A stretch of DNA of 64,000 nucleotides from a virus. Below, piece after piece: positions 1-64,000 of this stretch; position 1 is the stretch's first letter, and every line of letters begins with the position of its first letter. The stretch is taken from IMG/VR virus record IMGVR_UViG_3300022226_000003, positions 1-64,000 of that record. One strand, given 5' to 3'. The notes beneath the pieces are model-generated. The model did not search any database, was not told the DNA's origin, and saw only the letters and a list, made by a program, of their open reading frames with translations. Made by a program: the position numbers and the translations under genes.

Positions 1-66
1 ATATCTGGGAGGTCAGCTCTATTTTTTTTTTTTTGTTTTAATCAAATAACACAATCAGGAGAAATC

Positions 67-309
67 ATGCCCAAAAAAGGTACTTCAATATACCCAGGGG
101 TTCATTGGTGTAATAACAGAAAGGCTTGGATAGCATACGGTTGGCATCAGAAGAAATGTGTTTACTTAGGACAATATACTACAGAAGACGCTGCGGGTGC
201 CGCCAGAAAAGAGTTTCAAGAGAATCCAATTGATAGGAAAGTCCCTAAGATAGACGTAAATAATATGCAAACATGTAAAGCATTCACACGCTCCGAAGCT
301 GATTACTAA
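67..309 (+). CDS. Stand-alone AP2-domain DNA-binding protein
   Basis: YPGVHW..RKAWIA....KCVYLGQY.TEDAAGAAR matches the AP2 domain pattern seen in phage HNH-AP2 proteins. RBS AGGAG upstream. No HNH domain present. Confidence 0.7.
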   Translation: MPKKGTSIYPGVHWCNNRKAWIAYGWHQKKCVYLGQYTTEDAAGAARKEFQENPIDRKVPKIDVNNMQTCKAFTRSEADY

Positions 310-328
310 ATACCACAACGTTAAGGCG

Positions 329-347
329 ACCCCGTTAAATTAACCCA
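329..347 (+). promoter_or_regulatory. Motif A copy 1 (ACCCCGTTAAATTAACCCA), putative phage-RNAP promoter/operator
   Basis: 19/19 identical to 28300-28318 and 17/18 to 48137-48154. Intergenic, ahead of the packaging/structural operon. Confidence 0.65.
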
Positions 348-562
348 GATGTCTCTGGAGGGAGCCTCAAGAGAACCCTAAAAGATATTTTAAATGACTA
401 TTTAATGATAATCAAAACGTTATCTAGGAGTTACCTAGGAGTTTTAAAAAAAGTCATTAAGAATTAAAAAAATGTTTGTTGTTAAAACAAATTTCAACAT
501 TCAAATGCTACTTAAATGTCATTTTAATTATAATTAAATTAACATTTAATTGAATATCAAAT

Positions 563-600
563 GCTCCTTATAATATATTATATAATATACTATAGGGAGC
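563..600. repeat. 38-bp near-perfect palindrome
   Basis: GCTCCTTATA-A-TATATTATATAATATA-C-TATAGGGAGC. The inner 16 bp are a perfect palindrome; the outer arms match 9/10. Confidence 0.8.
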
Positions 601-724
601 TAAAAATTGTGATCATTCAGGCGATGTGTCCGGAATGCCATCCTCGACAGCACCCAGGAGTGTTCGAGGGGTTACTAAGTGGTTGTCAAATTTTCCACTT
701 GGTCCATTTAAAATTGAGATCATT

Positions 725-1207
725 ATGAATTTTTCTTCATTATTTACTATTGTTTTTTGTGTACTTATCAGTCTTGTGTCTGTGTATCCCACGACTGTGT
801 TAGCAGGTGGCTACAGTATTTTCAAAATACATGAACATCATAATAATACCTATGTAACTGAAAATTATTATGATGGTGATTTGATTCAAAATATAACTGA
901 AGAGTATTATCCTGAAAGCTTAACAATAGAAGAGTATTATGTAAGTAAGGGTGTAACCGAAAACTACCTGATGGATGCATTTGCTGCGTCTTCAGCTATG
1001 GCCGGTTTAGACTTCACCAATACTACCACTAAATTGCAGATAGGTGCAGCTATAGGTGGTTTCGGTGACGTCAAGAAATTAGGTGTTGGTGTGGGTAAAG
1101 TCCTAGACTCTGATGTAGTGGGTGATCTTATGTGGTCATTCAAAGTAACTGAGAGAGTTAATGGGCACACCCCTTGGGTCACCGGTATTATTTGGAAAGT
1201 GCCTTAA
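725..1207 (+). CDS. Secreted/outer-membrane protein with YadA-like C-terminal anchor
   Basis: Likely start ATG 725, giving a signal peptide (MNFSSLFTIVFCVLISLVSVYPTTVLA). C-terminal AASSAMAGL...QIGAAIGGFG...LGVGVG plus terminal beta strands resembles a trimeric autotransporter anchor. Confidence 0.55.
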   Translation: MNFSSLFTIVFCVLISLVSVYPTTVLAGGYSIFKIHEHHNNTYVTENYYDGDLIQNITEEYYPESLTIEEYYVSKGVTENYLMDAFAASSAMAGLDFTNTTTKLQIGAAIGGFGDVKKLGVGVGKVLDSDVVGDLMWSFKVTERVNGHTPWVTGIIWKVP

Positions 1208-1773
1208 TGAACAATGATCAATACACCGTATCGGATGGAAATGGTTACCATTACAATATTCCTATTACGCCTCCTGAAGAGAACGTCGAGGAAGTTGTTC
1301 TAAGTCGTTGGGAGAAATTTAAGAAATGGTTTGAAATAGCCATGGCCACAAAGAAAGTCATGATGTTTTTATGGGCTTTAGTCTTCGGTGTTGGTGGTAC
1401 TGCCATGTACGGAACTATAACCGAAACAAACCCTTTAAGGGATGCCGCCATTAAACTAGGTATCGTGGACCCCAGTATTAAAGATAGGGTGACCGAATCA
1501 ATGGATAATATCTACACGATTATTGATGTTGAAATTAAATCACTACATAATGAAATAAATACTTTAGAGAAAGACCTTAGCAATCTTCAAAAGACATTGG
1601 ATGATCATAAACATGATTATCTGCAAATCCCTAAACAAGTGTCTAAGGCAGAGTTAAAAGAGATAAAAGAATTGAAAACATTGGTGGAAAGCCATACTCA
1701 CACTCTAGCAGATACTCCCGCAATTGGAGGTTTAGATGAAGCCTTCAGTCGTCATATTAAAGACGACCATTAA
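1207..1773 (+). CDS. Membrane-anchored coiled-coil protein
   Basis: ATG overlaps the previous stop (TAATG). One hydrophobic segment (VMMFLWALVFGVGGTAMYG) followed by a heptad-rich region. Confidence 0.6.
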   Translation: MNNDQYTVSDGNGYHYNIPITPPEENVEEVVLSRWEKFKKWFEIAMATKKVMMFLWALVFGVGGTAMYGTITETNPLRDAAIKLGIVDPSIKDRVTESMDNIYTIIDVEIKSLHNEINTLEKDLSNLQKTLDDHKHDYLQIPKQVSKAELKEIKELKTLVESHTHTLADTPAIGGLDEAFSRHIKDDH

Positions 1774-1793
1774 TTTACAATCTGAGATTAAAT

Positions 1794-2300
1794 ATGAGCG
1801 AATTCGAAGACCAAGATCCTACGAATGAAGAACCTGTAGATAAATTGCCACCGAGGCCTTTTGGTGCTTTTAGTGGTAAGAAATTTATAGCTGGTTCTAA
1901 ACGCTCTCAACGTAGATTGGCAACATTAAACTTTGATCCCATTCAAAAGCTAGTTAAGCTATATGAACGATTAGAACAAGAAGATGAGTATTACTGTAAT
2001 CTGAGACAAGTAGGTAAAGTTACTGAACTCGACAAGAAAGGTGACGTTAAGAAAAGCCATAAGTATTCAGGAGTGGCTCATGCAACTGTATTTGCTAATA
2101 TGAGTAAGATAGGTAATGATCTATTACGATATGCTTATGGTCGTGTCCCTGAGACATTGAATTTAAATACACAACCCACTCGTCCTATGGTTATAAAACT
2201 AACTGATACTAAATCGCTTGAGCATAAAAAATCTAGTACTTTGATTATTAATGGCCGTTCAGAGGAAGTTGAAGATGTTGATCTTGAAGACTACGGATGA
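1794..2300 (+). CDS. Probable terminase small subunit
   Basis: Size and position just upstream of TerL. Helical DPIQKLVKLY...DLLRYAYGRVP pattern. Mainly a positional inference. Confidence 0.4.
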   Translation: MSEFEDQDPTNEEPVDKLPPRPFGAFSGKKFIAGSKRSQRRLATLNFDPIQKLVKLYERLEQEDEYYCNLRQVGKVTELDKKGDVKKSHKYSGVAHATVFANMSKIGNDLLRYAYGRVPETLNLNTQPTRPMVIKLTDTKSLEHKKSSTLIINGRSEEVEDVDLEDYG

Positions 2301-2481
2301 ACTTAAACCTTGGAATGATTTAAAAATTTACGAAATGTATTGTCCCATCTGTCAAGCAATCTTGACGGCCACGAATATTGAAGAAGTAGACAGTGGATAC
2401 CATGATGGATATATTTTCCCACATAGGGCTATTCCTCATTATCAAGAGGATTTATTTGCTCTGAGATTAGGAATTCAATGA
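2251..2481 (+). CDS. Small hypothetical protein with CxxC
   Basis: ORF fills the gap before TerL, contains CPIC, and has an ATGA overlap with TerL. Start uncertain. Confidence 0.5.
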   Translation: MAVQRKLKMLILKTTDELKPWNDLKIYEMYCPICQAILTATNIEEVDSGYHDGYIFPHRAIPHYQEDLFALRLGIQ

Positions 2482-3836
2482 GTGATGAAATCGAGTTACA
2501 CCCAGGACAGTCTGAGGTGTTCAGAGATATATTTGTGGACGCAATTGCAAGATTCTTTTGTGTTTGTGCTTCACGTGGTTGGGGTAAATCCTTCTTCGGT
2601 GCCCTAGCCGGATTAACAGCTGTATTCGAGCTATTGGAATTGGATGAAAGTGTCCCCAATAAGAATGTATATATTATTGCTCCCACATATGATCAAGTTA
2701 GGGAAATATATTATCCAATCCTAGCATATGAGTTAGGGGCTGAGTCCAGTGCCATACACAGTAGTAGAGATCGTGGTAGATTTGTATTTCAAAAGAATGT
2801 GGAATTGCGATTAGTTTCCTTTGAAGCTGTCGAACGGTTACGTGGTAAAGGTTCCTACTTCACTGTGGGCGACGAGATATCCTCTTGGAAGAAAGGGATA
2901 GGCCCTAAGAGTGCGTGGGAAGGCGTTATCCAACCGGGTATAATTACTAGATGGTCCCCGGCTAGAGCCAGACACTTCGGAGCTAAATCAGCAGGTCGTG
3001 GATTGAGTATATCAACTCCTAAAGGTTATAATTTCTTTTATGACATGTATAACTTTCAGGAGTTGGACCCTTTATGGCACTCCTATCATTATGATTACAC
3101 AACATCTCCTTATATCGACCCTGAGGAGGTGGAAAGGATAAGACACACGATAGACCCGATAGAATATGCTTCGGAATATCTAGCGTCTTTCGAAGAGTCA
3201 GGCTCTAATGTGTTTTATTGCTTCGACAGAAAGACACACGTTGATGGTACATTAGAAGACTTTAAAGAGAAGGATGAAGAAGGTCCAGCTGAAGATGTTC
3301 ATGTTTGGATTGACTTCAATGTCGGTATCATGGCCTCCTCGATGTTCGCTCTTAGAGCTCATCAAATACAAGTTCTTAATGAGAAAATGGGGCATCCAGA
3401 TACAGAGACACTGGCCATTTCCATTAAGACTGATTATATTGACAAAGGTCATCGGGTGTATGCTTACCCTGACCCCACCGGCAATAGTAAAAAGACATCT
3501 GCTCCTGTGGGTATAACTGATTACAAGATATTGGCGAAACATGGTATTAAAGTGTTAGCTCGCAGTAAGAGTCCTCCTATTATAGATAGTGTGGCGGCCG
3601 TTAACGCTAAATTCAAAACAGCAGCGGGAGATATAGGCATGTTAATTCACCCAAGATGTGTGAATACTATTAAGTCTTTTGAAAGAACTAAATGGGTTGA
3701 TAATAACCCCAATACAGCAACTATTGATAAGTCAGAAGGCGTTGAGCATTTTTCTGACGGTGGACGCTACGCTGTGGAGTATCTTTATCCAGTTAGAGTT
3801 GGTGGTAAGATCGTCAAGAGAGGCTTTAACTTCTGA
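2478..3836 (+). CDS. terL: Terminase large subunit
   Basis: Walker A ASRGWGKS, IIAPTYDQ, Walker B TVGDE, STPKG coupling motif, nuclease acidic motifs IDFNVG and EHFSDGGRY. Confidence 0.93.
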   Translation: MSDEIELHPGQSEVFRDIFVDAIARFFCVCASRGWGKSFFGALAGLTAVFELLELDESVPNKNVYIIAPTYDQVREIYYPILAYELGAESSAIHSSRDRGRFVFQKNVELRLVSFEAVERLRGKGSYFTVGDEISSWKKGIGPKSAWEGVIQPGIITRWSPARARHFGAKSAGRGLSISTPKGYNFFYDMYNFQELDPLWHSYHYDYTTSPYIDPEEVERIRHTIDPIEYASEYLASFEESGSNVFYCFDRKTHVDGTLEDFKEKDEEGPAEDVHVWIDFNVGIMASSMFALRAHQIQVLNEKMGHPDTETLAISIKTDYIDKGHRVYAYPDPTGNSKKTSAPVGITDYKILAKHGIKVLARSKSPPIIDSVAAVNAKFKTAAGDIGMLIHPRCVNTIKSFERTKWVDNNPNTATIDKSEGVEHFSDGGRYAVEYLYPVRVGGKIVKRGFNF

Positions 3837-4315
3837 TGGCTACTTTAGGTATTGCAATTGAAACCAATAAGGCCCATAAATTAAAGCCTAAGGTAGCTAT
3901 GTTAGGTATTGCTGTTGAGACAAATAAAGCTCACAGTCTTAGAACGCCTATGTTGCGAATGGCCATAGAGAATAACTATGCCAAGCCTCTGAAACCCGTT
4001 GGCATTATATATCCCGTACTTAAACAAGCAAAAAGTACTGAGGTAGTTGGCTCACTTATACCTGTTTCTCTGCATACACCGGGATTGGTTAACACAACTG
4101 AAAGTTCAGAAGCTGTTTATAAGAGAGTCTTAAAAATAATTCAAAATGATATTTCCGTAGCAGAAGATCTTAATGCGGTCGGCGGTAGTACTCCTGGTCC
4201 GGACGTTATTGCAGATACTCCTAAAGCTAGTGAGACTATCGATATTTATGTCCAAGACTATTTTTCAGAAAATTATGTTGAGCCTGGTTACTCAGGTCAA
4301 AAATACACCATTTAG
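3836..4315 (+). CDS. Hypothetical virion protein with LGIAxETNKA repeats
   Basis: Coupled to TerL. N-terminal repeats LGIAIETNKAH / LGIAVETNKAH / LRMAIENNYA. Confidence 0.6.
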   Translation: MATLGIAIETNKAHKLKPKVAMLGIAVETNKAHSLRTPMLRMAIENNYAKPLKPVGIIYPVLKQAKSTEVVGSLIPVSLHTPGLVNTTESSEAVYKRVLKIIQNDISVAEDLNAVGGSTPGPDVIADTPKASETIDIYVQDYFSENYVEPGYSGQKYTI

Positions 4316-4317
4316 GA

Positions 4318-4785
4318 GTGAAGATGCTATTGGATTTAGTTGTTCCCACAGGCTCAGTTAGACTCACATTATTCAGAGATAACCAGATAATACAAGAGTT
4401 TGTGAATCACAATTTAGTTGTTGATTCGGGATTGGCCTTAATTACCAGCCGTCTAGAAGGTGTTGCCGATAATGTTGTATCTCACATGGCCATCGGTAAC
4501 GGCACAACGGCACCGGTCGGCACCAATATAGATTTGGAATCTATGTTAGGTAGCAGGGTTGTATTGGATGGCACCAATAGAGTCACAACTACGACACCTA
4601 ATGACACGATTCAATACACTTGTACATTCGAGCAGGGTATTTCCAGTGGTGTTATAACGGAAGCAGGTATTTTCAATGCTATTAGTGGAGGTACTATGAT
4701 GGCCAGAGTTATTTTCTCTGCCATAAATAAAGGTGCATTGGACACGTTAGTGATTACTTGGCAATTGAGATTCGCGGGTATCTAG
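4318..4785 (+). CDS. Virion structural protein (tail-collar/fibre-attachment-like)
   Basis: HNLVVDSG...HMAIGNG...ITEAGIFNA..GGTMMAR..F..INK pattern, typical of phage fibre-attachment proteins. Start may be ATG 4324. Confidence 0.6.
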   Translation: MKMLLDLVVPTGSVRLTLFRDNQIIQEFVNHNLVVDSGLALITSRLEGVADNVVSHMAIGNGTTAPVGTNIDLESMLGSRVVLDGTNRVTTTTPNDTIQYTCTFEQGISSGVITEAGIFNAISGGTMMARVIFSAINKGALDTLVITWQLRFAGI

Positions 4786-4786
4786 C

Positions 4787-6637
4787 ATGGTTGCTATTAC
4801 TGGAGTTTCCGCCACAGCCGCCGCAGGTACCGTAGGTGCCAGTATAGCCGTAAGATTAACGGGTGTTTCAGCGCAGGTGGCCATCAGCAATGCGGTAATG
4901 GGAAGTGTGTTCGCCACAGCTGAAGTGGGAAATGTTGGTTTTCAGAAAGGCGCAACAATACCATTAACTGGTGTTCAGGCTTCCGCCGCTGCGGGCAGTT
5001 TTGATGCCACGTTGGATACTCTCAACACAATTACCACAAGAGAGATAGGACCTTCACCTAAAGGCGCTCCTTTGACGAATGTGGAGGTGGACAGTAACTT
5101 TCTCTCTTTGCAAAACAATAAATTAAATAAAGTAATCAATCTGAACAGAGTACTTTACTCTGACAATAATGGTGTTCTTAAAGAGCTACCTATAGGTCCT
5201 TTAGATTCAATACTTTATTCCGCTGGACCCACGGCCAGCCCTTATTGGGCTCCTAATCCAGGGGATGGTGCGGGTATACCTATCGCTTTATCTGTGGAAG
5301 GTGTTCCTCAAAGCACATCAATATCTAGCTTAAATTTCGAAGGCCCCGGTGTTGTAATAACTGAAACAGCTCCGGGTCAATTCACTATAACTATTGCGGG
5401 AAGTGGTGTGGCTGAATCTGAATCTGAATACTACCCAGGCTATACCTTCAATTATATTGATAATGATACTTTCTCAATTGTGGGATTAGATGCCTCTGCT
5501 TTGTTTGCCCAAGGAAGAAGACTAGTATTTAAGTATTCAGGTCTTACTATTTATGGTGTAATAAGTAGCAGTGACTATAACATAACTACTGCAGGTGACA
5601 CCACGATTAACATGGCCATGGAAGAAGGCAATGTGCTCCCTTCAGGAATTTCAGTTGAATTCGGCTTAACGACTTCGGGTGTATCTTGGAGCCCCATAGC
5701 CAATCCTCCGTTCACAGGAGAGAGTATTAATGATATTATTTCTGGAAAAGTCGGTGCGACAAACTTCATAATAGCTGTTGCGGATAATGGCCAATTAGCC
5801 TATTCCATCAATTCTGGCTTAACTTGGACTGAAGTAGCCACGGGAACCACGGAAAATATCAGAACAATAGCTTATGACTCCAGTAATCAAAGATTTCTCG
5901 CGGGTGGTAATGCCGGTGTTCTTTTGAAATCAAGTACGGGAAGTTCATGGGCATTAGATACCACGACGGTTCCTGCTCTTGCCGGAACTACCGGAACTTC
6001 AGATATCTGGGATATGGAGTATCATGCTGTAGATGATAGATTTTTGATGTCATTTAACTTAGTCGCCGGCGCTAATGCCGTAACCTATGTCTCAGCAGAT
6101 TTCGGAGTGACTTGGCCGACAAGCTTAGGCAGTGCCGCAGGGCCATATGGTAAGATAGCTGTCACAGACGCCATTATAGATGACATTTTCAGGACAAGTG
6201 GAACGGTTGTTAGCCAGAATGTGAGTATTATTGATAGCACCCCCGCCACATTTATTAATGCAGGTTATATAATTTCAGCAGTCTTCATGAAACCTGACGC
6301 AACTACCCCGGACATATTTATCGGTGGTGAAGGTGGCCAACTAGCCCATTACTTGAATATAACTATTCAAAGTCTTGATGACACGCATCCTGCATTCGCA
6401 ATTAACGATATAGCTTATTCTTCAGAACATCAACGCTATGTAGCTGTGGGGGATAATGCGACTATCTATTTCTTAGATGAAGTAGATGATACTACAGATG
6501 ATGCTTGGACATCAGTCCCTAATGGATTTAATCCAACAGCAGACATTAATGCTGTCCATTATGACTACATTAGTAATTTGTTTTATGCTTGTAATTCAGC
6601 TGGACAAATTTGCAGATCAAGTAACGGAGTTAATTAA
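4787..6637 (+). CDS. Fibre/adhesin-like protein with C-terminal beta-propeller
   Basis: N-terminal TGVSA/TGVQA repeats, KGAPLTNVEVDSNF motif, Asp-box-like SINSGLTW, SSTGSSW and SADFGVTW, and AVGDNATI blade repeats. Confidence 0.6.
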   Translation: MVAITGVSATAAAGTVGASIAVRLTGVSAQVAISNAVMGSVFATAEVGNVGFQKGATIPLTGVQASAAAGSFDATLDTLNTITTREIGPSPKGAPLTNVEVDSNFLSLQNNKLNKVINLNRVLYSDNNGVLKELPIGPLDSILYSAGPTASPYWAPNPGDGAGIPIALSVEGVPQSTSISSLNFEGPGVVITETAPGQFTITIAGSGVAESESEYYPGYTFNYIDNDTFSIVGLDASALFAQGRRLVFKYSGLTIYGVISSSDYNITTAGDTTINMAMEEGNVLPSGISVEFGLTTSGVSWSPIANPPFTGESINDIISGKVGATNFIIAVADNGQLAYSINSGLTWTEVATGTTENIRTIAYDSSNQRFLAGGNAGVLLKSSTGSSWALDTTTVPALAGTTGTSDIWDMEYHAVDDRFLMSFNLVAGANAVTYVSADFGVTWPTSLGSAAGPYGKIAVTDAIIDDIFRTSGTVVSQNVSIIDSTPATFINAGYIISAVFMKPDATTPDIFIGGEGGQLAHYLNITIQSLDDTHPAFAINDIAYSSEHQRYVAVGDNATIYFLDEVDDTTDDAWTSVPNGFNPTADINAVHYDYISNLFYACNSAGQICRSSNGVN

Positions 6638-6834
6638 TGAAGACTATCAATACAACATTAGGCCCTATCGAGGAACAAGAATTACTTCGAATGGGTAGAA
6701 AAGTTGAAGAGGTTATTGACAATGAAAATGAAACCACTAAAGCCACTGAATATTGGGTTGAAGGTGTTCTTGTTCATAGGTCAGTACACGTACACTTAAA
6801 GAAAGGCCTCTTTGCTGGCCTTGAACTCGGCTAA
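6637..6834 (+). CDS. Hypothetical protein
   Basis: Translationally coupled ORF inside the operon. Confidence 0.6.
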   Translation: MKTINTTLGPIEEQELLRMGRKVEEVIDNENETTKATEYWVEGVLVHRSVHVHLKKGLFAGLELG

Positions 6835-6845
6835 GAGGAAATTTA

Positions 6846-7307
6846 ATGGCAAATTCACAGGCATTTTGTAATCAAGCTAAAGTAGATTTAATGAATGGAA
6901 AACATGCATTTGGAACTACATTAGTAAGGGGTTCTACAGCTGCAGATTCATATAAATGTGCTCTTTTTGAGCAAACTGCAGGTGATAAAGGCGCGGCCAC
7001 CACTGTTTACAATACTACCGGGGAAGTTAACGGTACCAATTATTTACCAGGTGGTGTGGCGGTAACTACAAACCAAGCTCCGCAATTAACGAGCGGTGTT
7101 GCTCATTTCACGCCTTCTGCAAATATTACTTTTACAAATGTTACCTTAGCAACACTTTTTGACGCAGCATTGCTTTATAATGACAGTCATGCCACGAAAT
7201 ATGCATTGAGTGTTCATACTTTTGCGGCACAAACAGTGACTGCCGGTGATTTTGTTTTAACCATGCCCGTAGATGACAATTTAACGGGCCTTATTAGGAT
7301 AAACTAA
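6846..7307 (+). CDS. Small beta-rich virion protein (probable paralog of 15629..16114)
   Basis: RBS GAGG. Shares a layout (F-N..K..., TNY...V.VT, ITF, H.F...T.G.D...) with 15629..16114. Confidence 0.6.
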   Translation: MANSQAFCNQAKVDLMNGKHAFGTTLVRGSTAADSYKCALFEQTAGDKGAATTVYNTTGEVNGTNYLPGGVAVTTNQAPQLTSGVAHFTPSANITFTNVTLATLFDAALLYNDSHATKYALSVHTFAAQTVTAGDFVLTMPVDDNLTGLIRIN

Positions 7308-7613
7308 ATGAAAAAAGTTATGTTAGTTGTTGTTGCGGTATTCTTGACTGCCTGTTTAGATGGTAATGGTGATGTGCAACTTTCCGGTGCGGCAGATATA
7401 AATGTTCAGGATAATTTCACTGAATGCCAAATCAGGCAAAACGGTACTACATTGTTCGTGAGGCAGAATGGTGGCCTCAATCCTTATAACTTTGCTTTTG
7501 ATCCTTCAATTGTGTATGAAGATGTTTGGACCGAATTAACTGTAGCAAATGCATTGCGTATTACACCTTTGACGCTCGTTGAACAAAACATCATTGATGG
7601 TGTAACTCCTTAA
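7308..7613 (+). CDS. Lipoprotein
   Basis: MKKVMLVVVAVFLTAC signal peptide II with lipobox LTAC. Confidence 0.7.
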   Translation: MKKVMLVVVAVFLTACLDGNGDVQLSGAADINVQDNFTECQIRQNGTTLFVRQNGGLNPYNFAFDPSIVYEDVWTELTVANALRITPLTLVEQNIIDGVTP

Positions 7614-7615
7614 CA

Positions 7616-8041
7616 ATGCTTACCGCATACCTGATAAGACGTTTCTACAGAACACATACTTATGGGTATTTAGTGGTACCGCAAACAAACGGTAATTCAG
7701 TATTTCGCACATTGGAACTCCCCTGGTTGGAGAATGCTTCAAATATCTCCTGTATCCCAAATGGAGAGTACCGTGTGAAATATTTACCTAAAAGTAATTC
7801 CGGAAAATATAAGCAAGTATACCATATACAAGATGTAGAAAATCGAATAGGAATATTAATTCACAAAGGAAATTTACCATCTCACACCAGAGGCTGTATT
7901 TTAATAGGTACTAAGATAGGAATCTTGGGTAATCAACCCGCAGTTTTGAACAGTGCCACTGGACTAAGACAATTTAGAGATATAATCCAAACTGATGATT
8001 TTATCTTAAAAATACTGGAGGCACATAGTGTCAATAATTGA
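7616..8041 (+). CDS. DUF5675-family protein, probable endolysin (peptidase-like)
   Basis: TLELPW..N....SCIP.GEY and ILIHKGN...HTRGCILIG motifs. Adjacent to holin-like genes. Confidence 0.75.
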   Translation: MLTAYLIRRFYRTHTYGYLVVPQTNGNSVFRTLELPWLENASNISCIPNGEYRVKYLPKSNSGKYKQVYHIQDVENRIGILIHKGNLPSHTRGCILIGTKIGILGNQPAVLNSATGLRQFRDIIQTDDFILKILEAHSVNN

Positions 8042-8357
8042 ATCGCTTGTTAAAATGTTTTTTATTGCGGCCTTATCAATACCTGTTTTATTGATCTGGT
8101 TTGAATTAATTTTCAAATTGGCTAAACAAAAGAAGGTTAGATGGTTAGCTAAACTGATGGTGCCCCTATTCATAATTTCGGATGCTGCCGCTAATATATA
8201 TTCAATAACGATCTTATACCAAGAACTACCTAGAGAGTGGTTAGTGACTGATCGTCTAAAGCGTTGGAAGAGAATTCCCGATCGGAATGATCGCAGGAGT
8301 AAATTCGCTTGGCGTATGTGTAAACGTTTGAATCGTTCAGATCCCGGACACTGTTGA
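8028..8357 (+). CDS. Membrane protein (lysis cluster)
   Basis: Two hydrophobic segments and a basic C-terminus. Confidence 0.55.
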   Translation: MSIIESLVKMFFIAALSIPVLLIWFELIFKLAKQKKVRWLAKLMVPLFIISDAAANIYSITILYQELPREWLVTDRLKRWKRIPDRNDRRSKFAWRMCKRLNRSDPGHC

Positions 8358-8367
8358 GGATATTGTA

Positions 8368-8904
8368 ATGTTAGAAGGTATATTAAATATTTTTACTGGT
8401 GGTGCCGCAGGTGGTATCATTGGTTTAGCAGGTTCATGGCTAACCAAGAGAGAAAACCGAAAGAATTTAGAAATTCAGCTTAAAAGAGATGTTCTCTTAG
8501 GTAGGCTGGAAGCGGAAGCCGATGCTAGACAATTAAAGTATAGTGTCATTATGGCTGAGAAGAAGATAGAACAAGCTCAAGCGGAAGGTGAAATCGCGAC
8601 TGACATTGCTGAGACCGGTGCTTTTACTGAGAGCTTGAAGACACAATTAAAACCAATTGGAATTCCTTTTGTTGACGGATTTCGCGCTATGATGCGACCC
8701 GTGATTACTTTATATTTACTTATTATTGCAACATATTTTGCTATCAACATTCATAGATTAGTTAGCGGTTTAGAAACTTTACCGCAAACTGAAATCGTAT
8801 CGCTATACACAACGATCATATCGCAATTGTTCTTTTTAACTAACTTAGCTATTTCTTGGTGGTTTGGATCAAGAGGAGACAAGAGTGATTTCAAAACAAA
8901 ATAA
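8368..8904 (+). CDS. Holin-like protein (GTA 3TM-holin type)
   Basis: N-terminal Gly-rich hydrophobic helix, coiled coil, MRPVITLY, and WWFGSR near the C-terminus. Confidence 0.7.
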   Translation: MLEGILNIFTGGAAGGIIGLAGSWLTKRENRKNLEIQLKRDVLLGRLEAEADARQLKYSVIMAEKKIEQAQAEGEIATDIAETGAFTESLKTQLKPIGIPFVDGFRAMMRPVITLYLLIIATYFAINIHRLVSGLETLPQTEIVSLYTTIISQLFFLTNLAISWWFGSRGDKSDFKTK

Positions 8905-9254
8905 TGTTGTTTATGCACATGGATGGTGAGCACGTGTGCGATTGCGACGAAATTCAAGAAACACTCACAGAACTTAATTTAAAAATAAGCACTGTGGATG
9001 AGAAAGTTCAACATAATTCCGCGAGGATTAACGATTTAACGAAAACTTTGTTTAAAATTGAGAACTTGATTTTAGAAAGTACTCAAACTTTATCAGAAGA
9101 ATTAGCACCTTTATCAAGGGCTTATAAAAGTTTTGACAATACTGCTCGATTGGGAAAAAATTTTGGCAAATTTTCAATTTTCACTGGAAGTGCCATCACC
9201 GGAGCAGCTGCTGTATATTATTTCATAATCGAAGTTTTTAAACATGGTCATTGA
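8904..9254 (+). CDS. Coiled-coil protein with C-terminal TM segment
   Basis: Coupled ORF with heptads followed by FSIFTGSAITGAAAVYYFII. Confidence 0.55.
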   Translation: MLFMHMDGEHVCDCDEIQETLTELNLKISTVDEKVQHNSARINDLTKTLFKIENLILESTQTLSEELAPLSRAYKSFDNTARLGKNFGKFSIFTGSAITGAAAVYYFIIEVFKHGH

Positions 9255-9477
9255 CAAAGCAGATGTTTTAAACAGGTATCGATTTTTTCCTAGACTTTTT
9301 GCGTTAATGTTCATGTATTTACAAGTAGAAGTTGCCTTTTGGTTTATGACTTTGGTTGATCCGAGTACGGCACAATCTAATTTCGCGATGGCCACCGGAG
9401 CAGCAAGTGCCGCTTATTTTCATTTTTATGTAAATAGTGGGCCAATATTTGGGAAACACCCAGAGAGGAGAGATTGA
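9244..9477 (+). CDS. Small two-TM holin-like protein
   Basis: R.FPR followed by two hydrophobic helices. Confidence 0.55.
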   Translation: MVIDKADVLNRYRFFPRLFALMFMYLQVEVAFWFMTLVDPSTAQSNFAMATGAASAAYFHFYVNSGPIFGKHPERRD

Positions 9478-9788
9478 TGACAGTAGGTACGTGGTCTGCT
9501 TTGATCAGTGCTATGGCATTGGTAATTGCGGGTCTTAGCTATGTTGGCAAAGTAGGAGGTGATCAATTCTGGTTAAGCAAGGATCAGCTTAAGCCTAGAG
9601 TTATGGAAATAGGGAATGCACAATGGGTTACCCAAGACTCATACCTTAAATCTGAACTATATAAAGTTCAAAAAGAGAAGCGACTTCTTGAATGGGAAAA
9701 TGGCAATGGCGGGTTAACTCCCAGACAGCAATTTGAACTTCAAGAATTAAAAGACCTCGAAGAGCAATATAAATTGGAGTTACAATAA
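9474..9788 (+). CDS. Membrane-anchored protein
   Basis: N-terminal TM helix then a charged helical region. RBS GAGGAG. Confidence 0.55.
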   Translation: MMTVGTWSALISAMALVIAGLSYVGKVGGDQFWLSKDQLKPRVMEIGNAQWVTQDSYLKSELYKVQKEKRLLEWENGNGGLTPRQQFELQELKDLEEQYKLELQ

Positions 9789-9925
9789 TGTTTCCTGAAG
9801 CCTTTTGTAAATTTCTCAGAACATTACCTCAAGATCGAATTTTTTGGAAGATTGTAATATCGCTCGTTGCCGGTATTATTCTTATGATTCTCTCAATAAT
9901 AGTTGAACTACAGGGCGTTAAATGA
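9788..9925 (+). CDS. 45-aa membrane peptide (not in ORF track)
   Basis: TAATG coupling. MFPEAFCKFLRTLPQDRIFWKIVISLVAGIILMILSIIVELQGVK. Confidence 0.5.
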   Translation: MFPEAFCKFLRTLPQDRIFWKIVISLVAGIILMILSIIVELQGVK

Positions 9926-9946
9926 AAATGAGAAAGGTATTCTGAG

Positions 9947-11941
9947 ATGGCACTTTCATTCAGCACAGGAATGACAAAAGATAATAGTGCTGAAGCAGTA
10001 GGAAGTATATGGCATGCGCCCAGGTTTGCCGGTGGGGGTCAAGCACCTGCAGCAGCCCTTGACACTACGGTATTCCGTGAAGGTGGAGGCTCCATTGGTG
10101 CTAAATTGGCCGGTAATAACTGGAATGCCGCCATTACATATAGCTATTTTGCTGATAAAGGTTCTGCCTTAAATCTCAGTACTGCAGGTAATGAAGTAAT
10201 TGCATTATGGGTGCAAATGACCACTCCCGGTACTGCATTACCTTTAGCTTCTGATGGAGCTTATATCTTGGTGTCTTCTTCCACCGAAGCTTACAATTCT
10301 AATCCCACAATATATTCTGAGTGGACTGTCGCCGGTTCAGATAAAGGTACTGACGGTTGGAGACTCTTCCTGCTTGATACTCGCAAAACACCCACTCAAA
10401 CAGTTGGCGGTGGCGCGAATTTAGCTTCCATCAGGAAGATCGGTTTTGGTATACGTTCGACTGCGAGTGTGGGTAACGTAAGAGCTGATAACTGCTATGT
10501 AGATGCTATATATCACGGCAGGCCTCTCTACACTCTAAATGGAGATGGTACAATTGTTGCTGATTGGGATGATTTCTTACAGCATTCCATAACTGACGAA
10601 AACGGCCTTATCGAGAAAGTTGACGGCGGTATTGCTTTCTCTGCTGGGATAGCGATAGGAACAGATGGACAAACAGCCACTACATCTTTCAGTGACGCTA
10701 CCGGTAAAAGTATCGTATTTAAACGCCATACTTATGAGAATGGTACTTCTGAAGTCGATGCTCTGAATTATGCTGATTACTATCAATTTAAAGCTAATGG
10801 TGCTGCGAGTTTCAATACCAGTATAAGTCTAGGTACTGTTGTGGGATCAGGAGATGACCGGCAAGGTGTACTGGGCGGTTCTATTAAGGTTGATGATGTT
10901 GCCAATATGACTTTTGCGGTGGATATGGCCACAGATATTGCGCATCTCTCTTCTGTCCATTTATATGGTGTGACTTTTGCCGGTGCGCATGGCGGAATCC
11001 TGATGGATGGTAAGACCACTGCAGCGGACAGTAATGCTATTTCTTGTACAATGGTCAATTGCGGTGAATTTAATCCGGGATCGGCTAATAATGGTGCAGA
11101 AGTCCTGAATACTTTTGTAATTGATCCGGAGGATAGTGGCGCGGGTGACAATAGAGGTATCAGGTTTCCGGCAGCTACGACACGTACTAAAAATATTTCC
11201 TGTATCACATCAGGAACTCCTACAACTCAGCATATGTTACATTTCACGAATACTGGAACGTATTCTTTAAATTTAACGAATATTGTATTATTTGGCGATT
11301 ATGCTTCAGCAAGCTTATGGCACGCAGAAAATAGTGCCGCCAGTTCCGTTGCAACCATAAATAACCTAGGTACTACAAACCTGGTTGAAGCAGAAGTTGA
11401 TGACAGCGGAGCGGGAGCTTCCACAACTGTTATTGCCGGTCAGGTAACACTGCTGATTACTGTTAGGGACCAACAAACAAAAGCTGCACAGCCAGATGTG
11501 GCAATAACTGTTGAAGCTGACGACACAGGCCCTTTACCATATAGAGACTCTGTGACAATATCTGAATCTGCAGGTACTGCCACGGTTACACATACGGCAC
11601 ATGGATTTTCAACCGGACAAAAAGTTTCAATTAGAGGTGCCTCTCCGAACTCTTTTAACAGAATTAAAACCATAACTGTCACAGGTGCAAATGGTTATAC
11701 TTATCCCGCCACTGAATCTGGTCCAGTAACGGGTACTATAACCTCCACGGCAGTAATAATTGACGGACTGACAGATGCGAACGGTCAAATAAGTGATACC
11801 AGAACATATTCTTCAAATCAAGATATTATAGGCTTTGCTGCAAAAGGAACTTCGCAGCCCGTATATAAACGAGCACCTATTGATGATGTAGTCGATAGCA
11901 CAAATGGAACTTCTATAACTTTACTTTTAATTGGAGATTAG
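9947..11941 (+). CDS. Virion structural/fibre protein
   Basis: 664 aa, rich in G/T/A/S. Carbohydrate-binding-like N-terminus. C-terminal TATVTHTAHGFSTGQKVSIRGA small beta-domain. Confidence 0.55.
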   Translation: MALSFSTGMTKDNSAEAVGSIWHAPRFAGGGQAPAAALDTTVFREGGGSIGAKLAGNNWNAAITYSYFADKGSALNLSTAGNEVIALWVQMTTPGTALPLASDGAYILVSSSTEAYNSNPTIYSEWTVAGSDKGTDGWRLFLLDTRKTPTQTVGGGANLASIRKIGFGIRSTASVGNVRADNCYVDAIYHGRPLYTLNGDGTIVADWDDFLQHSITDENGLIEKVDGGIAFSAGIAIGTDGQTATTSFSDATGKSIVFKRHTYENGTSEVDALNYADYYQFKANGAASFNTSISLGTVVGSGDDRQGVLGGSIKVDDVANMTFAVDMATDIAHLSSVHLYGVTFAGAHGGILMDGKTTAADSNAISCTMVNCGEFNPGSANNGAEVLNTFVIDPEDSGAGDNRGIRFPAATTRTKNISCITSGTPTTQHMLHFTNTGTYSLNLTNIVLFGDYASASLWHAENSAASSVATINNLGTTNLVEAEVDDSGAGASTTVIAGQVTLLITVRDQQTKAAQPDVAITVEADDTGPLPYRDSVTISESAGTATVTHTAHGFSTGQKVSIRGASPNSFNRIKTITVTGANGYTYPATESGPVTGTITSTAVIIDGLTDANGQISDTRTYSSNQDIIGFAAKGTSQPVYKRAPIDDVVDSTNGTSITLLLIGD

Positions 11942-11942
11942 A

Positions 11943-14348
11943 ATGCCAACATATTTTGTTGTTGAATATGATAATGAAGCATCTGGTCCATTTGTAGCGG
12001 AAGGCGCTGATCTCACATGGGATGCCGCCGCTAGCTCTGGAACCATTATCACAGTAATAGATCGAGGAACTACGGGTAAGCTATATTGTGCATTATTGAC
12101 CGGGACAATTCCCAATGATAATGATGCAATGACGCAAGGAACTACCACTGCTGATGCATTTAAAGATGGTCAAGCAATTTTATATCCTGCTTACTTTAGA
12201 GAAGATCTTGCAGTACCTTCCACTGGTATTACCTCATGGACAGGCCCAGCTTTAGGCACTACCCACTCTTTCTTTTTTAGTGGACAAACAGTCAATGTTG
12301 TGGCCGGTGAAATCTTAACATTCTCAGGCGGTCAAACCTGTGAAGTAATTACAGTGGAAAGTGATGCAGGAGCTACCGGTGAACTTTCGGTTAGATTTAT
12401 CTCTAACCTTGATGCGGGATTACCTGTAGATGGCGATACTTTCACAGGTGATATTGCTGGTGATGGTACCGTGGACGGTGTTGTACATGACAGGGCGTAT
12501 TCGCCTCTCCATATCCACCGTTTATTAGCTGACTTAAACGACGATGATGATATTGCGGGAAATGATGATCTTTCTCGTTTGGACCCAACACCGTCAAGTA
12601 AAGATACGGCGGAGATCGTTAATCTTTTATCTAATTTAGTTATCAATGACACCATTGCACAACATATGTATGGTGGCTCTATATCCCAGTTAGGCGGTAA
12701 TACGCTATATTCTGGTCTAGATGTGCAAGTAACATCACCCAATACTGATACCCAACCAGTAATTATTCAAGATGATGCTATCATTACTGACTACTGGAAG
12801 AATGCATTCATGCCCGATTCCATTGCCGGTAAAGTTCGTATCTTGATTAAAACTCGCGAAGACGGTGTTGATATTGACGGTAAGCGTGTTCGAGGCGCTC
12901 TACTTGAGAATAATTATAGCTACTTCTTCGGTGGTACCACTCTGGGAACAGCTACCACGGCACTTGCATTATTCGCAAGTCCTGACGGTAACAACCAGAC
13001 TGCATTAGCTACCTTGGCCGGTGCACCTTACAATACCGTAACTCAAACTGAAGGTCTGCAATTAATTGACTTCAATAACGGTAATGGTGCTACTCAGTAC
13101 GGCTACGAATATGGTTATGGAACTGCAACCAGTTTACAAGCCTATGAACGGTCTAAATACATTCAAGCCAGAGGTACAGCTGAAACATTATTTGGCAGGA
13201 ATGCGCAATTGTTCATAGGTTTTAATATGAACTTTGCCTATGATGCTGAAAGTGCTAATTTAACCCAGTCTGAAGTTATGTACTGGGGTATGACCGCAAC
13301 TTACACAGGGCAAGTTACGAGCTTTACTGTGGGTGAAGTCATCACCTTCAGTGGCGGCGGTAGAGGTCGTCTTCTGTATCAAAATGATGCAGGCGCAACA
13401 GGTACCTTGGTCTTAGCAATGGAACCCGGAATTACCCCGGCTGGTGCTGAAACCATGACAGGCGTATCTTCTGGAGGTGACGGTACTGTCGGTGTAGTGA
13501 CTGGTACAGCTTCCACACCTGCAGGTAGCTTCCTGGCAATGGCCATCGATGACGCCGGAACTACGGGCTTTCTGTATGGACAATTGCTAACCGGCCTCAC
13601 ACCCACAAATAACCAAACACTTTATGGTGGAACTTCAAACTCTACCGTGGATGTAAATGGCGCAGTATCCGTTCGTACGATCAACAACCAATACATGGGT
13701 GTTTATACTGGAACAAACTTCCAGACTAACTTCGGTATTGCAATTGATCCGTTGAATGCTATCCTGGGAGATCTGAACAGGAACTTAGCTGATACTCAAC
13801 AAGGTGTTCCGGACAACCAACAAGGTGTTGTCGGCAACTTACAAGAGGGTGATGTCGTTACTGTATATCCTTGGGATGGTTCTACTCTTGATGCAAATGG
13901 AGACAGAGCACCTTTTTATGCAGAGACCACTATTACGGCCACAGTTACGGGTGGTGTTTCAACCACAATAGCAGCGGCTGCAATTCCCGATAATACTCCT
14001 TCAGCTGGTTTCTTGAGACTTGAAAGAGATTCTGATGGTAATTTCGATTTAATTGAATATGTTTCTTATTCAGGCTTAACTTATACTCTCGGTGGAAGTA
14101 CTCCAACTGTACCCAACACAGCCACTTCAGGTAATAACCTGATGAGGGCGTTTATTGATGCAGTGGTTGCGGTGGCAGGACCTACCCAGCTATCCTACAC
14201 AGCTGTAAAGGGTGCTGGTAATACGAATGTAGCAATCAAGGTCAGGAATGGTGGAACTCTCAACGGTCCCATTAAACCTAACCCGATCAACGCAACATTC
14301 GGTGCGACCGGCTTTAACGTAAACGCGACTAGAATCAGTGATGCCTAA
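11943..14348 (+). CDS. Virion structural protein
   Basis: ATG 11943 with RBS GGAG. G/T-rich, with internally repeated GE.(L/I)TFSGG....DAGATG.L modules. Confidence 0.6.
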   Translation: MPTYFVVEYDNEASGPFVAEGADLTWDAAASSGTIITVIDRGTTGKLYCALLTGTIPNDNDAMTQGTTTADAFKDGQAILYPAYFREDLAVPSTGITSWTGPALGTTHSFFFSGQTVNVVAGEILTFSGGQTCEVITVESDAGATGELSVRFISNLDAGLPVDGDTFTGDIAGDGTVDGVVHDRAYSPLHIHRLLADLNDDDDIAGNDDLSRLDPTPSSKDTAEIVNLLSNLVINDTIAQHMYGGSISQLGGNTLYSGLDVQVTSPNTDTQPVIIQDDAIITDYWKNAFMPDSIAGKVRILIKTREDGVDIDGKRVRGALLENNYSYFFGGTTLGTATTALALFASPDGNNQTALATLAGAPYNTVTQTEGLQLIDFNNGNGATQYGYEYGYGTATSLQAYERSKYIQARGTAETLFGRNAQLFIGFNMNFAYDAESANLTQSEVMYWGMTATYTGQVTSFTVGEVITFSGGGRGRLLYQNDAGATGTLVLAMEPGITPAGAETMTGVSSGGDGTVGVVTGTASTPAGSFLAMAIDDAGTTGFLYGQLLTGLTPTNNQTLYGGTSNSTVDVNGAVSVRTINNQYMGVYTGTNFQTNFGIAIDPLNAILGDLNRNLADTQQGVPDNQQGVVGNLQEGDVVTVYPWDGSTLDANGDRAPFYAETTITATVTGGVSTTIAAAAIPDNTPSAGFLRLERDSDGNFDLIEYVSYSGLTYTLGGSTPTVPNTATSGNNLMRAFIDAVVAVAGPTQLSYTAVKGAGNTNVAIKVRNGGTLNGPIKPNPINATFGATGFNVNATRISDA

Positions 14349-14350
14349 TA

Positions 14351-15625
14351 ATGGCCACACAGATAAATCGTGTAACCGGGGTTATATTTGTTCCTAGAGC
14401 AGATATGACTCTTGTTCAATCTAATCCTACTGAGATACGAGAGTTAGATCTTAATCAGTGGAGATTGATATTACGTGATTTAGATGACGATGTTGATGGT
14501 CGTTTATGGCCGGACACTCATTCACATAATGAAGATGTTATTGTGGGTGGTGTTAGCTTGGCGGACGTATTGATAATTTCTGATTATTATACTGTTACTT
14601 TTGAGGATGGCCAATATGCAGTAAATTTGAGGGGCCTCAATTCAAATGTAGGTGACAGGGTAAATGTCAATCAGGTATCAGTACGTTCAGCTAATTCCGC
14701 AGGATTGGTGAATTCCAGAGCAATAGAGTCCATTGAATACGACAGAAGAGTGACTTTGGATCAGAACAATGTGACAGGTAATTCTAGGCCAGGTTCGGTG
14801 GCACCCACAGGGACATTGAGACAGCCCTCGGATAATGTTGGAGACACCTTGATAATTGCGGCATTTAACGGTTTCGACACTATTCACTTAATTGGTGATG
14901 TACTGTTTACTACAGGTGATACCATAAATGACTTAACGATACACGGACAAAATCCTACAAGAAGTCTTGTTACCATCGATGCTGCAGCTAATTGTCTGAA
15001 TTGTGAATTTGAGAATTCGGCTTTAACTGGTGTTCTTGACGGCGGTTCCATAATCAAAGATTGCGTGATAATCGGGTTAAATTACATAAATGGTACTGTT
15101 AAAAACTGTCGATTAGATCCCACTTTCAATCATGTATTGGGCGGAACTTCAGCGGATTATGCTTTCTTTAACAATTGCACAAGTGGGCAACCGGGTCCGA
15201 CAACACCTGTTATAGATTGTGGCGGAGATGGTCCAAATTTATTTATGAGTGGATATTCAGGTGGATTAAAGCTAATAAATAAGACCGGTACAGCAGCATT
15301 TACGATAGGTCTCGGTGAAGGTTCCATCATCATAGATCTTGACACTGTCACTAATGGAACAATCATCATACGTGGTGATGGTCACGTAACAGATCAATTA
15401 GGCAATCATCTTGATAGTGGTACTTATGGTACTTTAACTTTGATAAATCAAACAGTAGATGGTGCAGAGATACATGAGAAAGTGTCTGAGATGTGGTCAA
15501 GATCTGATTTGAATCCAGACACTCCAAATACATATGCAAATGATGCATCTAGTATTTCAAATGATAAATTTACTATAACTCGTACCGATAATGGGAATGG
15601 TACTTTCACAACACAGAGGTCTTAA
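14351..15625 (+). CDS. Virion structural protein with probable beta-helix
   Basis: Repeated NC/DC spaced motifs (NCLNCEF, IKDCVI, VKNCRL, FNNCTS). Confidence 0.5.
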   Translation: MATQINRVTGVIFVPRADMTLVQSNPTEIRELDLNQWRLILRDLDDDVDGRLWPDTHSHNEDVIVGGVSLADVLIISDYYTVTFEDGQYAVNLRGLNSNVGDRVNVNQVSVRSANSAGLVNSRAIESIEYDRRVTLDQNNVTGNSRPGSVAPTGTLRQPSDNVGDTLIIAAFNGFDTIHLIGDVLFTTGDTINDLTIHGQNPTRSLVTIDAAANCLNCEFENSALTGVLDGGSIIKDCVIIGLNYINGTVKNCRLDPTFNHVLGGTSADYAFFNNCTSGQPGPTTPVIDCGGDGPNLFMSGYSGGLKLINKTGTAAFTIGLGEGSIIIDLDTVTNGTIIIRGDGHVTDQLGNHLDSGTYGTLTLINQTVDGAEIHEKVSEMWSRSDLNPDTPNTYANDASSISNDKFTITRTDNGNGTFTTQRS

Positions 15626-15628
15626 ATA

Positions 15629-16114
15629 ATGGCAAATGAAGTTTTTAACATCGCAAAAGGCGAAGTTAATGGGTACGTAAATAGGGTAATCAATAATGAT
15701 CCCACCAATGCAGGTCTTTATGTTATTTTATTACAGACCGCTGAGGCTGACGCCACTTTACGTGATCACGATACACTGGCAGCAATTTTAGCAGGTGCTA
15801 ATACAGAAGCAACTTTTACTAACTACACTCGTGCGGCTGTTACTATTACTGATGTTACAAATACACCAACTGTTACCGTAGATGATACTAATGATCGACG
15901 TGAAGCTGACTTCCCTGACATCACAATTTCAAGTGCAGGTGGAGCTACCAATAATACTCTCGCTAAAGGTATTGTTTGTTATGTGCCTGATGTAATAACA
16001 CCCAGTGCTGATAATTTGATTATTCCTTTAACTCATCACGATTTCGTAGTTACCACTAATGGTAATGATCTTATTATTCAGGTAGATCCTCTCGGATTCC
16101 ATCGTGCTGCTTAG
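15629..16114 (+). CDS. Small beta-rich virion protein (probable paralog of 6846..7307)
   Basis: EATFTNYTR, DFPDITIS and HHDFVVTTNGNDL segments, similar in layout to 6846..7307. Confidence 0.6.
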   Translation: MANEVFNIAKGEVNGYVNRVINNDPTNAGLYVILLQTAEADATLRDHDTLAAILAGANTEATFTNYTRAAVTITDVTNTPTVTVDDTNDRREADFPDITISSAGGATNNTLAKGIVCYVPDVITPSADNLIIPLTHHDFVVTTNGNDLIIQVDPLGFHRAA

Positions 16115-16126
16115 GAGGTATAAATA

Positions 16127-16528
16127 ATGGTAGACTATGTGGCTTTAAAAGCCGAACTTGACGCAGGGCATCCTGATACAGGTCTTTATAATGTAGATGA
16201 TGCTATTGCACTTTCTCAAATTAATTTAGCTAATCGTACAAGAATTAAGCCTACAGTATCAGGTGCTGAGATTGCCGATGCAACCGATACTACTGAATTC
16301 GCTGCATTAACACCCACAGATCAAAATAGATGGCTTGCAATGTGTGCTATCAATACTTTAGATACTACAGGTGGTATTGCAGGAGCATTAGAAGCAGCCC
16401 TTTTCGGTGTTGCTACTGCAACCAGAGCTAACCTAGTTGCTCTTAGAGAAGAAACTGTAAGTCGTGCAGTAGAGTTATTCGGCTCAGATCTTATTATTGG
16501 TGATATTCAAAATGCGAGGGCCTTGTAA
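16127..16528 (+). CDS. Hypothetical virion protein
   Basis: RBS AGGAGG. C-terminal SRAVELFG....GDI..AR. Confidence 0.6.
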   Translation: MVDYVALKAELDAGHPDTGLYNVDDAIALSQINLANRTRIKPTVSGAEIADATDTTEFAALTPTDQNRWLAMCAINTLDTTGGIAGALEAALFGVATATRANLVALREETVSRAVELFGSDLIIGDIQNARAL

Positions 16529-16992
16529 TGGTTGATGCAGTACTCAGTGGGTATAAAGAAGAAGCCCAGTCCGTTGTTTTCAGCGGCACACAGCAAATTA
16601 ATTCCTTATTGGACAATGAATGGACAGATCCTTCAGATGTAATTGATAACAGTAGTTTAAAATATTTATTTGCAGATATTGAATTAGTTTTAGGTAGTGC
16701 TGCTTTTACAGGCACTGATTCTTCAATTGAATTGTATTTAATACCTTCAGTTGACGGCACAAACTATCCAGACTGGGTTGGTAATGTCACTACCGACGAA
16801 CAGGAAAACAATAAACACTTTATTGGCTCTATGGTTACGAGTGGATCGACTGCTGCGCAAAGAATGACGTTACGTGCTGTTGCGATGCCTCCTGGTAAAT
16901 TTAAGTTTGGTATTCGTAGTCGTGCTAATGTGACACTTGCCGCTTCAGGTAATACACTTAAATTTCGTCGTTGGAATTATTCGAGTCAGTAA
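16528..16992 (+). CDS. Hypothetical virion protein
   Basis: Coupled ORF. LYLIPSVDGTNYPD and PPGKFK..I.......LAASGN motifs. Precedes the LamG genes. Confidence 0.6.
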   Translation: MVDAVLSGYKEEAQSVVFSGTQQINSLLDNEWTDPSDVIDNSSLKYLFADIELVLGSAAFTGTDSSIELYLIPSVDGTNYPDWVGNVTTDEQENNKHFIGSMVTSGSTAAQRMTLRAVAMPPGKFKFGIRSRANVTLAASGNTLKFRRWNYSSQ

Positions 16993-17783
16993 AAGTGTCA
17001 AAAAACAAAACACTTAATTTCCCAATACTGAGCTCGCCCGAGTTACAAATTCCCGGACGAAAACCAGTTGGTCTAGTGGAGATTGATTGGCAAAACTCGA
17101 TAACTAATGATCTAAAATTTTGCGTCCCTTTTATCAATGGTTGGCATGAGTTAGTAAATAATCAACAGGCTGATACTTCGACGTTGGATGCCAATAATTT
17201 TATGAGCAGCCATCTAGGCGAAAAGGCTTTTCGATTTGGCGGTGATCATAATGAATATATCGAATATCCTAATGATCCCGGGTTCGCCTTCAATCAAACG
17301 AAGGGCTATACAATACTAGCAAGAATTTCCTTAGACTCTATAGCAGACTTTCGGTCGATTTGTTGTTATAAGCTGACTGATGATAGTGAGCCTTTTCTGA
17401 TGTTTTACTCTAATGATGCTTCGTATTCTTCGCTTTCTTGGGGAAATCTAACTATCTCTGAAAAAGGTATAAATACCGGGGATATCAATATAACACCCGG
17501 AGATGGTCAATTTCACACTATTATTATTACAATGGATGGCGTGAATCCTGTTAATATATCTTCTTGGAATTGTTGGATTGATGGTGTTCCTCTAACTATT
17601 AATACTCAAGGTAATTTTGGGTCGGTCGGAAATACTACTAAATTAGGCGCTTGGGATAATACTTTGCATGAGTGGCCCGGATTTGTATCTTTACAAGCTA
17701 GATGGGATAGGTCTTTAAATGACGTCGAAGTAATAAGCTTATTTAAAGACCCATATCAAATTTTCAGGCCGAGGATTCGCTAA
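16971..17783 (+). CDS. LamG/concanavalin A-like lectin-fold protein
   Basis: YTILARI, FHTIIIT.DG, WIDGV and WDRSLNDVEVISLF motifs. Start uncertain (GTG 16995 possible). Confidence 0.7.
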   Translation: MELFESVKVSKNKTLNFPILSSPELQIPGRKPVGLVEIDWQNSITNDLKFCVPFINGWHELVNNQQADTSTLDANNFMSSHLGEKAFRFGGDHNEYIEYPNDPGFAFNQTKGYTILARISLDSIADFRSICCYKLTDDSEPFLMFYSNDASYSSLSWGNLTISEKGINTGDINITPGDGQFHTIIITMDGVNPVNISSWNCWIDGVPLTINTQGNFGSVGNTTKLGAWDNTLHEWPGFVSLQARWDRSLNDVEVISLFKDPYQIFRPRIR

Positions 17784-20179
17784 TGTTGATCACGATACCC
17801 GAAGACGAAACGAAGCCGCATGTCATACCTGAACTGCCGTTTAAAACTTATGACTCGATGTTGTTCAATGCGAGCCTCGCAACATATGCTACGCAAAATA
17901 TTAATATACTCGTTAATCCTGCTGGTGCTTATACATTCGCTTGTTGGTTTCATATGACTACTGCCTCGAATCTCGAAGAATATATGCTTATGAATATAAG
18001 TGATGAAAATTTGAGTGATTTTATTAATATGCGAGTCAGTGATTTAACGCCGGGCCCACCAGCTTTTGAGTTCAATGTAAGAGCCCAGGGCACGGCAACT
18101 CAATCGGCCAATGCAAGTCCAGTCGTGCCATTTCAACAAGGGTGGCACCACGGTGTCGCAGTACAGTATGCAACAAATGACAGACACGCAATTTTAGATG
18201 GTCATATTGAGGGAATCAATACCGTTGACTTAACTCCGGTGGGCCTAGTGCATGTTAATGTCGGTGCACACGTATACAACAACCGTAATAATCGCATCGA
18301 TCATCATGACGGGTATATATGCTTGCCAGCAATATGGAATGTCGGTTTAACAAAGGGCGAAATCAAGCAACTGTCAGAGGGCGTGCATCCGACAAAAATC
18401 AGGCCGGGCAACTTGGTCGCTTTATATAATAGTCGCGGAATAGATTTGATAAGCGGTAGAAATTTAACATTCTTTAACGGCGTTCAATCTAGTCAATTTT
18501 CACCGCCTTTTAAAAACGATTCCTACATATTCCCGTCAATAGATGATGAAAAATCTGTTATGCCGACTAAAACGCCCGAATTATATATTCACGAGCGTAA
18601 GCCAATTATCGGGCCGGTTGAAATAAATTTCACTAATTACCCAAAAATTAAATCGGCGTATTTATTCAATAGTCAGTCTGGTGCTAAGGATATTCTGGAC
18701 CCGTCGACAGAATCAACACCTCAAGGCACTGCAATCGTTGGGCCGTTTGGTTTAAAAACCTTTAACAATGCCAACGACTCGATGTATATCGGTACGAATA
18801 AATTAAATAGTATTTGTAACGGCGCGCAAGTCGTTATTTTTCACATCGGCTTTCGGGCAAGCTTTGACAGAGCTTCGAATGTAATTTTAGACGCTTATAT
18901 TAACGGAGCTACGACGAACAGTTTTTATATATATTTAACAGCTGCGGGCAACCTTACGGTTGGCGGCCGTAGCCAAGCTGGCGAAGTATTTGAAGACGGG
19001 GTATCTACTGGCGAAGAGTTTAAATCAGGCGAGGATCATTTTGTAGAAATTATTTACGATTACGTCGGCGACAAAATCGTCGCCTATAAAGATGATCGCA
19101 CAGTACTAAATCAGACAGTTACGTGGGATAGTGATACTCTTGTGGCAGGCGTCTCTACCGTTCAGGATGGTTTAGGCGGCACGGCCCACAGAAGCCGAAA
19201 CTCGGCAATGACGATATATTATTTTGCTGTCGAGACATACGATGAAAGACCAATCACGCTTAATAAAAGAAGCTCGACAAGAAACCCTTATGGGCTTCTA
19301 AAACAAAGCCGCCCTGACGTTTTAATAGGTGAAACGCAACCAGCTAATGGCTTTAATATTCCTGATGCAAAAGTTGAAATGCCTTCTTTATTTATTCCGG
19401 GTCGTAAACCAATAGGTGAAATGGAAATCGATTGGCAAAACCCGATAACATATAATTTAGAGCTATATCTACCTTTTTCAAATGCGCAGCCTCTTGCTGA
19501 TTTGACTGGTAAAAATGGTGATCGTGAGTTTGTCACTCCTTATGGTTCTCCTTCTAGGCATGTAGTAAGTGGTAGAGAATGTTGGGGTTTTAATCTAGCG
19601 GGTGGCGCAACGCAACATATATCAGTTGGTGAAGGGGCTTGCCGTCCCGGTTCTGATAATTTTAGCTATGGTTGTTGGGTTTGGATGGATGGCGGTATAT
19701 CAACTGAATCTATAAATGTATTTATGTCTGCATCAGCGCCAATTGATGACGGCGATAGGTACGGATTTTGGGGAAATGATTCAAACACAACCTTTACCGC
19801 CCAATATCATGAGGGTGGCCCCGGTAATGTAGTTGAGCTTGTCAACTCAGGCGAAACTCCAGCGGATTACGAAAACAAATGGGTTTTCCTTCTCCACGTA
19901 CTAGATCGCAATGCCGCAACGCCTACAATGTATTTATACCGCGATGGTATTTTGGTTGGCTCATCAACTGATCCGAAAATTAGTAACACGGCATTTGAAG
20001 ATCCGGGTTTTGATTTAAAAATCGCCGCTTATGGAGACGCTATTCCAACGGTCGAGAGTGATAATCGCTTTGAATTACGCGGTTATATTTCTGATGCTTA
20101 TTGGTGGCGTCGAGCTTTAACTCAATCAGAAGTTATAGAACTTTCTAAAAATCCTTATCAATTCTTGGTACCTAAATAA
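17783..20179 (+). CDS. Protein with three LamG-like domains (putative receptor-binding)
   Basis: TFACWF/WHHGVAV/IWNVGLTKGEI; HFVEIIYD; FSYGCWV/WVFLLHV/LYRDG/WRRALTQSEV. Confidence 0.7.
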   Translation: MLITIPEDETKPHVIPELPFKTYDSMLFNASLATYATQNINILVNPAGAYTFACWFHMTTASNLEEYMLMNISDENLSDFINMRVSDLTPGPPAFEFNVRAQGTATQSANASPVVPFQQGWHHGVAVQYATNDRHAILDGHIEGINTVDLTPVGLVHVNVGAHVYNNRNNRIDHHDGYICLPAIWNVGLTKGEIKQLSEGVHPTKIRPGNLVALYNSRGIDLISGRNLTFFNGVQSSQFSPPFKNDSYIFPSIDDEKSVMPTKTPELYIHERKPIIGPVEINFTNYPKIKSAYLFNSQSGAKDILDPSTESTPQGTAIVGPFGLKTFNNANDSMYIGTNKLNSICNGAQVVIFHIGFRASFDRASNVILDAYINGATTNSFYIYLTAAGNLTVGGRSQAGEVFEDGVSTGEEFKSGEDHFVEIIYDYVGDKIVAYKDDRTVLNQTVTWDSDTLVAGVSTVQDGLGGTAHRSRNSAMTIYYFAVETYDERPITLNKRSSTRNPYGLLKQSRPDVLIGETQPANGFNIPDAKVEMPSLFIPGRKPIGEMEIDWQNPITYNLELYLPFSNAQPLADLTGKNGDREFVTPYGSPSRHVVSGRECWGFNLAGGATQHISVGEGACRPGSDNFSYGCWVWMDGGISTESINVFMSASAPIDDGDRYGFWGNDSNTTFTAQYHEGGPGNVVELVNSGETPADYENKWVFLLHVLDRNAATPTMYLYRDGILVGSSTDPKISNTAFEDPGFDLKIAAYGDAIPTVESDNRFELRGYISDAYWWRRALTQSEVIELSKNPYQFLVPK

Positions 20180-21471
20180 TGGCTAGAGCGTCCAGAATAT
20201 TTGTAGGTAAAGTTCCTGCGGTAACAGTACAAGAAATACTGACACCCGTAAGTGCTACTTTAGGACAAGCGGTAGAAACTGATACTGCATTTGAGTTAGC
20301 TCCTATAAGTGATATCATAGGTACCTTAGGACAAGCGGTAGAAACTGACACTTCTAATCAGTTGTATAGTCCTGAAACTATAGGGCAGGCAGTAGAAACT
20401 GATACCGCATTCGAATTGGCCCCTATAAGTGATGTAATAGGAACTTTGGGGCAAGCCATTGAAACAGATACTTCTTTTGATTTCACCCCGGTTACCAATG
20501 TTACAGGTACTCTAGGACAGGCTGTAGAAACTGATACTGCGCAAGAAGTATCAGGTATTACGAACGTCACAGGATTGCTCTCACAGGCTCAAGAGGTGGG
20601 CACTGCGGGAGAACTTTACGTTCCTAATACCATCATAAGGGCCACGGAAACGGATCAGGCTGGCGTACTCTCGGGCACTCTGGACGTCACTGGGATGCTG
20701 AATCAGGCCGTCGAAACCGATACCGCTAATGAATTATACAGTCCTGAAACAATAGCGCAAGCGATAGAAGCCGATACTGCTAACACTATTACTCCTATAA
20801 CAAACGTTACAGGAACATTAGGACAGGCCGCCGAGACCGATACTGCACAGGCATTTACAGGATTAGTTGTTGTAGCTGGTTTATTAGGACAGGCTACTGA
20901 AACTGATACCGCGCAGACTATTACAGCTATTACGCCTGTAGTAGGTACATTATCCCAAGTTATTGAAGTTGATACTGCAGGTAATATAACACCTAGGACA
21001 GCTACAACAATTGTTCTTGGGCAGGCTGTTGAAACTGATACTGCACAGGTATTAAGTGGTATAATAGCAGTCTCAGGTGTACTTATTCAAGCTACTGAGA
21101 CCAATACTGCTAACAATATAATACCTATAAATGCCACAGTAGGTACATTAGGGCAAGCTACTGAGACTGATACTGCTCAAATATTTACTCCTGCAACATT
21201 AACAAGTAATGCTACTGTTGATATTATAGGTGGTGAAAACTTATCTAATTTGACATATATTGTATTTGACTCTTATGATCTTTCAACTGCAAATGTTATA
21301 AAACAAGGTGTTGGAGAAAGCACTGATGTAAATGGTAACTTAGTTGTGGATTTGGGTGGCACAGGAGTGGCTAATAATGATCCTATAACGATAGTAGTAA
21401 CTAATTATACAACTACACCTACTGTAAATAGCAGAGCGGCTGTTTGTTATACTAATGCTGTGGTAGCCTAA
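20179..21471 (+). CDS. Repeat-rich virion protein (15 x LGQAxETDTA)
   Basis: 15 tandem 18/22-aa repeats followed by a ~85-aa C-terminal domain. Confidence 0.75.
   Translation: MARASRIFVGKVPAVTVQEILTPVSATLGQAVETDTAFELAPISDIIGTLGQAVETDTSNQLYSPETIGQAVETDTAFELAPISDVIGTLGQAIETDTSFDFTPVTNVTGTLGQAVETDTAQEVSGITNVTGLLSQAQEVGTAGELYVPNTIIRATETDQAGVLSGTLDVTGMLNQAVETDTANELYSPETIAQAIEADTANTITPITNVTGTLGQAAETDTAQAFTGLVVVAGLLGQATETDTAQTITAITPVVGTLSQVIEVDTAGNITPRTATTIVLGQAVETDTAQVLSGIIAVSGVLIQATETNTANNIIPINATVGTLGQATETDTAQIFTPATLTSNATVDIIGGENLSNLTYIVFDSYDLSTANVIKQGVGESTDVNGNLVVDLGGTGVANNDPITIVVTNYTTTPTVNSRAAVCYTNAVVA
20257..21210 (+). repeat. Coding tandem repeat, 66/54-bp units
   Basis: Repeated GGNCARGCNGTAGAAACTGA(T/C)AC core. 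Twelve units of 22 aa and three of 18 aa. Confidence 0.8.
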
Positions 21472-21767
21472 TGAAGCTTAATGTTTGGGAAGACCTTAAT
21501 ACTTGGATAAAAACTTCTCCAAATTCTCCTTTACTTTGTGTATGGAAACCTTTAAATACCTGGATTGAACAATTACCAGGACTAGGTATCTATTGGGGAG
21601 TAAATACAGGTTGGGCAAATAGTTGTGGTGATGAATTATTCACACTTGGATGGATTCAATGTGATCAAGAACCTACTGGCGTCTTTAATAGAACCAGAAA
21701 GGTAACTAGAATGGTGAATTTTGGAAAAATTAAACCTTTCTTAAAACATCCTAGATTTAAAGTATGA
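21471..21767 (+). CDS. Trp-rich hypothetical protein
   Basis: Repeated W..(L/V)NT motif (WEDLNTW, WKPLNTW, WGVNTGW). Confidence 0.55.
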   Translation: MKLNVWEDLNTWIKTSPNSPLLCVWKPLNTWIEQLPGLGIYWGVNTGWANSCGDELFTLGWIQCDQEPTGVFNRTRKVTRMVNFGKIKPFLKHPRFKV

Positions 21768-21775
21768 GGAACACC

Positions 21776-22096
21776 ATGTCTGATGAAAAAGAAGTAAATG
21801 ATGGCGAGTTGACAGAATTGGAAAAACGTGCAGATGAAGAAGCGCAAGCTTCTCGGGAAAAACTGAAAGCAGTACCTCAAGTTACAACACCTGATACATC
21901 TCCGGCACCCGCAACTGCACCGCCCACACCACCTCCTGCACCTGTAGCTTCCGGCAAAGGTTTCGAAGGTAATGATAGACGTCCTTGTTACTGGAATATT
22001 ACTAAAACTGAAACAGGGATTGACGCTCGAAATAGTCTTACCGGTAATATATTCAAAGGTACCGTTGAAGAATTTAACGCGAAACTCAGAGGCTAA
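21776..22096 (+). CDS. Hypothetical protein with Pro-rich linker
   Basis: RBS GAGG before ATG 21776. Acidic N-terminus, PAPATAPPTPPPAP linker, small C-terminal domain. Confidence 0.6.
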   Translation: MSDEKEVNDGELTELEKRADEEAQASREKLKAVPQVTTPDTSPAPATAPPTPPPAPVASGKGFEGNDRRPCYWNITKTETGIDARNSLTGNIFKGTVEEFNAKLRG

Positions 22097-22100
22097 TTAA

Positions 22101-23669
22101 ATGGCTGTTGCGAACGCTGCTGATAGTACAAAGAAAGTTGGCGATCCTAATGCAGAATATGAATCCATGCGGGATATTTGGCAAAAATGCAGAGCTATTT
22201 GTAGCGGCGAAAGATTCGCAAAAGCCTTGGATACATATTTAGATATACATGGATACAGTAATCTTTTAATCCCATTTTCACCCTCAATGACTGATGCACA
22301 ATACAAATTCTATAAAGCAGAAGCAGAACTACCCGGTATTACTGCACAGTTTGCGAGGATGTTAGTGGGAGGTCTTCTCAGAAAAGAGCCCATGTTGGAA
22401 CTCCCGGATGGTATGAATGAAGATATTCAAAATTGGATGATGAATAATTTCACTCAAGATAATTCTACGATAACTTCATTCTTAGACGATATTCTTTGGG
22501 AAGAGATACAAACAGGCAGAGCGTGGATTTATGTGGATTATCCAGTAATACCTGATGTAGAAAATGCTACCCAGGAAGAAATCTTCGATTTAGCGCCATT
22601 TCCTGTTATGTGGAAAGCTGAAAATATTATAAATTGGCGGGTTAGTCCTGACGAGGTAGGGAATGCCATTTTAAGACAGGTTATCATAAAGGGTTCTGTC
22701 GCTAGGTATACTGATAATGAATTTCATCCTGAATTTATTGAAACTGTGTATGTGCATGAGTTAGATGATACGGGACATTACCAGATAAGAGTTTTTGAAA
22801 AGCAATCCATCGAGGCGAAAGTACCTGTTGTGGCCGGACAAAAATTTGTGGATAATCGAAAAACCACAGATAATTTTGTTTTGGTGAAGACAATTCAAGA
22901 TATTAAAGCTGCTGGTGAAAGATTGAAATTGATTCCCGCTTGGCCTTTAAATGGAACTATCTCAGTCTCTGAACCAATATTGTCGCCAATTGTAGATAAA
23001 GAAGTTAGCCTATATAATAAGGTTAGCCGCAGGAACCATCTGTTATATGGTGCCTCTACATATACACCTATTATCAAATCAGATATGTTAGATGAAGATT
23101 TTGACAAGATAGTGGATAGTGGATTAGGCACATGGATAAAACTTGGAAGAGATGATGATGCTTCTGTTTTAGAAACACCCACAGCTGCATTAAAAGATAT
23201 GGACAGGGCCATCGCTGCCGCAATTGAGGAAATGGCCAAATTAGGTATCAGAATGTTGTCTCCTGAAACAGCACAATCTGGTGTTGCTTTGGAACTGAGA
23301 AATGCCGCGCAGAATGCTCAATTAGGTTCTTTAAATAATAAAGTTAGTGTGACTATCTCGAAAGTCATAGCTTTTATGATTTTTTGGAAGACAGGCGATG
23401 AAATTAAAGATTCTGATATTGGTTTTCAACTATCTGCGGATTTCAACCCAATACCTCTTGGTGCGGATTGGTTAAGACTCGCGACAGAATGGTATGAAAA
23501 TGGCTTAATACCGCGAAGCATTTGGTTACAAATACTTAAACAGAATGATATAATGCCTCCGGATTATGATGATGACGACGGTTTGAAAGAAATAAATAAT
23601 GATGAAATATTATTAAAGAAAGAGAAACAAAATGAAGAGTTCTTTGATGATGTGAATACCGAGGCTTAA
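22101..23669 (+). CDS. Portal protein (DUF4055-like)
   Basis: 522 aa. GRAWIYVDYP, WKAENIINW and ETAQSGVALELR motifs. Directly upstream of the MuF gene. Confidence 0.85.
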   Translation: MAVANAADSTKKVGDPNAEYESMRDIWQKCRAICSGERFAKALDTYLDIHGYSNLLIPFSPSMTDAQYKFYKAEAELPGITAQFARMLVGGLLRKEPMLELPDGMNEDIQNWMMNNFTQDNSTITSFLDDILWEEIQTGRAWIYVDYPVIPDVENATQEEIFDLAPFPVMWKAENIINWRVSPDEVGNAILRQVIIKGSVARYTDNEFHPEFIETVYVHELDDTGHYQIRVFEKQSIEAKVPVVAGQKFVDNRKTTDNFVLVKTIQDIKAAGERLKLIPAWPLNGTISVSEPILSPIVDKEVSLYNKVSRRNHLLYGASTYTPIIKSDMLDEDFDKIVDSGLGTWIKLGRDDDASVLETPTAALKDMDRAIAAAIEEMAKLGIRMLSPETAQSGVALELRNAAQNAQLGSLNNKVSVTISKVIAFMIFWKTGDEIKDSDIGFQLSADFNPIPLGADWLRLATEWYENGLIPRSIWLQILKQNDIMPPDYDDDDGLKEINNDEILLKKEKQNEEFFDDVNTEA

Positions 23670-23677
23670 GTAAAATA

Positions 23678-26600
23678 ATGGTAGACAATGTAAATACACA
23701 AATATATGACGGTCGTCTTAATAGGGCCGCATTATTGAGATTGTATGAAAATAATACCATCAGTAAAGTAGATATTGTGATGGATGGACATGTATTCAGA
23801 CTTGATAAGCTGATTAAGAATTCAAAGATGACTTCGACTAGCTTCAAGAGTTTTGAAATAAATTTGAATAGGGAACTGAAACGAACTTATAGAGAAGTTT
23901 TCTCGGTTTCTAAAAGATCACTTTTGGACTTAGCTAGCGACCAAGTCTCTTATACGTATCAGAATTTAGAAGCAGGTGTTAGTAAAGTTTGGCGCACAAA
24001 AAGACCTCAAAGAAGAATTGCTGAGGAAATTGTCTTGAAACAACCCTTGCATTCCAATAAGACTCTGGAACAGGGCTGGGTAGGTATAAGCGCGGGTGAG
24101 AGAAAACGATTATCGTCAGTTATTCGTAAAGGAATTGCTGAAGGAGATACTCCGGAAGTTATTGCCAGGAATGTACGTAAAGGTAACATTCATAAGATAA
24201 CCAGGAACCAATCTAGAGCTCTTGTAACTACTTCCATAACAAGTGTTGCAGCACAAGCTGATCATGAAGTCTATGCTGCAAACGGAGACGCCCTGAAAGG
24301 TTGGCAGTATGTGGCCGTCTTGGACTCCAGGACCACGCCTGTGTGCTCGCATCGTGATGGCCATATTTACCCCATAGGGGACACGAAGCATCTGCCTCCG
24401 GCCCACTACCGCTGCAGGTCGACAACGACACCTGTAGTAAAAAGTTGGGATGATTTAAGTAAATTAGAAGGTGTAAATCAAGTAAGAAAAAGAAATCTTA
24501 AAAAATTGAACCCTGCGCAAGTGGCATTTTACGATGGATTGACACCTTTAAAAGAATCATATAATTCATGGTTATTAAGACAGCCCACAAATATCCAAGT
24601 GAAACATCTAGGTAGTTACCAGAAAGTAGATCTATTCAATAACGGTAAGTTATCTGTAGATAAATTCACCGCACCTTCGGGTGCTGAATTGGGAATACGG
24701 CAATTGAGACAATTAACTGATTCCGAATATACAGCTCCCAGTGACACTAAAAGATTTGCACTTGCTAAAGAAAGATTAGATGCAATGCACTTGGGCGCAA
24801 GTCGCCCTGAAGATTTTATTGATGATATCAAATTGACCAATACCCTGAGGGATTATTATGTCTTACAATCTGCTGAATTAGACGGGACATTATCTTTAAC
24901 AAATTATAGAGGTAATTTAATAGGTACTAAGAGACGAACTAAAAATTTGGTCTTAAACAAATTACCACGAGAAGATCAGCTATTGTTCAATCCTATAACT
25001 GGTAGATACGAAGATTCTAGATTATTCCAACCTGCCCCGGCTGTCTTGGAAAATAATTTAAAACTTGTTAATGAAAGTCTTGTATTGAAACAGGCTGATA
25101 AGGATTATATCATTAAATTTATAGCCAGTCTAGAAAGCCGAATGAGTGTTAATGAGAGAGCTGTTGTAGCAGATAACTTAAGAATACTATTTACAAGATA
25201 CCGCAAAAACCCTGAAGTATGGACTAACTTTAAAGCAGTTTCTCAAGCTCAAATCAAATTTGATGTAATGAATGTTTCAGACTCTATCGAAACACAATTG
25301 AGAAAAGACGCCAATTTGCTTAAGAAATTGAAACAAGACAATTACATAGACCCTGTATTAGGTGCTGTGCAATTAGATGATTTATCGAATAATTTTATAA
25401 ATAATATTTCTAAAAGAAATCGATGGGAAGATAAAGTAGCACCTAAGTTAGCTAGACAACTAAGAGATATCTTTGACAGAAATATCCCAATAAGATTGCA
25501 GAGAAGAATTCCCGATGATAAATTACAACAATTTTATTTAAGATTTGCACATAGACTTAGCTTAGCAGATAGTCCTGATGTTGATAATTTAGCTGTCTCT
25601 TTAGGGCGCGATCTATATAATATGGCTGAACTCAATGGTACTAAGCAACAATGGCATACTCTGGGTAAAAAGATAATTGAATCTAACAATAAGTTTTTTA
25701 AATTAGAAACATTCGGTGTCCAAAAACGCAGGATGAAAAGTAGATTAAGTGGTCAATATTTTGGACCTTACTATGATACTTTTTCGTATAATATAAGAAT
25801 CACTGATCCCAGGATTCAGGAGTACTCAAGACTTAATAGAAGTATTGATGTAGGTCTCCGTATAGGTGTCACTGATCCAAAGAATAGATTACTTTTTAGA
25901 GAAGGCTATAAAACTTATTTTTATAAAGATAAATTAGGTGGCTATGTAGATACCCGAATTCCAATCACTTCTTCATCTGCATTCAGAGATTTTCCTGAAG
26001 AATTTATTGATAAAGATATGGTGAGTGCTTTAAATTGGGCCGCTAAGTCTGAATTTAAGGTTGATGAAGATTACTATGATTTTGTAAATAAATTATTAAA
26101 TTTTGCTGATGACCGTGGTCGTGCTCAATACTTCGATGACTTGAATCAGTATCGACGTTACATAATTTCTCGTGGAGATTCCTATGAAAGATTCAAATCC
26201 ATGCAATGGTTTAGGGATCGTAATATTGCTTTCTCTAATCACCCTTTCATTGATTCTAGAGCACGGATCTATGATCGTGGATTTATTAGCCCTCAGTCTG
26301 GAGAAACTTTTAGGCCTTTCCTCAATACTTCGTATGAGAGAGCTTTAGGCGAAATTGGTTTTAAAAATTTTAATGACCAAATAGGGTCTTTCTTAGGAGG
26401 ATTGGATGACTTCTTTGAGGGTCGTTTCAACTCGCTAAGTATCACAGGTAGGCAAAAGATTGCAAATAAGTGGCGTCCAGAGTTAGTTAAAATTGGCAAT
26501 CACATGATTCGTGGAAAGCCTAATGATATTAGAGCAATATTGCAATCAGATATTGTGGCTAAGATTGAAGGTGAAGAACTAGGGAAGTTTCTAAGATTTG

Positions 26601-28297
26601 CAATAGAGACGGCTAAGATTGATAACTTTATGAAAGGTGATTATAAAAATCTTTCTAAACTTAATAGTTATAAAACAGCATTAGCGCTAGAGCAAGATGC
26701 CTCTTCATCAGGTGCGCAAATAATTGCTTTAACAACTAGAAACAAACAATTAGCTGAATTGAGCAATGTTATTCCAACTAACCAGAAGAAAAGATTATAC
26801 GATGAGATAGCAGCAGCTACCTTCAATGATTCTAGATTTAGACAGTTAAATTTAAGGTTGGGAATAAATGAGAAAGATTTACGAAAAGCTGCAAAAGCAC
26901 AAAATATGGTTACATTCTATGGTGCTGGCGATCGCACAGGTATTCTGAATGTTGAACGAAAACTGGCTTCAGCTTTGGAAAGACAGCCTGGAACATTGGT
27001 GGTCAAGGCTTCCCAGAGAGATGAAATCTTGGGTGAAATTTCCGCCAGAATAGCTAGGTTTGAAAAGTTCGATCCAGAAACTGCAGCTGAGCTTGCAGTA
27101 TTAAGGACAAATGTTAGAGATATCTTTAATAAGGGTCTAAATCCTGGCCAAGATATCATGGATGATCTATATTTCTTGTCACCACAAACTAAAGATTTCT
27201 TAGAAAAGATGTCTTTGAGTTATGATAAAGTTATCACACCGAACGATTTTAAAGAAATTGCTTCAATTATGAGTGAATACCTAGCAGAACAGACTCCTGT
27301 ACTTAAAACATTCACGAAGTTTTTAGGTCGTCTTGCGGAAGATTTCCTTGAAAACGCCAGACCATCTAAGAGTGATTTTGATTGGAAAAGTATTTTTAAA
27401 GTAAAGCTATTAGGTACACGTAAGGATGGATATAAATTACCTGACAGAATAGGTGAAATATTGGGAGTAAATACTTCAAAATCTGTGAGTGAATCTTTTC
27501 TAAGTAAATTTGGTTTCTGGAAGCCCAATGGGTTTCTTGATGAATTAATATACGGCACCAGAGATCCTTTAAATAGACGGATCGGTGCCAAGTACTTTAA
27601 AATTGATATTGCAAAAATTAAGAAAATTTATGAATTAGAAATTTTCAGAGCAAATAAATTACCCAAACGTTGGACAAATGTACCTTGGGTTAATTTTGAT
27701 AAAAAGACACTAGAACAAAACTTTACATCAACAATAGAAACACGGTTATTTTACAGAGATAAAGATGGAAATCCTATTACAAATATTATTCAAATAGATA
27801 ATAAGAGTGAAGCTACATGGTGGGAACAATTCATAAATAATTCTGGCAATATAAATGACATTGCAGATACAGCTAAGGCTAGAACAGCTTATGCTGTAAA
27901 TGGAACTCATTCTAATGACGCAGTACTCGTCAAGAGATTTCATATCTGGGGTAGAGAAAATAATGTAAATACAGCGACTGTTCATGATGCTTTCTTCACT
28001 AATATTGGTGAGATGTTGGAAGCTAAACAAGCATTACGGAATATCTACGCTAAGGCAGCCGAATCGAATGTAATCAAACAAACATTAGATGAAATGCGCG
28101 CTAGGGGTTTTCCGAAGGAATTATATGATAAGTATTTAAATGAAGCAATTGAGATAGGGCTGATACCGATACCCGGTAAATCTAGGATTGGTGGAAGGCT
28201 TCTAACTGATACGGATATATTAACACGCGAGGATATTTTAAGAGATATAGATGAGGTTTTTGAAGACGACCTTAGCTGGTATGGTGTTGGCGGGTAG
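23678..28297 (+). CDS. MuF/SPP1 gp7 head-morphogenesis protein fused to a T7-type single-subunit RNA polymerase (putative virion RNAP)
   Basis: aa ~211-252: YVAVLDSRTTPVC..RDG....PPAHYRCRS (MuF). aa 859 DSRARIY; motif A DASSSGAQ (D1007); motif B RKAAKAQNMVTFYG (R1069); NGTHSNDA (H1411); motif C VHDAF (D1437). Confidence 0.9.
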   Translation: MVDNVNTQIYDGRLNRAALLRLYENNTISKVDIVMDGHVFRLDKLIKNSKMTSTSFKSFEINLNRELKRTYREVFSVSKRSLLDLASDQVSYTYQNLEAGVSKVWRTKRPQRRIAEEIVLKQPLHSNKTLEQGWVGISAGERKRLSSVIRKGIAEGDTPEVIARNVRKGNIHKITRNQSRALVTTSITSVAAQADHEVYAANGDALKGWQYVAVLDSRTTPVCSHRDGHIYPIGDTKHLPPAHYRCRSTTTPVVKSWDDLSKLEGVNQVRKRNLKKLNPAQVAFYDGLTPLKESYNSWLLRQPTNIQVKHLGSYQKVDLFNNGKLSVDKFTAPSGAELGIRQLRQLTDSEYTAPSDTKRFALAKERLDAMHLGASRPEDFIDDIKLTNTLRDYYVLQSAELDGTLSLTNYRGNLIGTKRRTKNLVLNKLPREDQLLFNPITGRYEDSRLFQPAPAVLENNLKLVNESLVLKQADKDYIIKFIASLESRMSVNERAVVADNLRILFTRYRKNPEVWTNFKAVSQAQIKFDVMNVSDSIETQLRKDANLLKKLKQDNYIDPVLGAVQLDDLSNNFINNISKRNRWEDKVAPKLARQLRDIFDRNIPIRLQRRIPDDKLQQFYLRFAHRLSLADSPDVDNLAVSLGRDLYNMAELNGTKQQWHTLGKKIIESNNKFFKLETFGVQKRRMKSRLSGQYFGPYYDTFSYNIRITDPRIQEYSRLNRSIDVGLRIGVTDPKNRLLFREGYKTYFYKDKLGGYVDTRIPITSSSAFRDFPEEFIDKDMVSALNWAAKSEFKVDEDYYDFVNKLLNFADDRGRAQYFDDLNQYRRYIISRGDSYERFKSMQWFRDRNIAFSNHPFIDSRARIYDRGFISPQSGETFRPFLNTSYERALGEIGFKNFNDQIGSFLGGLDDFFEGRFNSLSITGRQKIANKWRPELVKIGNHMIRGKPNDIRAILQSDIVAKIEGEELGKFLRFAIETAKIDNFMKGDYKNLSKLNSYKTALALEQDASSSGAQIIALTTRNKQLAELSNVIPTNQKKRLYDEIAAATFNDSRFRQLNLRLGINEKDLRKAAKAQNMVTFYGAGDRTGILNVERKLASALERQPGTLVVKASQRDEILGEISARIARFEKFDPETAAELAVLRTNVRDIFNKGLNPGQDIMDDLYFLSPQTKDFLEKMSLSYDKVITPNDFKEIASIMSEYLAEQTPVLKTFTKFLGRLAEDFLENARPSKSDFDWKSIFKVKLLGTRKDGYKLPDRIGEILGVNTSKSVSESFLSKFGFWKPNGFLDELIYGTRDPLNRRIGAKYFKIDIAKIKKIYELEIFRANKLPKRWTNVPWVNFDKKTLEQNFTSTIETRLFYRDKDGNPITNIIQIDNKSEATWWEQFINNSGNINDIADTAKARTAYAVNGTHSNDAVLVKRFHIWGRENNVNTATVHDAFFTNIGEMLEAKQALRNIYAKAAESNVIKQTLDEMRARGFPKELYDKYLNEAIEIGLIPIPGKSRIGGRLLTDTDILTREDILRDIDEVFEDDLSWYGVGG

Positions 28298-28299
28298 AT

Positions 28300-28318
28300 A
28301 CCCCGTTAAATTAACCCA
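28300..28318 (+). promoter_or_regulatory. Motif A copy 2, putative late promoter for the scaffold/capsid operon
   Basis: Identical to 329-347. Begins 3 nt after the stop of the MuF-RNAP gene. Confidence 0.65.
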
Positions 28319-28400
28319 TACTATATTTTTTATAGTATCTATTTTTCTAAAATCATAATACTGTGTATTATGTCTTAAGTTGTACTTGAGGAATAAATTT

Positions 28401-29117
28401 ATGCCCGGCACTGATGAAACAAACACTGGCGATAGCACTGATGGTAATGGTAGCACCGAAAATGCTGCATCCACCATTACAGTTAAACCTAGTGAATCCA
28501 AATCTCCTAATGCGTCTGAAACTTCTGGTGATAGTGAGTTATCTATCCAAGAACAGATTCAAAAAGGGATTGATGAAGCTTTAAAACCGCTAAAAGAGAA
28601 AGTTGATAAAGCCTATTCTGAAAGGGATGAGGCTCTGGTTAAAATTAAGGAACATGAAGAAAGGTTAAGAAAAGAAGAGTTAGAAAGACTTGAAGCGGAA
28701 GGAAAGCATAAAGAAGCCTATGAAGCTAGACTCAGAGATGAGGAAGCTAAAAGACAAGCTCTTGAAAAACAAAATATTGAACTCACGAGAGATATTGAAG
28801 TTAAGAATGAGCTTTCTAAATATGAATTCAGGAATCAAAATGCCCGAAATATGGCGTTTCGAGATATCTCTGGAGATCTAGTTAGAAATGATAAAGGCGT
28901 TTGGGTTCACAAAGATGGTGACAGTGTAGAAAATATAGTTAAAGCTTACGTGGAAAGTGCAGAAAATTCTTTCTTACTTAAGCCGAAGGTTTCATCAGGT
29001 TCAGGCACCGAGATTATCGAAACTAATAACTCCTCAGGTGGCAACAAATCACTTTTCGACTTACCGCAATCTGAGGTACTTAACATGGCTGCGAAGGGAA
29101 ATCTTCGCAAAAGATAG
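28401..29117 (+). CDS. Capsid scaffolding protein
   Basis: RBS GAGG, ATG 28401. Disordered N-terminus and E/K-rich coiled coil. Immediately upstream of the capsid gene. Confidence 0.75.
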   Translation: MPGTDETNTGDSTDGNGSTENAASTITVKPSESKSPNASETSGDSELSIQEQIQKGIDEALKPLKEKVDKAYSERDEALVKIKEHEERLRKEELERLEAEGKHKEAYEARLRDEEAKRQALEKQNIELTRDIEVKNELSKYEFRNQNARNMAFRDISGDLVRNDKGVWVHKDGDSVENIVKAYVESAENSFLLKPKVSSGSGTEIIETNNSSGGNKSLFDLPQSEVLNMAAKGNLRKR

Positions 29118-29129
29118 AGGAAATATTAA

Positions 29130-30332
29130 ATGCCATTACGTATTAATGTTGCAGGTGCTACTGAATTTGCGCTACAAGAAGCAATTGGTGCTTATTCAGA
29201 TGAAGCCTACACCAATGCCAAAAAACTTTCAAGTACAGGTATTGTAGGCGGAAACCCACAAATCGATACCAGCTCAGAGACCTATATTGGTCAAATGCGT
29301 TGGTTTAAACCCTTAAACCCTACTATCAATACAGCTTCTCTGACAGTAGCTACTGATGGTGCTTTCACCACTTACGGTTCGGAATACCTGAACTACGTCA
29401 AAACTGCTCGTACCCACGGTGCGCAGAAAGTTAACCTGCAAACCCTGGTCACTCAGCAAGATGGTCTTGCTAAGATCAGCCGTGATTTCGGTGAAACCAA
29501 GGCTCAAGATGAGCACAATGCTATCCTTGCTGTTCTGAAAGGTGTTGCTATTGCTGAACTTCTGCATGGTACCGGTGATGCCGGTGGTGGTGCTGGTCTT
29601 GGTGGACAAGGCTGGGATAATGACCCTACTGATCCGCTGTATGGCTTCTACGTGGATCTTGGCGCAAATCCGATTGTCACAGCCCCGGCTGCTGCTAATA
29701 TTGGCGCTCAACGTGCTGCAGGCTTCCTTGATGCTATCGGTATGGCTTACAAAGATTACGAGCCGGAATTCTTCTACCTGATTACTAGCCCTGAAGTTAT
29801 GGCTTCTCTGCGTTCTGCTAATCTTGTAGATGAAACCAAAGTTGTTGACGGTAATATTGTTTTTGACACTATTTTCCAAGGTAAATTCCGTTTAATTCAA
29901 ACTCGTGCAACTCAAAGTTTGACTGCTGCAGAAATTGACAAATTTGATGCCACGAACGTATCTAATCTGGGTGTTGATTTAGTTGGTCAGAAGACCACTT
30001 ATCTTGTACAACCCGGTGCATTGGCGATGGAAGCTCTGCAGATTGCAGAAGATGTTGAATTTGATCGTGATGCTTCTGCTTATGCTGGTGGCGGTACCAC
30101 TGAAATTTGGTATCGTTGGGGCTACGTCGTTCATCCGGGCGGTTACAACTGGACTGGTTCGCAAGATGCTTTCCCGAGTGATGCTCAGTATAAAGAAGTC
30201 ACGAATGATGGCGGTGCGACTACCGCAACTGTTGTGGCAATGCCCGCAGCAACTACGGGTTACACTGGTGTTTGGACAAGGAAGGCTAATTCTGTACTCT
30301 CACTAGGAATTTTACCTGTATTCCACGCTTAA
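29130..30332 (+). CDS. Major capsid protein
   Basis: 400 aa after the scaffold, strong RBS, biased codon usage. DRDASAYAGGGTTEIWYRWGYVVHPGGYNW and W.RK C-terminal pattern. Confidence 0.85.
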   Translation: MPLRINVAGATEFALQEAIGAYSDEAYTNAKKLSSTGIVGGNPQIDTSSETYIGQMRWFKPLNPTINTASLTVATDGAFTTYGSEYLNYVKTARTHGAQKVNLQTLVTQQDGLAKISRDFGETKAQDEHNAILAVLKGVAIAELLHGTGDAGGGAGLGGQGWDNDPTDPLYGFYVDLGANPIVTAPAAANIGAQRAAGFLDAIGMAYKDYEPEFFYLITSPEVMASLRSANLVDETKVVDGNIVFDTIFQGKFRLIQTRATQSLTAAEIDKFDATNVSNLGVDLVGQKTTYLVQPGALAMEALQIAEDVEFDRDASAYAGGGTTEIWYRWGYVVHPGGYNWTGSQDAFPSDAQYKEVTNDGGATTATVVAMPAATTGYTGVWTRKANSVLSLGILPVFHA

Positions 30333-30347
30333 TTTTGGAGTTCACTT

Positions 30348-30830
30348 ATGGCCCTTGTAAAAGGAACAAATTCATATGTAACAGTAGCGGAAGCTGACAG
30401 TTATTTTGCAGATCGTTTGGATGCAACAGCTTGGACAGCTGCCACTGCAGACCAAAAGAGTCAAGCATTGATTACTGCTACTGCTATGTTAGATAATTTG
30501 GACTGGATAGGAGTGGCTGTAAGTGATCTTCAACCTCTAGCGTTTCCTCGAATTGGCATATATTTTGACCCTCGTGTTGGGGCTGATGTAATGTTTGAAG
30601 ACACTGTTGTCCCGATTAGGATCGAGATAGCTGCTTTCGAGTTGGCTCTCCATCTATTAAATAATAGTGGATTGCTGGATGATACAGGGCGTGTTGACTC
30701 TATTGTGGTGGGTTCCATAGAACTCAAAGACATAAAGCCTGCTCAAAAATTACCTCCATTTGTGTTACAGCAGATCAAACCTTTAAGGGTTAGGCCTTCA
30801 GTAACTAATTCATGGTGGAGAGCTAATTAA
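30348..30830 (+). CDS. Head-tail adaptor (DnaT-like family)
   Basis: NSYVTVAEADSYF, ALITAT..LD, QPLAFPR and VP.RI..A..ELA motifs. Confidence 0.8.
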   Translation: MALVKGTNSYVTVAEADSYFADRLDATAWTAATADQKSQALITATAMLDNLDWIGVAVSDLQPLAFPRIGIYFDPRVGADVMFEDTVVPIRIEIAAFELALHLLNNSGLLDDTGRVDSIVVGSIELKDIKPAQKLPPFVLQQIKPLRVRPSVTNSWWRAN

Positions 30831-31189
30831 TGAGTTATGTAAATCTGGTTAATAAAAGTTTGACTGTTGCATTTAATTCAGTCAAAGATTTAGCGACAGA
30901 TATTACTTTCACGAAAAAGGCTGTTACTGGTTATGATTTTTCAACAAAACTTAATACTGCAAATGCACCCACTGCTTTAAATATTAAGGGAGTGGTACTG
31001 GATTCTAAAAAAGGTAAATTAAATAGTGATCGAAATTCACAATTAAAAGAGATAATGTTAAAGCGTCAAGATATTGGTGATATTACTTTTTATGATTCAG
31101 TCAGTATTGCAGGACAAGATTGGCGACTAGGCTCAACTATTGCAGATAATGGTTATATTGTGATGGTTGAGGCTTATAGAGAAATATAA
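30830..31189 (+). CDS. Head closure/stopper protein
   Basis: Position and size (119 aa), beta-rich. Confidence 0.55.
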   Translation: MSYVNLVNKSLTVAFNSVKDLATDITFTKKAVTGYDFSTKLNTANAPTALNIKGVVLDSKKGKLNSDRNSQLKEIMLKRQDIGDITFYDSVSIAGQDWRLGSTIADNGYIVMVEAYREI

Positions 31190-31596
31190 TGGGTAAATAT
31201 ATTGATATTCAAAATGATATATTTTCAGTATTTGCTTCCGCTGGTTGGTTAGCCGAAGCGATCCCCACATATCCTCAAAATCATATTCCTATAAATCCGG
31301 GAACGGAATTTATAAGAGTTTCTATAGTACCCTCAAGCTTTTTGTCAACATTGGATTCCTTATCAGGTCAATTAATTATAGATATATTTACTGTCGCTGG
31401 AGAAGGCCCTTCGAGACCTTTCGAGATCGCTGACATTCTAGACCAGTACCTAACAGGCAAATATTTAGAAACTAGTGGCAATGGTGCTACTCAATTTTTA
31501 AATAGCGCTATGGGTAGTGGTTCCTTAGATGCGGATAACCCAGGGTTATACCGATCTATGTACACAATTTCTTTTAATTATACTGGAGTACAATAA
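31189..31596 (+). CDS. Tail terminator protein
   Basis: GQLIIDIF...GEG......IAD.L pattern. Immediately before the tail tube gene. Confidence 0.7.
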   Translation: MGKYIDIQNDIFSVFASAGWLAEAIPTYPQNHIPINPGTEFIRVSIVPSSFLSTLDSLSGQLIIDIFTVAGEGPSRPFEIADILDQYLTGKYLETSGNGATQFLNSAMGSGSLDADNPGLYRSMYTISFNYTGVQ

Positions 31597-32177
31597 TGGC
31601 TCAAATTTCTTCAATTGGTGCAGGTCTATTTTCCGATCTGTCTGTTTGTGTAGATGCTACTGATAATGGGGTCGCTATTGCGACACCCAATGAAGCTAAC
31701 TTTAAATTATGTTTTGCTAATGAGTTAGCTAACGGTGCAGCTCCTACAGTTGCTACTGGTGAATTTATTCGTATCACTAATATTCGCGAATTTCCGGCAA
31801 TCGGAACTCCGCCTAATATCGTAAACGTGCCTGTATATGGTCAGTTGACTTCGCAGCAAATTCAAGGTCAAGCTGACGCACCTTCTCTAGAATTATCTAT
31901 TAACTATGTTGGTGATGCATGGCAAGATACTGCTAACTATCTTGGTAGCTTTGTGGGTGATGGTATTCAACGTGTATTCCGCTTCGCTCTGTTGAACTCT
32001 GAACCTACTGGTGGTTATGCTTCGGTTGTAGGTCAGATCGGTACTGTTGAGAACAGTCAGTATTTCTGGTTCGGAAAAATTGAGGCTTTTCAGGTTACCC
32101 CTCAGTTAACTGATGCCAACACTGCGACCGTAACAATGACAATCCAGTCGAATATTTACGGTGCTTTCACTGATTAA
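31596..32177 (+). CDS. Major tail (tube) protein
   Basis: IREFPAIG...NIVNVPVYG...SQQIQGQADAP.LEL.INY pattern. Biased codon usage. Confidence 0.8.
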   Translation: MAQISSIGAGLFSDLSVCVDATDNGVAIATPNEANFKLCFANELANGAAPTVATGEFIRITNIREFPAIGTPPNIVNVPVYGQLTSQQIQGQADAPSLELSINYVGDAWQDTANYLGSFVGDGIQRVFRFALLNSEPTGGYASVVGQIGTVENSQYFWFGKIEAFQVTPQLTDANTATVTMTIQSNIYGAFTD

Positions 32178-32184
32178 TTTATAT

Positions 32185-32208
32185 GGGGCTTCTTAATGAA
32201 GCCCCTTT
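32185..32208 (+). terminator. Hairpin / weak intrinsic terminator after the tail tube gene
   Basis: GGGGCTTC-TTAAT-GAAGCCCC-TTT. Confidence 0.6.
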
Positions 32209-32225
32209 CCATCAAAGAAGATACA

Positions 32226-32462
32226 ATGAATGAAGAAGATTCGAAACCTTTCAGTATGGGGTATGTCCTTCGAACTACTGCAAAACATATGCGCAAAAGT
32301 ATTGACATCAGTATTCGCAAAACATTTGACAGAGTTCAGGAGTTTGCGGAGGATCGTTCCAAATCTGAAGAGGTATTTAAAACCCTGTCTCATTTACATC
32401 AAATGAGGAAACAATTAGATGAATTCCAATATCAATATTCCGACGATTTCAAAGGAGAATAG
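32226..32462 (+). CDS. Hypothetical protein
   Basis: Second ATG (32226), downstream of the hairpin, is the more plausible start. Helical protein. Confidence 0.55.
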   Translation: MNEEDSKPFSMGYVLRTTAKHMRKSIDISIRKTFDRVQEFAEDRSKSEEVFKTLSHLHQMRKQLDEFQYQYSDDFKGE

Positions 32463-32463
32463 T

Positions 32464-32784
32464 ATGTCCGAAGTTAGTGGACTTAAAAGTGTTGTAGGTA
32501 CTAAGCAAACTAAAGAATATAAATTTATGGGAACTAAGTTAATTCTCACTAAATTGACAGTTTCTCAAGTACTGGAGATACAAGAGTTAAGTAAGATTTC
32601 TGAGAAAGAAGATCTCAAAGAAAGAGATGCTTTTGATTCGATTAAGACTGTTATTAGAATGTCAGTTCAAGATTCAGATGATATGGAAGATGATGACTTC
32701 AATGAACTACCGTTAGATGAGTTGATTAAACTCTCTCAGGAAATTATGAGGTTCTCAGGTATTGCTGATACTGAGGGAAAGTAG
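32464..32784 (+). CDS. Tail assembly chaperone (gpG-like)
   Basis: RBS AGGAG, ATG 32464. Acidic. Ends in the slippery sequence G GGA AAG TAG. Confidence 0.8.
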   Translation: MSEVSGLKSVVGTKQTKEYKFMGTKLILTKLTVSQVLEIQELSKISEKEDLKERDAFDSIKTVIRMSVQDSDDMEDDDFNELPLDELIKLSQEIMRFSGIADTEGK

Positions 32785-33140
32785 TACTCTCTGATCAAGA
32801 ATTAGTTATCTACGAAGTAGCTTTTTGTTTAAATAAATTTGCTTATGAAGTATATGAGATACCTTATGAGGAGCTTTTGAAATGGATAGATTTCTTTGAA
32901 AAGCGGCCCCTTGGTTGGAGAGACGATGACAGAGCATATAAGTTACTATCAGCTTGGGGTGTTAAAGCTGATCCTTGGGAGGTATTCGAAAGTCTCGGTA
33001 AGTTAAAAAGATCTAGTGAAAATGATAAGAGCCTAAATGATAGGAATAATAGTGAGTTATATATTACAACAGATTCTTTTAAAAATTCTATACTTTTCCA
33101 AAAACTAAAGAAAGCAAAAGGAGGTTCGAAAATTGCGTAA
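32775..33140 (+). CDS. -1 frameshift extension of the tail chaperone (gpGT-like)
   Basis: GGGAAAG at 32775-32781. The -1 frame is open (GKVVLSDQELVIYEVAF...) and continuous with ORF 32877..33140. Confidence 0.8.
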   Translation, partial: GKVVLSDQELVIYEVAFCLNKFAYEVYEIPYEELLKWIDFFEKRPLGWRDDDRAYKLLSAWGVKADPWEVFESLGKLKRSSENDKSLNDRNNSELYITTDSFKNSILFQKLKKAKGGSKIA

Positions 33141-33441
33141 AGTTACAGGTGTAAAGCAGACACTCAATGCTATGAACCTTCAGTATCAAAAAGAATCTGC
33201 TCTTGGTCAAAGACGTGTAAAAGATAAATTGTTAGAGAATATTAAAAACTTGACACCAGTTGATACTGGTAAAGCCAGAGATGGTTGGTATCAAACGAAA
33301 AATTCTATAGAAAATGATGTAGAGTATGTTAATACATTGAATAGTGGCTCTAGCAAAAGAGAGCCATTACATTTTATAGAAGAAGCCGTGCTTAGTACTC
33401 GTGGTATAAAAGTAAGAGGTACTATTGTTTTCCCAAAATAA
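33133..33441 (+). CDS. HK97 gp10-like tail completion/neck protein
   Basis: TPVDTGKARDGW, NDVEY...LN.GSS motifs. Confidence 0.75.
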   Translation: MRKVTGVKQTLNAMNLQYQKESALGQRRVKDKLLENIKNLTPVDTGKARDGWYQTKNSIENDVEYVNTLNSGSSKREPLHFIEEAVLSTRGIKVRGTIVFPK

Positions 33442-33457
33442 CAGAGGTTTTAGCTAA

Positions 33458-36400
33458 ATGACGGTAAGAATACCTGTTGAAGCCGAAACCCGAAGAGCTG
33501 AACAAAATTTAGCTAAAGTCACAAACTCTGTGAAGAGTTTAGAAACTACAGCTAACAATACTGCAAGAAATATACGAAGAGCTTTTATCGGTATTGGTGC
33601 TGTAATAACTGCAAATTTCTCAATTAGTTCTATTGGTAGGATTTCTACCGAATTTACTAATTTACAAAATAGGATTGCAATAGTTACAGGTAGGACAAAA
33701 GAGCTAGGTAAAGCGCAAAGAGAGCTACTTCGTATATCTGAAAGAACACGTTTAAATCTTAATAGTACCACTGAAACTTTCGGAATACTAGGTAGATCAG
33801 GTAGACAGTTTGGTGCTCAAACTAAAGATGTTCTTACTGTAACTGAAAATATAGCGAAAGCTATTGCTGTCTCTGGGCAATCTGCTGAGTCTGCACGTTC
33901 AGCTATTATCCAATTAGGCCAGGGCTTAGGTGCTGGGACATTAAGGGGCCAAGAGCTTCTGGCTGTTCTGGAACAAGCAACACCTGTCGCTGAAGCTATT
34001 GCACGTGGGCTTGATGTTCCACTTGGTAAATTAAAAGAGCTTGGTGAACAGGGTCAGCTGACTTCTGAGCAAGTATTTGAAGCATTGCTTAGCCAAACCA
34101 AACAAATTGATAGAGAATTCCAGAACGTAAACCCCACAATTGAACAGTCTAAAAACCTGTTGATTGATGGGGTTAAAATTTACGTAGACCAGCTAGACAA
34201 AGGGTTGGGATTATCTGCTAGAGTGGGCCAAAATCTATTAGAATGGTCTAAATCTGTACGTGCTGCTTCTGAAAATGCATTCGAATTAGGCACAAGAATT
34301 GCATTCTCTTTTAATATAATCAAGCGTGATGTAAAGAATGTAATAAGTCCTTTTGTAAGAATAATAAAAGATTTAGGGATCCAATTCTTAAATATTATAC
34401 CTAAAGGCTTTTTAACAATTACTTTAGAAGGTCAAATAAATGAGTCTATACGAGCATTCGATAGATTATTAGGTGGCCCGATTGCTGCATTTAAACGATT
34501 TAAATTTATAGATGTTATTCGCATTGAAAGTGATGTTGAACTTGCCATACGTAATTTAAGAAGATTAAGTCCAAAGTATTGGGCAGCTGCGGGCTTTGAT
34601 GTTCCGACAATTAGGCAGCTATTTAGTAGGGATAACTTTGAACTATATATTAATGGTTTTAGAAGATTAGCTGATGCTGTTGAGAGCAATACTAAATCCA
34701 TTGCAAGCACAATTCGTCAATTCGTTATTGATGTAAGATTTGGTACACTTGCTGCATTGAGATTTTTAGGCTTACTGCCTGATACTCTGCTAGTATTTAA
34801 AGTAGGAAATTTAAAGAGTTTTTCTAAAACAATTATTGAAATTCTAAGAGGAGTTAGTAATACCTCGTTAGAATTTTTCAGAATTGGGCGGATCATCGAT
34901 GAGGTATTGTTTCCTAATCTATTAGATGTATTTGATGTCCTCGCTGATATAATTCGTAAATTTTATAACTCTTTGAATGAATCCTCAATTCTGAGTTCAG
35001 TCAAAGGGCTTTTTGCTAGTTTCGGTCAATTTATTATAAATATATTTAAAAATATTTATGATAAAATTATTGGAAATTCATATTGGACAGATACGGTAGA
35101 AGGATTACCTAAATTAGCTAAAGAAAATATAGATAAAGCTCTTAAGGCATTCAATAATTTTGGCAAGCGGCTCACAGCACTTTTCAAAAATATTGCAAGA
35201 GCAGTCTCCGAGAATTGGAAAAATGTTGTTGTTTTATTCTTAGTAAGTGCTGTTGCTATAGGGCCGTTAATATTAGATGCTATTGGCTATTGGGTAAATT
35301 TTGTAAGTAGGGCTGTTGCCTTGGGCCTTGAATCACTAGCTGTGGTAATCCTTTCAGGATTGATTAAACTGCCTGATGATTTGCCAGATGTTGTAACTAA
35401 TGTAATAGAGAAATTAGGCGGGAGTATTGCAACAGCCTTAATAGTTACAGCTCAAGGTTTTAGGGCATATGGTTTTATTATAAAGAAAGTATTCAATATA
35501 CTGTCTAATATTTTGTTATTTATAGAAATTCGTATAATTCTTGTCCTTAATAAAATAGCGAAGAAGATAGCTTCTTTTATAAAGAGTATCTCATTAGATG
35601 ATATTAAGGATCTTTTCAAAGAATTACCTGAATTGGTATCAAATGGTTTATCTAAAGCTACTGATAGTATCAAAAGTTTTGGATTGAAAACAATAGATGT
35701 TTTTAGAAATATTTACGACAAAGTTATTGGTAACTCATATTGGACAGATACAATAGAGAGTATTGTGAATTCTTCCAATACATTGTGGAATAGAGTTAGT
35801 AAGGGCTTACTCATATTTAAAGAAAATGTAACAAATATTTTTAGAGATATCTTTAATACCCGCAAAGAAGATCGCCTTAGTAAGATTCTAGATACTGGTC
35901 GTGATCTTATTCCAGGGCTTCAGCCGAAAGGTTTTGCTTCAGGTTTTATTGAAGAAATACAAGAAGTTTTTGCTTATATACAAGAGAAATTTCCTTTTGT
36001 TGTTACTGGTGCTTTCATCGGTATAGGTGGGCTTATCGCATCTCTGTTATTCCCTGCAGGCAGCATAAAAACAGCAATACTTACAGGTGTAACACTTTCT
36101 TTAATAAAAGTTGGAACTATACTAACTGAAAAATTGTCAAATAGTGTCTTAGATGCGAGTATTGTCAATCAATTGGCATTAAATGCTGGTGAGGCTGTCG
36201 GTGTCTTCTTCGCTTCCATCATAAGAGATTTGCCTAGCACATTGAGTATAGTATTTGGTGCAATTTCGAATTTCTTTAGAGGTGTCATTGAACAAATACC
36301 CTTGCTGGGAACTGCATTAAAAGGCGTATTTAATATTGCAGATGTTGCAGGCCTTGCCGGAGCTTTAGGTTTATTTGGAGTATTCTTATTTGGGAAATAC

Positions 36401-39400
36401 ACGATAGGTACAATCAGCAAAATAGCCAAGGCTCCTCTAGCCACAATTACCCGTCTATTTGTTGCTTCAAAAGCTGCCATCCTGGGGCAAAGCAGCGGTA
36501 TCCTTTCTCAGTATGTATTTGGACCGCTAGGCCCCACACGCTCATTGGCATTAATAGGAATTGCTTTAGATCAATTAGGATTGTTTGAATCACTCTTCAG
36601 AGACTCAGCGCTAACTCAGACTGTTATTGAGGGAGGTCTGCTGTATTTACTGGTCACTGGCGGTAAGGGTGTTTCCACAATCGCAGATTTCATTGGCAAG
36701 AAAGTAATATTTCCATTAGGCAGTAAGCTAGCAATTCTAGCTGCTAAAACAAAGGTAGGTACAACGCTGTTTGATATCTTCTTTGGTGTCACCGGTAATT
36801 TTGGAGATAGAGCAGTTTCTGCAGTCAGGAAAGTTATTGGTAGCGTAAGCGACAAGATCACCACACTGGGTGCTAAAGGTGTTCAATTTGCCGTGCCTTT
36901 CATAAGTAGATTTTTATTTGGCAGAGAACCCGGAGCTACGAAAGACCGTGCAAAGAATGAGTTAGGATTAGTATTTGATGTAATTAGAGATAGCCTTGCA
37001 GGTTTCATTAGACGAGTTCGCCAAACGAATATTGCAGAGGCGATTTTTAGTTTTGGAAATCCTGCACAAATCTTTGACCCGATTAAAAGAGGTTTAATAA
37101 GTTTCTCTACTTTCTTTACAAATACGCTAGGTAAAATGCGTAAGGCCTCGTTACTTTTTGCAGGTCCTGATGGTATTGTAGGTAAGGCCATCTTCGGCAA
37201 AGCCGGTAAAGCTGCGTTAATTACTGGCATCATAGCTACTCTTGCAATATTCAGTTCGAGTGTAAAAGCTGCAAGTGATGAAGTTCCTTCGGATGGAGAG
37301 AAAGGAGGTTTCTTTTCTGGAATCTTTGACAGTCTCGCAAAGTTGGCAAATGAGAACCCTCTGACAGCAACACTCATACCTGCAACAATTATTGCATTAA
37401 TTGCTTTTAGACGACAAGTTTTGAGACTTATACTGAGCGCATTCCCCTCTAATGCATTAAAAGGTTTTGAAACATCTTCTTTGAAAAGTATTAAGAATGT
37501 TGGTAAAATCTTTAGGAGTGTTATTGGTGGATTAGTTGGCACATTCGTCGGTGCTGAGTTAGGTAGAAGAATTGGACCTGAGTTTGAAATTATTGGCGCA
37601 ATTGCTGGAGCTGCTCTCGGTGAAGGTATCTTTAGAGGCTTAGGGAGAGCACTGGCCAGCAGTTTTGTTGTCAGAATCGGTGGCGCAATTTTAGCGGCAA
37701 TTCTGTCAGTAAAAGCTGCAATAGTAGCTGCAATAGCCTCGCTTGTTGCTGTCACTGGAGGACTTTTATATGTATTGTTCTTTGGGGAGACTGGTAATTT
37801 TTCCAAAGACTTAGATTCAGCAATAAATAAAATCAAGAACTTCTTTGGTTTCGGCAAAGATGCTTCCAAGGAAATTTCAACAGGAATCTCAGAAGCTGCT
37901 GAAGCTTTTGCAAATTTTGAAAGAATACGATTTAATTTTTCATTGGAAGGTATTGATCCCGAGCAAATAAGTGAAAGAGAGCAAGGTAAGCTAGATTCCC
38001 GAATTGCTGAATTAAACGAAACTATCTTACGAGCAAGGGATGAGCAAGAAGAGACCGGTAAAATATCAACTGAGACATTAAATGCAATTAATGCTCTAGA
38101 TAGAGGCTTGACAAGATTTACAGACAAACTTAAAGAACGTAGTGAAATTGATTTTGAAGGTACTACCAATCTCTTTAAAAAGTTCGAAGAATTCGAGCCA
38201 GTAAAATTTGGTGAGAAAATTGTAGTTGGTCTGAGGCAAAGTTTCCTAGATTTCTCTTTCTTCTTGAAAGAGATTTCTTTAAAGATAAAAGGATTCTTTG
38301 GCTCTGAAACTGCTGACAGTGAGTTAGAAGATCTAACCAAATTAAAGGATACACTTTTCAGTGCTACATTTAGAAATATCAGTCCCGGTGTTAAAGAAAT
38401 AATAAAATTGCGAGAAGACCTGAACAACACGAAAGGTCTAGACGCAGATATTGTAGAAAGAATAAATAACGGTACAAAAGACTTATTAAATGTTCTTGAG
38501 ATAATTCAAAGAGAGTCTAATTTTCTAGGATTTGAAACACCATTAGAAGAAGATAATAAGTTTCTGGTATTAAGAGAGGTTCTTGTAAAGAGACTCAAAA
38601 AGACTTTAGAGGAAGCTCTTGTTGCTCAACAAAGATTAGTTGATGTTAAAGAGTTTAGAAACACTCTAACGCAAATCTCTCGTGGATTAAACGAAGTAGG
38701 TGTCAGTTTTGATGCGTCAAAATTATTCTTAGATGAAACTGATTTTAATACACTCATAGATTTAGCTGGCAATGCAGCGACAATTGCTGCAGAGAGACTC
38801 AAAGGTGTTGCAAACACTGACGAATTAACACAGTTAAATTTAAGATCATTAGATATTCAAAGAGAAGCTGAGAAACTTATACAAAGAGGTGAAACAGCAA
38901 GTTTAAAGGTTCAAGCCGCAGCTGCAGTGCTTCTATCAAAAATAGGTGAAGATACTTTCTCAGAAAATACAATTGAAAAATTAAGCAAAGACACCGCGAA
39001 TAAAATAGTTGATTTAGTAGAAAAGATTCAAGGTAAAGAGCAGCAAATTAAACTAGAGGTAGAATTAGATACTGATCTTGCTAAATTCCAGATACGAAGA
39101 TTAACCAATGAGGTTGCAAATCTTAGAACCCAGATCAGTAACATTGTCTTAGAAGAAGGCGGATTTGATGCTCTAAATGAATTTGCTGATAAATTCGGTA
39201 TAGATTTTAATAATGCACTAAGGCAATTTGACTTAAGTTTCATATTATCTGAATTTGATAGATTGCAAAATATTCTGAAAAGAATTAGAGTTGTAAAAGA
39301 TAAAGATCCTAAGCAGGCAGCTTTACTTAGGAAAGAATTTGATCTTCTTGTTGCTAATCTAAATATAGCCGATAAAACAATTAATGAAATTCTCTCAGAT

Positions 39401-41083
39401 GTTTCTTCGTTAGGTGTATCTTTTAATTTAGATGATTTCGCAAACATCGATTCAAATACTTTAAATAAATTGAAAGAAGTGTCTGATGAACTTCGCGAAA
39501 TAAATTTAATACTCTCTCGTCAGGGTAAAGATATTAGCGATGATGAAGTCAGAGCAGCGGTTCAGCGTCGTGCCAAGCTGATTGGTACTGTAAATAAGAT
39601 TGAAATTGACCAGTTATTTAATACTGCAGATAAAGCTATTAAGAGTTTAGGCGCGGCCGGTGCAACTGTAGATATCATTCCATTCATCAACGATGCAGCT
39701 TTAGAAAGATTGTTGGAGAGTGAAAGAACAATTGCAAGAATAAATCAAAAATTAAAATCTACTGAAAATGCTTCAGTCTACAAACAACTTGCAGAAGACT
39801 TGAGTAAGGCCAAGAAAGAGGCAGATAGTCTTTCCCGAAAGCAGCTGTTTTCAGAGTCATTTGAAAGATTCCAATTAAGTGATTTAGAAAATTTCAGCAA
39901 GACAGAGACTGTCGATATAGTACTTAAAGCTTTCCCCTTATTGCAAGACTTCAAGAGTCTTATTGAAGAGCTACCTTTCCAAGATCTCAGAGCTTTGCTA
40001 GCAGATGCTATCAAATTTAATGCTAGGGTGGATCGAGCAGATCTTGGAGTTGAGACTTTTACTTTAGCTGACAGGACATCTTTCCAAAGAAGAGGTGGAG
40101 GTGCGGTTACAGAGCAATTATCCGAAGATATATTTGGAATTGATACAAGAGGTCTTGCAAATATAGCCCAGCGTAAGATAAAACAAGAAACAATTAATTT
40201 AGTATCTAGTGTAAATAAAGTATATATTGATTCTTTGCTGAGAGATATAATTGCTGAGCAGGATAGATTACGTATCCCCGGTTTGTCAGAAGAATCCAGG
40301 ATTGCTGCTCAAAACTTAATAAATCAAAAGTCCAGAGAATTAGATTTAGCAATACAACGAGCCTCACTTGATGTAGGAGAACTGGCATTTGAGGCAGGGC
40401 AATCTCTTGTAGATGCATTAGTTAACGGGCTTAATGGTGCCTTATACAGAGGCGTCATAGGTATAAAAGAAGAAGGCAAATCTACTTGGACAACTTTCAG
40501 AGATGTAATTGTGAACACATTCACTGAAGAATTAATTCGTCCTGTTGTAGATGGTATAACAGAAGCTATTAGGAATAGTGGTGCGCTAGATGCACTAGCT
40601 GATATTGGTTCTGAACTCTTCAGTACTTTCTTTGCTGCAATAGCAAGTGCTTTTTCTAAACAAGACAGCTTAGGCGGGACTGCTGGATTAGGTTCTCTGG
40701 TAGGATTTTTCTCCGCCGCCGATGGTGGCCCTGTAGTTGGCCCTGGAACAGGCACTTCTGATAGCATCCCCTCAATGCTATCCAATGGTGAATTTGTGAT
40801 AAATGCATCAGCTACGAAACGAAATAGAGCACTTTTAGAAGCGATTAACAATAATAGATTACCAAAATATGCCTCGGGAGGTATTGTTGGAATACCCTCT
40901 ACTTCTAGTATAAATCCCGCTAAATCTAATTCGCTAGTCTCTGATAATTCTAAATCGCAGCAGATTTTCAATATCAATGTGACCGGCGATATTAGTCGGC
41001 AAACTAAGTCAGAAATATTTAGAATGCTTCCTGAGATATCTAAAGGAGTTAATTCTTACAACTATGAAAAGAGGTTGGCGTAA
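33458..41083 (+). CDS. Tape measure protein
   Basis: 2541 aa. N-terminal tape-measure domain (AIIQLGQGLGAGTLRGQEL), hydrophobic middle, C-terminal GGPVVGPGTGTSDSIPSMLSNGEFVINA. Confidence 0.92.
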   Translation: MTVRIPVEAETRRAEQNLAKVTNSVKSLETTANNTARNIRRAFIGIGAVITANFSISSIGRISTEFTNLQNRIAIVTGRTKELGKAQRELLRISERTRLNLNSTTETFGILGRSGRQFGAQTKDVLTVTENIAKAIAVSGQSAESARSAIIQLGQGLGAGTLRGQELLAVLEQATPVAEAIARGLDVPLGKLKELGEQGQLTSEQVFEALLSQTKQIDREFQNVNPTIEQSKNLLIDGVKIYVDQLDKGLGLSARVGQNLLEWSKSVRAASENAFELGTRIAFSFNIIKRDVKNVISPFVRIIKDLGIQFLNIIPKGFLTITLEGQINESIRAFDRLLGGPIAAFKRFKFIDVIRIESDVELAIRNLRRLSPKYWAAAGFDVPTIRQLFSRDNFELYINGFRRLADAVESNTKSIASTIRQFVIDVRFGTLAALRFLGLLPDTLLVFKVGNLKSFSKTIIEILRGVSNTSLEFFRIGRIIDEVLFPNLLDVFDVLADIIRKFYNSLNESSILSSVKGLFASFGQFIINIFKNIYDKIIGNSYWTDTVEGLPKLAKENIDKALKAFNNFGKRLTALFKNIARAVSENWKNVVVLFLVSAVAIGPLILDAIGYWVNFVSRAVALGLESLAVVILSGLIKLPDDLPDVVTNVIEKLGGSIATALIVTAQGFRAYGFIIKKVFNILSNILLFIEIRIILVLNKIAKKIASFIKSISLDDIKDLFKELPELVSNGLSKATDSIKSFGLKTIDVFRNIYDKVIGNSYWTDTIESIVNSSNTLWNRVSKGLLIFKENVTNIFRDIFNTRKEDRLSKILDTGRDLIPGLQPKGFASGFIEEIQEVFAYIQEKFPFVVTGAFIGIGGLIASLLFPAGSIKTAILTGVTLSLIKVGTILTEKLSNSVLDASIVNQLALNAGEAVGVFFASIIRDLPSTLSIVFGAISNFFRGVIEQIPLLGTALKGVFNIADVAGLAGALGLFGVFLFGKYTIGTISKIAKAPLATITRLFVASKAAILGQSSGILSQYVFGPLGPTRSLALIGIALDQLGLFESLFRDSALTQTVIEGGLLYLLVTGGKGVSTIADFIGKKVIFPLGSKLAILAAKTKVGTTLFDIFFGVTGNFGDRAVSAVRKVIGSVSDKITTLGAKGVQFAVPFISRFLFGREPGATKDRAKNELGLVFDVIRDSLAGFIRRVRQTNIAEAIFSFGNPAQIFDPIKRGLISFSTFFTNTLGKMRKASLLFAGPDGIVGKAIFGKAGKAALITGIIATLAIFSSSVKAASDEVPSDGEKGGFFSGIFDSLAKLANENPLTATLIPATIIALIAFRRQVLRLILSAFPSNALKGFETSSLKSIKNVGKIFRSVIGGLVGTFVGAELGRRIGPEFEIIGAIAGAALGEGIFRGLGRALASSFVVRIGGAILAAILSVKAAIVAAIASLVAVTGGLLYVLFFGETGNFSKDLDSAINKIKNFFGFGKDASKEISTGISEAAEAFANFERIRFNFSLEGIDPEQISEREQGKLDSRIAELNETILRARDEQEETGKISTETLNAINALDRGLTRFTDKLKERSEIDFEGTTNLFKKFEEFEPVKFGEKIVVGLRQSFLDFSFFLKEISLKIKGFFGSETADSELEDLTKLKDTLFSATFRNISPGVKEIIKLREDLNNTKGLDADIVERINNGTKDLLNVLEIIQRESNFLGFETPLEEDNKFLVLREVLVKRLKKTLEEALVAQQRLVDVKEFRNTLTQISRGLNEVGVSFDASKLFLDETDFNTLIDLAGNAATIAAERLKGVANTDELTQLNLRSLDIQREAEKLIQRGETASLKVQAAAAVLLSKIGEDTFSENTIEKLSKDTANKIVDLVEKIQGKEQQIKLEVELDTDLAKFQIRRLTNEVANLRTQISNIVLEEGGFDALNEFADKFGIDFNNALRQFDLSFILSEFDRLQNILKRIRVVKDKDPKQAALLRKEFDLLVANLNIADKTINEILSDVSSLGVSFNLDDFANIDSNTLNKLKEVSDELREINLILSRQGKDISDDEVRAAVQRRAKLIGTVNKIEIDQLFNTADKAIKSLGAAGATVDIIPFINDAALERLLESERTIARINQKLKSTENASVYKQLAEDLSKAKKEADSLSRKQLFSESFERFQLSDLENFSKTETVDIVLKAFPLLQDFKSLIEELPFQDLRALLADAIKFNARVDRADLGVETFTLADRTSFQRRGGGAVTEQLSEDIFGIDTRGLANIAQRKIKQETINLVSSVNKVYIDSLLRDIIAEQDRLRIPGLSEESRIAAQNLINQKSRELDLAIQRASLDVGELAFEAGQSLVDALVNGLNGALYRGVIGIKEEGKSTWTTFRDVIVNTFTEELIRPVVDGITEAIRNSGALDALADIGSELFSTFFAAIASAFSKQDSLGGTAGLGSLVGFFSAADGGPVVGPGTGTSDSIPSMLSNGEFVINASATKRNRALLEAINNNRLPKYASGGIVGIPSTSSINPAKSNSLVSDNSKSQQIFNINVTGDISRQTKSEIFRMLPEISKGVNSYNYEKRLA

Positions 41084-41793
41084 TGTATGGTATCTTGGAT
41101 ATCTCAACAATAAATGCTGATACAGGCTCTGATTCGCTACTTTTGTGCACATTTGTCGCTCCAACAAAAGTTACATCAAAATCTATTATCAAAGGGAGTG
41201 ATACACTATCTTTGAGACGTATTAGGTACCGAACTTCCGCACAACGTTGGGAAATTGAAACTGATAGCGCAATCTTAAATAGAAGTACGGACTTATTTGT
41301 GCATCAAATTGAGAATGACTCGATTAATGCTATCTTTGTCAGACCTCCATTACCTGTTAAAAACAACAGTGTGGCTCTAGGCCATTCAAGACCTGCTGCT
41401 GGTGATGATACTGTGTACCCTATAGCAACTCAAGGACTTGCAGAATCAAATGGCACAGCCACGGCAGGTGCCGGATTTTCTGCGGGCGCTGTATCCGTTT
41501 CAATAATTTTAGATATTAACTCTGAAATATATAAATCTGATTTTATAAGATTTAATGGTCATGATAAAGTATATATGGTCACGGATATTCAGGCGATCAC
41601 ACCTGCAGCACATACTTCAACTTTATCTATATTCCCGCCGTTGTCCGCTGATATTCTCGGTACAGAAGTTATATATTTAGGTAAAAGAGCTACCATGAAA
41701 ATGACTTATGATTTAGGCTCTGTCCTAGGAATAAGTTACATAGATGGCGTATTAGCCAATCCCGGAATATTAACACTAATAGAAGATTTATGA
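41083..41793 (+). CDS. Distal tail protein
   Basis: Follows the TMP. SAQRWEI, DFIRFNGHDKVYMV and IFPPL motifs. Confidence 0.6.
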   Translation: MYGILDISTINADTGSDSLLLCTFVAPTKVTSKSIIKGSDTLSLRRIRYRTSAQRWEIETDSAILNRSTDLFVHQIENDSINAIFVRPPLPVKNNSVALGHSRPAAGDDTVYPIATQGLAESNGTATAGAGFSAGAVSVSIILDINSEIYKSDFIRFNGHDKVYMVTDIQAITPAAHTSTLSIFPPLSADILGTEVIYLGKRATMKMTYDLGSVLGISYIDGVLANPGILTLIEDL

Positions 41794-42389
41794 AAACTAT
41801 ATCAGATAATTTAAAAGCTTTACTGGCAAGAGATGATATCCAACCTTTTCTTTTGATTGAGATAGGTCCCAGCGGTGTTCAGTACTTTAGATACACAACA
41901 TTGCCTTACAATTTGACTTTTGAAGCTGAAGTTTACACTAGTCAAAATAATCTGGCCAACATGGATCCTCCCCGTTTATCTAAAATACTTGATAAAGAAG
42001 CATATGTAATAACATTTGTAGATCCCCTGTATACCTTGAGACCTTTTTTCGAGGGCGGCACTGGACAACTTATCGGTATTGACATGAGAGTTATAGGTGG
42101 GTTCATCAACTCCACAGCATCACCGATTTTCGGTACAAATCCCGGACAAGATTTTGGTGAATACTTTTCATTATATAAAGGTTTTGTGGATAGCGCAAAT
42201 TATAGTGTAACTGAAGATACCGTAATTCTATCCGTTGAAGGAGCTTCGCCTATGGGACCTCTTGATTTACGGAGGACAATTGTGACTTCTAAAGAATATA
42301 TCCAAAGAGAATTCCCAACAGAAACAGGCTATGACCAGGTGTATGAGGGTTCTCAAGAAGTTGTTTTGAATTGGGGTAAAGCGCAATGA
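41790..42389 (+). CDS. Tail tip/baseplate hub protein
   Basis: Position. YTT.PY.LTF...VY, YKGFVD, FP...GYD.V.......NWGK pattern. Confidence 0.6.
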   Translation: MKTISDNLKALLARDDIQPFLLIEIGPSGVQYFRYTTLPYNLTFEAEVYTSQNNLANMDPPRLSKILDKEAYVITFVDPLYTLRPFFEGGTGQLIGIDMRVIGGFINSTASPIFGTNPGQDFGEYFSLYKGFVDSANYSVTEDTVILSVEGASPMGPLDLRRTIVTSKEYIQREFPTETGYDQVYEGSQEVVLNWGKAQ

Positions 42390-45300
42390 GTGTCATAGCG
42401 GCCATTGTTGTAGGTGCTGCAATAGTTACAAACGTAGGTATTGTTGCTGCATTACTAACCGCAGCTTCAATAAAATACCAACAAAGACAGCAAGAAAAGT
42501 TAAGAGATAAGCTAGCAAAAGCCGCAGATGAAGCTAAGGGTTTTCAATTAGCCACAGAAGGTGAAGTAGTAAATCTTCCGTTGGTTTACGGGAGAGCTCG
42601 GATAGGCGGTAATCGTGTATATCATAAGGTTAGCAGCTCTTATAACTATGCAGCCGCAGCCGCAGGTGGTGTTGAACTCCTGAGTAGCGGTGACACAAAT
42701 GAGTTGAATACCATAAGTAATTCAGAAACTGTAAACTCTTTTAATATTTTACTATATTACTATGCGACTAACTATAATCGACAAACAAAGGCTTTCGAAT
42801 GGAATGTCAGTGCTGGGTATTACGTAGATAATCCATTAGCGTCCCAATCTAATAGTGCATACTCGGGTGGTGGTGAGCATCGTTTAACAGCTTTTCCTTT
42901 TACACCTGTAGGGCCTTTGACAAGAAGTGGTCCTGACTCGAATATTTATAACATAACACTTGCAGCCGGGTTAAATACTTTTGCGAAAGTTGGTGCGAGA
43001 GTTAAGATCAATCATGCCCCAATGCTCACTTACACTGCTTGGTTGCTGCAACAGGATAATGAAGCTATAGCAACCAGTCCCGCAACTTTTAATTACAAAA
43101 TTCAATCTTATGATAATGTTACAGGTGCAACTGTATTAACAGCAGATGTTGATGGAGCTTCAGGGACAGGCGCGCCATCTCTGAATGCGAATGTTGCCGG
43201 AACAAAAAATGAATTTTTGTATGTGGCACAGACGATCTGTCTAGCTGGAATTGAAAGGATATATAGTGCATTTGTTAATGACAAAGATCATAGACACCCG
43301 GACTTCGGAAGATCTATGCGAATCCATGCTTATAGAGATGGTAATATTGCAGATCCCCTCTTCGTGGCCAATGATACGCTAGGAAATACCTCGCTATTCC
43401 CGGAAGCGGCTTACTCTTTTCAAGCTTTTAGATTAAATCGAGACGATCCCCAATACGGTGGCGCGGTCCCTAATGTTGAATTTATAATTGAAGGGATGCG
43501 AGTATTCACCATAAACAATGTCTCGGAAGTTTACTCGCTATCTGGTTCCAAGACTTATACAAATAATCCTGCGTATTGTTTATTAGACTATCTCTTGAGT
43601 TCCAAATATGGTTTAGGACTCTCCGTTGCAGATATTAATTTAAAGAGTTTCTGGCAAGCCGCTCAAGCCTACGAAGTTATTGTTGAAGTTAATGGAAATA
43701 CCAATATTCCTCTAAATGGTAAACTGTGGGAAGCCAAAGGTTCCCCGAGAAACTTGAAACGATATGAATGTAATTTAATCATTGATACTTCAAAAACAGT
43801 TAGAGAGAATATTGTAGAGATACTTAACACAATTCCTAATTCATCATTTATATGGTCTGACGGACAATACAAATTAATCGATAGATATCCTATTGAATGG
43901 GTTGCTGGAACTTATAATCCAGGGACTATTGTTCAATATGATACAGGTACGAATATTGATTTATGGCGGTGTTTAACCACTACCACAGATGTCCCTACAG
44001 ATGCCAGTCCGAATTGGGAACGCGGTCCTGATGAAAATTTAGTTGCGGCTTATATAACAGACGATGATATAATTCTTCAAGGCGACATCGGCACGGCCTG
44101 GCCTTCACTGGCATCTAGATACAATCATTGTGAAATCTCATATATAAATGAAAGTGATGATTTCGAACAAGGTACGGTGGATTGGCCACCAATCTACTCG
44201 GGTACTGTGTACTCCACTTATCTCGCAGAAGATAACGGTATTGAATTACACACTACACAAGATGCTGTAGGAGCCACAACCGAGTTCCATGCGAGAGCAT
44301 TTGCGGAAGAAATAGTTAGAAAGTCCAGACACAGAAACACTCTCAGATTCACTGTTGGCAAAGCATTACTGTATTTAGAGCCAGGAGATTTAATTCACAT
44401 TTCAAGTGCTGAATTGCAAATACCTTACGAGTTATATAAAATTGAAGAATTAGAAGTTACGGATGACAATAATATCCAGCTTGTGTTGGAGAAATACGAT
44501 GCCAGGATTCTTGCATGGAATGCACCCGATGATGAAGTCGTAGTTCCCCGAAATGTATACATAGGTCCAATTCAACAAATAACTGGCCTGACTTATACAC
44601 CGGCTTCTATCTTTGAAAGATTAGGTTCAGCCGGGACACTGACTTGGGATCCCATTCTTCTAAATAATTTGCAAGCTTATGATGTGTATTACTATCCTGG
44701 CAGTATAAATGAGGCCTCCACGGAAACGGCTTGGATTTATGCAGGATCCACTACCGAAAACAAGTTCAGATTACCACCTTTAGCTTATGTGGAGAGTGGC
44801 TCCACCTATATTGCCACAGTCGTCCCCAGAACTGTCGGCGGAAGAATAGCCCCTAGAGAAGATTGGGCAATGGGCTCTTTCTGGCCAGTAATTGAATTCG
44901 GCGTAACTGCGATACCCTCATTAGAAAATGCTGTAATTAAATTACAAATATATGTATACGCAAAAACAGATAGAGTAGGGGAAGTTATTAATGACAGCGG
45001 TTCCTATGATTTTTCAATAGCTTCCTTCACACCTCCCGTTGGTTTTTACGCCTCTCCAGCGGAAGCTTTGCTAGGTAGCGGTGATGTGGACAACCCAGGA
45101 GATCTGTATTTTGCGGAATCCCTAACCATCCTAGACGGCGGACTCACACTGGCAGAGCCTCTCAGTTGGTCCAATTTAGAATTATTTGCCCCTGAAAGAA
45201 ATACAATTGATATTACTGTATATCATCGAAGATTGTCAGCTGGAGCTGTGCCGACGGTTCCCACAGGCGGTAGTTATAATTTCACTACACGGGCGATAGT

Positions 45301-47470
45301 GGTACCAACAGGAAATGTGACTTGGTATACCAAAGAGAATCTCCCTGACGGCATAGGCGCTGTTTATGAGACATCGGCCACGCTATCTAGAATGGGTAAT
45401 TATGGACTCAATACTAACATACCTTCTTGGGCAACTCCTAAACTGTCTAATGCAACGGGTGCTCAAAGAATAACTTTAAGATTATATCAATGGTCCAGTA
45501 CCGCTCCACCCATAGCTGCCGGTGCTGAGTCTGTATATAATTGGCTAGATGGTAGTCACGGCACCCCCAGTAATTTAGGTAGTTGGTCGTTTATTTTATT
45601 GACCAACCCCGGAACTGCCGGCGTCAAATTGTGGGTAGCTGAAAGAACTTTGGAAGCAGAAGCCACAGCATCAACCTCCTTAGTTGATTGGGGTGATGGT
45701 AATACTGATGTTTATACAACTGATGCAGGTAGTGTCCCCGGTGGTAAAAGTAAGACAGTTGATATTTACCACTGGGCACTGACCATCCCTTCAGCACCTG
45801 TTCAAAATAGTACGTATACTTGGGAAACAGACTTATTAAGCAATATTCCTAACAGCCCTCAGGTATGGTTCGATGAACCTTCGGTTGCTCCGACTCCCGG
45901 ATTTACCTTATGGAAAATTGAAGCTAGATTGCAAGAAGAAATATCCGTTGCCACAACAACTGTCTTTTGGAGTAATTATAGTATACAGGCAGTGGGCTTT
46001 GCCGGTGACTCAGGTACGGCAGGTGGTGCGGGCAGTTCAGGAGCTAGCGCCAGGAGAGCTTATGGTGTTCAGTTGGCTAGCTATACCCCTATCAATGTTG
46101 GTGTGAACTTCATCGCTACAGGTGATGCATTACCTGACAGCGATTTGAATCAAACAGGTTCTCCTGACTTTGAATGGGGCGGTACATGGGCATGGCAACA
46201 AACAGCCAATTTCACGCTCTTGAATGGCGAAGCAATATTTCAATCAGATGGTCTATTTGATGCTACCGCCAATCAAACTGTCTGGCAAGCACCTTACCTA
46301 TCTACTTTGAAAGTCGGCAGTCTCTCGGCTATTTCCACTAACACAGGTTCATTATCTGTTACGGGGGATATCTTGGTCGGTTCAGGAGGTACCATAACTT
46401 CTCAGAATGTAGCATTCCCGATAGGTGCAGGGGATGACGGATTTGGCTTGAATGAGAATGGTGAATTCTTTGTAGGTGATTTTACTGATAATAAATTCAT
46501 ATATTTCGACGGTGCTGATTTAACTATTAAGACACCTACTCTAGAAATTTTGACCGGCAGTGCTTTATTCTCAGGTGATGTCGGAATTACTAGTCAAACT
46601 TTTGGTCAATCAGGTATACAGCTGCAAGATAACGGCGGTGCTCCCAGAGCATATATTGGTGACGGTGTAAATAACTTCTTTAAATATACCAGCACCGATG
46701 GCATTCAATTAGGTCCTGATACGCAAATTGAGGGTGCCAATACAATAAGTCGTAAGTCTCCTTGGTATTTCTCCACAGACTGTACTAACTTTGATGGTTG
46801 GACGAATAACTTATCAGGTACCCAAGGGCTACTTGTGGAATATGCCACGAGAGCTATTGTAAACAATTCTTGGCAATATCGCTTGAGAACGGGTTTTACG
46901 GGGCAGTATGCCTTCAGAAGAGATGTCTACCAAAAAGGCTTTTTCACAGGTGGTATCGGTATTGGAGAATATAACGACTGGAATCTACCCAGAAAATTTT
47001 ATTGTGGTATAATCATGGGTAGAGGTTGGCGTAACACTAATGCAACTATATTCTTGGAAATTGGGTTCGGTAATTTATATTGCGGTCCCTTCTCAAGTCC
47101 TGGAATAGTGGATGGCGTTAGTTTCGTAATAAACTTTAATGTTGATAATACAACAACACAGCAAATCGGAAAAATAGTCAGGTCGGGTGTTTCCACTACA
47201 ACAGCGCAAATATTCCCCGGCGGTCTCTTCAATCTTACAGAATATTCATTAGTAGATTTATTTATAGACTATGACCCTGTTCAAGGTTTCTGTGACTTTT
47301 ATGTCAATGACCAAGTTGAAAGAATTTTATTAACAGGTGCCAATATACCTAATCAAGATGACAGTCAGTTTAAAATGGGAAGTATCAGCATGTATGCTAC
47401 TGATGATGTGCTTGTTTCTGACCTTGTGTCTGTCTATGTCCACAAAGTTGGAATGTGGATAAAACGATGA
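42386..47470 (+). CDS. Central tail tip/host specificity protein (gpJ-like)
   Basis: LPLVYGRARIGG, NNPAYCLLDYL...YGLG, RYECN.IID and LEPGDLI motifs, an FN3-like segment, and LKVGSLSAISTNTGSL. Confidence 0.85.
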   Translation: MSVIAAIVVGAAIVTNVGIVAALLTAASIKYQQRQQEKLRDKLAKAADEAKGFQLATEGEVVNLPLVYGRARIGGNRVYHKVSSSYNYAAAAAGGVELLSSGDTNELNTISNSETVNSFNILLYYYATNYNRQTKAFEWNVSAGYYVDNPLASQSNSAYSGGGEHRLTAFPFTPVGPLTRSGPDSNIYNITLAAGLNTFAKVGARVKINHAPMLTYTAWLLQQDNEAIATSPATFNYKIQSYDNVTGATVLTADVDGASGTGAPSLNANVAGTKNEFLYVAQTICLAGIERIYSAFVNDKDHRHPDFGRSMRIHAYRDGNIADPLFVANDTLGNTSLFPEAAYSFQAFRLNRDDPQYGGAVPNVEFIIEGMRVFTINNVSEVYSLSGSKTYTNNPAYCLLDYLLSSKYGLGLSVADINLKSFWQAAQAYEVIVEVNGNTNIPLNGKLWEAKGSPRNLKRYECNLIIDTSKTVRENIVEILNTIPNSSFIWSDGQYKLIDRYPIEWVAGTYNPGTIVQYDTGTNIDLWRCLTTTTDVPTDASPNWERGPDENLVAAYITDDDIILQGDIGTAWPSLASRYNHCEISYINESDDFEQGTVDWPPIYSGTVYSTYLAEDNGIELHTTQDAVGATTEFHARAFAEEIVRKSRHRNTLRFTVGKALLYLEPGDLIHISSAELQIPYELYKIEELEVTDDNNIQLVLEKYDARILAWNAPDDEVVVPRNVYIGPIQQITGLTYTPASIFERLGSAGTLTWDPILLNNLQAYDVYYYPGSINEASTETAWIYAGSTTENKFRLPPLAYVESGSTYIATVVPRTVGGRIAPREDWAMGSFWPVIEFGVTAIPSLENAVIKLQIYVYAKTDRVGEVINDSGSYDFSIASFTPPVGFYASPAEALLGSGDVDNPGDLYFAESLTILDGGLTLAEPLSWSNLELFAPERNTIDITVYHRRLSAGAVPTVPTGGSYNFTTRAIVVPTGNVTWYTKENLPDGIGAVYETSATLSRMGNYGLNTNIPSWATPKLSNATGAQRITLRLYQWSSTAPPIAAGAESVYNWLDGSHGTPSNLGSWSFILLTNPGTAGVKLWVAERTLEAEATASTSLVDWGDGNTDVYTTDAGSVPGGKSKTVDIYHWALTIPSAPVQNSTYTWETDLLSNIPNSPQVWFDEPSVAPTPGFTLWKIEARLQEEISVATTTVFWSNYSIQAVGFAGDSGTAGGAGSSGASARRAYGVQLASYTPINVGVNFIATGDALPDSDLNQTGSPDFEWGGTWAWQQTANFTLLNGEAIFQSDGLFDATANQTVWQAPYLSTLKVGSLSAISTNTGSLSVTGDILVGSGGTITSQNVAFPIGAGDDGFGLNENGEFFVGDFTDNKFIYFDGADLTIKTPTLEILTGSALFSGDVGITSQTFGQSGIQLQDNGGAPRAYIGDGVNNFFKYTSTDGIQLGPDTQIEGANTISRKSPWYFSTDCTNFDGWTNNLSGTQGLLVEYATRAIVNNSWQYRLRTGFTGQYAFRRDVYQKGFFTGGIGIGEYNDWNLPRKFYCGIIMGRGWRNTNATIFLEIGFGNLYCGPFSSPGIVDGVSFVINFNVDNTTTQQIGKIVRSGVSTTTAQIFPGGLFNLTEYSLVDLFIDYDPVQGFCDFYVNDQVERILLTGANIPNQDDSQFKMGSISMYATDDVLVSDLVSVYVHKVGMWIKR

Positions 47471-48009
47471 AACTGAGCGAACGAAAAAGACATTGCGATA
47501 ATAATTTAATTCTAAGAAAATTAAATAATATACAGTTGTCCATGAAAGAGCGAATAGAAAAATTGGAAGAGTACCTGAAGACTTTCCCTCAAGTGGAAGT
47601 TCCTCTGGAAGAGTCTTTCGGCTATAATCTTTATGTAAGAGAAATCATGATGCCTGCGGGTTCATTCGTGATAGGAGCAATTCATAAATATAAGCATTTA
47701 AGTATAATGTTAGATGGTGAGTTGGTGATGTGGACAGAGTTTGACGGACTCATTCACTTAAAAGGATTTAATAAAGTCCTTGCAGAACCGGGAATTAAAA
47801 GAGTTGGGTACGTATTGCAAGATACGCGATGGCTCACTGCACATGGTATGGATGCATCAATGGAAATTGGAGATATGGTCCCTTGTTTGACCGTAACGAC
47901 ATATGCTGAGTATACCAAGTTTAAGAACGATGAAATGTCACTGATAGACCTAGACGATACTTTGAAGGTTCCCAAGTTCGCCCTGGCCCGAAGTGACCTC
48001 CAGATCTGA
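47467..48009 (+). CDS. Cupin-like protein
   Basis: YVREIMMPAGSFVIGAIHKYKH....G....PGIKR......DTRWLTAH cupin pattern. ATGA overlap with the previous gene. Confidence 0.65.
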   Translation: MKLSERKRHCDNNLILRKLNNIQLSMKERIEKLEEYLKTFPQVEVPLEESFGYNLYVREIMMPAGSFVIGAIHKYKHLSIMLDGELVMWTEFDGLIHLKGFNKVLAEPGIKRVGYVLQDTRWLTAHGMDASMEIGDMVPCLTVTTYAEYTKFKNDEMSLIDLDDTLKVPKFALARSDLQI

Positions 48010-48095
48010 CGTCTCTGCAAAAATTTCGGGGTGAGCATTATGATGGTGTGCCCGAAAAAATCGCCCCGGAGACGGCAAATGTGGAGCACTCTGTG

Positions 48096-48117
48096 AGGGG
48101 TCAAAAAAACCCCTTTT
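48096..48117 (+). terminator. Probable terminator closing the late operon
   Basis: AGGGGT-CAAAAAA-ACCCCT-TTT. Confidence 0.5.
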
Positions 48118-48118
48118 A

Positions 48119-48131
48119 AATCAACCACTTA
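48119..48131 (+). promoter_or_regulatory. IHF consensus site
   Basis: AATCAACCACTTA is an exact match to WATCAANNNNTTR. Confidence 0.45.
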
Positions 48132-48136
48132 CGGCA

Positions 48137-48154
48137 ACCCCGTTATATTAACCC
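48137..48154 (+). promoter_or_regulatory. Motif A copy 3 (ACCCCGTTATATTAACCC)
   Basis: 17/18 identical to copies 1 and 2. Abuts the -35 box. Confidence 0.6.
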
Positions 48155-48183
48155 TTGCATTTCTTTTCGAGATAGGTTATAAT
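48155..48183 (+). promoter_or_regulatory. Sigma70-type promoter
   Basis: TTGCAT-N17-TATAAT. Confidence 0.75.
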
Positions 48184-48302
48184 AGATCTCATGATAAGAA
48201 TGTGAGAGACCAATGAGGAAGCAGGTAATACACAACTATGAAATATATTTCATAGTAGCGGCCCTCGTTAATTCGGGGGCCTTAAAATTGAAAGGAAATA
48301 TT

Positions 48303-48557
48303 GTGAATTTTGCAAATGCTTCTGAAGTTGAAAAGTCTTTTAAACAGTTAGATAAGATTAACTATCTTATTATCAGGGTCATTAAGAGATTGACGAATCG
48401 GCACTATGTTCTTATTACAGACATTGAAAAGAATATTAAGATTGAAATTGATTCTTTTTCAAATTATAATCAAATAGCCAATCGATACAACTATTGCAAG
48501 GCTTACTTAAAATTATGTGAAGAAGACTTGATTCGGAGAGGAAAACGCAAGAAATAA
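48303..48557 (+). CDS. Early hypothetical protein
   Basis: GTG 48303 with RBS AAAGGA. The track start at 48213 is an alternative. Confidence 0.5.
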   Translation: MNFANASEVEKSFKQLDKINYLIIRVIKRLTNRHYVLITDIEKNIKIEIDSFSNYNQIANRYNYCKAYLKLCEEDLIRRGKRKK

Positions 48558-48590
48558 ATTGCGGGAAAATAGGTATCTTATATGAAAGAA
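48552..48590 (+). promoter_or_regulatory. Motif B copy 1 (AAATAAATTGCGGxAAAAxxxGTATCTTATATGAAAGAA)
   Basis: 35/39 identical to 49092-49130. Both copies sit at gene ends ahead of small early ORFs. Confidence 0.65.
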
Positions 48591-48650
48591 ATGAAGATAT
48601 GATTATTTCTTTTTGCGAAATACACTATCAACCCAAAAGGGAAACTTGTT

Positions 48651-48728
48651 ATGATTATCGGAATTTACCAACTGAATAGTCGTACTTATGCCGTTTACGC
48701 AGACGGTACCGTGAAGTTTTTGAATTAA
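48651..48728 (+). CDS. 25-aa micropeptide (not in ORF track)
   Basis: MIIGIYQLNSRTYAVYADGTVKFLN, purine-rich RBS AAAAGGGAAA, downstream of motif B. Confidence 0.4.
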   Translation: MIIGIYQLNSRTYAVYADGTVKFLN

Positions 48729-48785
48729 CCAGGCGGAGGAGCACGTTGACAAGGATGTCAATACCAATTTTACAGGAGATTAAAA

Positions 48786-49091
48786 GTGAATATTTATGAG
48801 TGGTTAATTGAGTATATTAACCGGAACAGTAAAACACATATAGCACGCACTTGGTGGCATGGCGATAATACTTTTATCCAGATCAACCCCAAACCAGAAT
48901 CTGAAAATGCAGCAAAGCATTGTATACATAGAAATACTACTATGAAAGATATTGTATATATCTTTAGTGATATTGGCATTTCTGAGATGTCCCGCGAGGA
49001 TTTACGAAAGATAATGATCAACGAAGAGAACCATGATAAGTTTGAAGGAGATATTATGGACTCGATTGACCCCAGCTGGGGAGATTTCTAA
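48786..49091 (+). CDS. Early hypothetical protein
   Basis: RBS AGGAG, GTG start. Confidence 0.6.
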   Translation: MNIYEWLIEYINRNSKTHIARTWWHGDNTFIQINPKPESENAAKHCIHRNTTMKDIVYIFSDIGISEMSREDLRKIMINEENHDKFEGDIMDSIDPSWGDF

Positions 49092-49130
49092 AAATAAATT
49101 GCGGAAAAAGCAGTATCTTATATGAAAGAA
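49092..49130 (+). promoter_or_regulatory. Motif B copy 2
   Basis: 35/39 identical to 48552-48590. Confidence 0.65.
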
Positions 49131-49168
49131 GTAATTAAACTTAATATTAACTCAACGGAGATTTTAAA

Positions 49169-49288
49169 ATGTTAAATACAATACTTACGGTAATCGCAGT
49201 AGTTTTCGCAATGCGGGTATTAGTTGTAGCAGTTGCGACAATTGTTTACTTTTCACGAAAAGTTTTTCTTAAGGTCAGTACGAAATGA
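49169..49288 (+). CDS. 39-aa membrane peptide (not in ORF track)
   Basis: RBS GGAG. MLNTILTVIAVVFAMRVLVVAVATIVYFSRKVFLKVSTK. Confidence 0.6.
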   Translation: MLNTILTVIAVVFAMRVLVVAVATIVYFSRKVFLKVSTK

Positions 49289-49455
49289 TTATCAGCATTG
49301 TAGCCTTGATATTGGCGGTCATAAGTTTGATTTTTTCATTTGTGATCATTCCTGCAATTCTCGTGTCATTGCTAAAAATTCTTCTTACGTCAGCTATTGT
49401 AATAGTTATTATCGTAGCTGTGTTTAAAACTTTAAGAAGGAGGAACCTGGTATGA
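49285..49455 (+). CDS. 56-aa membrane peptide (not in ORF track)
   Basis: ATGA overlap. MIISIVALILAVISLIFSFVIIPAILVSLLKILLTSAIVIVIIVAVFKTLRRRNLV. Confidence 0.6.
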   Translation: MIISIVALILAVISLIFSFVIIPAILVSLLKILLTSAIVIVIIVAVFKTLRRRNLV

Positions 49456-49571
49456 AAAGTTTTCTGAAAAAAGCTGCTGTACTTATTATGGCGATAATTC
49501 TCTATTTCCCGTTAATTACTGTGAAGTATATCTTCAGTAAACCTGGCTTTCTCAAAGCTAACGGAGAGTAG
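49452..49571 (+). CDS. 39-aa membrane peptide (not in ORF track)
   Basis: RBS AGGAGG, ATGA overlap. MKSFLKKAAVLIMAIILYFPLITVKYIFSKPGFLKANGE. Confidence 0.6.
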   Translation: MKSFLKKAAVLIMAIILYFPLITVKYIFSKPGFLKANGE

Positions 49572-49573
49572 AG

Positions 49574-49882
49574 ATGTCAACTAATTACATTAGTATTTCT
49601 GGGTACTTTTGTATTTCCAAAGAATATCCAGAATCCCTCGATAGAGCATTGCTTGACAGGGATATATTTAAAGAGAGTGTTAAAAGAGTCAATCCTGAAA
49701 ATTTAGAGATAATGGAGAATTTTACAAAACTCTATGGAAATTTCATTAATGCTATTGAAGTAGTAGGTGTAATAGATACATCTGAAGGGTCTCTAATCCC
49801 GTTCTTTATTGACAAAAAGAAACTGAAAAAACTGCAAGACATTATTGCTAAAACAAAACCTGCCGCTATAATGAACTTGTAG
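49574..49882 (+). CDS. Early hypothetical protein
   Basis: RBS GGAG, 102 aa. Confidence 0.6.
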   Translation: MSTNYISISGYFCISKEYPESLDRALLDRDIFKESVKRVNPENLEIMENFTKLYGNFINAIEVVGVIDTSEGSLIPFFIDKKKLKKLQDIIAKTKPAAIMNL

Positions 49883-49883
49883 C

Positions 49884-49943
49884 GGTCCCCCTCTGAGAGT
49901 CTCTTAATTGAGATTTTCAGAGGGGCCTACTCGTTTATTTTTT
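49884..49943 (+). terminator. Long hairpin (terminator or RNase III-type site)
   Basis: CCCCTCTGAGAGTCTC-TTAATT-GAGATTTTCAGAGGGG, with a T-rich tract several nt downstream. Confidence 0.6.
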
Positions 49944-49954
49944 GTGGAGAGGTT

Positions 49955-50083
49955 ATGCTTTTAGAAACAAAGATAGCTAATTTTTTAATTATATTGGCGG
50001 TAGTTGCCCTGTTTTCTAAGCTCACTTTTGATGCTATAATTTTAGGTGCTATTGCAATATATCTTTATCAGAGACAGCTATGA
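49955..50083 (+). CDS. 42-aa membrane peptide (not in ORF track)
   Basis: RBS GGAGAGG. MLLETKIANFLIILAVVALFSKLTFDAIILGAIAIYLYQRQL. Confidence 0.55.
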   Translation: MLLETKIANFLIILAVVALFSKLTFDAIILGAIAIYLYQRQL

Positions 50084-50172
50084 TCAAACTATTAATAGGA
50101 CTGTATTTGCTTACTCTTATTCCCAAGATTTTTAAGAAATTAGAGAAAATAAATGAAAAGAAAATTAATTGA
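50080..50172 (+). CDS. 30-aa peptide (not in ORF track)
   Basis: ATGA overlap. MIKLLIGLYLLTLIPKIFKKLEKINEKKIN. Overlaps the RNAP start. Confidence 0.4.
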   Translation: MIKLLIGLYLLTLIPKIFKKLEKINEKKIN

Positions 50173-52411
50173 GTCTTTGACACTAAGACTTAAAAAAGAA
50201 GTGGCTCCTCAGAACCCTATTAAGTATTTGAAGAATTACGACGTTGAGCAATATATTGATATTGTAATTTCTGTTATGTATTTATACACAAGACCAAAGA
50301 AAAACAATATTGTTCCTATTTTAGTTACTGAAGTAATAACTGCAATAGGGCATAGAGTTCGGAGTGAATTGAAACAAAAAAGAGATTCTGCCCTGGCTGC
50401 TAAGACCGGGGCCTTTATATTATACTCATTTGAACTGCTTGATATTACATATATTAAACTAGCACCGGGACGAAGAGGGCACGCAACTTACATACTAGAG
50501 GTAATAAATGATAACGTTATTTGCGAACTTTGGCAAAATCTAGGCGCTAAAGATATTGAAAAAGTGCCCTCATTGTATCCCTATTTACCCTGGAAAGGTA
50601 CCAGACATGCCACCGGATTGACTATGGTAAAAACGCAAAATAAAGAGGTTCTAGAAAAGATAAAACCAGAGACACACGGTATGCTATTCGATTGTTTAAA
50701 TAGAGCTCAACAAGTAGGTTGGAGAATAAATGATGAAATATATAAATTACATCTATGGGCTTTACGAAATAAAACAGACGCTTTTGCGGATATTTGGGAG
50801 CAACATGACCCAGAAGCTAAAGCCACAAAGCTCAGAGAGGCAAGAGCTGTTGGAGATATTGCTCGTAAATTTATTGGGAAAACCTTCTACCATCTCTATT
50901 ACTACGATTTCAGAGGTCGTAAGTACGCTGCAACAGCATATCTGCATGAGCAGGGGGCTGACTTGGCACGTGGACTTCTGTTACGAGACGATAAAAAAGC
51001 AATTGGTGTTAAAGGTTATTTCTGGCTCTTAGTGAGTATTGCTTCAAATTGGGCAGGAGAAGCCGGTAGAGAAGATAGTTTAAAGACTGATAAAATACCT
51101 TTACAAGAACGTTACCAGTGGTCTTTAGATAATGAAGAGATTTTATTATCATATGCAAAAGCTCCTAAAGTTAATCAAGGTTGGATGCAAGCGGATAAAC
51201 CATGGCAATTCCTCGCTGGCTGTTTTGAATTAGAAAAATTTAGAGATTATCAATTAAAATTAGAAGAAAAATTAAACGGTTTGCATTGCAGTGAGGAAAT
51301 GTGGTATGGATATGAATCTCATCTTGAGTGTTTTATTGACGGGAGTAATAATGGGAGTCAGCATCTTGCTGCGCTCACCCGAGACGAAATTACAGCGCCT
51401 CATGTTAATCTTGTACCTCTGGACTACCCCGGCGATTTATACAATTATGTGGCTGAGAATGTATGGGAAGCCCTAGGTAAGCAGGTTGAGATGTTTTCTA
51501 TTGATGAAATAAAAGACTGTGAAGAGTTTATTGACAATCTCGTCAAAATAAAGAAAAAGATAAACAAAGCACCCACAAGTGAAATCAAAGCAAAATACAT
51601 AAATGAAATTCAAGAATTAAAATACAATAACCTTGAACTGATGACAATGGCTGCACCAATATATTGGTTCAGAATTACGGATGCAAAAGAACGAAGGAAA
51701 ATAGTTAAAAGAAATACAATGACGTTGCCTTATGGAGGAACACCCTACGGGCTGGGCCAGCAGATAATCGATGATGCTAAAAAACATGGTATTGAGCAAT
51801 TGTTATATATGGAACATAAATGGGGTGCTTTCTTGGGTAGAGAAATATTTGAGAACTGTAAAATATCTCTTACGCGACTTATGAAGCTCTTACTCATATT
51901 TGAAGCTGCTGGAAGGCAAGCTGAATTGGAAGGTAGATTTCTGAGTTGGACGGTCCCTTTAACAAACTTCCCTGTTGTTCAACATTACACTGAAGGGATC
52001 GTAAAGCGGGTGTATGTCCAATATGGACCACCCTCTGGACAAAGGACTACTACGGGATATTTCAAAAATACTCTGCAACTACACGTATGTTTCCTTGAAG
52101 AAACGGTGCCTTCAAAAAGAAAGCAATCGCAAGGTGCTTCGCCTAATGCTATCCACAGCCTGGATGCGGCGCATTTGACATTAACGGTATGTAAAGCAAA
52201 TTTTCCTGTGACTACTGTCCATGATTCATTCGGATGCTTACTCGCGGATATGCCTGATTTATTCAGGATTGTTAGAGAAACCTTTGTGGAATTACACGAA
52301 GTAAATCCCCTAAATTCAATTATGAAGGATATACAAGGAGATATCTCAGAATTGGAAATGGGTAACTTAGATATTAATCTTATATTAGAATCGGAGTATT
52401 GTTTTTCATGA
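50153..52411 (+). CDS. T7-like single-subunit DNA-directed RNA polymerase
   Basis: DFRGRKY, QGADLARGLL, KPWQFLA, motif A DGSNNGSQH, motif B RKIVKRNTMTLPYG, PNAIHSLDA, motif C VHDSF. Confidence 0.95.
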   Translation: MKRKLIESLTLRLKKEVAPQNPIKYLKNYDVEQYIDIVISVMYLYTRPKKNNIVPILVTEVITAIGHRVRSELKQKRDSALAAKTGAFILYSFELLDITYIKLAPGRRGHATYILEVINDNVICELWQNLGAKDIEKVPSLYPYLPWKGTRHATGLTMVKTQNKEVLEKIKPETHGMLFDCLNRAQQVGWRINDEIYKLHLWALRNKTDAFADIWEQHDPEAKATKLREARAVGDIARKFIGKTFYHLYYYDFRGRKYAATAYLHEQGADLARGLLLRDDKKAIGVKGYFWLLVSIASNWAGEAGREDSLKTDKIPLQERYQWSLDNEEILLSYAKAPKVNQGWMQADKPWQFLAGCFELEKFRDYQLKLEEKLNGLHCSEEMWYGYESHLECFIDGSNNGSQHLAALTRDEITAPHVNLVPLDYPGDLYNYVAENVWEALGKQVEMFSIDEIKDCEEFIDNLVKIKKKINKAPTSEIKAKYINEIQELKYNNLELMTMAAPIYWFRITDAKERRKIVKRNTMTLPYGGTPYGLGQQIIDDAKKHGIEQLLYMEHKWGAFLGREIFENCKISLTRLMKLLLIFEAAGRQAELEGRFLSWTVPLTNFPVVQHYTEGIVKRVYVQYGPPSGQRTTTGYFKNTLQLHVCFLEETVPSKRKQSQGASPNAIHSLDAAHLTLTVCKANFPVTTVHDSFGCLLADMPDLFRIVRETFVELHEVNPLNSIMKDIQGDISELEMGNLDINLILESEYCFS

Positions 52412-52956
52412 AAAAATTATCAAATGTTGAAGATGTGGAATTGCTGGTCACAGATTCAAAACTGAAGAATTGGATCTATGGTATGAACGATCAACTTGCA
52501 GAGGATCTTGACGAAGATGATGCGCAAGAGTTTGTTGTGTACTTCGGAGGTGACATTTTCTTAGTTGAAAATGAGCAAGATCTTAAAGAAATCGATTTAC
52601 CGTATGATGGTTCGAATGTTGATAGGAATATAACTGAAGGGGCCGCAGTATTTGATATTGCTGAATGGATCCTAGGAGGTATGTATGCGCAGCTAATGCT
52701 GATCACAAATAATGGTGGTGGTAATACATATGTAATCCCGAGAGTAGTTGCCGGTAAATCAGAGAATGTCATTGAAAGTATGAAGATGACTCAAAAGAGC
52801 TATGAGAAGGAAACTGAGAATCTTTATGGCGATCCACAAAAAGAAAAGCTAGAAGAGGATGCAAAAGATATTGAACAAGAGATGAAATCAAGTTTAAAAG
52901 AGTATGATGACCCGATGTCAGATGAAATGGAATTGGGGCCAGAAGATAAACTTTAG
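52408..52956 (+). CDS. Acidic hypothetical protein
   Basis: ATGA overlap with the RNAP stop. Very D/E-rich. Confidence 0.6.
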   Translation: MKKLSNVEDVELLVTDSKLKNWIYGMNDQLAEDLDEDDAQEFVVYFGGDIFLVENEQDLKEIDLPYDGSNVDRNITEGAAVFDIAEWILGGMYAQLMLITNNGGGNTYVIPRVVAGKSENVIESMKMTQKSYEKETENLYGDPQKEKLEEDAKDIEQEMKSSLKEYDDPMSDEMELGPEDKL

Positions 52957-52965
52957 GGGATAAAA

Positions 52966-53169
52966 GTGATATTAATTACTAAAGTAGACCCGTTTACCGG
53001 AAAGACTAATCAGCGGTTGATAGATATAACCCGCGAACAGTTAGAACAATATGAAAAGGGTGGTAAGTGCATACAAGATGCGTTCCCGCATTTAACGCCC
53101 GATGAGCGCGAATTTATCATGACGGGTATTACACCCGATTCATGGAATGCAGCATTTAATAAAACTTAA
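52966..53169 (+). CDS. Conserved-looking small phage protein
   Basis: IQDAFPHLTPDEREFIMTGITP..W motif. Confidence 0.6.
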   Translation: MILITKVDPFTGKTNQRLIDITREQLEQYEKGGKCIQDAFPHLTPDEREFIMTGITPDSWNAAFNKT

Positions 53170-53189
53170 TATTATAAGTAGGGGATAAA

Positions 53190-53792
53190 ATGATAATCAA
53201 AAATTGTGAAATCTGGTTCGCCAAAGTAGACCCCAAGAGGCCCAACCCGAAGTTTGATCCAAAGAATCCCACATGGGAAGTCCAGATGAGAACCAGTGAT
53301 AAAGCAGTTTTGAAATACTGGAAAGAATGTGATTTGAAAGAACCTAAGGCCGTGATACCAGATGAAGGTGAGCCTTATTTCCGTATAAATCTGAAAAAGA
53401 AATCTATTCGAAAGGATGGTGATCCAGCTGATCCAGTGCAAGTTGTGAATATGCAACGAGAACCGGTGGACCCTAATTCCATCGGAAATGGCTCTATCGC
53501 AAATATCCGAGTATTTCAATATCCGTATCCCGATAAAGCAACAGGTGAAGAAAGAATATCTTCTATCTTAATGGGAATACAACTTATCAAGCATATTGTT
53601 TGGATACCCAAGCCCGGTGAAGATTTCGAGGATGAGGGTGAAACTGAAGTCATTATGCCCGAAACTGATGAAGATGATGAAGCACCTTGGGAAGATGAGG
53701 AAGGTCCCGACGACGGCCCTAAAGAACCTAAGAAAACCCCGACACCCGCAATTAAAGTCGGTAGCAAGGATGACGTAGATCCTGAATTTTAA
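53190..53792 (+). CDS. Single-stranded DNA-binding protein (T7 gp2.5-like)
   Basis: IGNGSIANI and LMGIQLI motifs, plus an acidic C-terminal tail ending in Phe. Confidence 0.75.
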   Translation: MIIKNCEIWFAKVDPKRPNPKFDPKNPTWEVQMRTSDKAVLKYWKECDLKEPKAVIPDEGEPYFRINLKKKSIRKDGDPADPVQVVNMQREPVDPNSIGNGSIANIRVFQYPYPDKATGEERISSILMGIQLIKHIVWIPKPGEDFEDEGETEVIMPETDEDDEAPWEDEEGPDDGPKEPKKTPTPAIKVGSKDDVDPEF

Positions 53793-53881
53793 ATATTAAC
53801 CTATGGGAGCAACGCTACACGTAGATGTACTGCCAGTTATAAAAGTCTGGCCGTTGCCCCGCCTTATAAGTAGGATAACCT

Positions 53882-54427
53882 ATGAAATACGAATATGTCT
53901 TATATCTGAGGCACGATACATCGAAAGATGAAATTATAGCAACAGCCTTCAATCCCCAAGAGATACTTAAACAATGGGGAGCCCGAGAGCAAGGAGCTTT
54001 TGCTCATAGCTGGTATCAGCTAGTTATCAACGACTATTGTACAGGTGAACAGTTAGCAGCATACCTGGATCTAGAGCGTTTTGCGTCAAGTGTTTGGTTT
54101 CATAATGATAAAGACCCTCACAAAGAAATGCTAAAAAATACACCCAGTAAAGATCCCGTAAACCCCAGTCACTATCAAAGATTTGTAATGGATCTTCAAT
54201 GGATTGAAACGAAGCAATATACTAGTATGAATTTCGAAGCAGCTATTCAATTACAAGTCGAAAAATATCTAGATCGCTTAGGTAAAAAGGACGAGGAAAT
54301 ACAAGAACTAAAGAAAGCTTTTTGGTATCTTGGTTTTTGGATAGCATATAAAATTAATGATAAAAAGCCAATTAAAGTTAAAGATATCCCTGAATTACTT
54401 GATATAAGCAATATCTGGAAAGGTTAA
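53882..54427 (+). CDS. DUF3310 (SaV/T7 gp1.7-like) domain protein
   Basis: DPVNPSHY ... KYLDRLGKKD...ELKKAFWYL. Confidence 0.7.
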   Translation: MKYEYVLYLRHDTSKDEIIATAFNPQEILKQWGAREQGAFAHSWYQLVINDYCTGEQLAAYLDLERFASSVWFHNDKDPHKEMLKNTPSKDPVNPSHYQRFVMDLQWIETKQYTSMNFEAAIQLQVEKYLDRLGKKDEEIQELKKAFWYLGFWIAYKINDKKPIKVKDIPELLDISNIWKG

Positions 54428-54429
54428 AA

Positions 54430-56424
54430 ATGCGATTAGTATTTGACATCGAGACCAATTCGCTATTACCTGCATTAAAGAGAATGTGGTTGTTAATAGC
54501 ACAAGATACTAAATTCAAAATTAAATATGAATATTTTGAAAATGATTTTGGCTGGAAGAAACTTTTCGAAAAAGCTCAAGTAGTAATAGGCCACAATATT
54601 TTAGGGTTTGACGTTCCTGCTTTGAAGAAACTATTTAATTATGAGTTTCCAAAAAGCGTAGTTTTTCATGATACAGCTCTGATGTCCAGAATTTTAGATT
54701 ACCGAAGATTCGGACACCGTAGCCATTCTCTGGAAGTTTGGGGTGAAATGCTGGGAGACCCTAAAGGTAAGTTTATTGAATACGGCGGTTGGGATCCCGA
54801 AAAATCTATCTATTCCAGTGAAGAAGAATGGTCTGAAGCAATGCACCTCTATTGCGCGCAAGATGTAAATGTCAATATTCAAATTTATGAAATACTGCTA
54901 GCAGAGTTTAGTGCTCTTGCTAAAAGAAATCCTTTCATAAAAACCTATATGACGGCAGAACACTATGCGGCAAGATGGCAAGCCACAGCACAATTACATG
55001 GTTGGCCTTTTAATGTGGAAGCTGCCAAAAAGCTATTTGAAGAAATTGACGAAAAGTTAAATGCAACCAGGGAACTATTGGAACCGAGGCTTGGAATAAA
55101 AGTAATTGCAAAAGATAAAGCAAATCGCAAAGTTGAAACAAAGAAACCTGCTTGGACAAAAGATGGTTACTATGCTAAACGTACAGCTGATTGGTTTAAT
55201 ATCCCTGTACAATGTGGTTTTGAGATGGACAGAGAGGAGGCTCTGGAAATACTGGAAATGGATCCTCAAGACCAGTCTGATGAACTCATTGTTCTTGCTG
55301 AAGAAATATTAGAGTATGGCTCAAGACCTATTATCGGGGAATATTGTCGTGTGGAATTTCAGCCCAGATCACTAACTTCACCTTCGGACGTCAAAGATTT
55401 TCTATTTGAACAGGGGTGGGAGCCGTCTGAGTGGAACACAAAGAGGGATGAAGAAACGGGCGAAATAATAAAAACTTCACCAAAGATATCTGATGACGAT
55501 CTCGAACTTCTAGGTGGAGACGGTGCTTTGTATAACGAATTCAAATCACTCGCTTCCAGGCACAGTATCATAGCTACTTGGATAGCGGAAGTTGATGAGA
55601 ATGGAATGCTACACGGTGAATCGCATCTAGTTGGAACACCGAGTATGCGAACTCGACATCAAATCATTGTAAATGTTCCTACAGCTGAAAAGCCTTATGG
55701 CAAAGAAATGAGATCATTGTTCCACGCATTACCCAATTGGAAATTGATTGGAGCGGACTCTTCAGGTAATCAAGCAAGGGGCCTGGCCTTTTACTTAGGC
55801 GATAAGGAATTTATTGATGTTATTTTGAATAAAGATATTCATGAGTACAATAAAGAAAAGCTTAATGATGTATTAGAAGAAATGGGTTACGGTCGGCCAG
55901 TTACTAGAGACCAAGCGAAAAGAGTTTTATATGCTTTTCTTTTCGGTGCATCAGGAATGAAGCTATGGAGCTATATCTTCGGTGTAGCAAAAATAAAAGA
56001 AGGGAATACTCTTAAAAGAGGCTTCGTGAAAGCCGTCCCCGGATTTAAAGACCTGATAGATAAATTGGAGAATATTTATGGCGCAACTTCTAAGGAAGGA
56101 TATGGCTATATTCCTTCTCTGGCAGGTAATAAGATATATGTGGACTCGTTCCATAAGTTACTTGTGTACTTGTTACAAAGCCTTGAGAAAATAACTTGCA
56201 GTACTTCTTTAATGCTGACAATGCAAAGGCTGGAAGCTGAAAACATACCTTATATTCCGTTGATGTATTATCATGATGAAATAGACTTTATGACACCTGA
56301 TGAATACGCAGAACGTGCTTCGGAAATAAGTGAACAAGCTTTTACTGATGGGCCTAAGCTATACGGTATTGATATTATGGCAGGTCAAGGAAAAATAGGA
56401 GATACATGGTATGAAATTCACTAA
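54430..56424 (+). CDS. Family A DNA polymerase (T7 gp5-like)
   Basis: Exo motifs FDIET, GHNILGFD, YCAQDV. Pol motifs GADSSGNQAR, RDQAKRVLYAFLFG, YHDEI. C-terminal G.TWYEIH. Confidence 0.92.
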   Translation: MRLVFDIETNSLLPALKRMWLLIAQDTKFKIKYEYFENDFGWKKLFEKAQVVIGHNILGFDVPALKKLFNYEFPKSVVFHDTALMSRILDYRRFGHRSHSLEVWGEMLGDPKGKFIEYGGWDPEKSIYSSEEEWSEAMHLYCAQDVNVNIQIYEILLAEFSALAKRNPFIKTYMTAEHYAARWQATAQLHGWPFNVEAAKKLFEEIDEKLNATRELLEPRLGIKVIAKDKANRKVETKKPAWTKDGYYAKRTADWFNIPVQCGFEMDREEALEILEMDPQDQSDELIVLAEEILEYGSRPIIGEYCRVEFQPRSLTSPSDVKDFLFEQGWEPSEWNTKRDEETGEIIKTSPKISDDDLELLGGDGALYNEFKSLASRHSIIATWIAEVDENGMLHGESHLVGTPSMRTRHQIIVNVPTAEKPYGKEMRSLFHALPNWKLIGADSSGNQARGLAFYLGDKEFIDVILNKDIHEYNKEKLNDVLEEMGYGRPVTRDQAKRVLYAFLFGASGMKLWSYIFGVAKIKEGNTLKRGFVKAVPGFKDLIDKLENIYGATSKEGYGYIPSLAGNKIYVDSFHKLLVYLLQSLEKITCSTSLMLTMQRLEAENIPYIPLMYYHDEIDFMTPDEYAERASEISEQAFTDGPKLYGIDIMAGQGKIGDTWYEIH

Positions 56425-56650
56425 TATTAAAAATGTTATTATAGTATTGCTATTGAGTGGTTGCGGTACTGATTTACCGTATGATGATGCAGAGCAAATC
56501 AATGATGGCAACAATACAAGACCTTTGACAATCGAAGAGAGGCAGCTCTGTGGTCTTTCTGATAAACGTATTATTGTCGAAATAGTTGAGAATGGAGTAA
56601 GTGTAGGGTTTTACACTATCTACTGTAAATACGGATATGTTAGGTATTAG
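56411..56650 (+). CDS. Lipoprotein
   Basis: Lipobox LLSGC after a hydrophobic stretch. Confidence 0.6.
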   Translation: MKFTNIKNVIIVLLLSGCGTDLPYDDAEQINDGNNTRPLTIEERQLCGLSDKRIIVEIVENGVSVGFYTIYCKYGYVRY

Positions 56651-56655
56651 CATTC

Positions 56656-56748
56656 GGATGCGAGGCGGATATTGGCTTAAGTCGCACCGGACTGTAAATC
56701 CGGATTCTGCTAGACAGGGTGATGGTTCGATTCCATCCGCATCCACCA
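56656..56748 (+). tRNA. tRNA-Tyr (GTA)
   Basis: Acceptor stem GGATGCG/CGCATCC + A + CCA. Anticodon arm CCGGA-CTGTAAA-TCCGG. Long variable arm. T arm GATGG-TTCGATT-CCATC. Position 8 is A rather than the usual U. Confidence 0.9.
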
Positions 56749-56774
56749 CTTAACTTAAAATCAATGGAGACCAA

Positions 56775-57077
56775 ATGAATATTCATATAGTATATTGGAG
56801 AGGTTCTACAGAACTCGGTGGCATAGAGCTGAGTGATTTAAGAATAAATTACAATCTTGCCTCTGAAATGGATTTAATTATAGTCCATAATGACAAACAA
56901 TTTGTAACATTAAGAGATCGAATGGGAAATAGTAAAAAACAGCTCTTCCGAGAGGATATGCTCACGGAATTTGTAGCGCAGTGGATTGACGATTGGAGAA
57001 TGTCAAATCCCCCGGAACCTGATCAAGAGGATGACACCACAGATTGGGGCATTGAAAACCAAACAATTGGGGGTTAA
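56775..57077 (+). CDS. Hypothetical protein
   Basis: RBS GGAG, 100 aa. Confidence 0.6.
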   Translation: MNIHIVYWRGSTELGGIELSDLRINYNLASEMDLIIVHNDKQFVTLRDRMGNSKKQLFREDMLTEFVAQWIDDWRMSNPPEPDQEDDTTDWGIENQTIGG

Positions 57078-57078
57078 C

Positions 57079-57162
57079 ATGGATTTAATAGATACGATAA
57101 TTGTCTCTTCGGTTGTTTCTACTATGATGGTGATTATCGTCACATTAGCCTGGAACAAGTAA
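57079..57162 (+). CDS. 27-aa hydrophobic peptide (not in ORF track)
   Basis: MDLIDTIIVSSVVSTMMVIIVTLAWNK, G-rich RBS. Confidence 0.35.
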   Translation: MDLIDTIIVSSVVSTMMVIIVTLAWNK

Positions 57163-57203
57163 TTAAAACAAAATATTATTTCAGAAATATTAAGGAGAAA
57201 CCA

Positions 57204-57437
57204 ATGCAATTTGAAAGATTACAAGTTGAAAGACAGAAGTATGGTGAGAACAAGGGTAAAGCTACGGGAGCCATCAAATACTCAGACCCTGTAGGAGAGA
57301 TGACATTAGCTTTATCTGAAAGGCAATGTGATGAAATCTTGAGAATTATTTCAGATACAATGGTAAGAATGACAAACGATCTTGCTAATAATATGACATC
57401 TTCTATCATCACTCAAAAGAGTTTAGGAGTAGATTGA
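57204..57437 (+). CDS. Hypothetical protein
   Basis: RBS AAGGAG. Confidence 0.6.
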   Translation: MQFERLQVERQKYGENKGKATGAIKYSDPVGEMTLALSERQCDEILRIISDTMVRMTNDLANNMTSSIITQKSLGVD

Positions 57438-57438
57438 T

Positions 57439-57675
57439 ATGGGTATGTTTGATAGAGTAATTGCAGATTGTCCTAATTGTGAAGGTTTTGTGGAATTTCA
57501 AAGTAAATCCGGTGATTGCGAGTTGACAACATTTAATATTATGGCTGTACCTTTGGAAATAGCTCAGGATATCAATTTAGATGAATCAATTTGTGATCAT
57601 TGTAAATCAAGATTTATTATAAGTAAAATTATTGATATAGATACATTGCCGATGCAATTAACGGAGGTAGATTAA
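57439..57675 (+). CDS. Zn-ribbon-like small protein
   Basis: MGMFD.....CPNC....FQSK..DC and CDHC. Confidence 0.65.
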   Translation: MGMFDRVIADCPNCEGFVEFQSKSGDCELTTFNIMAVPLEIAQDINLDESICDHCKSRFIISKIIDIDTLPMQLTEVD

Positions 57676-57932
57676 TGCCAATACGAGAGAAAGATAATTA
57701 TCATTATTTCGCATCATCTGGAATTGGTTGGAATACCGGCTCTGATATTCGAAAGGTGCTGGAAATCCGGCGGCAAGAAGATCATCTAATAGCATCGGGC
57801 TTTCAAGTTTGGGAAGTTCCCGGTAAAGATAAAGATAGTGACTATAAAATAGAATGGTATGCACCACAAGTGGAAGGTGCTAAATCTATTATTGTGGAAG
57901 AATACGACTGGTCTAGGAGTAAGAAACGATGA
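57675..57932 (+). CDS. Hypothetical protein
   Basis: Coupled ORF, RBS GGAGG. Confidence 0.6.
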   Translation: MPIREKDNYHYFASSGIGWNTGSDIRKVLEIRRQEDHLIASGFQVWEVPGKDKDSDYKIEWYAPQVEGAKSIIVEEYDWSRSKKR

Positions 57933-58126
57933 GTGAAGATTTAAAAGATGCCACCATTGAAGCTCTCAGAAGGCAGCTCGCCGTGAAAGAGATGGAATTA
58001 GAAACCAAGAATGAGCGAATTCATAATTTACTGAAACAACTCGAAAGCCTAGAATGCAGCAAACAGAATCCCACGTGGGGTGACAGCCCAGCTAAACCTC
58101 TCTTTCAACGAAAAGGTAAAACATAG
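57929..58126 (+). CDS. Small coiled-coil protein
   Basis: ATGA overlap, RBS AGGAG. Confidence 0.55.
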   Translation: MSEDLKDATIEALRRQLAVKEMELETKNERIHNLLKQLESLECSKQNPTWGDSPAKPLFQRKGKT

Positions 58127-58963
58127 ATGACAACTCTGGTCATAGATGGCGATATATTAGTCCACTTGGCTTGTCGATACGATAGATGGCAAACTAAATG
58201 TAAAAAAGAAGGCAAATATTTATTAGTAAATCTAAATGAGGAGGGTACTAAAGAACATTTAGAATACACTAAAAGAGAAGATGAGAAGTACATGAGGGAG
58301 TCATGGGAGAATTTTGAAAAACTGGTAAATACTCTGGTGGATGAATTATGGGCAATAGGTTACTTCATGGCAGTAAAAGGTGAAGGAAATTTCCGACATG
58401 ATCTCTATAGTGAATATAAAGCCAATCGCGCCAGACAGAAAGAAAAAAGGCCCGACAACCGCAGTAAGTTCGTGAATGCCATAACTAAATTAGCCGTATT
58501 GAATGGCTATGCAACTCCAGCAGATGGCATGGAAGCTGATGACTTAGTGAGAATTAAGGCAGAAGAATTACGTGAATCTGGAGAAGATTTCACGATAGTC
58601 ACGATAGACAAAGATTTGCGATGTATTCCCGGTAAATTCTATGATCCAAAAAAGAAAGAACATTTTGAAATATCGGAAGAGGAAGCTACCAAGTTCTATT
58701 ATGAACAATTGCTGTCAGGGGACTCCTCTGATAATATTCCGGGTGTTCCGGGAGTGGGACCAATCAATGCCCAAAAAATGTTAGCTGGAATTAATTCAGA
58801 GGAAGAATATCAAGAGATTGTTGTGAGTAATTATCTGGCAGCATACGAAGATGATTGGGAAGTTATGCTGGAGCTCAATGGTAAATTACTCTATATTTTA
58901 AAAAGTATAGATGACTCTTTTTCAATGGCTGATTGGCCAATCGTTAAGGAATTAAAGGAGTAA
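58127..58963 (+). CDS. 5'-3' exonuclease / RNase H (FEN-like, T7 gp6-type)
   Basis: VIDGD, NFRHDLYSEYKANR, EADD, TIDKDL and GDSSDNIPGVPGVG motifs. Confidence 0.9.
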   Translation: MTTLVIDGDILVHLACRYDRWQTKCKKEGKYLLVNLNEEGTKEHLEYTKREDEKYMRESWENFEKLVNTLVDELWAIGYFMAVKGEGNFRHDLYSEYKANRARQKEKRPDNRSKFVNAITKLAVLNGYATPADGMEADDLVRIKAEELRESGEDFTIVTIDKDLRCIPGKFYDPKKKEHFEISEEEATKFYYEQLLSGDSSDNIPGVPGVGPINAQKMLAGINSEEEYQEIVVSNYLAAYEDDWEVMLELNGKLLYILKSIDDSFSMADWPIVKELKE

Positions 58964-58966
58964 TTT

Positions 58967-59302
58967 ATGTATAGTACGTTAACTGTTAAAGGAGTTCTTA
59001 GTATGAAAATGCCGTCTGCTAAATCAGGCTATAAGCCGAAATATAAGTATATGGTGGAGCATTGCAGAACCATCAATGGCAAGATGCTAATTAAGCATTG
59101 GATAATGGATAGCTATTCTCAAGCAAGAGACTATGCTCACAAGGAACTTCGAAGTGGACTGGGAGGTGATATTTTCAAAGCAAATTCTCTCATCTATACC
59201 ACAGCATCCTACCGAGAAGGGGTAAGAAAGACAAAATTCAGCCGTGTATTTGGAGGTCGTTTCGAGCATGTGCTGGTTTTTCGTGTTGAACTTTATCAAT
59301 GA
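58967..59302 (+). CDS. Basic hypothetical protein
   Basis: RBS AAGGAG, 111 aa. Confidence 0.5.
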   Translation: MYSTLTVKGVLSMKMPSAKSGYKPKYKYMVEHCRTINGKMLIKHWIMDSYSQARDYAHKELRSGLGGDIFKANSLIYTTASYREGVRKTKFSRVFGGRFEHVLVFRVELYQ

Positions 59303-59766
59303 TAATTCCGAAAGTAGACAGTAAGCTACCTCGATATAATAACGGTAAATGGAAATTTTGCGAACAATTAGATCCCACGAAGTATGTGGGATTTCTATAT
59401 GTAATTCGAGACAATTACTTAGAACGTTTTTATTTTGGAAAAAAGAATTTTAAAGTAAAAAGAGGTAAGTTTAAAGGTAAGGAGAGTGATTGGCGTAAAT
59501 ACAACACTTCTTCACCACTCCTTAAAGAACTTTTTATTGAAAGAGGATTTGAAGAGTTTGAATTCATCGTACTTGAACAATATAAAACACAAGGCACGCT
59601 GTCTTATGCAGAAACATGGACTCTATGTGAAGTTGAAGCACCGACTAATGTTAAATGGTATAATACCAGAATTGAAAAAGTATCGTGGACCGTCAAGGAG
59701 CCTATTTCGTCTAGGCACAAAGAAAGACTCCTAAAAACAATAGCACTGGAGGAGTTTAATGAATAA
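59299..59766 (+). CDS. GIY-YIG-like endonuclease
   Basis: GFLYVI......FYFGKK, ESDWRKYNTSS and WYN motifs. Confidence 0.65.
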   Translation: MIIPKVDSKLPRYNNGKWKFCEQLDPTKYVGFLYVIRDNYLERFYFGKKNFKVKRGKFKGKESDWRKYNTSSPLLKELFIERGFEEFEFIVLEQYKTQGTLSYAETWTLCEVEAPTNVKWYNTRIEKVSWTVKEPISSRHKERLLKTIALEEFNE

Positions 59767-59789
59767 ACCACACAAACCAGAGACATCTA

Positions 59790-61439
59790 ATGGGAAAGAT
59801 TAAAGATAAAAACAATCCTTGTTTGGATCCTGTTTGTGGATCTAGTGATGCAAGGCAAATATATGAAGATGGTACCTCATTCTGTTTTTCTTGTCAGAAA
59901 TTTTTTACTGCTAAAGATGAAGAAGATTTCGATAAAATAGAAGTAGCCCCAACTAAAATAAAAGTAAATCAAGAAAAAATTTTAGAAGATATTAAAGAAT
60001 ACCCAATAAGAGGTTTCAAAGAAAGGAATGTCACGAAACGAATTGCAGAATTTTATGATGTGCGTGTGTCTTATGGCACAGATGGTTTCATTGATTCACA
60101 CTACTATCCATATCCGAAAGGTTACAAAGTAAGGGGTTTGCCCAAGCACTTTAAATGGTTAGGCAAGTCCGGAGGAATTTTCGGAAAAGATAAATTCAAT
60201 GCAGGTGGTAGGAAACTAGTAATTTGTGAAGGTGAGATAGATACCCTGGTTGTTGCTCAAGCTAACTATGACAAGTATAAAAAATTTTATCCAGTGGTGG
60301 GGTTATCTTCCGCTTCTGCAACTGAAGAATTATTAAAAGAAAGAGACTGGTTAAGATCTTTTGAAGAGGTAATCTTGTGTTTTGATGAAGACGCCGCAGG
60401 AGAGGAAGCCAGAGAAAGAGCGATAAAAATAATTGGTATTGATAAGGTTCGATTCACAAAGTTACCTGAGCATGATGCCGATAGAGTATACGCAGAAAAA
60501 GGTTCAGACACTCTATTACAATGTATCTGGAATGCACAAAAGTATATACCTCCGGGCATAATTGGCAAAGAAGAGTTATGGGAATCGTTAGTTAAGTACA
60601 ATGATACACCCTCTTTTCCATACCCTGAATGTATACACGGATTAAATGAAAAATTAAAAGGAATGAGAGAAGGTGAAATTAGCTTATTTATTTCAGGGAC
60701 TGGTTCAGGTAAGAGTACACTATTACGAGAGATAATGCTACATGTTTTAGAAACAAGTGATGAGAAAATTGGAGTAATTTCATTAGAGGAATCCCCTGCC
60801 GAAACTGCTAGGAAGCTAGCGGGGATGGTATTGAAGAAGAACCCAGCATCTGAAGAAATTCCTTTAGATGAATTGAAAATTGGATTCGATAAAGTCTTTG
60901 GTGACGATCGTGTAATAGTGCTCAATCATGGATTAGAGCTAAATGATAATTCTATAATGGACCAACTTGAATATATGGCATTATCGGGTTGTAAAAAATT
61001 ATTTATAGATCATATTACAATACTTGTCTCTGAAGGTATAGACCACTACGAAGGTAATGAAGCGCAAGATCGCATTATGAATGAGTTTGTAAGATTAACA
61101 AAACGACACCCAGTATGGATTGGTTTAGTTTCACATTTAAGAAAAGTAATGCCAGGAAGAAAGTCTTTTGAAGAAGGTAAGATGCCGACATTGGATGATA
61201 TTCGAGGATCAGGTTCCATAAAACAGATTTCCTCAGATATCATAGCTTTTGCAAGAAACCTGACAGCAGAAGGCGAATTAGAGAGAAATACTATAAAGAT
61301 GAGTGTTCTCAAAAGTCGTTTCACAGGTCTTACAGGTCCTGTCCCTAGCTCAGTTTATAAGTTTGATACCGGAAGGTTATTAGCTACGGAACAAGAGTTT
61401 GAATTTATTCCTGAAACTCAATTCACAAAATTACCCTAG
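59790..61439 (+). CDS. Primase-helicase (T7 gp4-like)
   Basis: Zn finger C..VCGSSDA...CFSC, TOPRIM ICEGEID/FDED, Walker A GTGSGKS, IDHI, LVSHLRK, RGSGSIKQ, KSRFTG. Confidence 0.93.
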   Translation: MGKIKDKNNPCLDPVCGSSDARQIYEDGTSFCFSCQKFFTAKDEEDFDKIEVAPTKIKVNQEKILEDIKEYPIRGFKERNVTKRIAEFYDVRVSYGTDGFIDSHYYPYPKGYKVRGLPKHFKWLGKSGGIFGKDKFNAGGRKLVICEGEIDTLVVAQANYDKYKKFYPVVGLSSASATEELLKERDWLRSFEEVILCFDEDAAGEEARERAIKIIGIDKVRFTKLPEHDADRVYAEKGSDTLLQCIWNAQKYIPPGIIGKEELWESLVKYNDTPSFPYPECIHGLNEKLKGMREGEISLFISGTGSGKSTLLREIMLHVLETSDEKIGVISLEESPAETARKLAGMVLKKNPASEEIPLDELKIGFDKVFGDDRVIVLNHGLELNDNSIMDQLEYMALSGCKKLFIDHITILVSEGIDHYEGNEAQDRIMNEFVRLTKRHPVWIGLVSHLRKVMPGRKSFEEGKMPTLDDIRGSGSIKQISSDIIAFARNLTAEGELERNTIKMSVLKSRFTGLTGPVPSSVYKFDTGRLLATEQEFEFIPETQFTKLP

Positions 61440-61448
61440 GAGATATTA

Positions 61449-63389
61449 GTGCAATACGCTGACTTACCGAAAATAATAACACCATGGAGCACTGTTGGTT
61501 ATCTGACTTACAAACGGACCTACTCAAGAAAGTTTGAAGAAGAGGAAGACTTACTAGCTGCAGACGCTCCCACAGAAGAATTTGAAGATACTATATTAAG
61601 AATCATTAATGCATGTGATGAACAATTTAATTGCGGATTCACCAAACATGAAGAATATAGATTAGCTGAATATTTCTTAAAATTAAAAGGGTCAGTGGCC
61701 GGTAGATTTTTATGGCAAGCCGGGACAAAAACAGTAGATCGATTAGGCCTACCTTCTCTACAGAATTGTGCTTTTGTGGTAATTGATAGCCCGGTAAGAC
61801 CCTTCACTTGGGCTATGGATATGTTAGCTGTCGGTGCAGGTGTCGGGTATAATTTACAAAAACACCATATCGACAAACTACCCACAGTTAGACCGTGGTT
61901 CAAAGCGCCTACACGTTATAATGATGGCGGTGCTGACTTCATAGTACCTGATTCAAGGGAAGGTTGGGTAAAGTTATTAGGTAAGGTGCTAAAAGCTGCC
62001 TTTCTGTCGAGCAGCCCCGAAAATGGGACTTTTACATTTTCAACACAAATGATTAGGAGTAAGGGCGCACCCATTAAAGGATTTGGTGGCACAGCGAGTG
62101 GACCAGAAGACCTAGTTTGGGGGATCTCGCAAATCTCCGCCTTATTGGAAAAGCGTAGAAATAAAAAGATAAGACCGATAGATGCTCTAGATATTATGAA
62201 TATAATTGGTCATATTATTGTGGCCGGAAATGTTAGGCGTTCAGCCCAAATAGCAATTGGCGATCCTGACGATGTTGAATTCTTGCTAGCAAAAAGATGG
62301 GACATGGGCACGATACCTAAATGGCGAGCAATGTCAAATAACAGTGTAGCTTGTGAAGATATTAATGATTTGCATCCTTATTTTTGGCAAGGGTATGAAG
62401 GCAGGGGAGAACCTTATGGTTTAATAAATTTACCTTTGTCGAGATCTTGCGGAAGGTTAGGAGAAACTTGGTATAGCGACCCAGATGTAGAAGGCTATAA
62501 TCCTTGTGCGGAGCAATCGCTTGTCCCCTATGAGACTTGCTGTCTCTCCGAAGTATTCTTGCCTAATATAGAGTCAGAAGCGGAGTTGATGGATATCTGT
62601 GAGCTCCTTTATAGGATTAATAAGCATGCAATGACACTGGGATCACATTTAAAAGAAACAGAAAAAGTTGTTCATGAAAATTTTAGAATGGGGATAGGGA
62701 TGACGGGTATCCTTCAAGCCAGCGAAGAGCAAATTAGTTGGCTATCTGAAACGTATAGATACTTACGACGTTTCGATGTTAAGTATTCTCATAAACGCGA
62801 TTTACCGAGGTCAATTAAACTTACAACAGTTAAACCAAGTGGAACACTATCCCTACTTCCCGGCGTGACTGCCGGAATACACCCAGGATTCTCTCAGTAT
62901 ATGTACCGGCGAATCACCATAGCCACTGAACACCCTTTAACGGCGATGTGCAGAGAAAAAGGTTATCCTGTTGAATTTAAGAAAGAGTTTGATGGAAGTG
63001 AGAATTATGGGTCATGCATAGTCACATTTCCTTTTAAATACTCAGAGGGTACCATTCTAGCTGAAGAAATGACGGCAATAAAACAACTTGAGTGGATTCG
63101 TAAATTACAAACGGAATGGTCTGACAATAGTGTATCCTGTACTGTCTATTACAGTTCTGAAGAGATACCTGAAATAAAGAGATATTTAGAAAAATATTAC
63201 AAGAGTCATCACAAAAGTCTTTCCTTTATGTTGCATCAAGATCATGGCTTCGAACAAGCTCCTTTTGAGAGTATAACAAAAGAAGAGTATGATGCCCTTG
63301 TCGCAAAAGTGGAACCAATAACTGAAATTGATTCCGCAGATTTTGAGCTAAATGATGAATGTGTGGGCGGAATGTGTCCCGTGAGATAA
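61449..63389 (+). CDS. nrdJ: Class II (B12-dependent) ribonucleotide reductase
   Basis: YKRTYSR, LQNC, VAGNVRRSA, NPCAEQSL, TTVKPSGT and C-terminal ECVGGMCPVR. No beta subunit adjacent. Confidence 0.9.
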   Translation: MQYADLPKIITPWSTVGYLTYKRTYSRKFEEEEDLLAADAPTEEFEDTILRIINACDEQFNCGFTKHEEYRLAEYFLKLKGSVAGRFLWQAGTKTVDRLGLPSLQNCAFVVIDSPVRPFTWAMDMLAVGAGVGYNLQKHHIDKLPTVRPWFKAPTRYNDGGADFIVPDSREGWVKLLGKVLKAAFLSSSPENGTFTFSTQMIRSKGAPIKGFGGTASGPEDLVWGISQISALLEKRRNKKIRPIDALDIMNIIGHIIVAGNVRRSAQIAIGDPDDVEFLLAKRWDMGTIPKWRAMSNNSVACEDINDLHPYFWQGYEGRGEPYGLINLPLSRSCGRLGETWYSDPDVEGYNPCAEQSLVPYETCCLSEVFLPNIESEAELMDICELLYRINKHAMTLGSHLKETEKVVHENFRMGIGMTGILQASEEQISWLSETYRYLRRFDVKYSHKRDLPRSIKLTTVKPSGTLSLLPGVTAGIHPGFSQYMYRRITIATEHPLTAMCREKGYPVEFKKEFDGSENYGSCIVTFPFKYSEGTILAEEMTAIKQLEWIRKLQTEWSDNSVSCTVYYSSEEIPEIKRYLEKYYKSHHKSLSFMLHQDHGFEQAPFESITKEEYDALVAKVEPITEIDSADFELNDECVGGMCPVR

Positions 63390-63466
63390 GCGAAGCTATC
63401 CATAAAAAGGACGCCAAGCAATCCTGGGATTTATGATAGAAAGCACAAGGACGTGCATTTTTATTA

Positions 63467-63713
63467 GTAGTGGCAGGCGGGGCTCGGTAGAACTGGGTTG
63501 ATCCCGTAGTGGCAGGAAATGGTGTGGCAGGCATGGAGGGTTGGCCTGGGCGAGTTATGGTGTGATCGGTCTGGAGCGGATTGGTTGGAAAGGGTGTGGC
63601 AGGCAAGGTTGGCTAGGTAAGGAGCCGCGAGACGCGAATTGGTTGGAAAGGGCATGGCAGGCGCGGCATGGTGTTGTCAGGGCAAGCTAAGACTAGGCAA
63701 GACAAGCCATGGA
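63467..63713 (+). repeat. Non-coding G-rich array with ~5-nt GG periodicity; putative ncRNA
   Basis: Runs such as GGCGG GGCTC GGTAG and GGCAA GCTAA GACTA GGCAA GACAA GCCAT. TGGCAGG occurs five times (63471, 63510, 63525, 63597, 63655). ATTGGTTGGAAAGGGnnTGGCAGGC occurs at 63580 and 63638. Confidence 0.8.
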
Positions 63714-63800
63714 TTATTTAAAATAAATTACTTAATATTATATATATCTATAAAGTCGGGGTATATATAATTTTCAATTACGACTTAGGAGAATGATAAA

Positions 63801-64000
63801 ATGGCGATTTCAATTAAACCAATTAAAAGGCAGAAAGTATCTTTTCATATTGTTGGGACTACTCCCATGATTCAACATAAATGGGCTGAAAAAGCTATCA
63901 TGCAAATGCGTGAAAAGCATGCAGGTAAGAAAACTCGAGCACGTGATATTAGAAAACCTGAAGAAGAATTTCAAAATGCGTGTTATCTTACTGATAGTGA
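63801..64000 (+). CDS. Truncated ORF, possible RAMP/Cas7-like RNA-binding protein
   Basis: RBS AGGAG 63787-63791. MAISIKPIKRQKVSFHIVGTTPMIQHKWAEKAIMQMREKHAGKKTRARDIRKPEEEFQNACYLTDS runs off the window. The ORF is clear; the family call is tentative. Confidence 0.5.
   Translation, partial: MAISIKPIKRQKVSFHIVGTTPMIQHKWAEKAIMQMREKHAGKKTRARDIRKPEEEFQNACYLTDS

Follow-up and report, generated by a model that had tools for sequence, protein, structure and literature searches.

Our central finding is that the gene between the portal and scaffold genes of this phage encodes, in a single reading frame, a MuF-type minor head protein followed by an apparently complete and catalytically competent T7-type RNA polymerase (RNAP), a design that is shared by hundreds of uncultured phages and by cultured Naomviridae. 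By analogy with SPP1 gp7, MuF-effector fusions and N4 gp50, on which our functional proposals are based, the phage probably has its own transcription enzyme in the capsid. We put at roughly 60% the probability that the polymerase enters the capsid on MuF and serves early transcription independently of the host, in an N4-type relay. In the literature, we found no published description of a MuF-RNAP fusion, and the report on DSS3_VP1 and PM1 mentions neither RNAP nor MuF (PMC8323127). Features are listed in the table, with positions in the window, i.e., the whole 64,000-nucleotide stretch of DNA that was analyzed.

Features of the MuF-RNAP locus and of the rest of the genome mentioned in the text
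Feature	Position	Strand	Basis or remark
17-bp promoter-like element, second copy	330..346	+	heads terminase-to-portal-to-MuF-RNAP module
Portal gene	22101..23669	+	phrog_145, 5.8e-61; ends 8 nt before fusion gene
MuF-RNAP fusion gene	23678..28297	+	1539 aa, ATG start, no internal stop
Predicted MuF/SPP1-gp7 minor head protein domain, aa 1-350	23678..24727	+	Pfam core aa 146-250 = nt 24113-24427
Helical middle region, aa 351-565	24728..25372	+	homologous to long minor head proteins (phrog_115); models
Predicted complete T7-type single-subunit RNAP module, aa ~566-1539	25373..28294	+	AF2, VIA-align, Foldseek
D1007 codon, motif A aspartate (T7 D537)	26696..26698	+	invariant in alignments
Motif B, R1069-K1073-Y1081-G1082	26882..26923	+	motif comparison, alignment
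Clade-specific low-confidence insertion, aa 1237-1330, between motifs B and C	27386..27667	+	not in more distant clades
Beta-hairpin aa 1352-1374, contains T-R1356-L	27731..27799	+	model secondary structure, sequence comparison
H1411-S-N-D1414 (T7 H784/D787) to motif C H1436-D1437 (T7 H811-D812)	27908..27988	+	
17-bp promoter-like element CCCCGTTAAATTAACCC	28301..28317	+	3 nt past fusion stop codon; heads scaffold-capsid-tail module
Scaffold gene, 245-aa product	28380..29117	+	phrog_206, 9.3e-06
Major head protein gene	29130..30332	+	phrog_247, 1.1e-16
17-bp element, third copy, one mismatch (...GTTATATTAAC...)	48138..48154	+	2 kb upstream of free-standing RNAP
Free-standing 752-aa T7-like RNAP, non-virion candidate, replication module	50153..52411	+	phrog_414, 1.2e-107; PF00940, 1.4e-63
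Primase-helicase gene	59790..61439		phrog_239, 3.4e-140
17-bp element, fourth copy	genome position 69397		beyond the 64-kb window

The fusion gene is one intact open reading frame (100% self-match, zero stops inside), exactly as delimited by the first-pass annotation, which had been made from the DNA letters and had proposed profile searches for its two domains. Both Pfam domains exceed their cut-offs in these searches: Phage_Mu_F at aa 146-250 (E 3e-12, 47.7 bits, cut-off 29.6) and RNA_pol, PF00940 (E 7e-12, 45.3 bits, cut-off 22). PHROG 241 "head morphogenesis" matches aa 49-351 (2.5e-66), phrog_115 covers aa 49-559, and phrog_414 "RNA polymerase" matches aa 857-1092 (1.6e-19), so that MuF and RNAP are the only domains found by profile searches in the 1539 aa. 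The MuF Cys/His signature that had been noticed is real: C223, the PPxH motif at 240-243 (P240, P241, H243) and the CRS motif at 246-248 (C246, R247, S248) are invariant in 25 sequences. Judged from sequence, residues 1 to ~350 (arguably to ~560) are an MuF/SPP1-gp7 minor head protein, and structural modeling indicates that aa ~566-1539 are a full-length T7-type RNAP, N-terminal domain included. The two domains first recognized therefore stand, their limits do not: MuF extends to aa ~350-560 instead of ~260, and the polymerase starts at ~566 instead of 770. The AF2 model of aa 1-565 (pLDDT 86) has a disordered linker at aa 351-358, and the models together place flexible or disordered linkers at both domain borders, the other being at aa 559-568. 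A Foldseek search of the helical middle region (aa 351-565) against the PDB returned nothing at E<=0.001.

The polymerase part retains both the fold and the active-site residues of its family. Its AF2 model (pLDDT 81.6, pTM 0.76) aligns with T7 RNAP in VIA-align at Z 28.3 and an rmsd of 3.3 Å over 528 aligned residues (model 218-1187 versus T7 38-883), with POLRMT at Z 27 and with N4 mini-vRNAP at Z 20. Foldseek matches have E values of 3e-18 to 1e-15, and the structural matches listed by the two programs are all right-hand RNAPs of T7-type, mitochondrial or N4 origin. Sequence identity to T7 RNAP is only ~20%, over short stretches, and the family HMM scores T7 at 81.4 bits versus 6.7 bits for N4 mini-vRNAP. 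Motif A (D), motif B (R-x3-K-x7-YG) and motif C (HD) of the active site follow one another in order and are invariant in alignments A1 and A4, with motif positions that the first reading had given exactly: D1007 (EQD), R1069-x3-K1073-x7-Y1081-G1082, H1411 (HSND) and H1436-D1437 (VHDAF). Of these, H1411 is not part of motif C but the counterpart of T7 H784, in the HSQD motif. No substitution of D1007, K1070, K1073, Y1081, G1082, D1414 or D1437 occurs among 24-25 sequences whose identity falls to 19-25%. From model secondary structure and sequences, compared without residue-by-residue superposition, we infer that the beta-hairpin at aa 1352-1374 occupies the place of the T7 RNAP specificity loop (T745-R746-L747-N748).

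This architecture is widespread in phages and confined to them almost entirely. A survey for the same fusion, also proposed at the outset, counted at least 533 IMG/VR contigs that have it. Three GenBank phages share it too (EBPR siphovirus 1 plus DSS3_VP1 and PM1 of the Naomviridae), a recurrence far beyond chance; among the best 120 protein clusters at 90% identity, which come from several sources, ~110 have a continuous fusion ORF. A phmmer search with aa 352-1539 against 1.84 billion representatives recovered 169 relatives and no more. All 33 relatives of at least 1000 aa (23-66% identity) have MuF at their N terminus, the shorter hits that could be placed are truncated where their contigs stop, and the single internal one turned out to be an uninterrupted ORF of 1547 aa. 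Judged from these sequences, the fusion to MuF is old, and this polymerase clade does not exist without it. Identities in close, middle and far clades are 66, 35 and 24% for the polymerase versus 57, 30 and 31% for MuF, which we regard as the polymerase being at least as conserved. The fusion gene of EBPR siphovirus 1 is interrupted inside motif B by a group I intron that carries an HNH endonuclease; homing introns typically aim at conserved sites in essential genes. Among 185,579 bacterial genomes the family is all but missing: it occurs at only two loci, both in one metagenome-assembled genome (MAG). The contig of one of these two loci matches the size of a complete IMG/VR phage contig.

The gene order portal, fusion, scaffold, major head protein places the fusion in the canonical MuF slot, as first described. 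The portal ORF is directly 5' of the fusion gene in every related locus with enough upstream DNA (35/35), and the same order is found in DSS3_VP1 and EBPR siphovirus 1. Because the complete genome has no PF04233 match other than the fusion gene, the role of MuF in head assembly, whatever it is, is done by the fusion. There is no small immunity ORF 3' of the fusion gene, where a promoter-like element is followed by the scaffold gene. All genes are on one strand, and physical termini are not defined because the contig ends overlap (36/40).

A second RNAP is encoded in the replication module. This free-standing enzyme is 26% identical to T7 RNAP (E 3e-53) and 35% identical to the free-standing RNAP of DSS3_VP1, which likewise lies among replication genes. 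Its presence means that the fused enzyme is not needed as a general phage polymerase, and the two-polymerase layout of the genome is N4-like. The 17-bp promoter-like element, the only class of repeated element detectable in this genome, heads each gene module. It is held by 56 of 80 IMG/VR relatives, mostly ~3-15 nt after the stop codon of the fusion gene and in a few cases several hundred nt downstream, and such elements number 4-5 per genome, all on the same strand and evenly spread over genomes of 67-77 kb. Their low number and common strand, together with the near-absence of the family from bacterial genomes, fit a virulent phage with processive phage polymerases. The relative of the element in DSS3_VP1, ATAGGTGACGTTAAAGA-GGGG, resembles the SP6 promoter, a likeness that points to the free-standing T7-like polymerase no less well than to the fused one. 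The promoter analysis yielded no class assignable to the fused enzyme. There is no visible covariation between variable element positions and the specificity-loop-like hairpin of the fused enzyme, and hairpin promoters of the N4 type were not found. A sigma-70 promoter close to consensus follows immediately 3' of the element at 48138, which could let host RNAP initiate transcription of the middle module.

We propose that the MuF/gp7 module (aa 1-~560), like SPP1 gp7, would dock on the portal during procapsid assembly and thereby bring a few copies of the covalently joined RNAP (aa ~566-1539) into the capsid. At infection, the fusion protein would exit via portal and tail with the leading DNA end and, active on phage promoters, would transcribe phage DNA without host polymerase, including the module coding for the free-standing polymerase, and might contribute to genome entry. 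Bulk transcription at middle and late times, from the 4-5 co-oriented 17-bp promoters, would then pass to the free-standing enzyme, although which promoter each enzyme reads is something we infer. Overall, this would amount to a relay from virion RNAP to nonvirion RNAP of the N4 or P23-45 type. The gene for N4 gp50 also sits among late genes. At 175 kDa, the protein would have to unfold for passage through a siphovirus tail, which is plausible given N4 gp50 and T7 gp16. MuF is a head component, and C-terminal enzymes on MuF are regarded as packaged, injected cargo (PMC5512222, PMC9503650); that an RNAP joined to a structural protein can be delivered by a siphovirus is illustrated by the P23-45 tape measure (PMC10770324). 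A bolder version, which we offer only tentatively, is a phage lineage that has no need for host RNAP, in which the packaged and ejected MuF-borne enzyme reads one 17-bp promoter, pulls the genome in and switches on the second polymerase. If true, that lineage would be large and globally distributed, made up of virulent phages with long tails, the ICTV family Naomviridae among them.

Packaging and ejection might serve another main job, either as a genome-entry motor or in priming the first round of DNA replication, which we judge quite improbable. The single-strand gene layout and the evenly spread, co-oriented elements are what transcription-coupled entry needs, but a motor and early transcription are not exclusive, since T7 and N4 do both in one act, T7 RNAP and N4 vRNAP pulling in part of their genomes by transcribing. 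Priming would resemble that by the primases accompanying conjugative DNA, and joint transfer of primases and DNA is known (PMC5512222), but this phage has its own primase-helicase. It is likewise unlikely that the fusion is not delivered, with the polymerase acting late in the producing cell, for example on late genes while concentrated at assembling proheads, or being cleaved from MuF at the two linkers, either ahead of packaging or in place of it. The fusion gene is presumably transcribed together with late genes, the single detectable promoter class heads late as well as early modules, and the linkers at both borders are flexible, all of which would suit such a scenario. However, a free-standing T7-like RNAP is already there for late genes, the genes identified in the head module include no prohead protease, and MuF fusions are otherwise cargo (PMC5512222, PMC9503650). 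Moreover, a role only in the cytoplasm gives no reason to keep the fusion in every clade, down to ~20% identity, without any unfused form.

We see very little chance that the polymerase module has lost its catalytic activity and persists as a relic, serving solely as an internal head protein that binds DNA or fills space. Its low similarity to T7 RNAP and the clade-specific insertion at aa 1237-1330 could be taken that way, but the catalytic residues of motifs A, B and C and of HSxD are invariant across deep divergence, the whole fold is kept (Z 28), and it is motif B that the homing intron targets. Finally, the record is a metagenomic contig, which is all that speaks for an assembly chimera or a gene-calling artefact merging two adjacent genes; we reject this explanation, whose probability is negligible, because the same continuous ORF recurs in the independent IMG/VR contigs and best clusters counted above and in two cultured finished genomes.

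Delivery of the polymerase by MuF, the reading we prefer, invites comparison with four known systems. With T7/SP6 RNAP (Autographiviridae), the fused enzyme shares a full-length fold, the catalytic motifs and a specificity-loop-like hairpin, and short conserved promoter-like elements are present in the phage. T7 RNAP, an unfused early product of transcription by host RNAP, is to our knowledge never in the virion, whereas the more distant clade described here exists only as a MuF fusion. Thermus phage P23-45 is also a siphovirus with a virion RNAP (gp96) covalently fused to a structural protein, a location that is presumed for the enzyme here, and gp96 transcribes pre-early genes including the gene of the nonvirion RNAP gp64 (PMC10770324). 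However, the P23-45 enzymes are two-barrel polymerases related to cellular RNAPs with the tape measure protein as carrier, in contrast to a right-hand enzyme of the T7, Pol I-like family carried by a head protein. Membership among two-barrel virion RNAPs fused to structural proteins (P23-45 gp96, crAss-like gp66) was therefore rejected, since the structural matches listed are all right-hand enzymes and none has a double-psi beta-barrel core.

MuF-effector fusions have the same layout, with N-terminal PF04233, a position directly after the portal gene and a C-terminal enzymatic extension. They include MuF polymorphic toxins, MuF-ART, MuF-RelA/SpoT and MuF-nuclease, read as head-packaged, injected cargo in surveys none of which names RNAP among the partners of MuF (PMC5512222, PMC5576092, PMC9503650). 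Here, the cargo is a 970-aa RNAP, not a small toxin or host-modifying enzyme, and the phages are virulent, unlike the temperate phages of those effectors. A MuF polymorphic toxin of temperate phages (PMC5576092) was rejected in view of the RNAP at the C terminus, the lack of an immunity ORF and the two loci in 185,579 genomes.

The fourth system is N4 gp50 (Schitoviridae). Like the fused enzyme, it is a single-subunit polymerase of the T7 family whose gene lies among late/structural genes, in each phage a further T7-like enzyme, also phage-encoded, follows it, and the fold of N4 mini-vRNAP is matched; capsid packaging and host-independent early transcription, known for N4, are presumed here. 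Virion RNAP modules have been stated to occur only in N4-like phages, and gp50 is a 3500-aa protein with its own N-terminal injection region, a C-terminal encapsidation region with a metallopeptidase-like (zincin-like) domain, and no MuF (PMC5512222). By contrast, the protein here has 1539 aa, MuF as its carrier and only other domain, and a core closer to T7 and mitochondrial RNAPs (Z 28 versus 20; 81 versus 6.7 bits), on which grounds we rejected membership among N4-like virion RNAPs; moreover, this phage is long-tailed, whereas N4 is a podovirus. If the bolder version of our reading is correct, the MuF-RNAP fusion would be the first case of a nucleic-acid polymerase borne by MuF and a compact, independently evolved counterpart to the N4 system.

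The first conclusion of this analysis is that the gene lying between portal and scaffold encodes two distinct modules in one chain, an N-terminal MuF head protein and a C-terminal T7-type RNA polymerase (RNAP). Profile searches proposed in the first-pass annotation place both modules above cut-off, with Pfam Phage_Mu_F at aa 146-250 (47.7 bits, cut-off 29.6) and RNA_pol (PF00940) at 45.3 bits (cut-off 22), and the residue numbers given there for the polymerase motifs are exact (D1007, R1069-x3-K1073-x7-Y1081-G1082, H1411 and H1436-D1437). PHROGs assigns aa 49-351 to a "head morphogenesis" family (2.5e-66), aa 49-559 to a longer minor-head-protein family and aa 857-1092 to an "RNA polymerase" family. 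The structure was predicted as two overlapping pieces, each folded with the family alignment. For the model of aa 352-1539 (mean pLDDT 81.6, pTM 0.76), Foldseek finds the RNA polymerases of mitochondria and T7 (E 3e-18 to 1e-15), and VIA-align superposes this predicted model on T7 RNAP with a Z of 28.3 and an rmsd of 3.3 Å over 528 residues (Z 27 for human POLRMT, Z 20 for N4 mini-vRNAP). Because T7 residues 38-883 pair with model residues 218-1187, the polymerase module corresponds to aa ~566-1539 and includes the N-terminal domain, beyond the palm-fingers core; as modelled, it is a whole T7-type enzyme. A PDB sequence match to 1uly, an archaeal wHTH protein, falls within the RNAP N-terminal domain (aa 678-806, E 1.7e-5). 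At the place of the T7 specificity loop (T745-R746-L747-N748) the model has a β-hairpin, aa 1352-1374, with T-R1356-L inside it, which we infer to be the equivalent element. A low-confidence insertion at aa 1237-1330 is restricted to the close clade. The model of aa 1-565 (pLDDT 86), in which the linkers 351-358 and 559-565 are disordered, has no PDB match at E<=0.001 in Foldseek, which is not evidence for a new fold.

Aligning 24-25 full-length relatives whose identity falls to 19-25% shows how both halves have been maintained. Invariant columns include D1007, K1070, K1073, Y1081, G1082, D1414 and D1437 in the polymerase half, and are C223, P240, P241, H243, C246, R247 and S248 in the MuF half. 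Identity in the polymerase core versus MuF is 66 versus 57% for close, 35 versus 30% for middle and 24 versus 31% for far relatives. Judged from these alignments, the core is conserved at least as well as MuF, and the polymerase is a complete one that is conserved as an enzyme.

Several members of the family are interrupted. In EBPR siphovirus 1 (JF412302), the MuF-RNAP gene is split by a group I intron (L001:12176-13120, in the retrieved record of that phage) that carries an HNH endonuclease ORF, gp48, and GenBank lists the two exons as independent genes (gp47, "head protein"; gp49, "hypothetical"). The break point lies inside catalytic motif B (AKAQNMV / TFYGAG), and the DNA between the exons fits the intron model RF00028 with E 1.7e-8 and 40.5 bits, a score below the Rfam gathering value of 50. 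Homing introns typically target conserved sites in essential genes. An insertion hot spot is found ~16-20 residues before motif A, at aa ~986-991 (nt ~26633-26650) of the window protein, where in-frame inserts of ~60-225 aa occur in close and distant clades alike (relatives P0013, P0029, P0037, P0047, P0062, P0066, P0095, P0117, P0123, P0140, P0153 and P0158). The P0123 insert has weak matches to nucleotidyltransferase NTP_transf_2 (7e-5) and GNAT acetyltransferase (2.9e-4). Elsewhere, an insert of ~230 aa is seen in P0084 at aa ~1107, and one of ~334 aa interrupts the MuF motif region of P0145; the latter weakly matches LAGLIDADG and is possibly an intein.

The second important finding is that the fusion is widespread. 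A survey of phages for the same architecture, also proposed by the first-pass annotation, recovered at least 533 loci in IMG/VR (searched with an alignment of closer relatives) and three GenBank phages, EBPR siphovirus 1 at 57% identity and DSS3_VP1 and DSS3_PM1 (family Naomviridae) at 30%, in which the protein is annotated as "head morphogenesis" or "minor head protein-like". This recurrence excludes the assembly chimera that the annotation had allowed for, and the fusion is real. When 5.8 billion proteins were searched by word index, 383 relatives came back; among the best 120, ~110 are full-length (1518-1775 aa) with both Pfam domains, on contigs of up to 65-90 kb, and the rest are shorter, truncated proteins. 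Exhaustive phmmer with aa 352-1539 against 1.84 billion representatives yielded only 169 proteins at E<=0.001, so the fused polymerase forms a small, very diverged RNAP clade; all 33 matches of at least 1000 aa (identity 23-66%) carry an N-terminal MuF. Among the short entries that could be placed on DNA, apparent unfused forms were rejected: P0014, P0053 and P0074 end at contig edges, and the P0106 locus holds a continuous 1547-aa ORF. The portal gene lies directly 5' of the fusion gene in 35 of 35 relatives checked.

The whole record, of which the window covers the first 64 kb, is 77,534 bp and is rated 100% complete by IMG/VR. Its final 40 nt match its initial 40 nt at 36 of 40 positions, the difference being within a T-run; the contig ends thus overlap, and the assembly closes into a circle. 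Where genome 77462-77534 joins window 1-40, there is a hairpin with a 13-bp stem (ATAGAGCTGACCT ... AGGTCAGCTCTAT) followed by T11-13, which resembles a strong terminator and closes the small-gene module. Every gene is on the + strand, and the only PF04233 match in the complete genome is the fusion gene. Between terminase and portal, a 17-kb run of large genes (4787-21471; 616, 664, 805, 424, 270, 798 and 430 aa) has no PHROG match at E<=1e-5, which is unusual content between packaging and head genes. The 430-aa ORF 5' of the portal gene (20179-21471) contains an in-frame repeat block (GTAGAAACTGATACTGC plus flanks) at 20267-20540 and 21031-21048 with a spacing of ~120-132 nt, which suggests a repeat-containing, fibre- or decoration-like protein.

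Features of the fusion locus, the second polymerase and the promoter-like element
Feature	Position	Strand	Remarks
Portal gene	22101-23669	+	phrog_145, 5.8e-61; fusion gene starts 8 nt further on
MuF-RNAP fusion gene	23678-28297	+	1539 aa, uninterrupted ORF
Scaffold gene	28380-29117	+	3' of fusion gene
Major head protein gene	29130-30332	+	after scaffold gene
Free-standing T7-like RNAP gene	50153-52411	+	752 aa; phrog_414, 1.2e-107; 26% identical to T7 RNAP, E 3e-53
CCCCGTTAAATTAACCC, four genome copies	330-346, 28301-28317, 48138-48154 (one mismatch), genome 69397-69413 (L100:5397-5413, this genome beyond the window)	coding strand	intergenic

The free-standing RNAP gene has as neighbours genes for DNA polymerase, exonuclease, primase-helicase and ribonucleotide reductase. 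A fused and a free-standing polymerase also occur together in DSS3_VP1, where the free-standing enzyme (labelled "RNA polymerase" in GenBank) is 35% identical to that of the window. An HMM of the fused-enzyme family scores T7 RNAP at 81 bits, the two free-standing RNAPs at 61-70 and N4 mini-vRNAP at 6.7, which argues that the fused clade is an old branch of the T7-like stock and not an N4 derivative.

Another significant observation concerns candidate promoters. Each copy of the 17-bp element CCCCGTTAAATTAACCC heads a gene module, and one starts 3 nt past the stop codon of the fusion gene. The element (CCCGTT-NNN-TTAACCC) recurs in 56 of 80 IMG/VR relatives whose proteins are just 57-77% identical, ~3-15 nt from the stop codon in most and several hundred nt downstream in a few. 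Four complete relatives have 4-5 forward copies each; neither the reverse strand nor the controls yielded any. In DSS3_VP1, we found at least 14 same-strand copies of ATAGG(G/T)(T/G)(G/A)CGTTAAAGA followed by G-runs (e.g. at 2341, 19245, 29404, 45934 and 59204; L093-L096, the whole genome), which have a CGTTAAA core in common with the 17-bp element. We take this DSS3_VP1 element to be SP6-promoter-like; it falls into two subclasses that differ at about -10 to -12, the positions that set T7 versus T3 specificity. Both elements look like T7-type promoters for long polycistronic units, and CCCCGTTAAATTAACCC is probably the promoter of one of the two phage RNAPs. The Naomviridae paper does not mention the DSS3_VP1 element (PMC8323127). 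Across 80 loci, the variable positions (AAA, AGA, GAA, AGC, TTC and others) show no visible covariation with the specificity-loop-like hairpin. A search for a second promoter class in 21 intergenic regions (repeated 12-mers and blastn) recovered only the 17-bp element, and sigma-70-like sites in 46-64 kb are not significantly enriched (71 versus 57 +/- 9 in shuffles). Two 38-nt AT-rich imperfect palindromes (512-549 and 563-600) are located between the leading 17-bp element and the gene that opens its module; the second includes ACTATAGGGAG at 589-599, which matches the core of the T7 promoter consensus (-7 to +4) exactly. As a conserved element this T7-like sequence was rejected, being unconserved in four complete relatives, with a near match similarly placed in one.

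The carriers are virulent phages and not prophages, since a search of 185,579 prokaryote species (one genome each) found just two fusion loci, both in a single MAG, and one of these is on a contig of 74,179 bp, a length shared with a phage contig that IMG/VR rates as 100% complete. Motifs resembling Shine-Dalgarno sequences (GGAG/GAGG/AGGA) occur 5-20 nt 5' of 58% of predicted genes versus 10% at random positions, which argues against a Bacteroidota host, although one UniRef relative is labelled Flavobacterium sp. Naomviridae, the cultured relatives, have dU-DNA, and dU phages such as AR9/PBS2 encode their own RNAPs. A link between the fusion and uracil-DNA was nevertheless rejected, because this genome has no homologues of the DSS3_VP1 dCTP deaminase family (PF00383), YfbR-type dTMP phosphatase (PF12917) or ThyX; dU-DNA enzymes of DSS3_VP1 type are absent, and by these markers the fusion is not tied to dU-DNA.

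What might a head protein do with a polymerase? In phages that package DNA by portal and terminase, MuF/gp7 proteins form part of the head, and MuF-fused enzymes are viewed as cargo that is packaged and injected (PMC5512222, PMC9503650, PMC5576092). N4 packages a T7-type vRNAP that serves early genes (PMC5512222), and in siphovirus P23-45 the RNAP that is delivered forms part of the tape measure protein and transcribes the gene for another RNAP (PMC10770324). We favour, with a probability of about 0.6, a scenario in which MuF would load the polymerase into the procapsid and the polymerase would exit the particle together with the DNA, begin host-independent transcription, possibly help to pull in the one-directional genome, and then hand over to the free-standing enzyme.

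The fusion gene lies in the head module, from which it would be expressed; the polymerase and the phage's only MuF protein form a permanent unit, and the phage has another polymerase for general use. The main rivals are a late cytoplasmic role of the enzyme or its cleavage before packaging, which we consider unlikely, and a delivered enzyme used chiefly for genome entry or priming, to which we give slightly less weight still.

Virion RNAPs and MuF as a cargo carrier are both known concepts; their combination is absent from the accessible literature. The full-text literature searched holds no description of a MuF-RNAP fusion, most subscription journals being outside that scope so that absence is unproven. 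PMC5512222 confines virion RNAP modules of the N4 kind to N4-like phages and lists no RNAP among MuF partners; a MuF toxin survey (PMC5576092) does not mention polymerases, and neither phage polymerase is mentioned in the Naomviridae paper or in a later paper on dU-DNA enzymology (PMC12697855). These phages are abundant in metagenomes: IMG/VR contributes at least 533 contigs, and protein clusters number in the hundreds. With a cultured representative available (DSS3_VP1/PM1 on Ruegeria pomeroyi DSS-3), our proposal is directly testable. The plain label "head morphogenesis protein" that these genes routinely receive would be corrected, and the fused enzymes, a new and highly diverged clade of single-subunit RNAPs whose promoters would be short and defined, might provide orthogonal transcription tools. 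If our reading is true, the range of MuF cargo would extend from small toxins to a 110-kDa enzyme. To our knowledge, the few known systems with virion-packaged RNAPs are N4-like podoviruses, crAss-like phages, P23-45 and jumbo phages, each of which revealed new transcription mechanisms and protein delivery routes. The fusion would then represent a fifth solution, in which a MuF head anchor is combined with a T7-type polymerase in siphoviruses of ordinary size.

What the first reader, a model, noticed from the sequence alone, without database searches (positions are those of the whole stretch)
63467..64000. GG-periodic non-coding array next to a RAMP/Cas7-like gene: candidate RNA-guided system
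Seen: a ~250-nt intergenic, strand-asymmetric G-rich island in an AT-rich genome. It is built mostly from 5-nt units of a GG(Y)-like triplet plus a variable dinucleotide (GGCGG GGCTC GGTAG; GGCTA GGTAA; GGCGC GGCAT GGTGT; GGCAA GCTAA GACTA GGCAA GACAA GCCAT). A recurring TGGCAGG punctuates it (spacings 39, 15, 72, 58 nt), and a 25-nt block occurs twice with 23/25 identity. About 90 nt downstream an ORF starts whose hydrophobic strand + G-T-T-P-h-h-x-H and later EEEF..A.Y resemble the N-terminal RRM strand of RAMP/Cas7 proteins. Knowledge: Cas7 oligomerises along guide RNA with a fixed nucleotide period. From memory, phage GGY/NN repeat RNAs paired with Cas7-like proteins have recently been reported under the name VIPR; I cannot verify this here. 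Inference: each TGGCAGG-delimited unit is a guide RNA coated by the protein, and the variable dinucleotides encode a gapped target (rival phage, host or self). This array is more degenerate than strict GGY-NN.
Basis: partly seen in the sequence, partly recalled or inferred. Interest (0 to 1): 0.92.

Follow-up and report, generated by a model that had tools for sequence, protein, structure and literature searches.

The report
Phage VIPR RNA-guided silencing locus

Summary
The window is the first 64 kb of a complete 77.5-kb phage from sediment metagenomes.

- **Protein.** The ORF that starts at 63801 runs to 64406 (201 aa). It is a sequence homolog of the solved SUSP1 Vipr protein (family profile E 2e-14 over the full length). 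Its model has a Cas7/Csm3 fold (pLDDT 96.5, Z 11.8). It keeps the residues that grip the GGY bases in SUSP1.
- **Arrays.** The stretch 63467-63715 has a GG period of 5 nt with 4-nt slips that no dinucleotide shuffle reached (0 of 2000). A second array lies beyond the window at 64913-65084, after a conserved accessory gene.
- **Relatives.** 92 of 106 related loci carry strict GG-period-5 arrays on the same strand as the gene, and none on the other strand. GGCA junctions there are spaced 49-69 nt apart (5n+4). 81 of 83 loci keep the accessory gene.
- **What is unusual.** Only 51-56% of the units here are canonical GGY, against 82-97% in most relatives.

No target was found and no RNA data exist. 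VIPR is already published in four 2026 preprints, and this scan has noted it in at least 317 other genomes. I class it as a new member of a known kind.

The parts
63443..63456 (+). Hairpin 1: a GCAC/GTGC stem with an AAGGAC loop, followed by a T-rich run. It sits 6 nt after a -10-like TATGAT box and heads the upstream array.
   Evidence: folding z -4.75; a 31-nt block 81% identical to the one at genome 65095-65125. The motif is specific to this phage; it is absent from 106 related loci.
63467..63715 (+). Upstream vrRNA array of degenerate GGY/NN pentamers, punctuated by 4-nt GGCA junctions at 63472, 63526, 63598 and 63656. An extra in-frame GGCAG unit sits at 63511. The first unit, 63472-63525, is exactly 4 + 10x5 nt. 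Three units end in a conserved block of about 24 nt before the junction.
63801..64000 (+). First 200 nt of the vipr gene, which encodes a RAMP/Cas7-like protein (201 aa, P0001). The whole gene is 63801-64406 in genome coordinates, which use the window's numbering.

The rest of the system lies beyond the window edge, all on the + strand:
- 64406-64879: vap-type accessory gene (157 aa, P0270). Its start overlaps the vipr stop (TAATG).
- 64860-64887: sigma-70-like promoter, TTGATA-16-TATATT.
- 64890-64907: hairpin 2, a GATGAC/GTCATC stem with an AAGGAC loop.
- 64913-65084: downstream vrRNA array, with a perfectly phased 59-nt unit at 65011-65069 between GGCA junctions at 65011 and 65070.
- 65108-65121: hairpin 3, a GCAC/GTGC stem with an AAGGAT loop.
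- 65123-65237: structured element of about 115 nt, of unknown role.
   Evidence: - vipr.
- vap.
- Promoter: (a consensus match only).
- Hairpins.
- Downstream array.
- Structured element.

Best explanation
This is a VIPR (Viral Interference Programmable Repeat) locus of a 77.5-kb phage. It consists of an upstream vrRNA array, then vipr, vap and a downstream vrRNA array, all on one strand.

The mechanism below is inferred by homology to the SUSP1 system. The arrays are transcribed and cut or trimmed at the 4-nt GGCA junctions into guides of about 50-70 nt. Vipr protomers polymerise along each guide, one per pentamer. They grip the G-G-Y bases and expose the two variable bases. The exposed dinucleotides pair with double-stranded DNA that carries the same dinucleotides separated by one skipped base. 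This forms a gapped R-loop that blocks transcription, most likely of a competing phage, satellite or prophage. The accessory protein assists in an unknown way.

Shown here: protein homology and fold, conserved RNA-contact residues, array periodicity, conserved junction grammar, and conserved gene-array synteny across relatives. Inferred: transcription, processing, RNP assembly, the skip rule in this clade, and the target.
For: **Protein**
- The PDB sequence search returns only SUSP1 Vipr (36pp). E is 1.3e-7 with the single sequence and 2.3e-14 with the family profile, covering profile positions 21-198 against chain residues 4-188.
- BLASTP against a Felixounavirus Vipr gives E 5e-12.
- The AlphaFold2 model built on 84 homologs has pLDDT 96.5.
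- The top Foldseek hits are all Csm3 or type VII Cas7 proteins, E about 3e-7, probability 1.00.
- The exhaustive VIA search puts Cmr4, Csm3 and Cas7 at the top, Z 11.8-8.
- SUSP1 residues that bind G1, G2 and Y3 are H17, R138, D177, W178 and R179 (paper .720927). They align to H26, R136, E175, W176 and R177 here. In the family alignment they are conserved in 76, 84, 83 (E or D), 67 and 84 of 84 sequences.

**Arrays**
- The period-5 GG signal beat all 2000 dinucleotide shuffles in the upstream array. In the downstream array the on/off-phase contrast did the same.
- 51-56% of units are GGY, against 18% in shuffles. G1 is kept in 83-92% of units and Y3 in 80-89%.

**Comparative evidence**
- 92 of 106 related loci have strict arrays within 1.5 kb on the vipr strand, and 0 on the other strand.
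- The same detector finds the known arrays of a SUSP1-type Felixounavirus, which serves as a positive control.
- In relatives, GGCAGG spacing is congruent to 4 mod 5 in 504 of 787 cases, with peaks at 49, 54, 59, 64 and 69 nt.
- A vap homolog lies downstream in 81 of 83 loci.
- Gordonia phage ODay has the same vipr, array with TGGCAGGC junctions, and vap layout.

**Self-targeting**
- No match by the skip rule stands above shuffled-guide controls in the phage's own genome. The paper reports the same for its systems.
Against: - The arrays are much more degenerate than in most relatives: 51-56% canonical units against 82-97%.
- Two of the four upstream unit lengths (72 and 58 nt) do not fit 5n+4.
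- Several 4- and 6-nt units break the register.
- Constant blocks of about 24 nt occupy part of each unit.
- No target has been identified for any guide.
- The accessory protein has no recognisable DNA-binding domain.
Confidence: 0.88

Rival explanations
1. A VIPR locus in decay. The vipr and vap genes are intact, but most of the array has drifted. Under AT-biased mutation, GG has relaxed to GA, GC or GT. Only a few units still work as guides (for example 63472-63525 and 65011-65069), or none do.
For: Canonical GGY units make up only 51-56% of the arrays. Register-breaking 4- and 6-nt units occur, and two unit lengths are off 5n+4. The genome is about 38% GC. The other AT-rich relative (L025, 37% GC) is even more degenerate, at 26% GGY.
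Against: - G1 (83-92%) and Y3 (80-89%) are still strongly kept. Neutral decay should erode all three positions.
- The GGY-contact residues of the protein are intact.
- A second paper reports working-looking VIPR clusters with non-canonical trinucleotides such as GAC/NN, which also occur here (10.64898/2026.10.21.760802).
- The sequence is identical in three sediment metagenomes.
Confidence: 0.2
2. A CsrA/RsmA-titrating sponge RNA. The G-rich transcripts and their GGA-loop hairpins sequester a host CsrA protein rather than guiding Vipr.
For: Three hairpins with the loop AAGGAY fit the SELEX CsrA consensus core ACARGGAUGU (consensus from my own knowledge). They head the two arrays and a third RNA. 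Several GGA triplets occur inside the arrays.
Against: - The family-wide conserved unit is GGY, so relatives' arrays contain almost no GGA.
- The hairpin motif is absent from 106 related loci.
- The phage encodes no CsrA, and the host is unknown.
- This reading does not explain the 5-nt period, the GGCA junction grammar, or the strict linkage to a Vipr gene.
Confidence: 0.03
3. A DNA-level element (a replication origin, a G-quadruplex tract or a recombination hotspot) that sits next to the gene by chance.
For: The G/C strand asymmetry is strong. One of three metagenome assemblies breaks inside the array.
Against: - Cumulative GC skew shows no turning point here.
- Arrays lie on the vipr strand in all 92 loci that have them, which argues for a transcribed RNA.
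- The position varies between upstream of vipr, between vipr and vap, and downstream of vap, but always stays within the module.
- Few runs of three or more G are spaced as a G-quadruplex needs.
Confidence: 0.02

Closest known systems
VIPR type II of Escherichia phage SUSP1 and the Pseudomonas fulva prophage (bioRxiv 10.64898/2026.04.26.720920, .720927, 10.64898/2026.10.15.759431; PDB 36pp)
   Same: Homologous Vipr protein of the same length (201 against 202 aa) with the same GGY-contact residues. A two-gene vipr-vap operon. Pentamer guide arrays both upstream and downstream of the genes. Phage-borne.
   Different: - Only the C-terminal third is alignable by pairwise BLAST, at 34% identity.
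- The accessory protein is not detectably related to the Felixounavirus Vap1.
- Each type II vrRNA is a separate unit with an invariant pseudoknot tail. Here the units abut head to tail and are separated by a 4-nt GGCA junction.
VIPR loci with 'staggered' vrRNA arrays (legend of fig. S18 of 10.64898/2026.04.26.720920), for example the unannotated locus of Gordonia phage ODay gp19-gp20
   Same: Same Vipr clade (39% identity, E 3e-36). Same vap family (E 1.5e-13). Continuous arrays with TGGCAGGC junctions.
   Different: The arrays here are far more degenerate. They carry constant blocks of about 24 nt before the junctions and are headed by phage-specific GGA-loop hairpins. The paper's type number could not be assigned because its supplementary tables are not held.
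CRISPR type III and type VII backbone subunits (Csm3, Cmr4, Cas7)
   Same: RRM core, glycine-rich loop and thumb. Best structural matches, Z 8-11.8. Oligomerises along a guide RNA with a fixed nucleotide period (known for Cas7 and for SUSP1 Vipr).
   Different: Sequence identity is about 10%. There are no other cas genes and no repeat-spacer array. The period is 5 nt with 2 pairing bases, against 6 nt with 5 pairing bases. The target is double-stranded DNA read with a one-base skip.
VIPR-like clusters with non-canonical repeat units (GAC/NN and others) in 10.64898/2026.10.21.760802
   Same: GAC/NN, GCY/NN and GTT/NN units occur here among the GGY/NN units.
   Different: Those clusters have a uniform alternative trinucleotide. 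Here the units are mixed within one array.
CsrB/RsmZ-type sponge RNAs
   Same: GGA in hairpin loops at the head of each RNA.
   Different: See the rival explanations. The body of the array follows Vipr grammar, not CsrA grammar.

Membership tests
VIPR system | A Vipr protein: a stand-alone minimal RAMP homologous to the described Vipr family | tested here: met
   SUSP1 Vipr (36pp) is the only PDB sequence hit, at E 1.3e-7 with the single sequence and 2.3e-14 over the full length with the profile. BLASTP against a Felixounavirus Vipr gives E 5e-12.
VIPR system | RAMP fold with RRM core, glycine-rich loop and thumb | tested here: met
   Model pLDDT 96.5. Csm3, Cmr4 and Cas7 top both fold searches. 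The glycine-rich loop GFGVGLCEWRPEKGGEYG has invariant G168, G172 and G185.
VIPR system | Residues that bind G1, G2 and Y3 of the repeat (SUSP1 H17, R138, D177, W178, R179) | tested here: met
   They align to H26, R136, E175 (a D-to-E change), W176 and R177.
VIPR system | Adjacent tandem YNNGG (GGY/NN) pentamer repeats, at least 4 units, on the gene's strand | tested here: met
   The arrays have 50 and 35 units, of which 56% and 51% are canonical. The periodicity beat all 2000 shuffles. They are more degenerate than typical, and the paper allows for internal degeneracy.
VIPR system | Minimal locus with an accessory vap gene and no other cas genes or CRISPR array | tested here: met
   A translationally coupled 157-aa gene follows vipr and is conserved in 81 of 83 related loci. 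No PADLOC or NCBIfam family matches either protein. I did not scan the rest of the genome for cas genes.
VIPR system | vrRNAs are expressed and co-purify with Vipr | not testable with these tools
   This needs small-RNA sequencing and a pull-down.
VIPR system | Guides match natural targets by the one-base skip rule | tested here: inconclusive
   Only exact-match scans were possible, so no target could be called. Details are under Tried and rejected.
VIPR type II (SUSP1 clade) | Vap1 accessory protein and separate vrRNAs with an invariant 3' pseudoknot tail | tested here: not met
   The accessory protein shows no similarity to the Felixounavirus Vap1 (E 1.5). The arrays are continuous with GGCA junctions and have no SUSP1-type tail.
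CRISPR-Cas class 1 effector | Cas7 encoded with other cas genes and a repeat-spacer array | tested here: not met
   The neighbouring genes are ribonucleotide reductase, vap and small phage ORFs. The only repeats are the pentamer arrays.

The most novel reading that the evidence does not exclude
This phage may use a distinct array grammar. Units would be relaxed from G-G-Y to G-N-Y. Each guide would end in a constant 3' block of about 24 nt. Each array would be its own transcription unit, beginning with a CsrA-type ACAAGGAYGU hairpin. Host CsrA, or another reader of that hairpin, would then control the stability or assembly of the guide RNAs and couple VIPR silencing to host physiology.
Probability: 0.08. 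Interest if true: 0.6.

Novelty: new member of a known kind. Interest (0 to 1): 0.33.

Why it matters
- **It checks the scan.** A tool-less reading correctly recognised a VIPR locus from raw sequence.
- **It extends VIPR.** The locus sits in an AT-rich sediment phage whose replication genes resemble those of Roseobacter and Ruegeria podoviruses.
- **It is a natural tolerance test.** The degenerate arrays show how much departure from GGY a Vipr with intact contact residues can accept. That bears on guide-design rules if VIPR is developed as a programmable repressor.
- **It points to a testable relative.** Gordonia phage ODay and Mycobacterium phage Donkeykong carry the same protein and accessory-gene families. 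Both are cultured and tractable. In Donkeykong the array is annotated as a protein-coding gene.

Tried and rejected
**Searches that found nothing**
- Rfam with permissive thresholds gave only noise over 63000-64000 (E above 2.7, far below gathering scores) and nothing over 63300-65400. This includes the hammerhead ribozymes the paper reports in some arrays.
- The single-sequence AlphaFold run failed (pLDDT 34). The run with an alignment worked.
- Vipr has no match in Pfam, NCBIfam or PADLOC, and only PHROG 4652, of unknown function.
- The accessory protein has no match in Pfam, NCBIfam or PADLOC. It has no meaningful PDB hit, either as a single sequence or as a 45-sequence profile. The ESM Atlas gives only unnamed viral clusters. 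A weak PH_CERLI1 hit in 6 of 45 members and a dynein light chain hit at E 0.02 are taken as noise.

**Target search**
- Decoded guides, written as NN with a one-base skip, were searched by exact match only.
- The 11-unit guide 65011-65069 was searched in full in viral contigs and genome contigs; its units 3-11 were searched in viral contigs only. All gave 0 hits.
- The 10-unit guide 63472-63525 gave 0 viral hits. It gave 1 bacterial hit, in an MFS-transporter gene of a Hyphomonas MAG.
- I reject that hit as chance. About 1.1 hits are expected for 20 fixed bases in 596 Gb on both strands (my arithmetic). The skip base falls on codon position 2, not the wobble position. The context is not a mobile element.
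- Two conserved canonical guides from marine relatives also gave 0 exact viral hits.
- 189 canonical guides from relatives, searched against this genome and all fetched loci, gave 2 hits at 85% or more. Guides with shuffled unit order gave 4-6.
- The phage's own genome holds nothing above shuffled-guide controls at any skip length.
The lack of a target is therefore uninformative.

**Expression**
- No RNA holder is listed. Three sediment metagenome runs hold the locus as DNA contigs with identical sequence.

**Other**
The closest protein relatives (69-71% identity, for example on a 69-kb contig) could therefore not be examined. The best locus I could read has 67% identity (L032).
- The phage has no CsrA gene.
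- The G-rich windows near 76400-76800 are coding sequence, not arrays.
- The paper's supplementary tables are not held, so no VIPR type number could be assigned.
- No complex prediction was run, because I make no claim that the two proteins bind each other.

Full report
**Setting.** The window is the first 64,000 bases of a 77,534-base IMG/VR virus record rated 100% complete. I laid the whole genome in the Python box and read the remaining 13.5 kb as locus L002. Coordinates above 64000 in this report are genome coordinates in the window's own numbering. The genes upstream of the finding are phage replication genes: a primase-helicase and a ribonucleotide reductase. The primase-helicase is closest to Roseobacter phage CRP-7 (51% identity) and to the Ruegeria phages DSS3_PM1 and DSS3_VP1. 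The locus occurs with identical sequence in three sediment metagenomes.

**The observation.** 63467-63715 is 43% G and 15% C in a genome of about 38% GC. Together with a second stretch at about 64900-65100, it is the most G-skewed part of the genome.
- GG dinucleotides recur at lags 5, 9-10, 14-15 and 19-20. That means a 5-nt period with occasional 4-nt slips.
- Lag 5 scores 18, against 7.7 +/- 2.4 in dinucleotide-preserving shuffles. None of 2000 shuffles reached the observed lag-5 value, the sum of lags 5+10+15, or the on/off-phase contrast.
- GGCAGG starts at 63472, 63511, 63526, 63598 and 63656, giving spacings of 39, 15, 72 and 58.
- The 23/25 duplicated block exists. It is part of a 32-nt junction family with five copies across the two arrays.
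- The ORF starts at 63801 behind an AGGAG site.

**The protein.** The ORF continues past the window edge to 64406 (201 aa, P0001).
- Pfam, NCBIfam and PADLOC have no family for it. PHROGs has only an unknown-function family.
- Against all PDB chain sequences, the single hit is 36pp, 'SUSP1 Vipr protein' (202 aa, E 1.3e-7).
- The family is large. An exhaustive search found 3,638 representatives of 50%-identity clusters at E up to 0.001.
- A profile of 84 members matches SUSP1 Vipr over its whole length at E 2.3e-14.
- With that alignment, AlphaFold2 gives a model with pLDDT 96.5.
- The top Foldseek hits are all Csm3 or type VII Cas7 subunits, E about 3e-7.
- The Foldseek-independent search puts Cmr4, Csm3 and Cas7 chains at Z 11.8 down to 8.
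- The structural paper names the SUSP1 residues that hold the repeat: H17 and D177 for G1, R138 and W178 for G2, and R179 for Y3. In the HMMER alignments these correspond to H26, E175, R136, W176 and R177 here. They are conserved or invariant across the family.

**The rest of the locus, beyond the window.**
- A 157-aa ORF (64406-64879) overlaps the vipr stop codon.
- Behind it lies a second G-rich array (64913-65084) with the same period (contrast statistic reached by 0 of 2000 shuffles).
- This array includes a perfectly phased unit of 4 + 11x5 = 59 nt between GGCA junctions at 65011 and 65070.
- The layout (array, vipr, accessory gene, array) is the one drawn for the SUSP1 locus in the discovery paper.

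**Relatives.** I fetched 106 related loci from viral and metagenome collections, with 38-67% protein identity.
- A simple detector requires GG at 8 or more of 10 consecutive 5-nt steps. It finds arrays within 1.5 kb of the gene, on its strand, in 92 loci, and none on the opposite strand in any locus.
- Most of the 14 loci without a call are truncated or have relaxed repeats.
- The detector also recovers the known arrays of a SUSP1-type Felixounavirus.
- In relatives the arrays are near-perfect GGY/NN tracts, 82-97% canonical.
- A 4-nt GGCA unit interrupts these tracts. GGCAGG spacings peak at 49, 54, 59, 64 and 69 nt, and 504 of 787 are congruent to 4 mod 5.
- A homolog of the 157-aa protein lies downstream of vipr in 81 of 83 loci with enough flank. 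It is either directly adjacent or separated by an array.
- Cultured phages carry the same module. In Gordonia phage ODay the array sits between gp19 and gp20. In Mycobacterium phage Donkeykong the array lies under the annotated CDS gp48.

**How this locus differs.**
- Only 56% of units in the upstream array and 51% in the downstream array are canonical GGY. G1 (83-92%) and Y3 (80-89%) are kept better than G2 (about 70%). The replacement units are GAC, GCY, GTT and the like.
- The first upstream unit is in phase: 39 + 15 = 54 = 4 + 50. The next two (72 and 58 nt) are not.
- Three upstream units end in a shared block of about 24 nt before the junction. The downstream junctions share a different block of about 25 nt.
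- Similar relaxation is seen in an AT-rich relative (L025, 26% GGY) and in L029 (43%).
- A later preprint reports VIPR clusters with GAC/NN and other non-canonical units.
- The accessory protein is unrelated by BLAST to the Felixounavirus Vap1. The vrRNAs lack the SUSP1-type pseudoknot tail. This is therefore not type II. I could not assign the type, because the paper's tables are not held.

**Mechanism.** By homology, the arrays should be transcribed and processed at the junctions. Vipr should coat each guide, one protomer per pentamer, sequestering GGY and presenting NN. The complex should bind double-stranded DNA by the one-base skip rule and repress transcription of a competing mobile element. 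None of these steps is shown for this phage.

**Targets.** My searches were limited to exact matches.
- No target was found for either of the two in-phase guides. The single bacterial hit, in a Hyphomonas MFS-transporter gene, equals the chance expectation and has the skip base on codon position 2.
- No match in the phage's own genome stands above shuffled-guide controls.

**Rivals.**
- Partial decay of the arrays is the main one (about 0.2). It is compatible with the locus being VIPR.
- A CsrA sponge and a DNA-level element are poorly supported. The family-wide conserved unit is GGY, not GGA. The arrays follow the gene's strand in every case. GC skew shows no inflection at the site.

**Novelty.** VIPR has been described in four 2026 preprints. 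This scan has already noted it 433 times in at least 317 genomes. This is a new member of a known kind with some unusual array features, and the interest is modest.

Noticed in passing
48749-48758, 63445-63454, and genome 64894-64903, 65110-65119 (all + strand): There are four hairpins with the invariant core ACAAGGAYGT. The loop is AAGGAY and the outer stems differ but still pair (TTG/CAA, GC/GC, GATG/CATC). Three head the two VIPR arrays and a third structured RNA, each a few nt after a -10-like box (TATGAT, TATATT, TAAGAT). The fourth lies about 25 nt upstream of a ribosome-binding site in the early region. The core equals the CsrA SELEX consensus ACARGGAUGU (from my own knowledge). The hairpins could instead be 5' stabilising stem-loops or signals for one of the phage's own RNA polymerases. 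They are absent from 106 related VIPR loci, and the phage has no CsrA gene.
   Followed up: partly
L002:2123-2237 (genome 65123-65237, beyond the window): A structured element of about 115 nt, closed by a 15-bp stem (MFE -51 kcal/mol for the 146-nt stretch folded, z -3.4), follows hairpin 3. It has no Rfam match and no counterpart in related loci. It could be a small RNA or the leader of the 76-aa ORF at 65259.
   Followed up: partly
L002:2058-2086 (genome 65058-65086): The repeated junction block of the downstream array contains TTGACA. In its last copy it is followed 17 nt later by TAACAT. The array end therefore doubles as a sigma-70-like promoter (10 of 12 matches) pointing at hairpin 3.
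   Followed up: no
L111:1516-1844 (Mycobacterium phage Donkeykong, NC_051648.1, about 36906-37234): A strict GG-period-5 array (10 of 10 in phase) lies upstream of the Vipr homolog gp49. It sits under the annotated protein-coding gene gp48 ('hypothetical protein'), which is probably a mis-annotated vrRNA array.
   Followed up: partly
L110:2614-2786 (Gordonia phage ODay, MW534375.1, between gp19 and gp20): An unannotated vrRNA array with TGGCAGGC junctions lies between a Vipr homolog (39% identity) and a homolog of this phage's accessory protein. This cultured phage would be a tractable model for this VIPR clade.
   Followed up: partly
L025:2868-3300 (IMG/VR contig, 37% GC): An AT-rich relative has an array whose junction reads GGCAGTT. 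Its units are mostly GTT/NN or GNT/NN (26% GGY, G1 86%, Y3 95%). This suggests that G2 is dispensable in AT-rich lineages.
   Followed up: partly
63546-63553: In one of the three sediment metagenome assemblies the contig breaks inside the upstream array. This is probably a repeat-induced assembly break. No sequence differences were seen between the samples.
   Followed up: no
window 59790-63389: The replication module (primase-helicase and ribonucleotide reductase) is closest to Roseobacter phage CRP-7 and the Ruegeria phages DSS3_PM1 and DSS3_VP1. None of these appeared among the Vipr protein hits in the phage collection.
   Followed up: no
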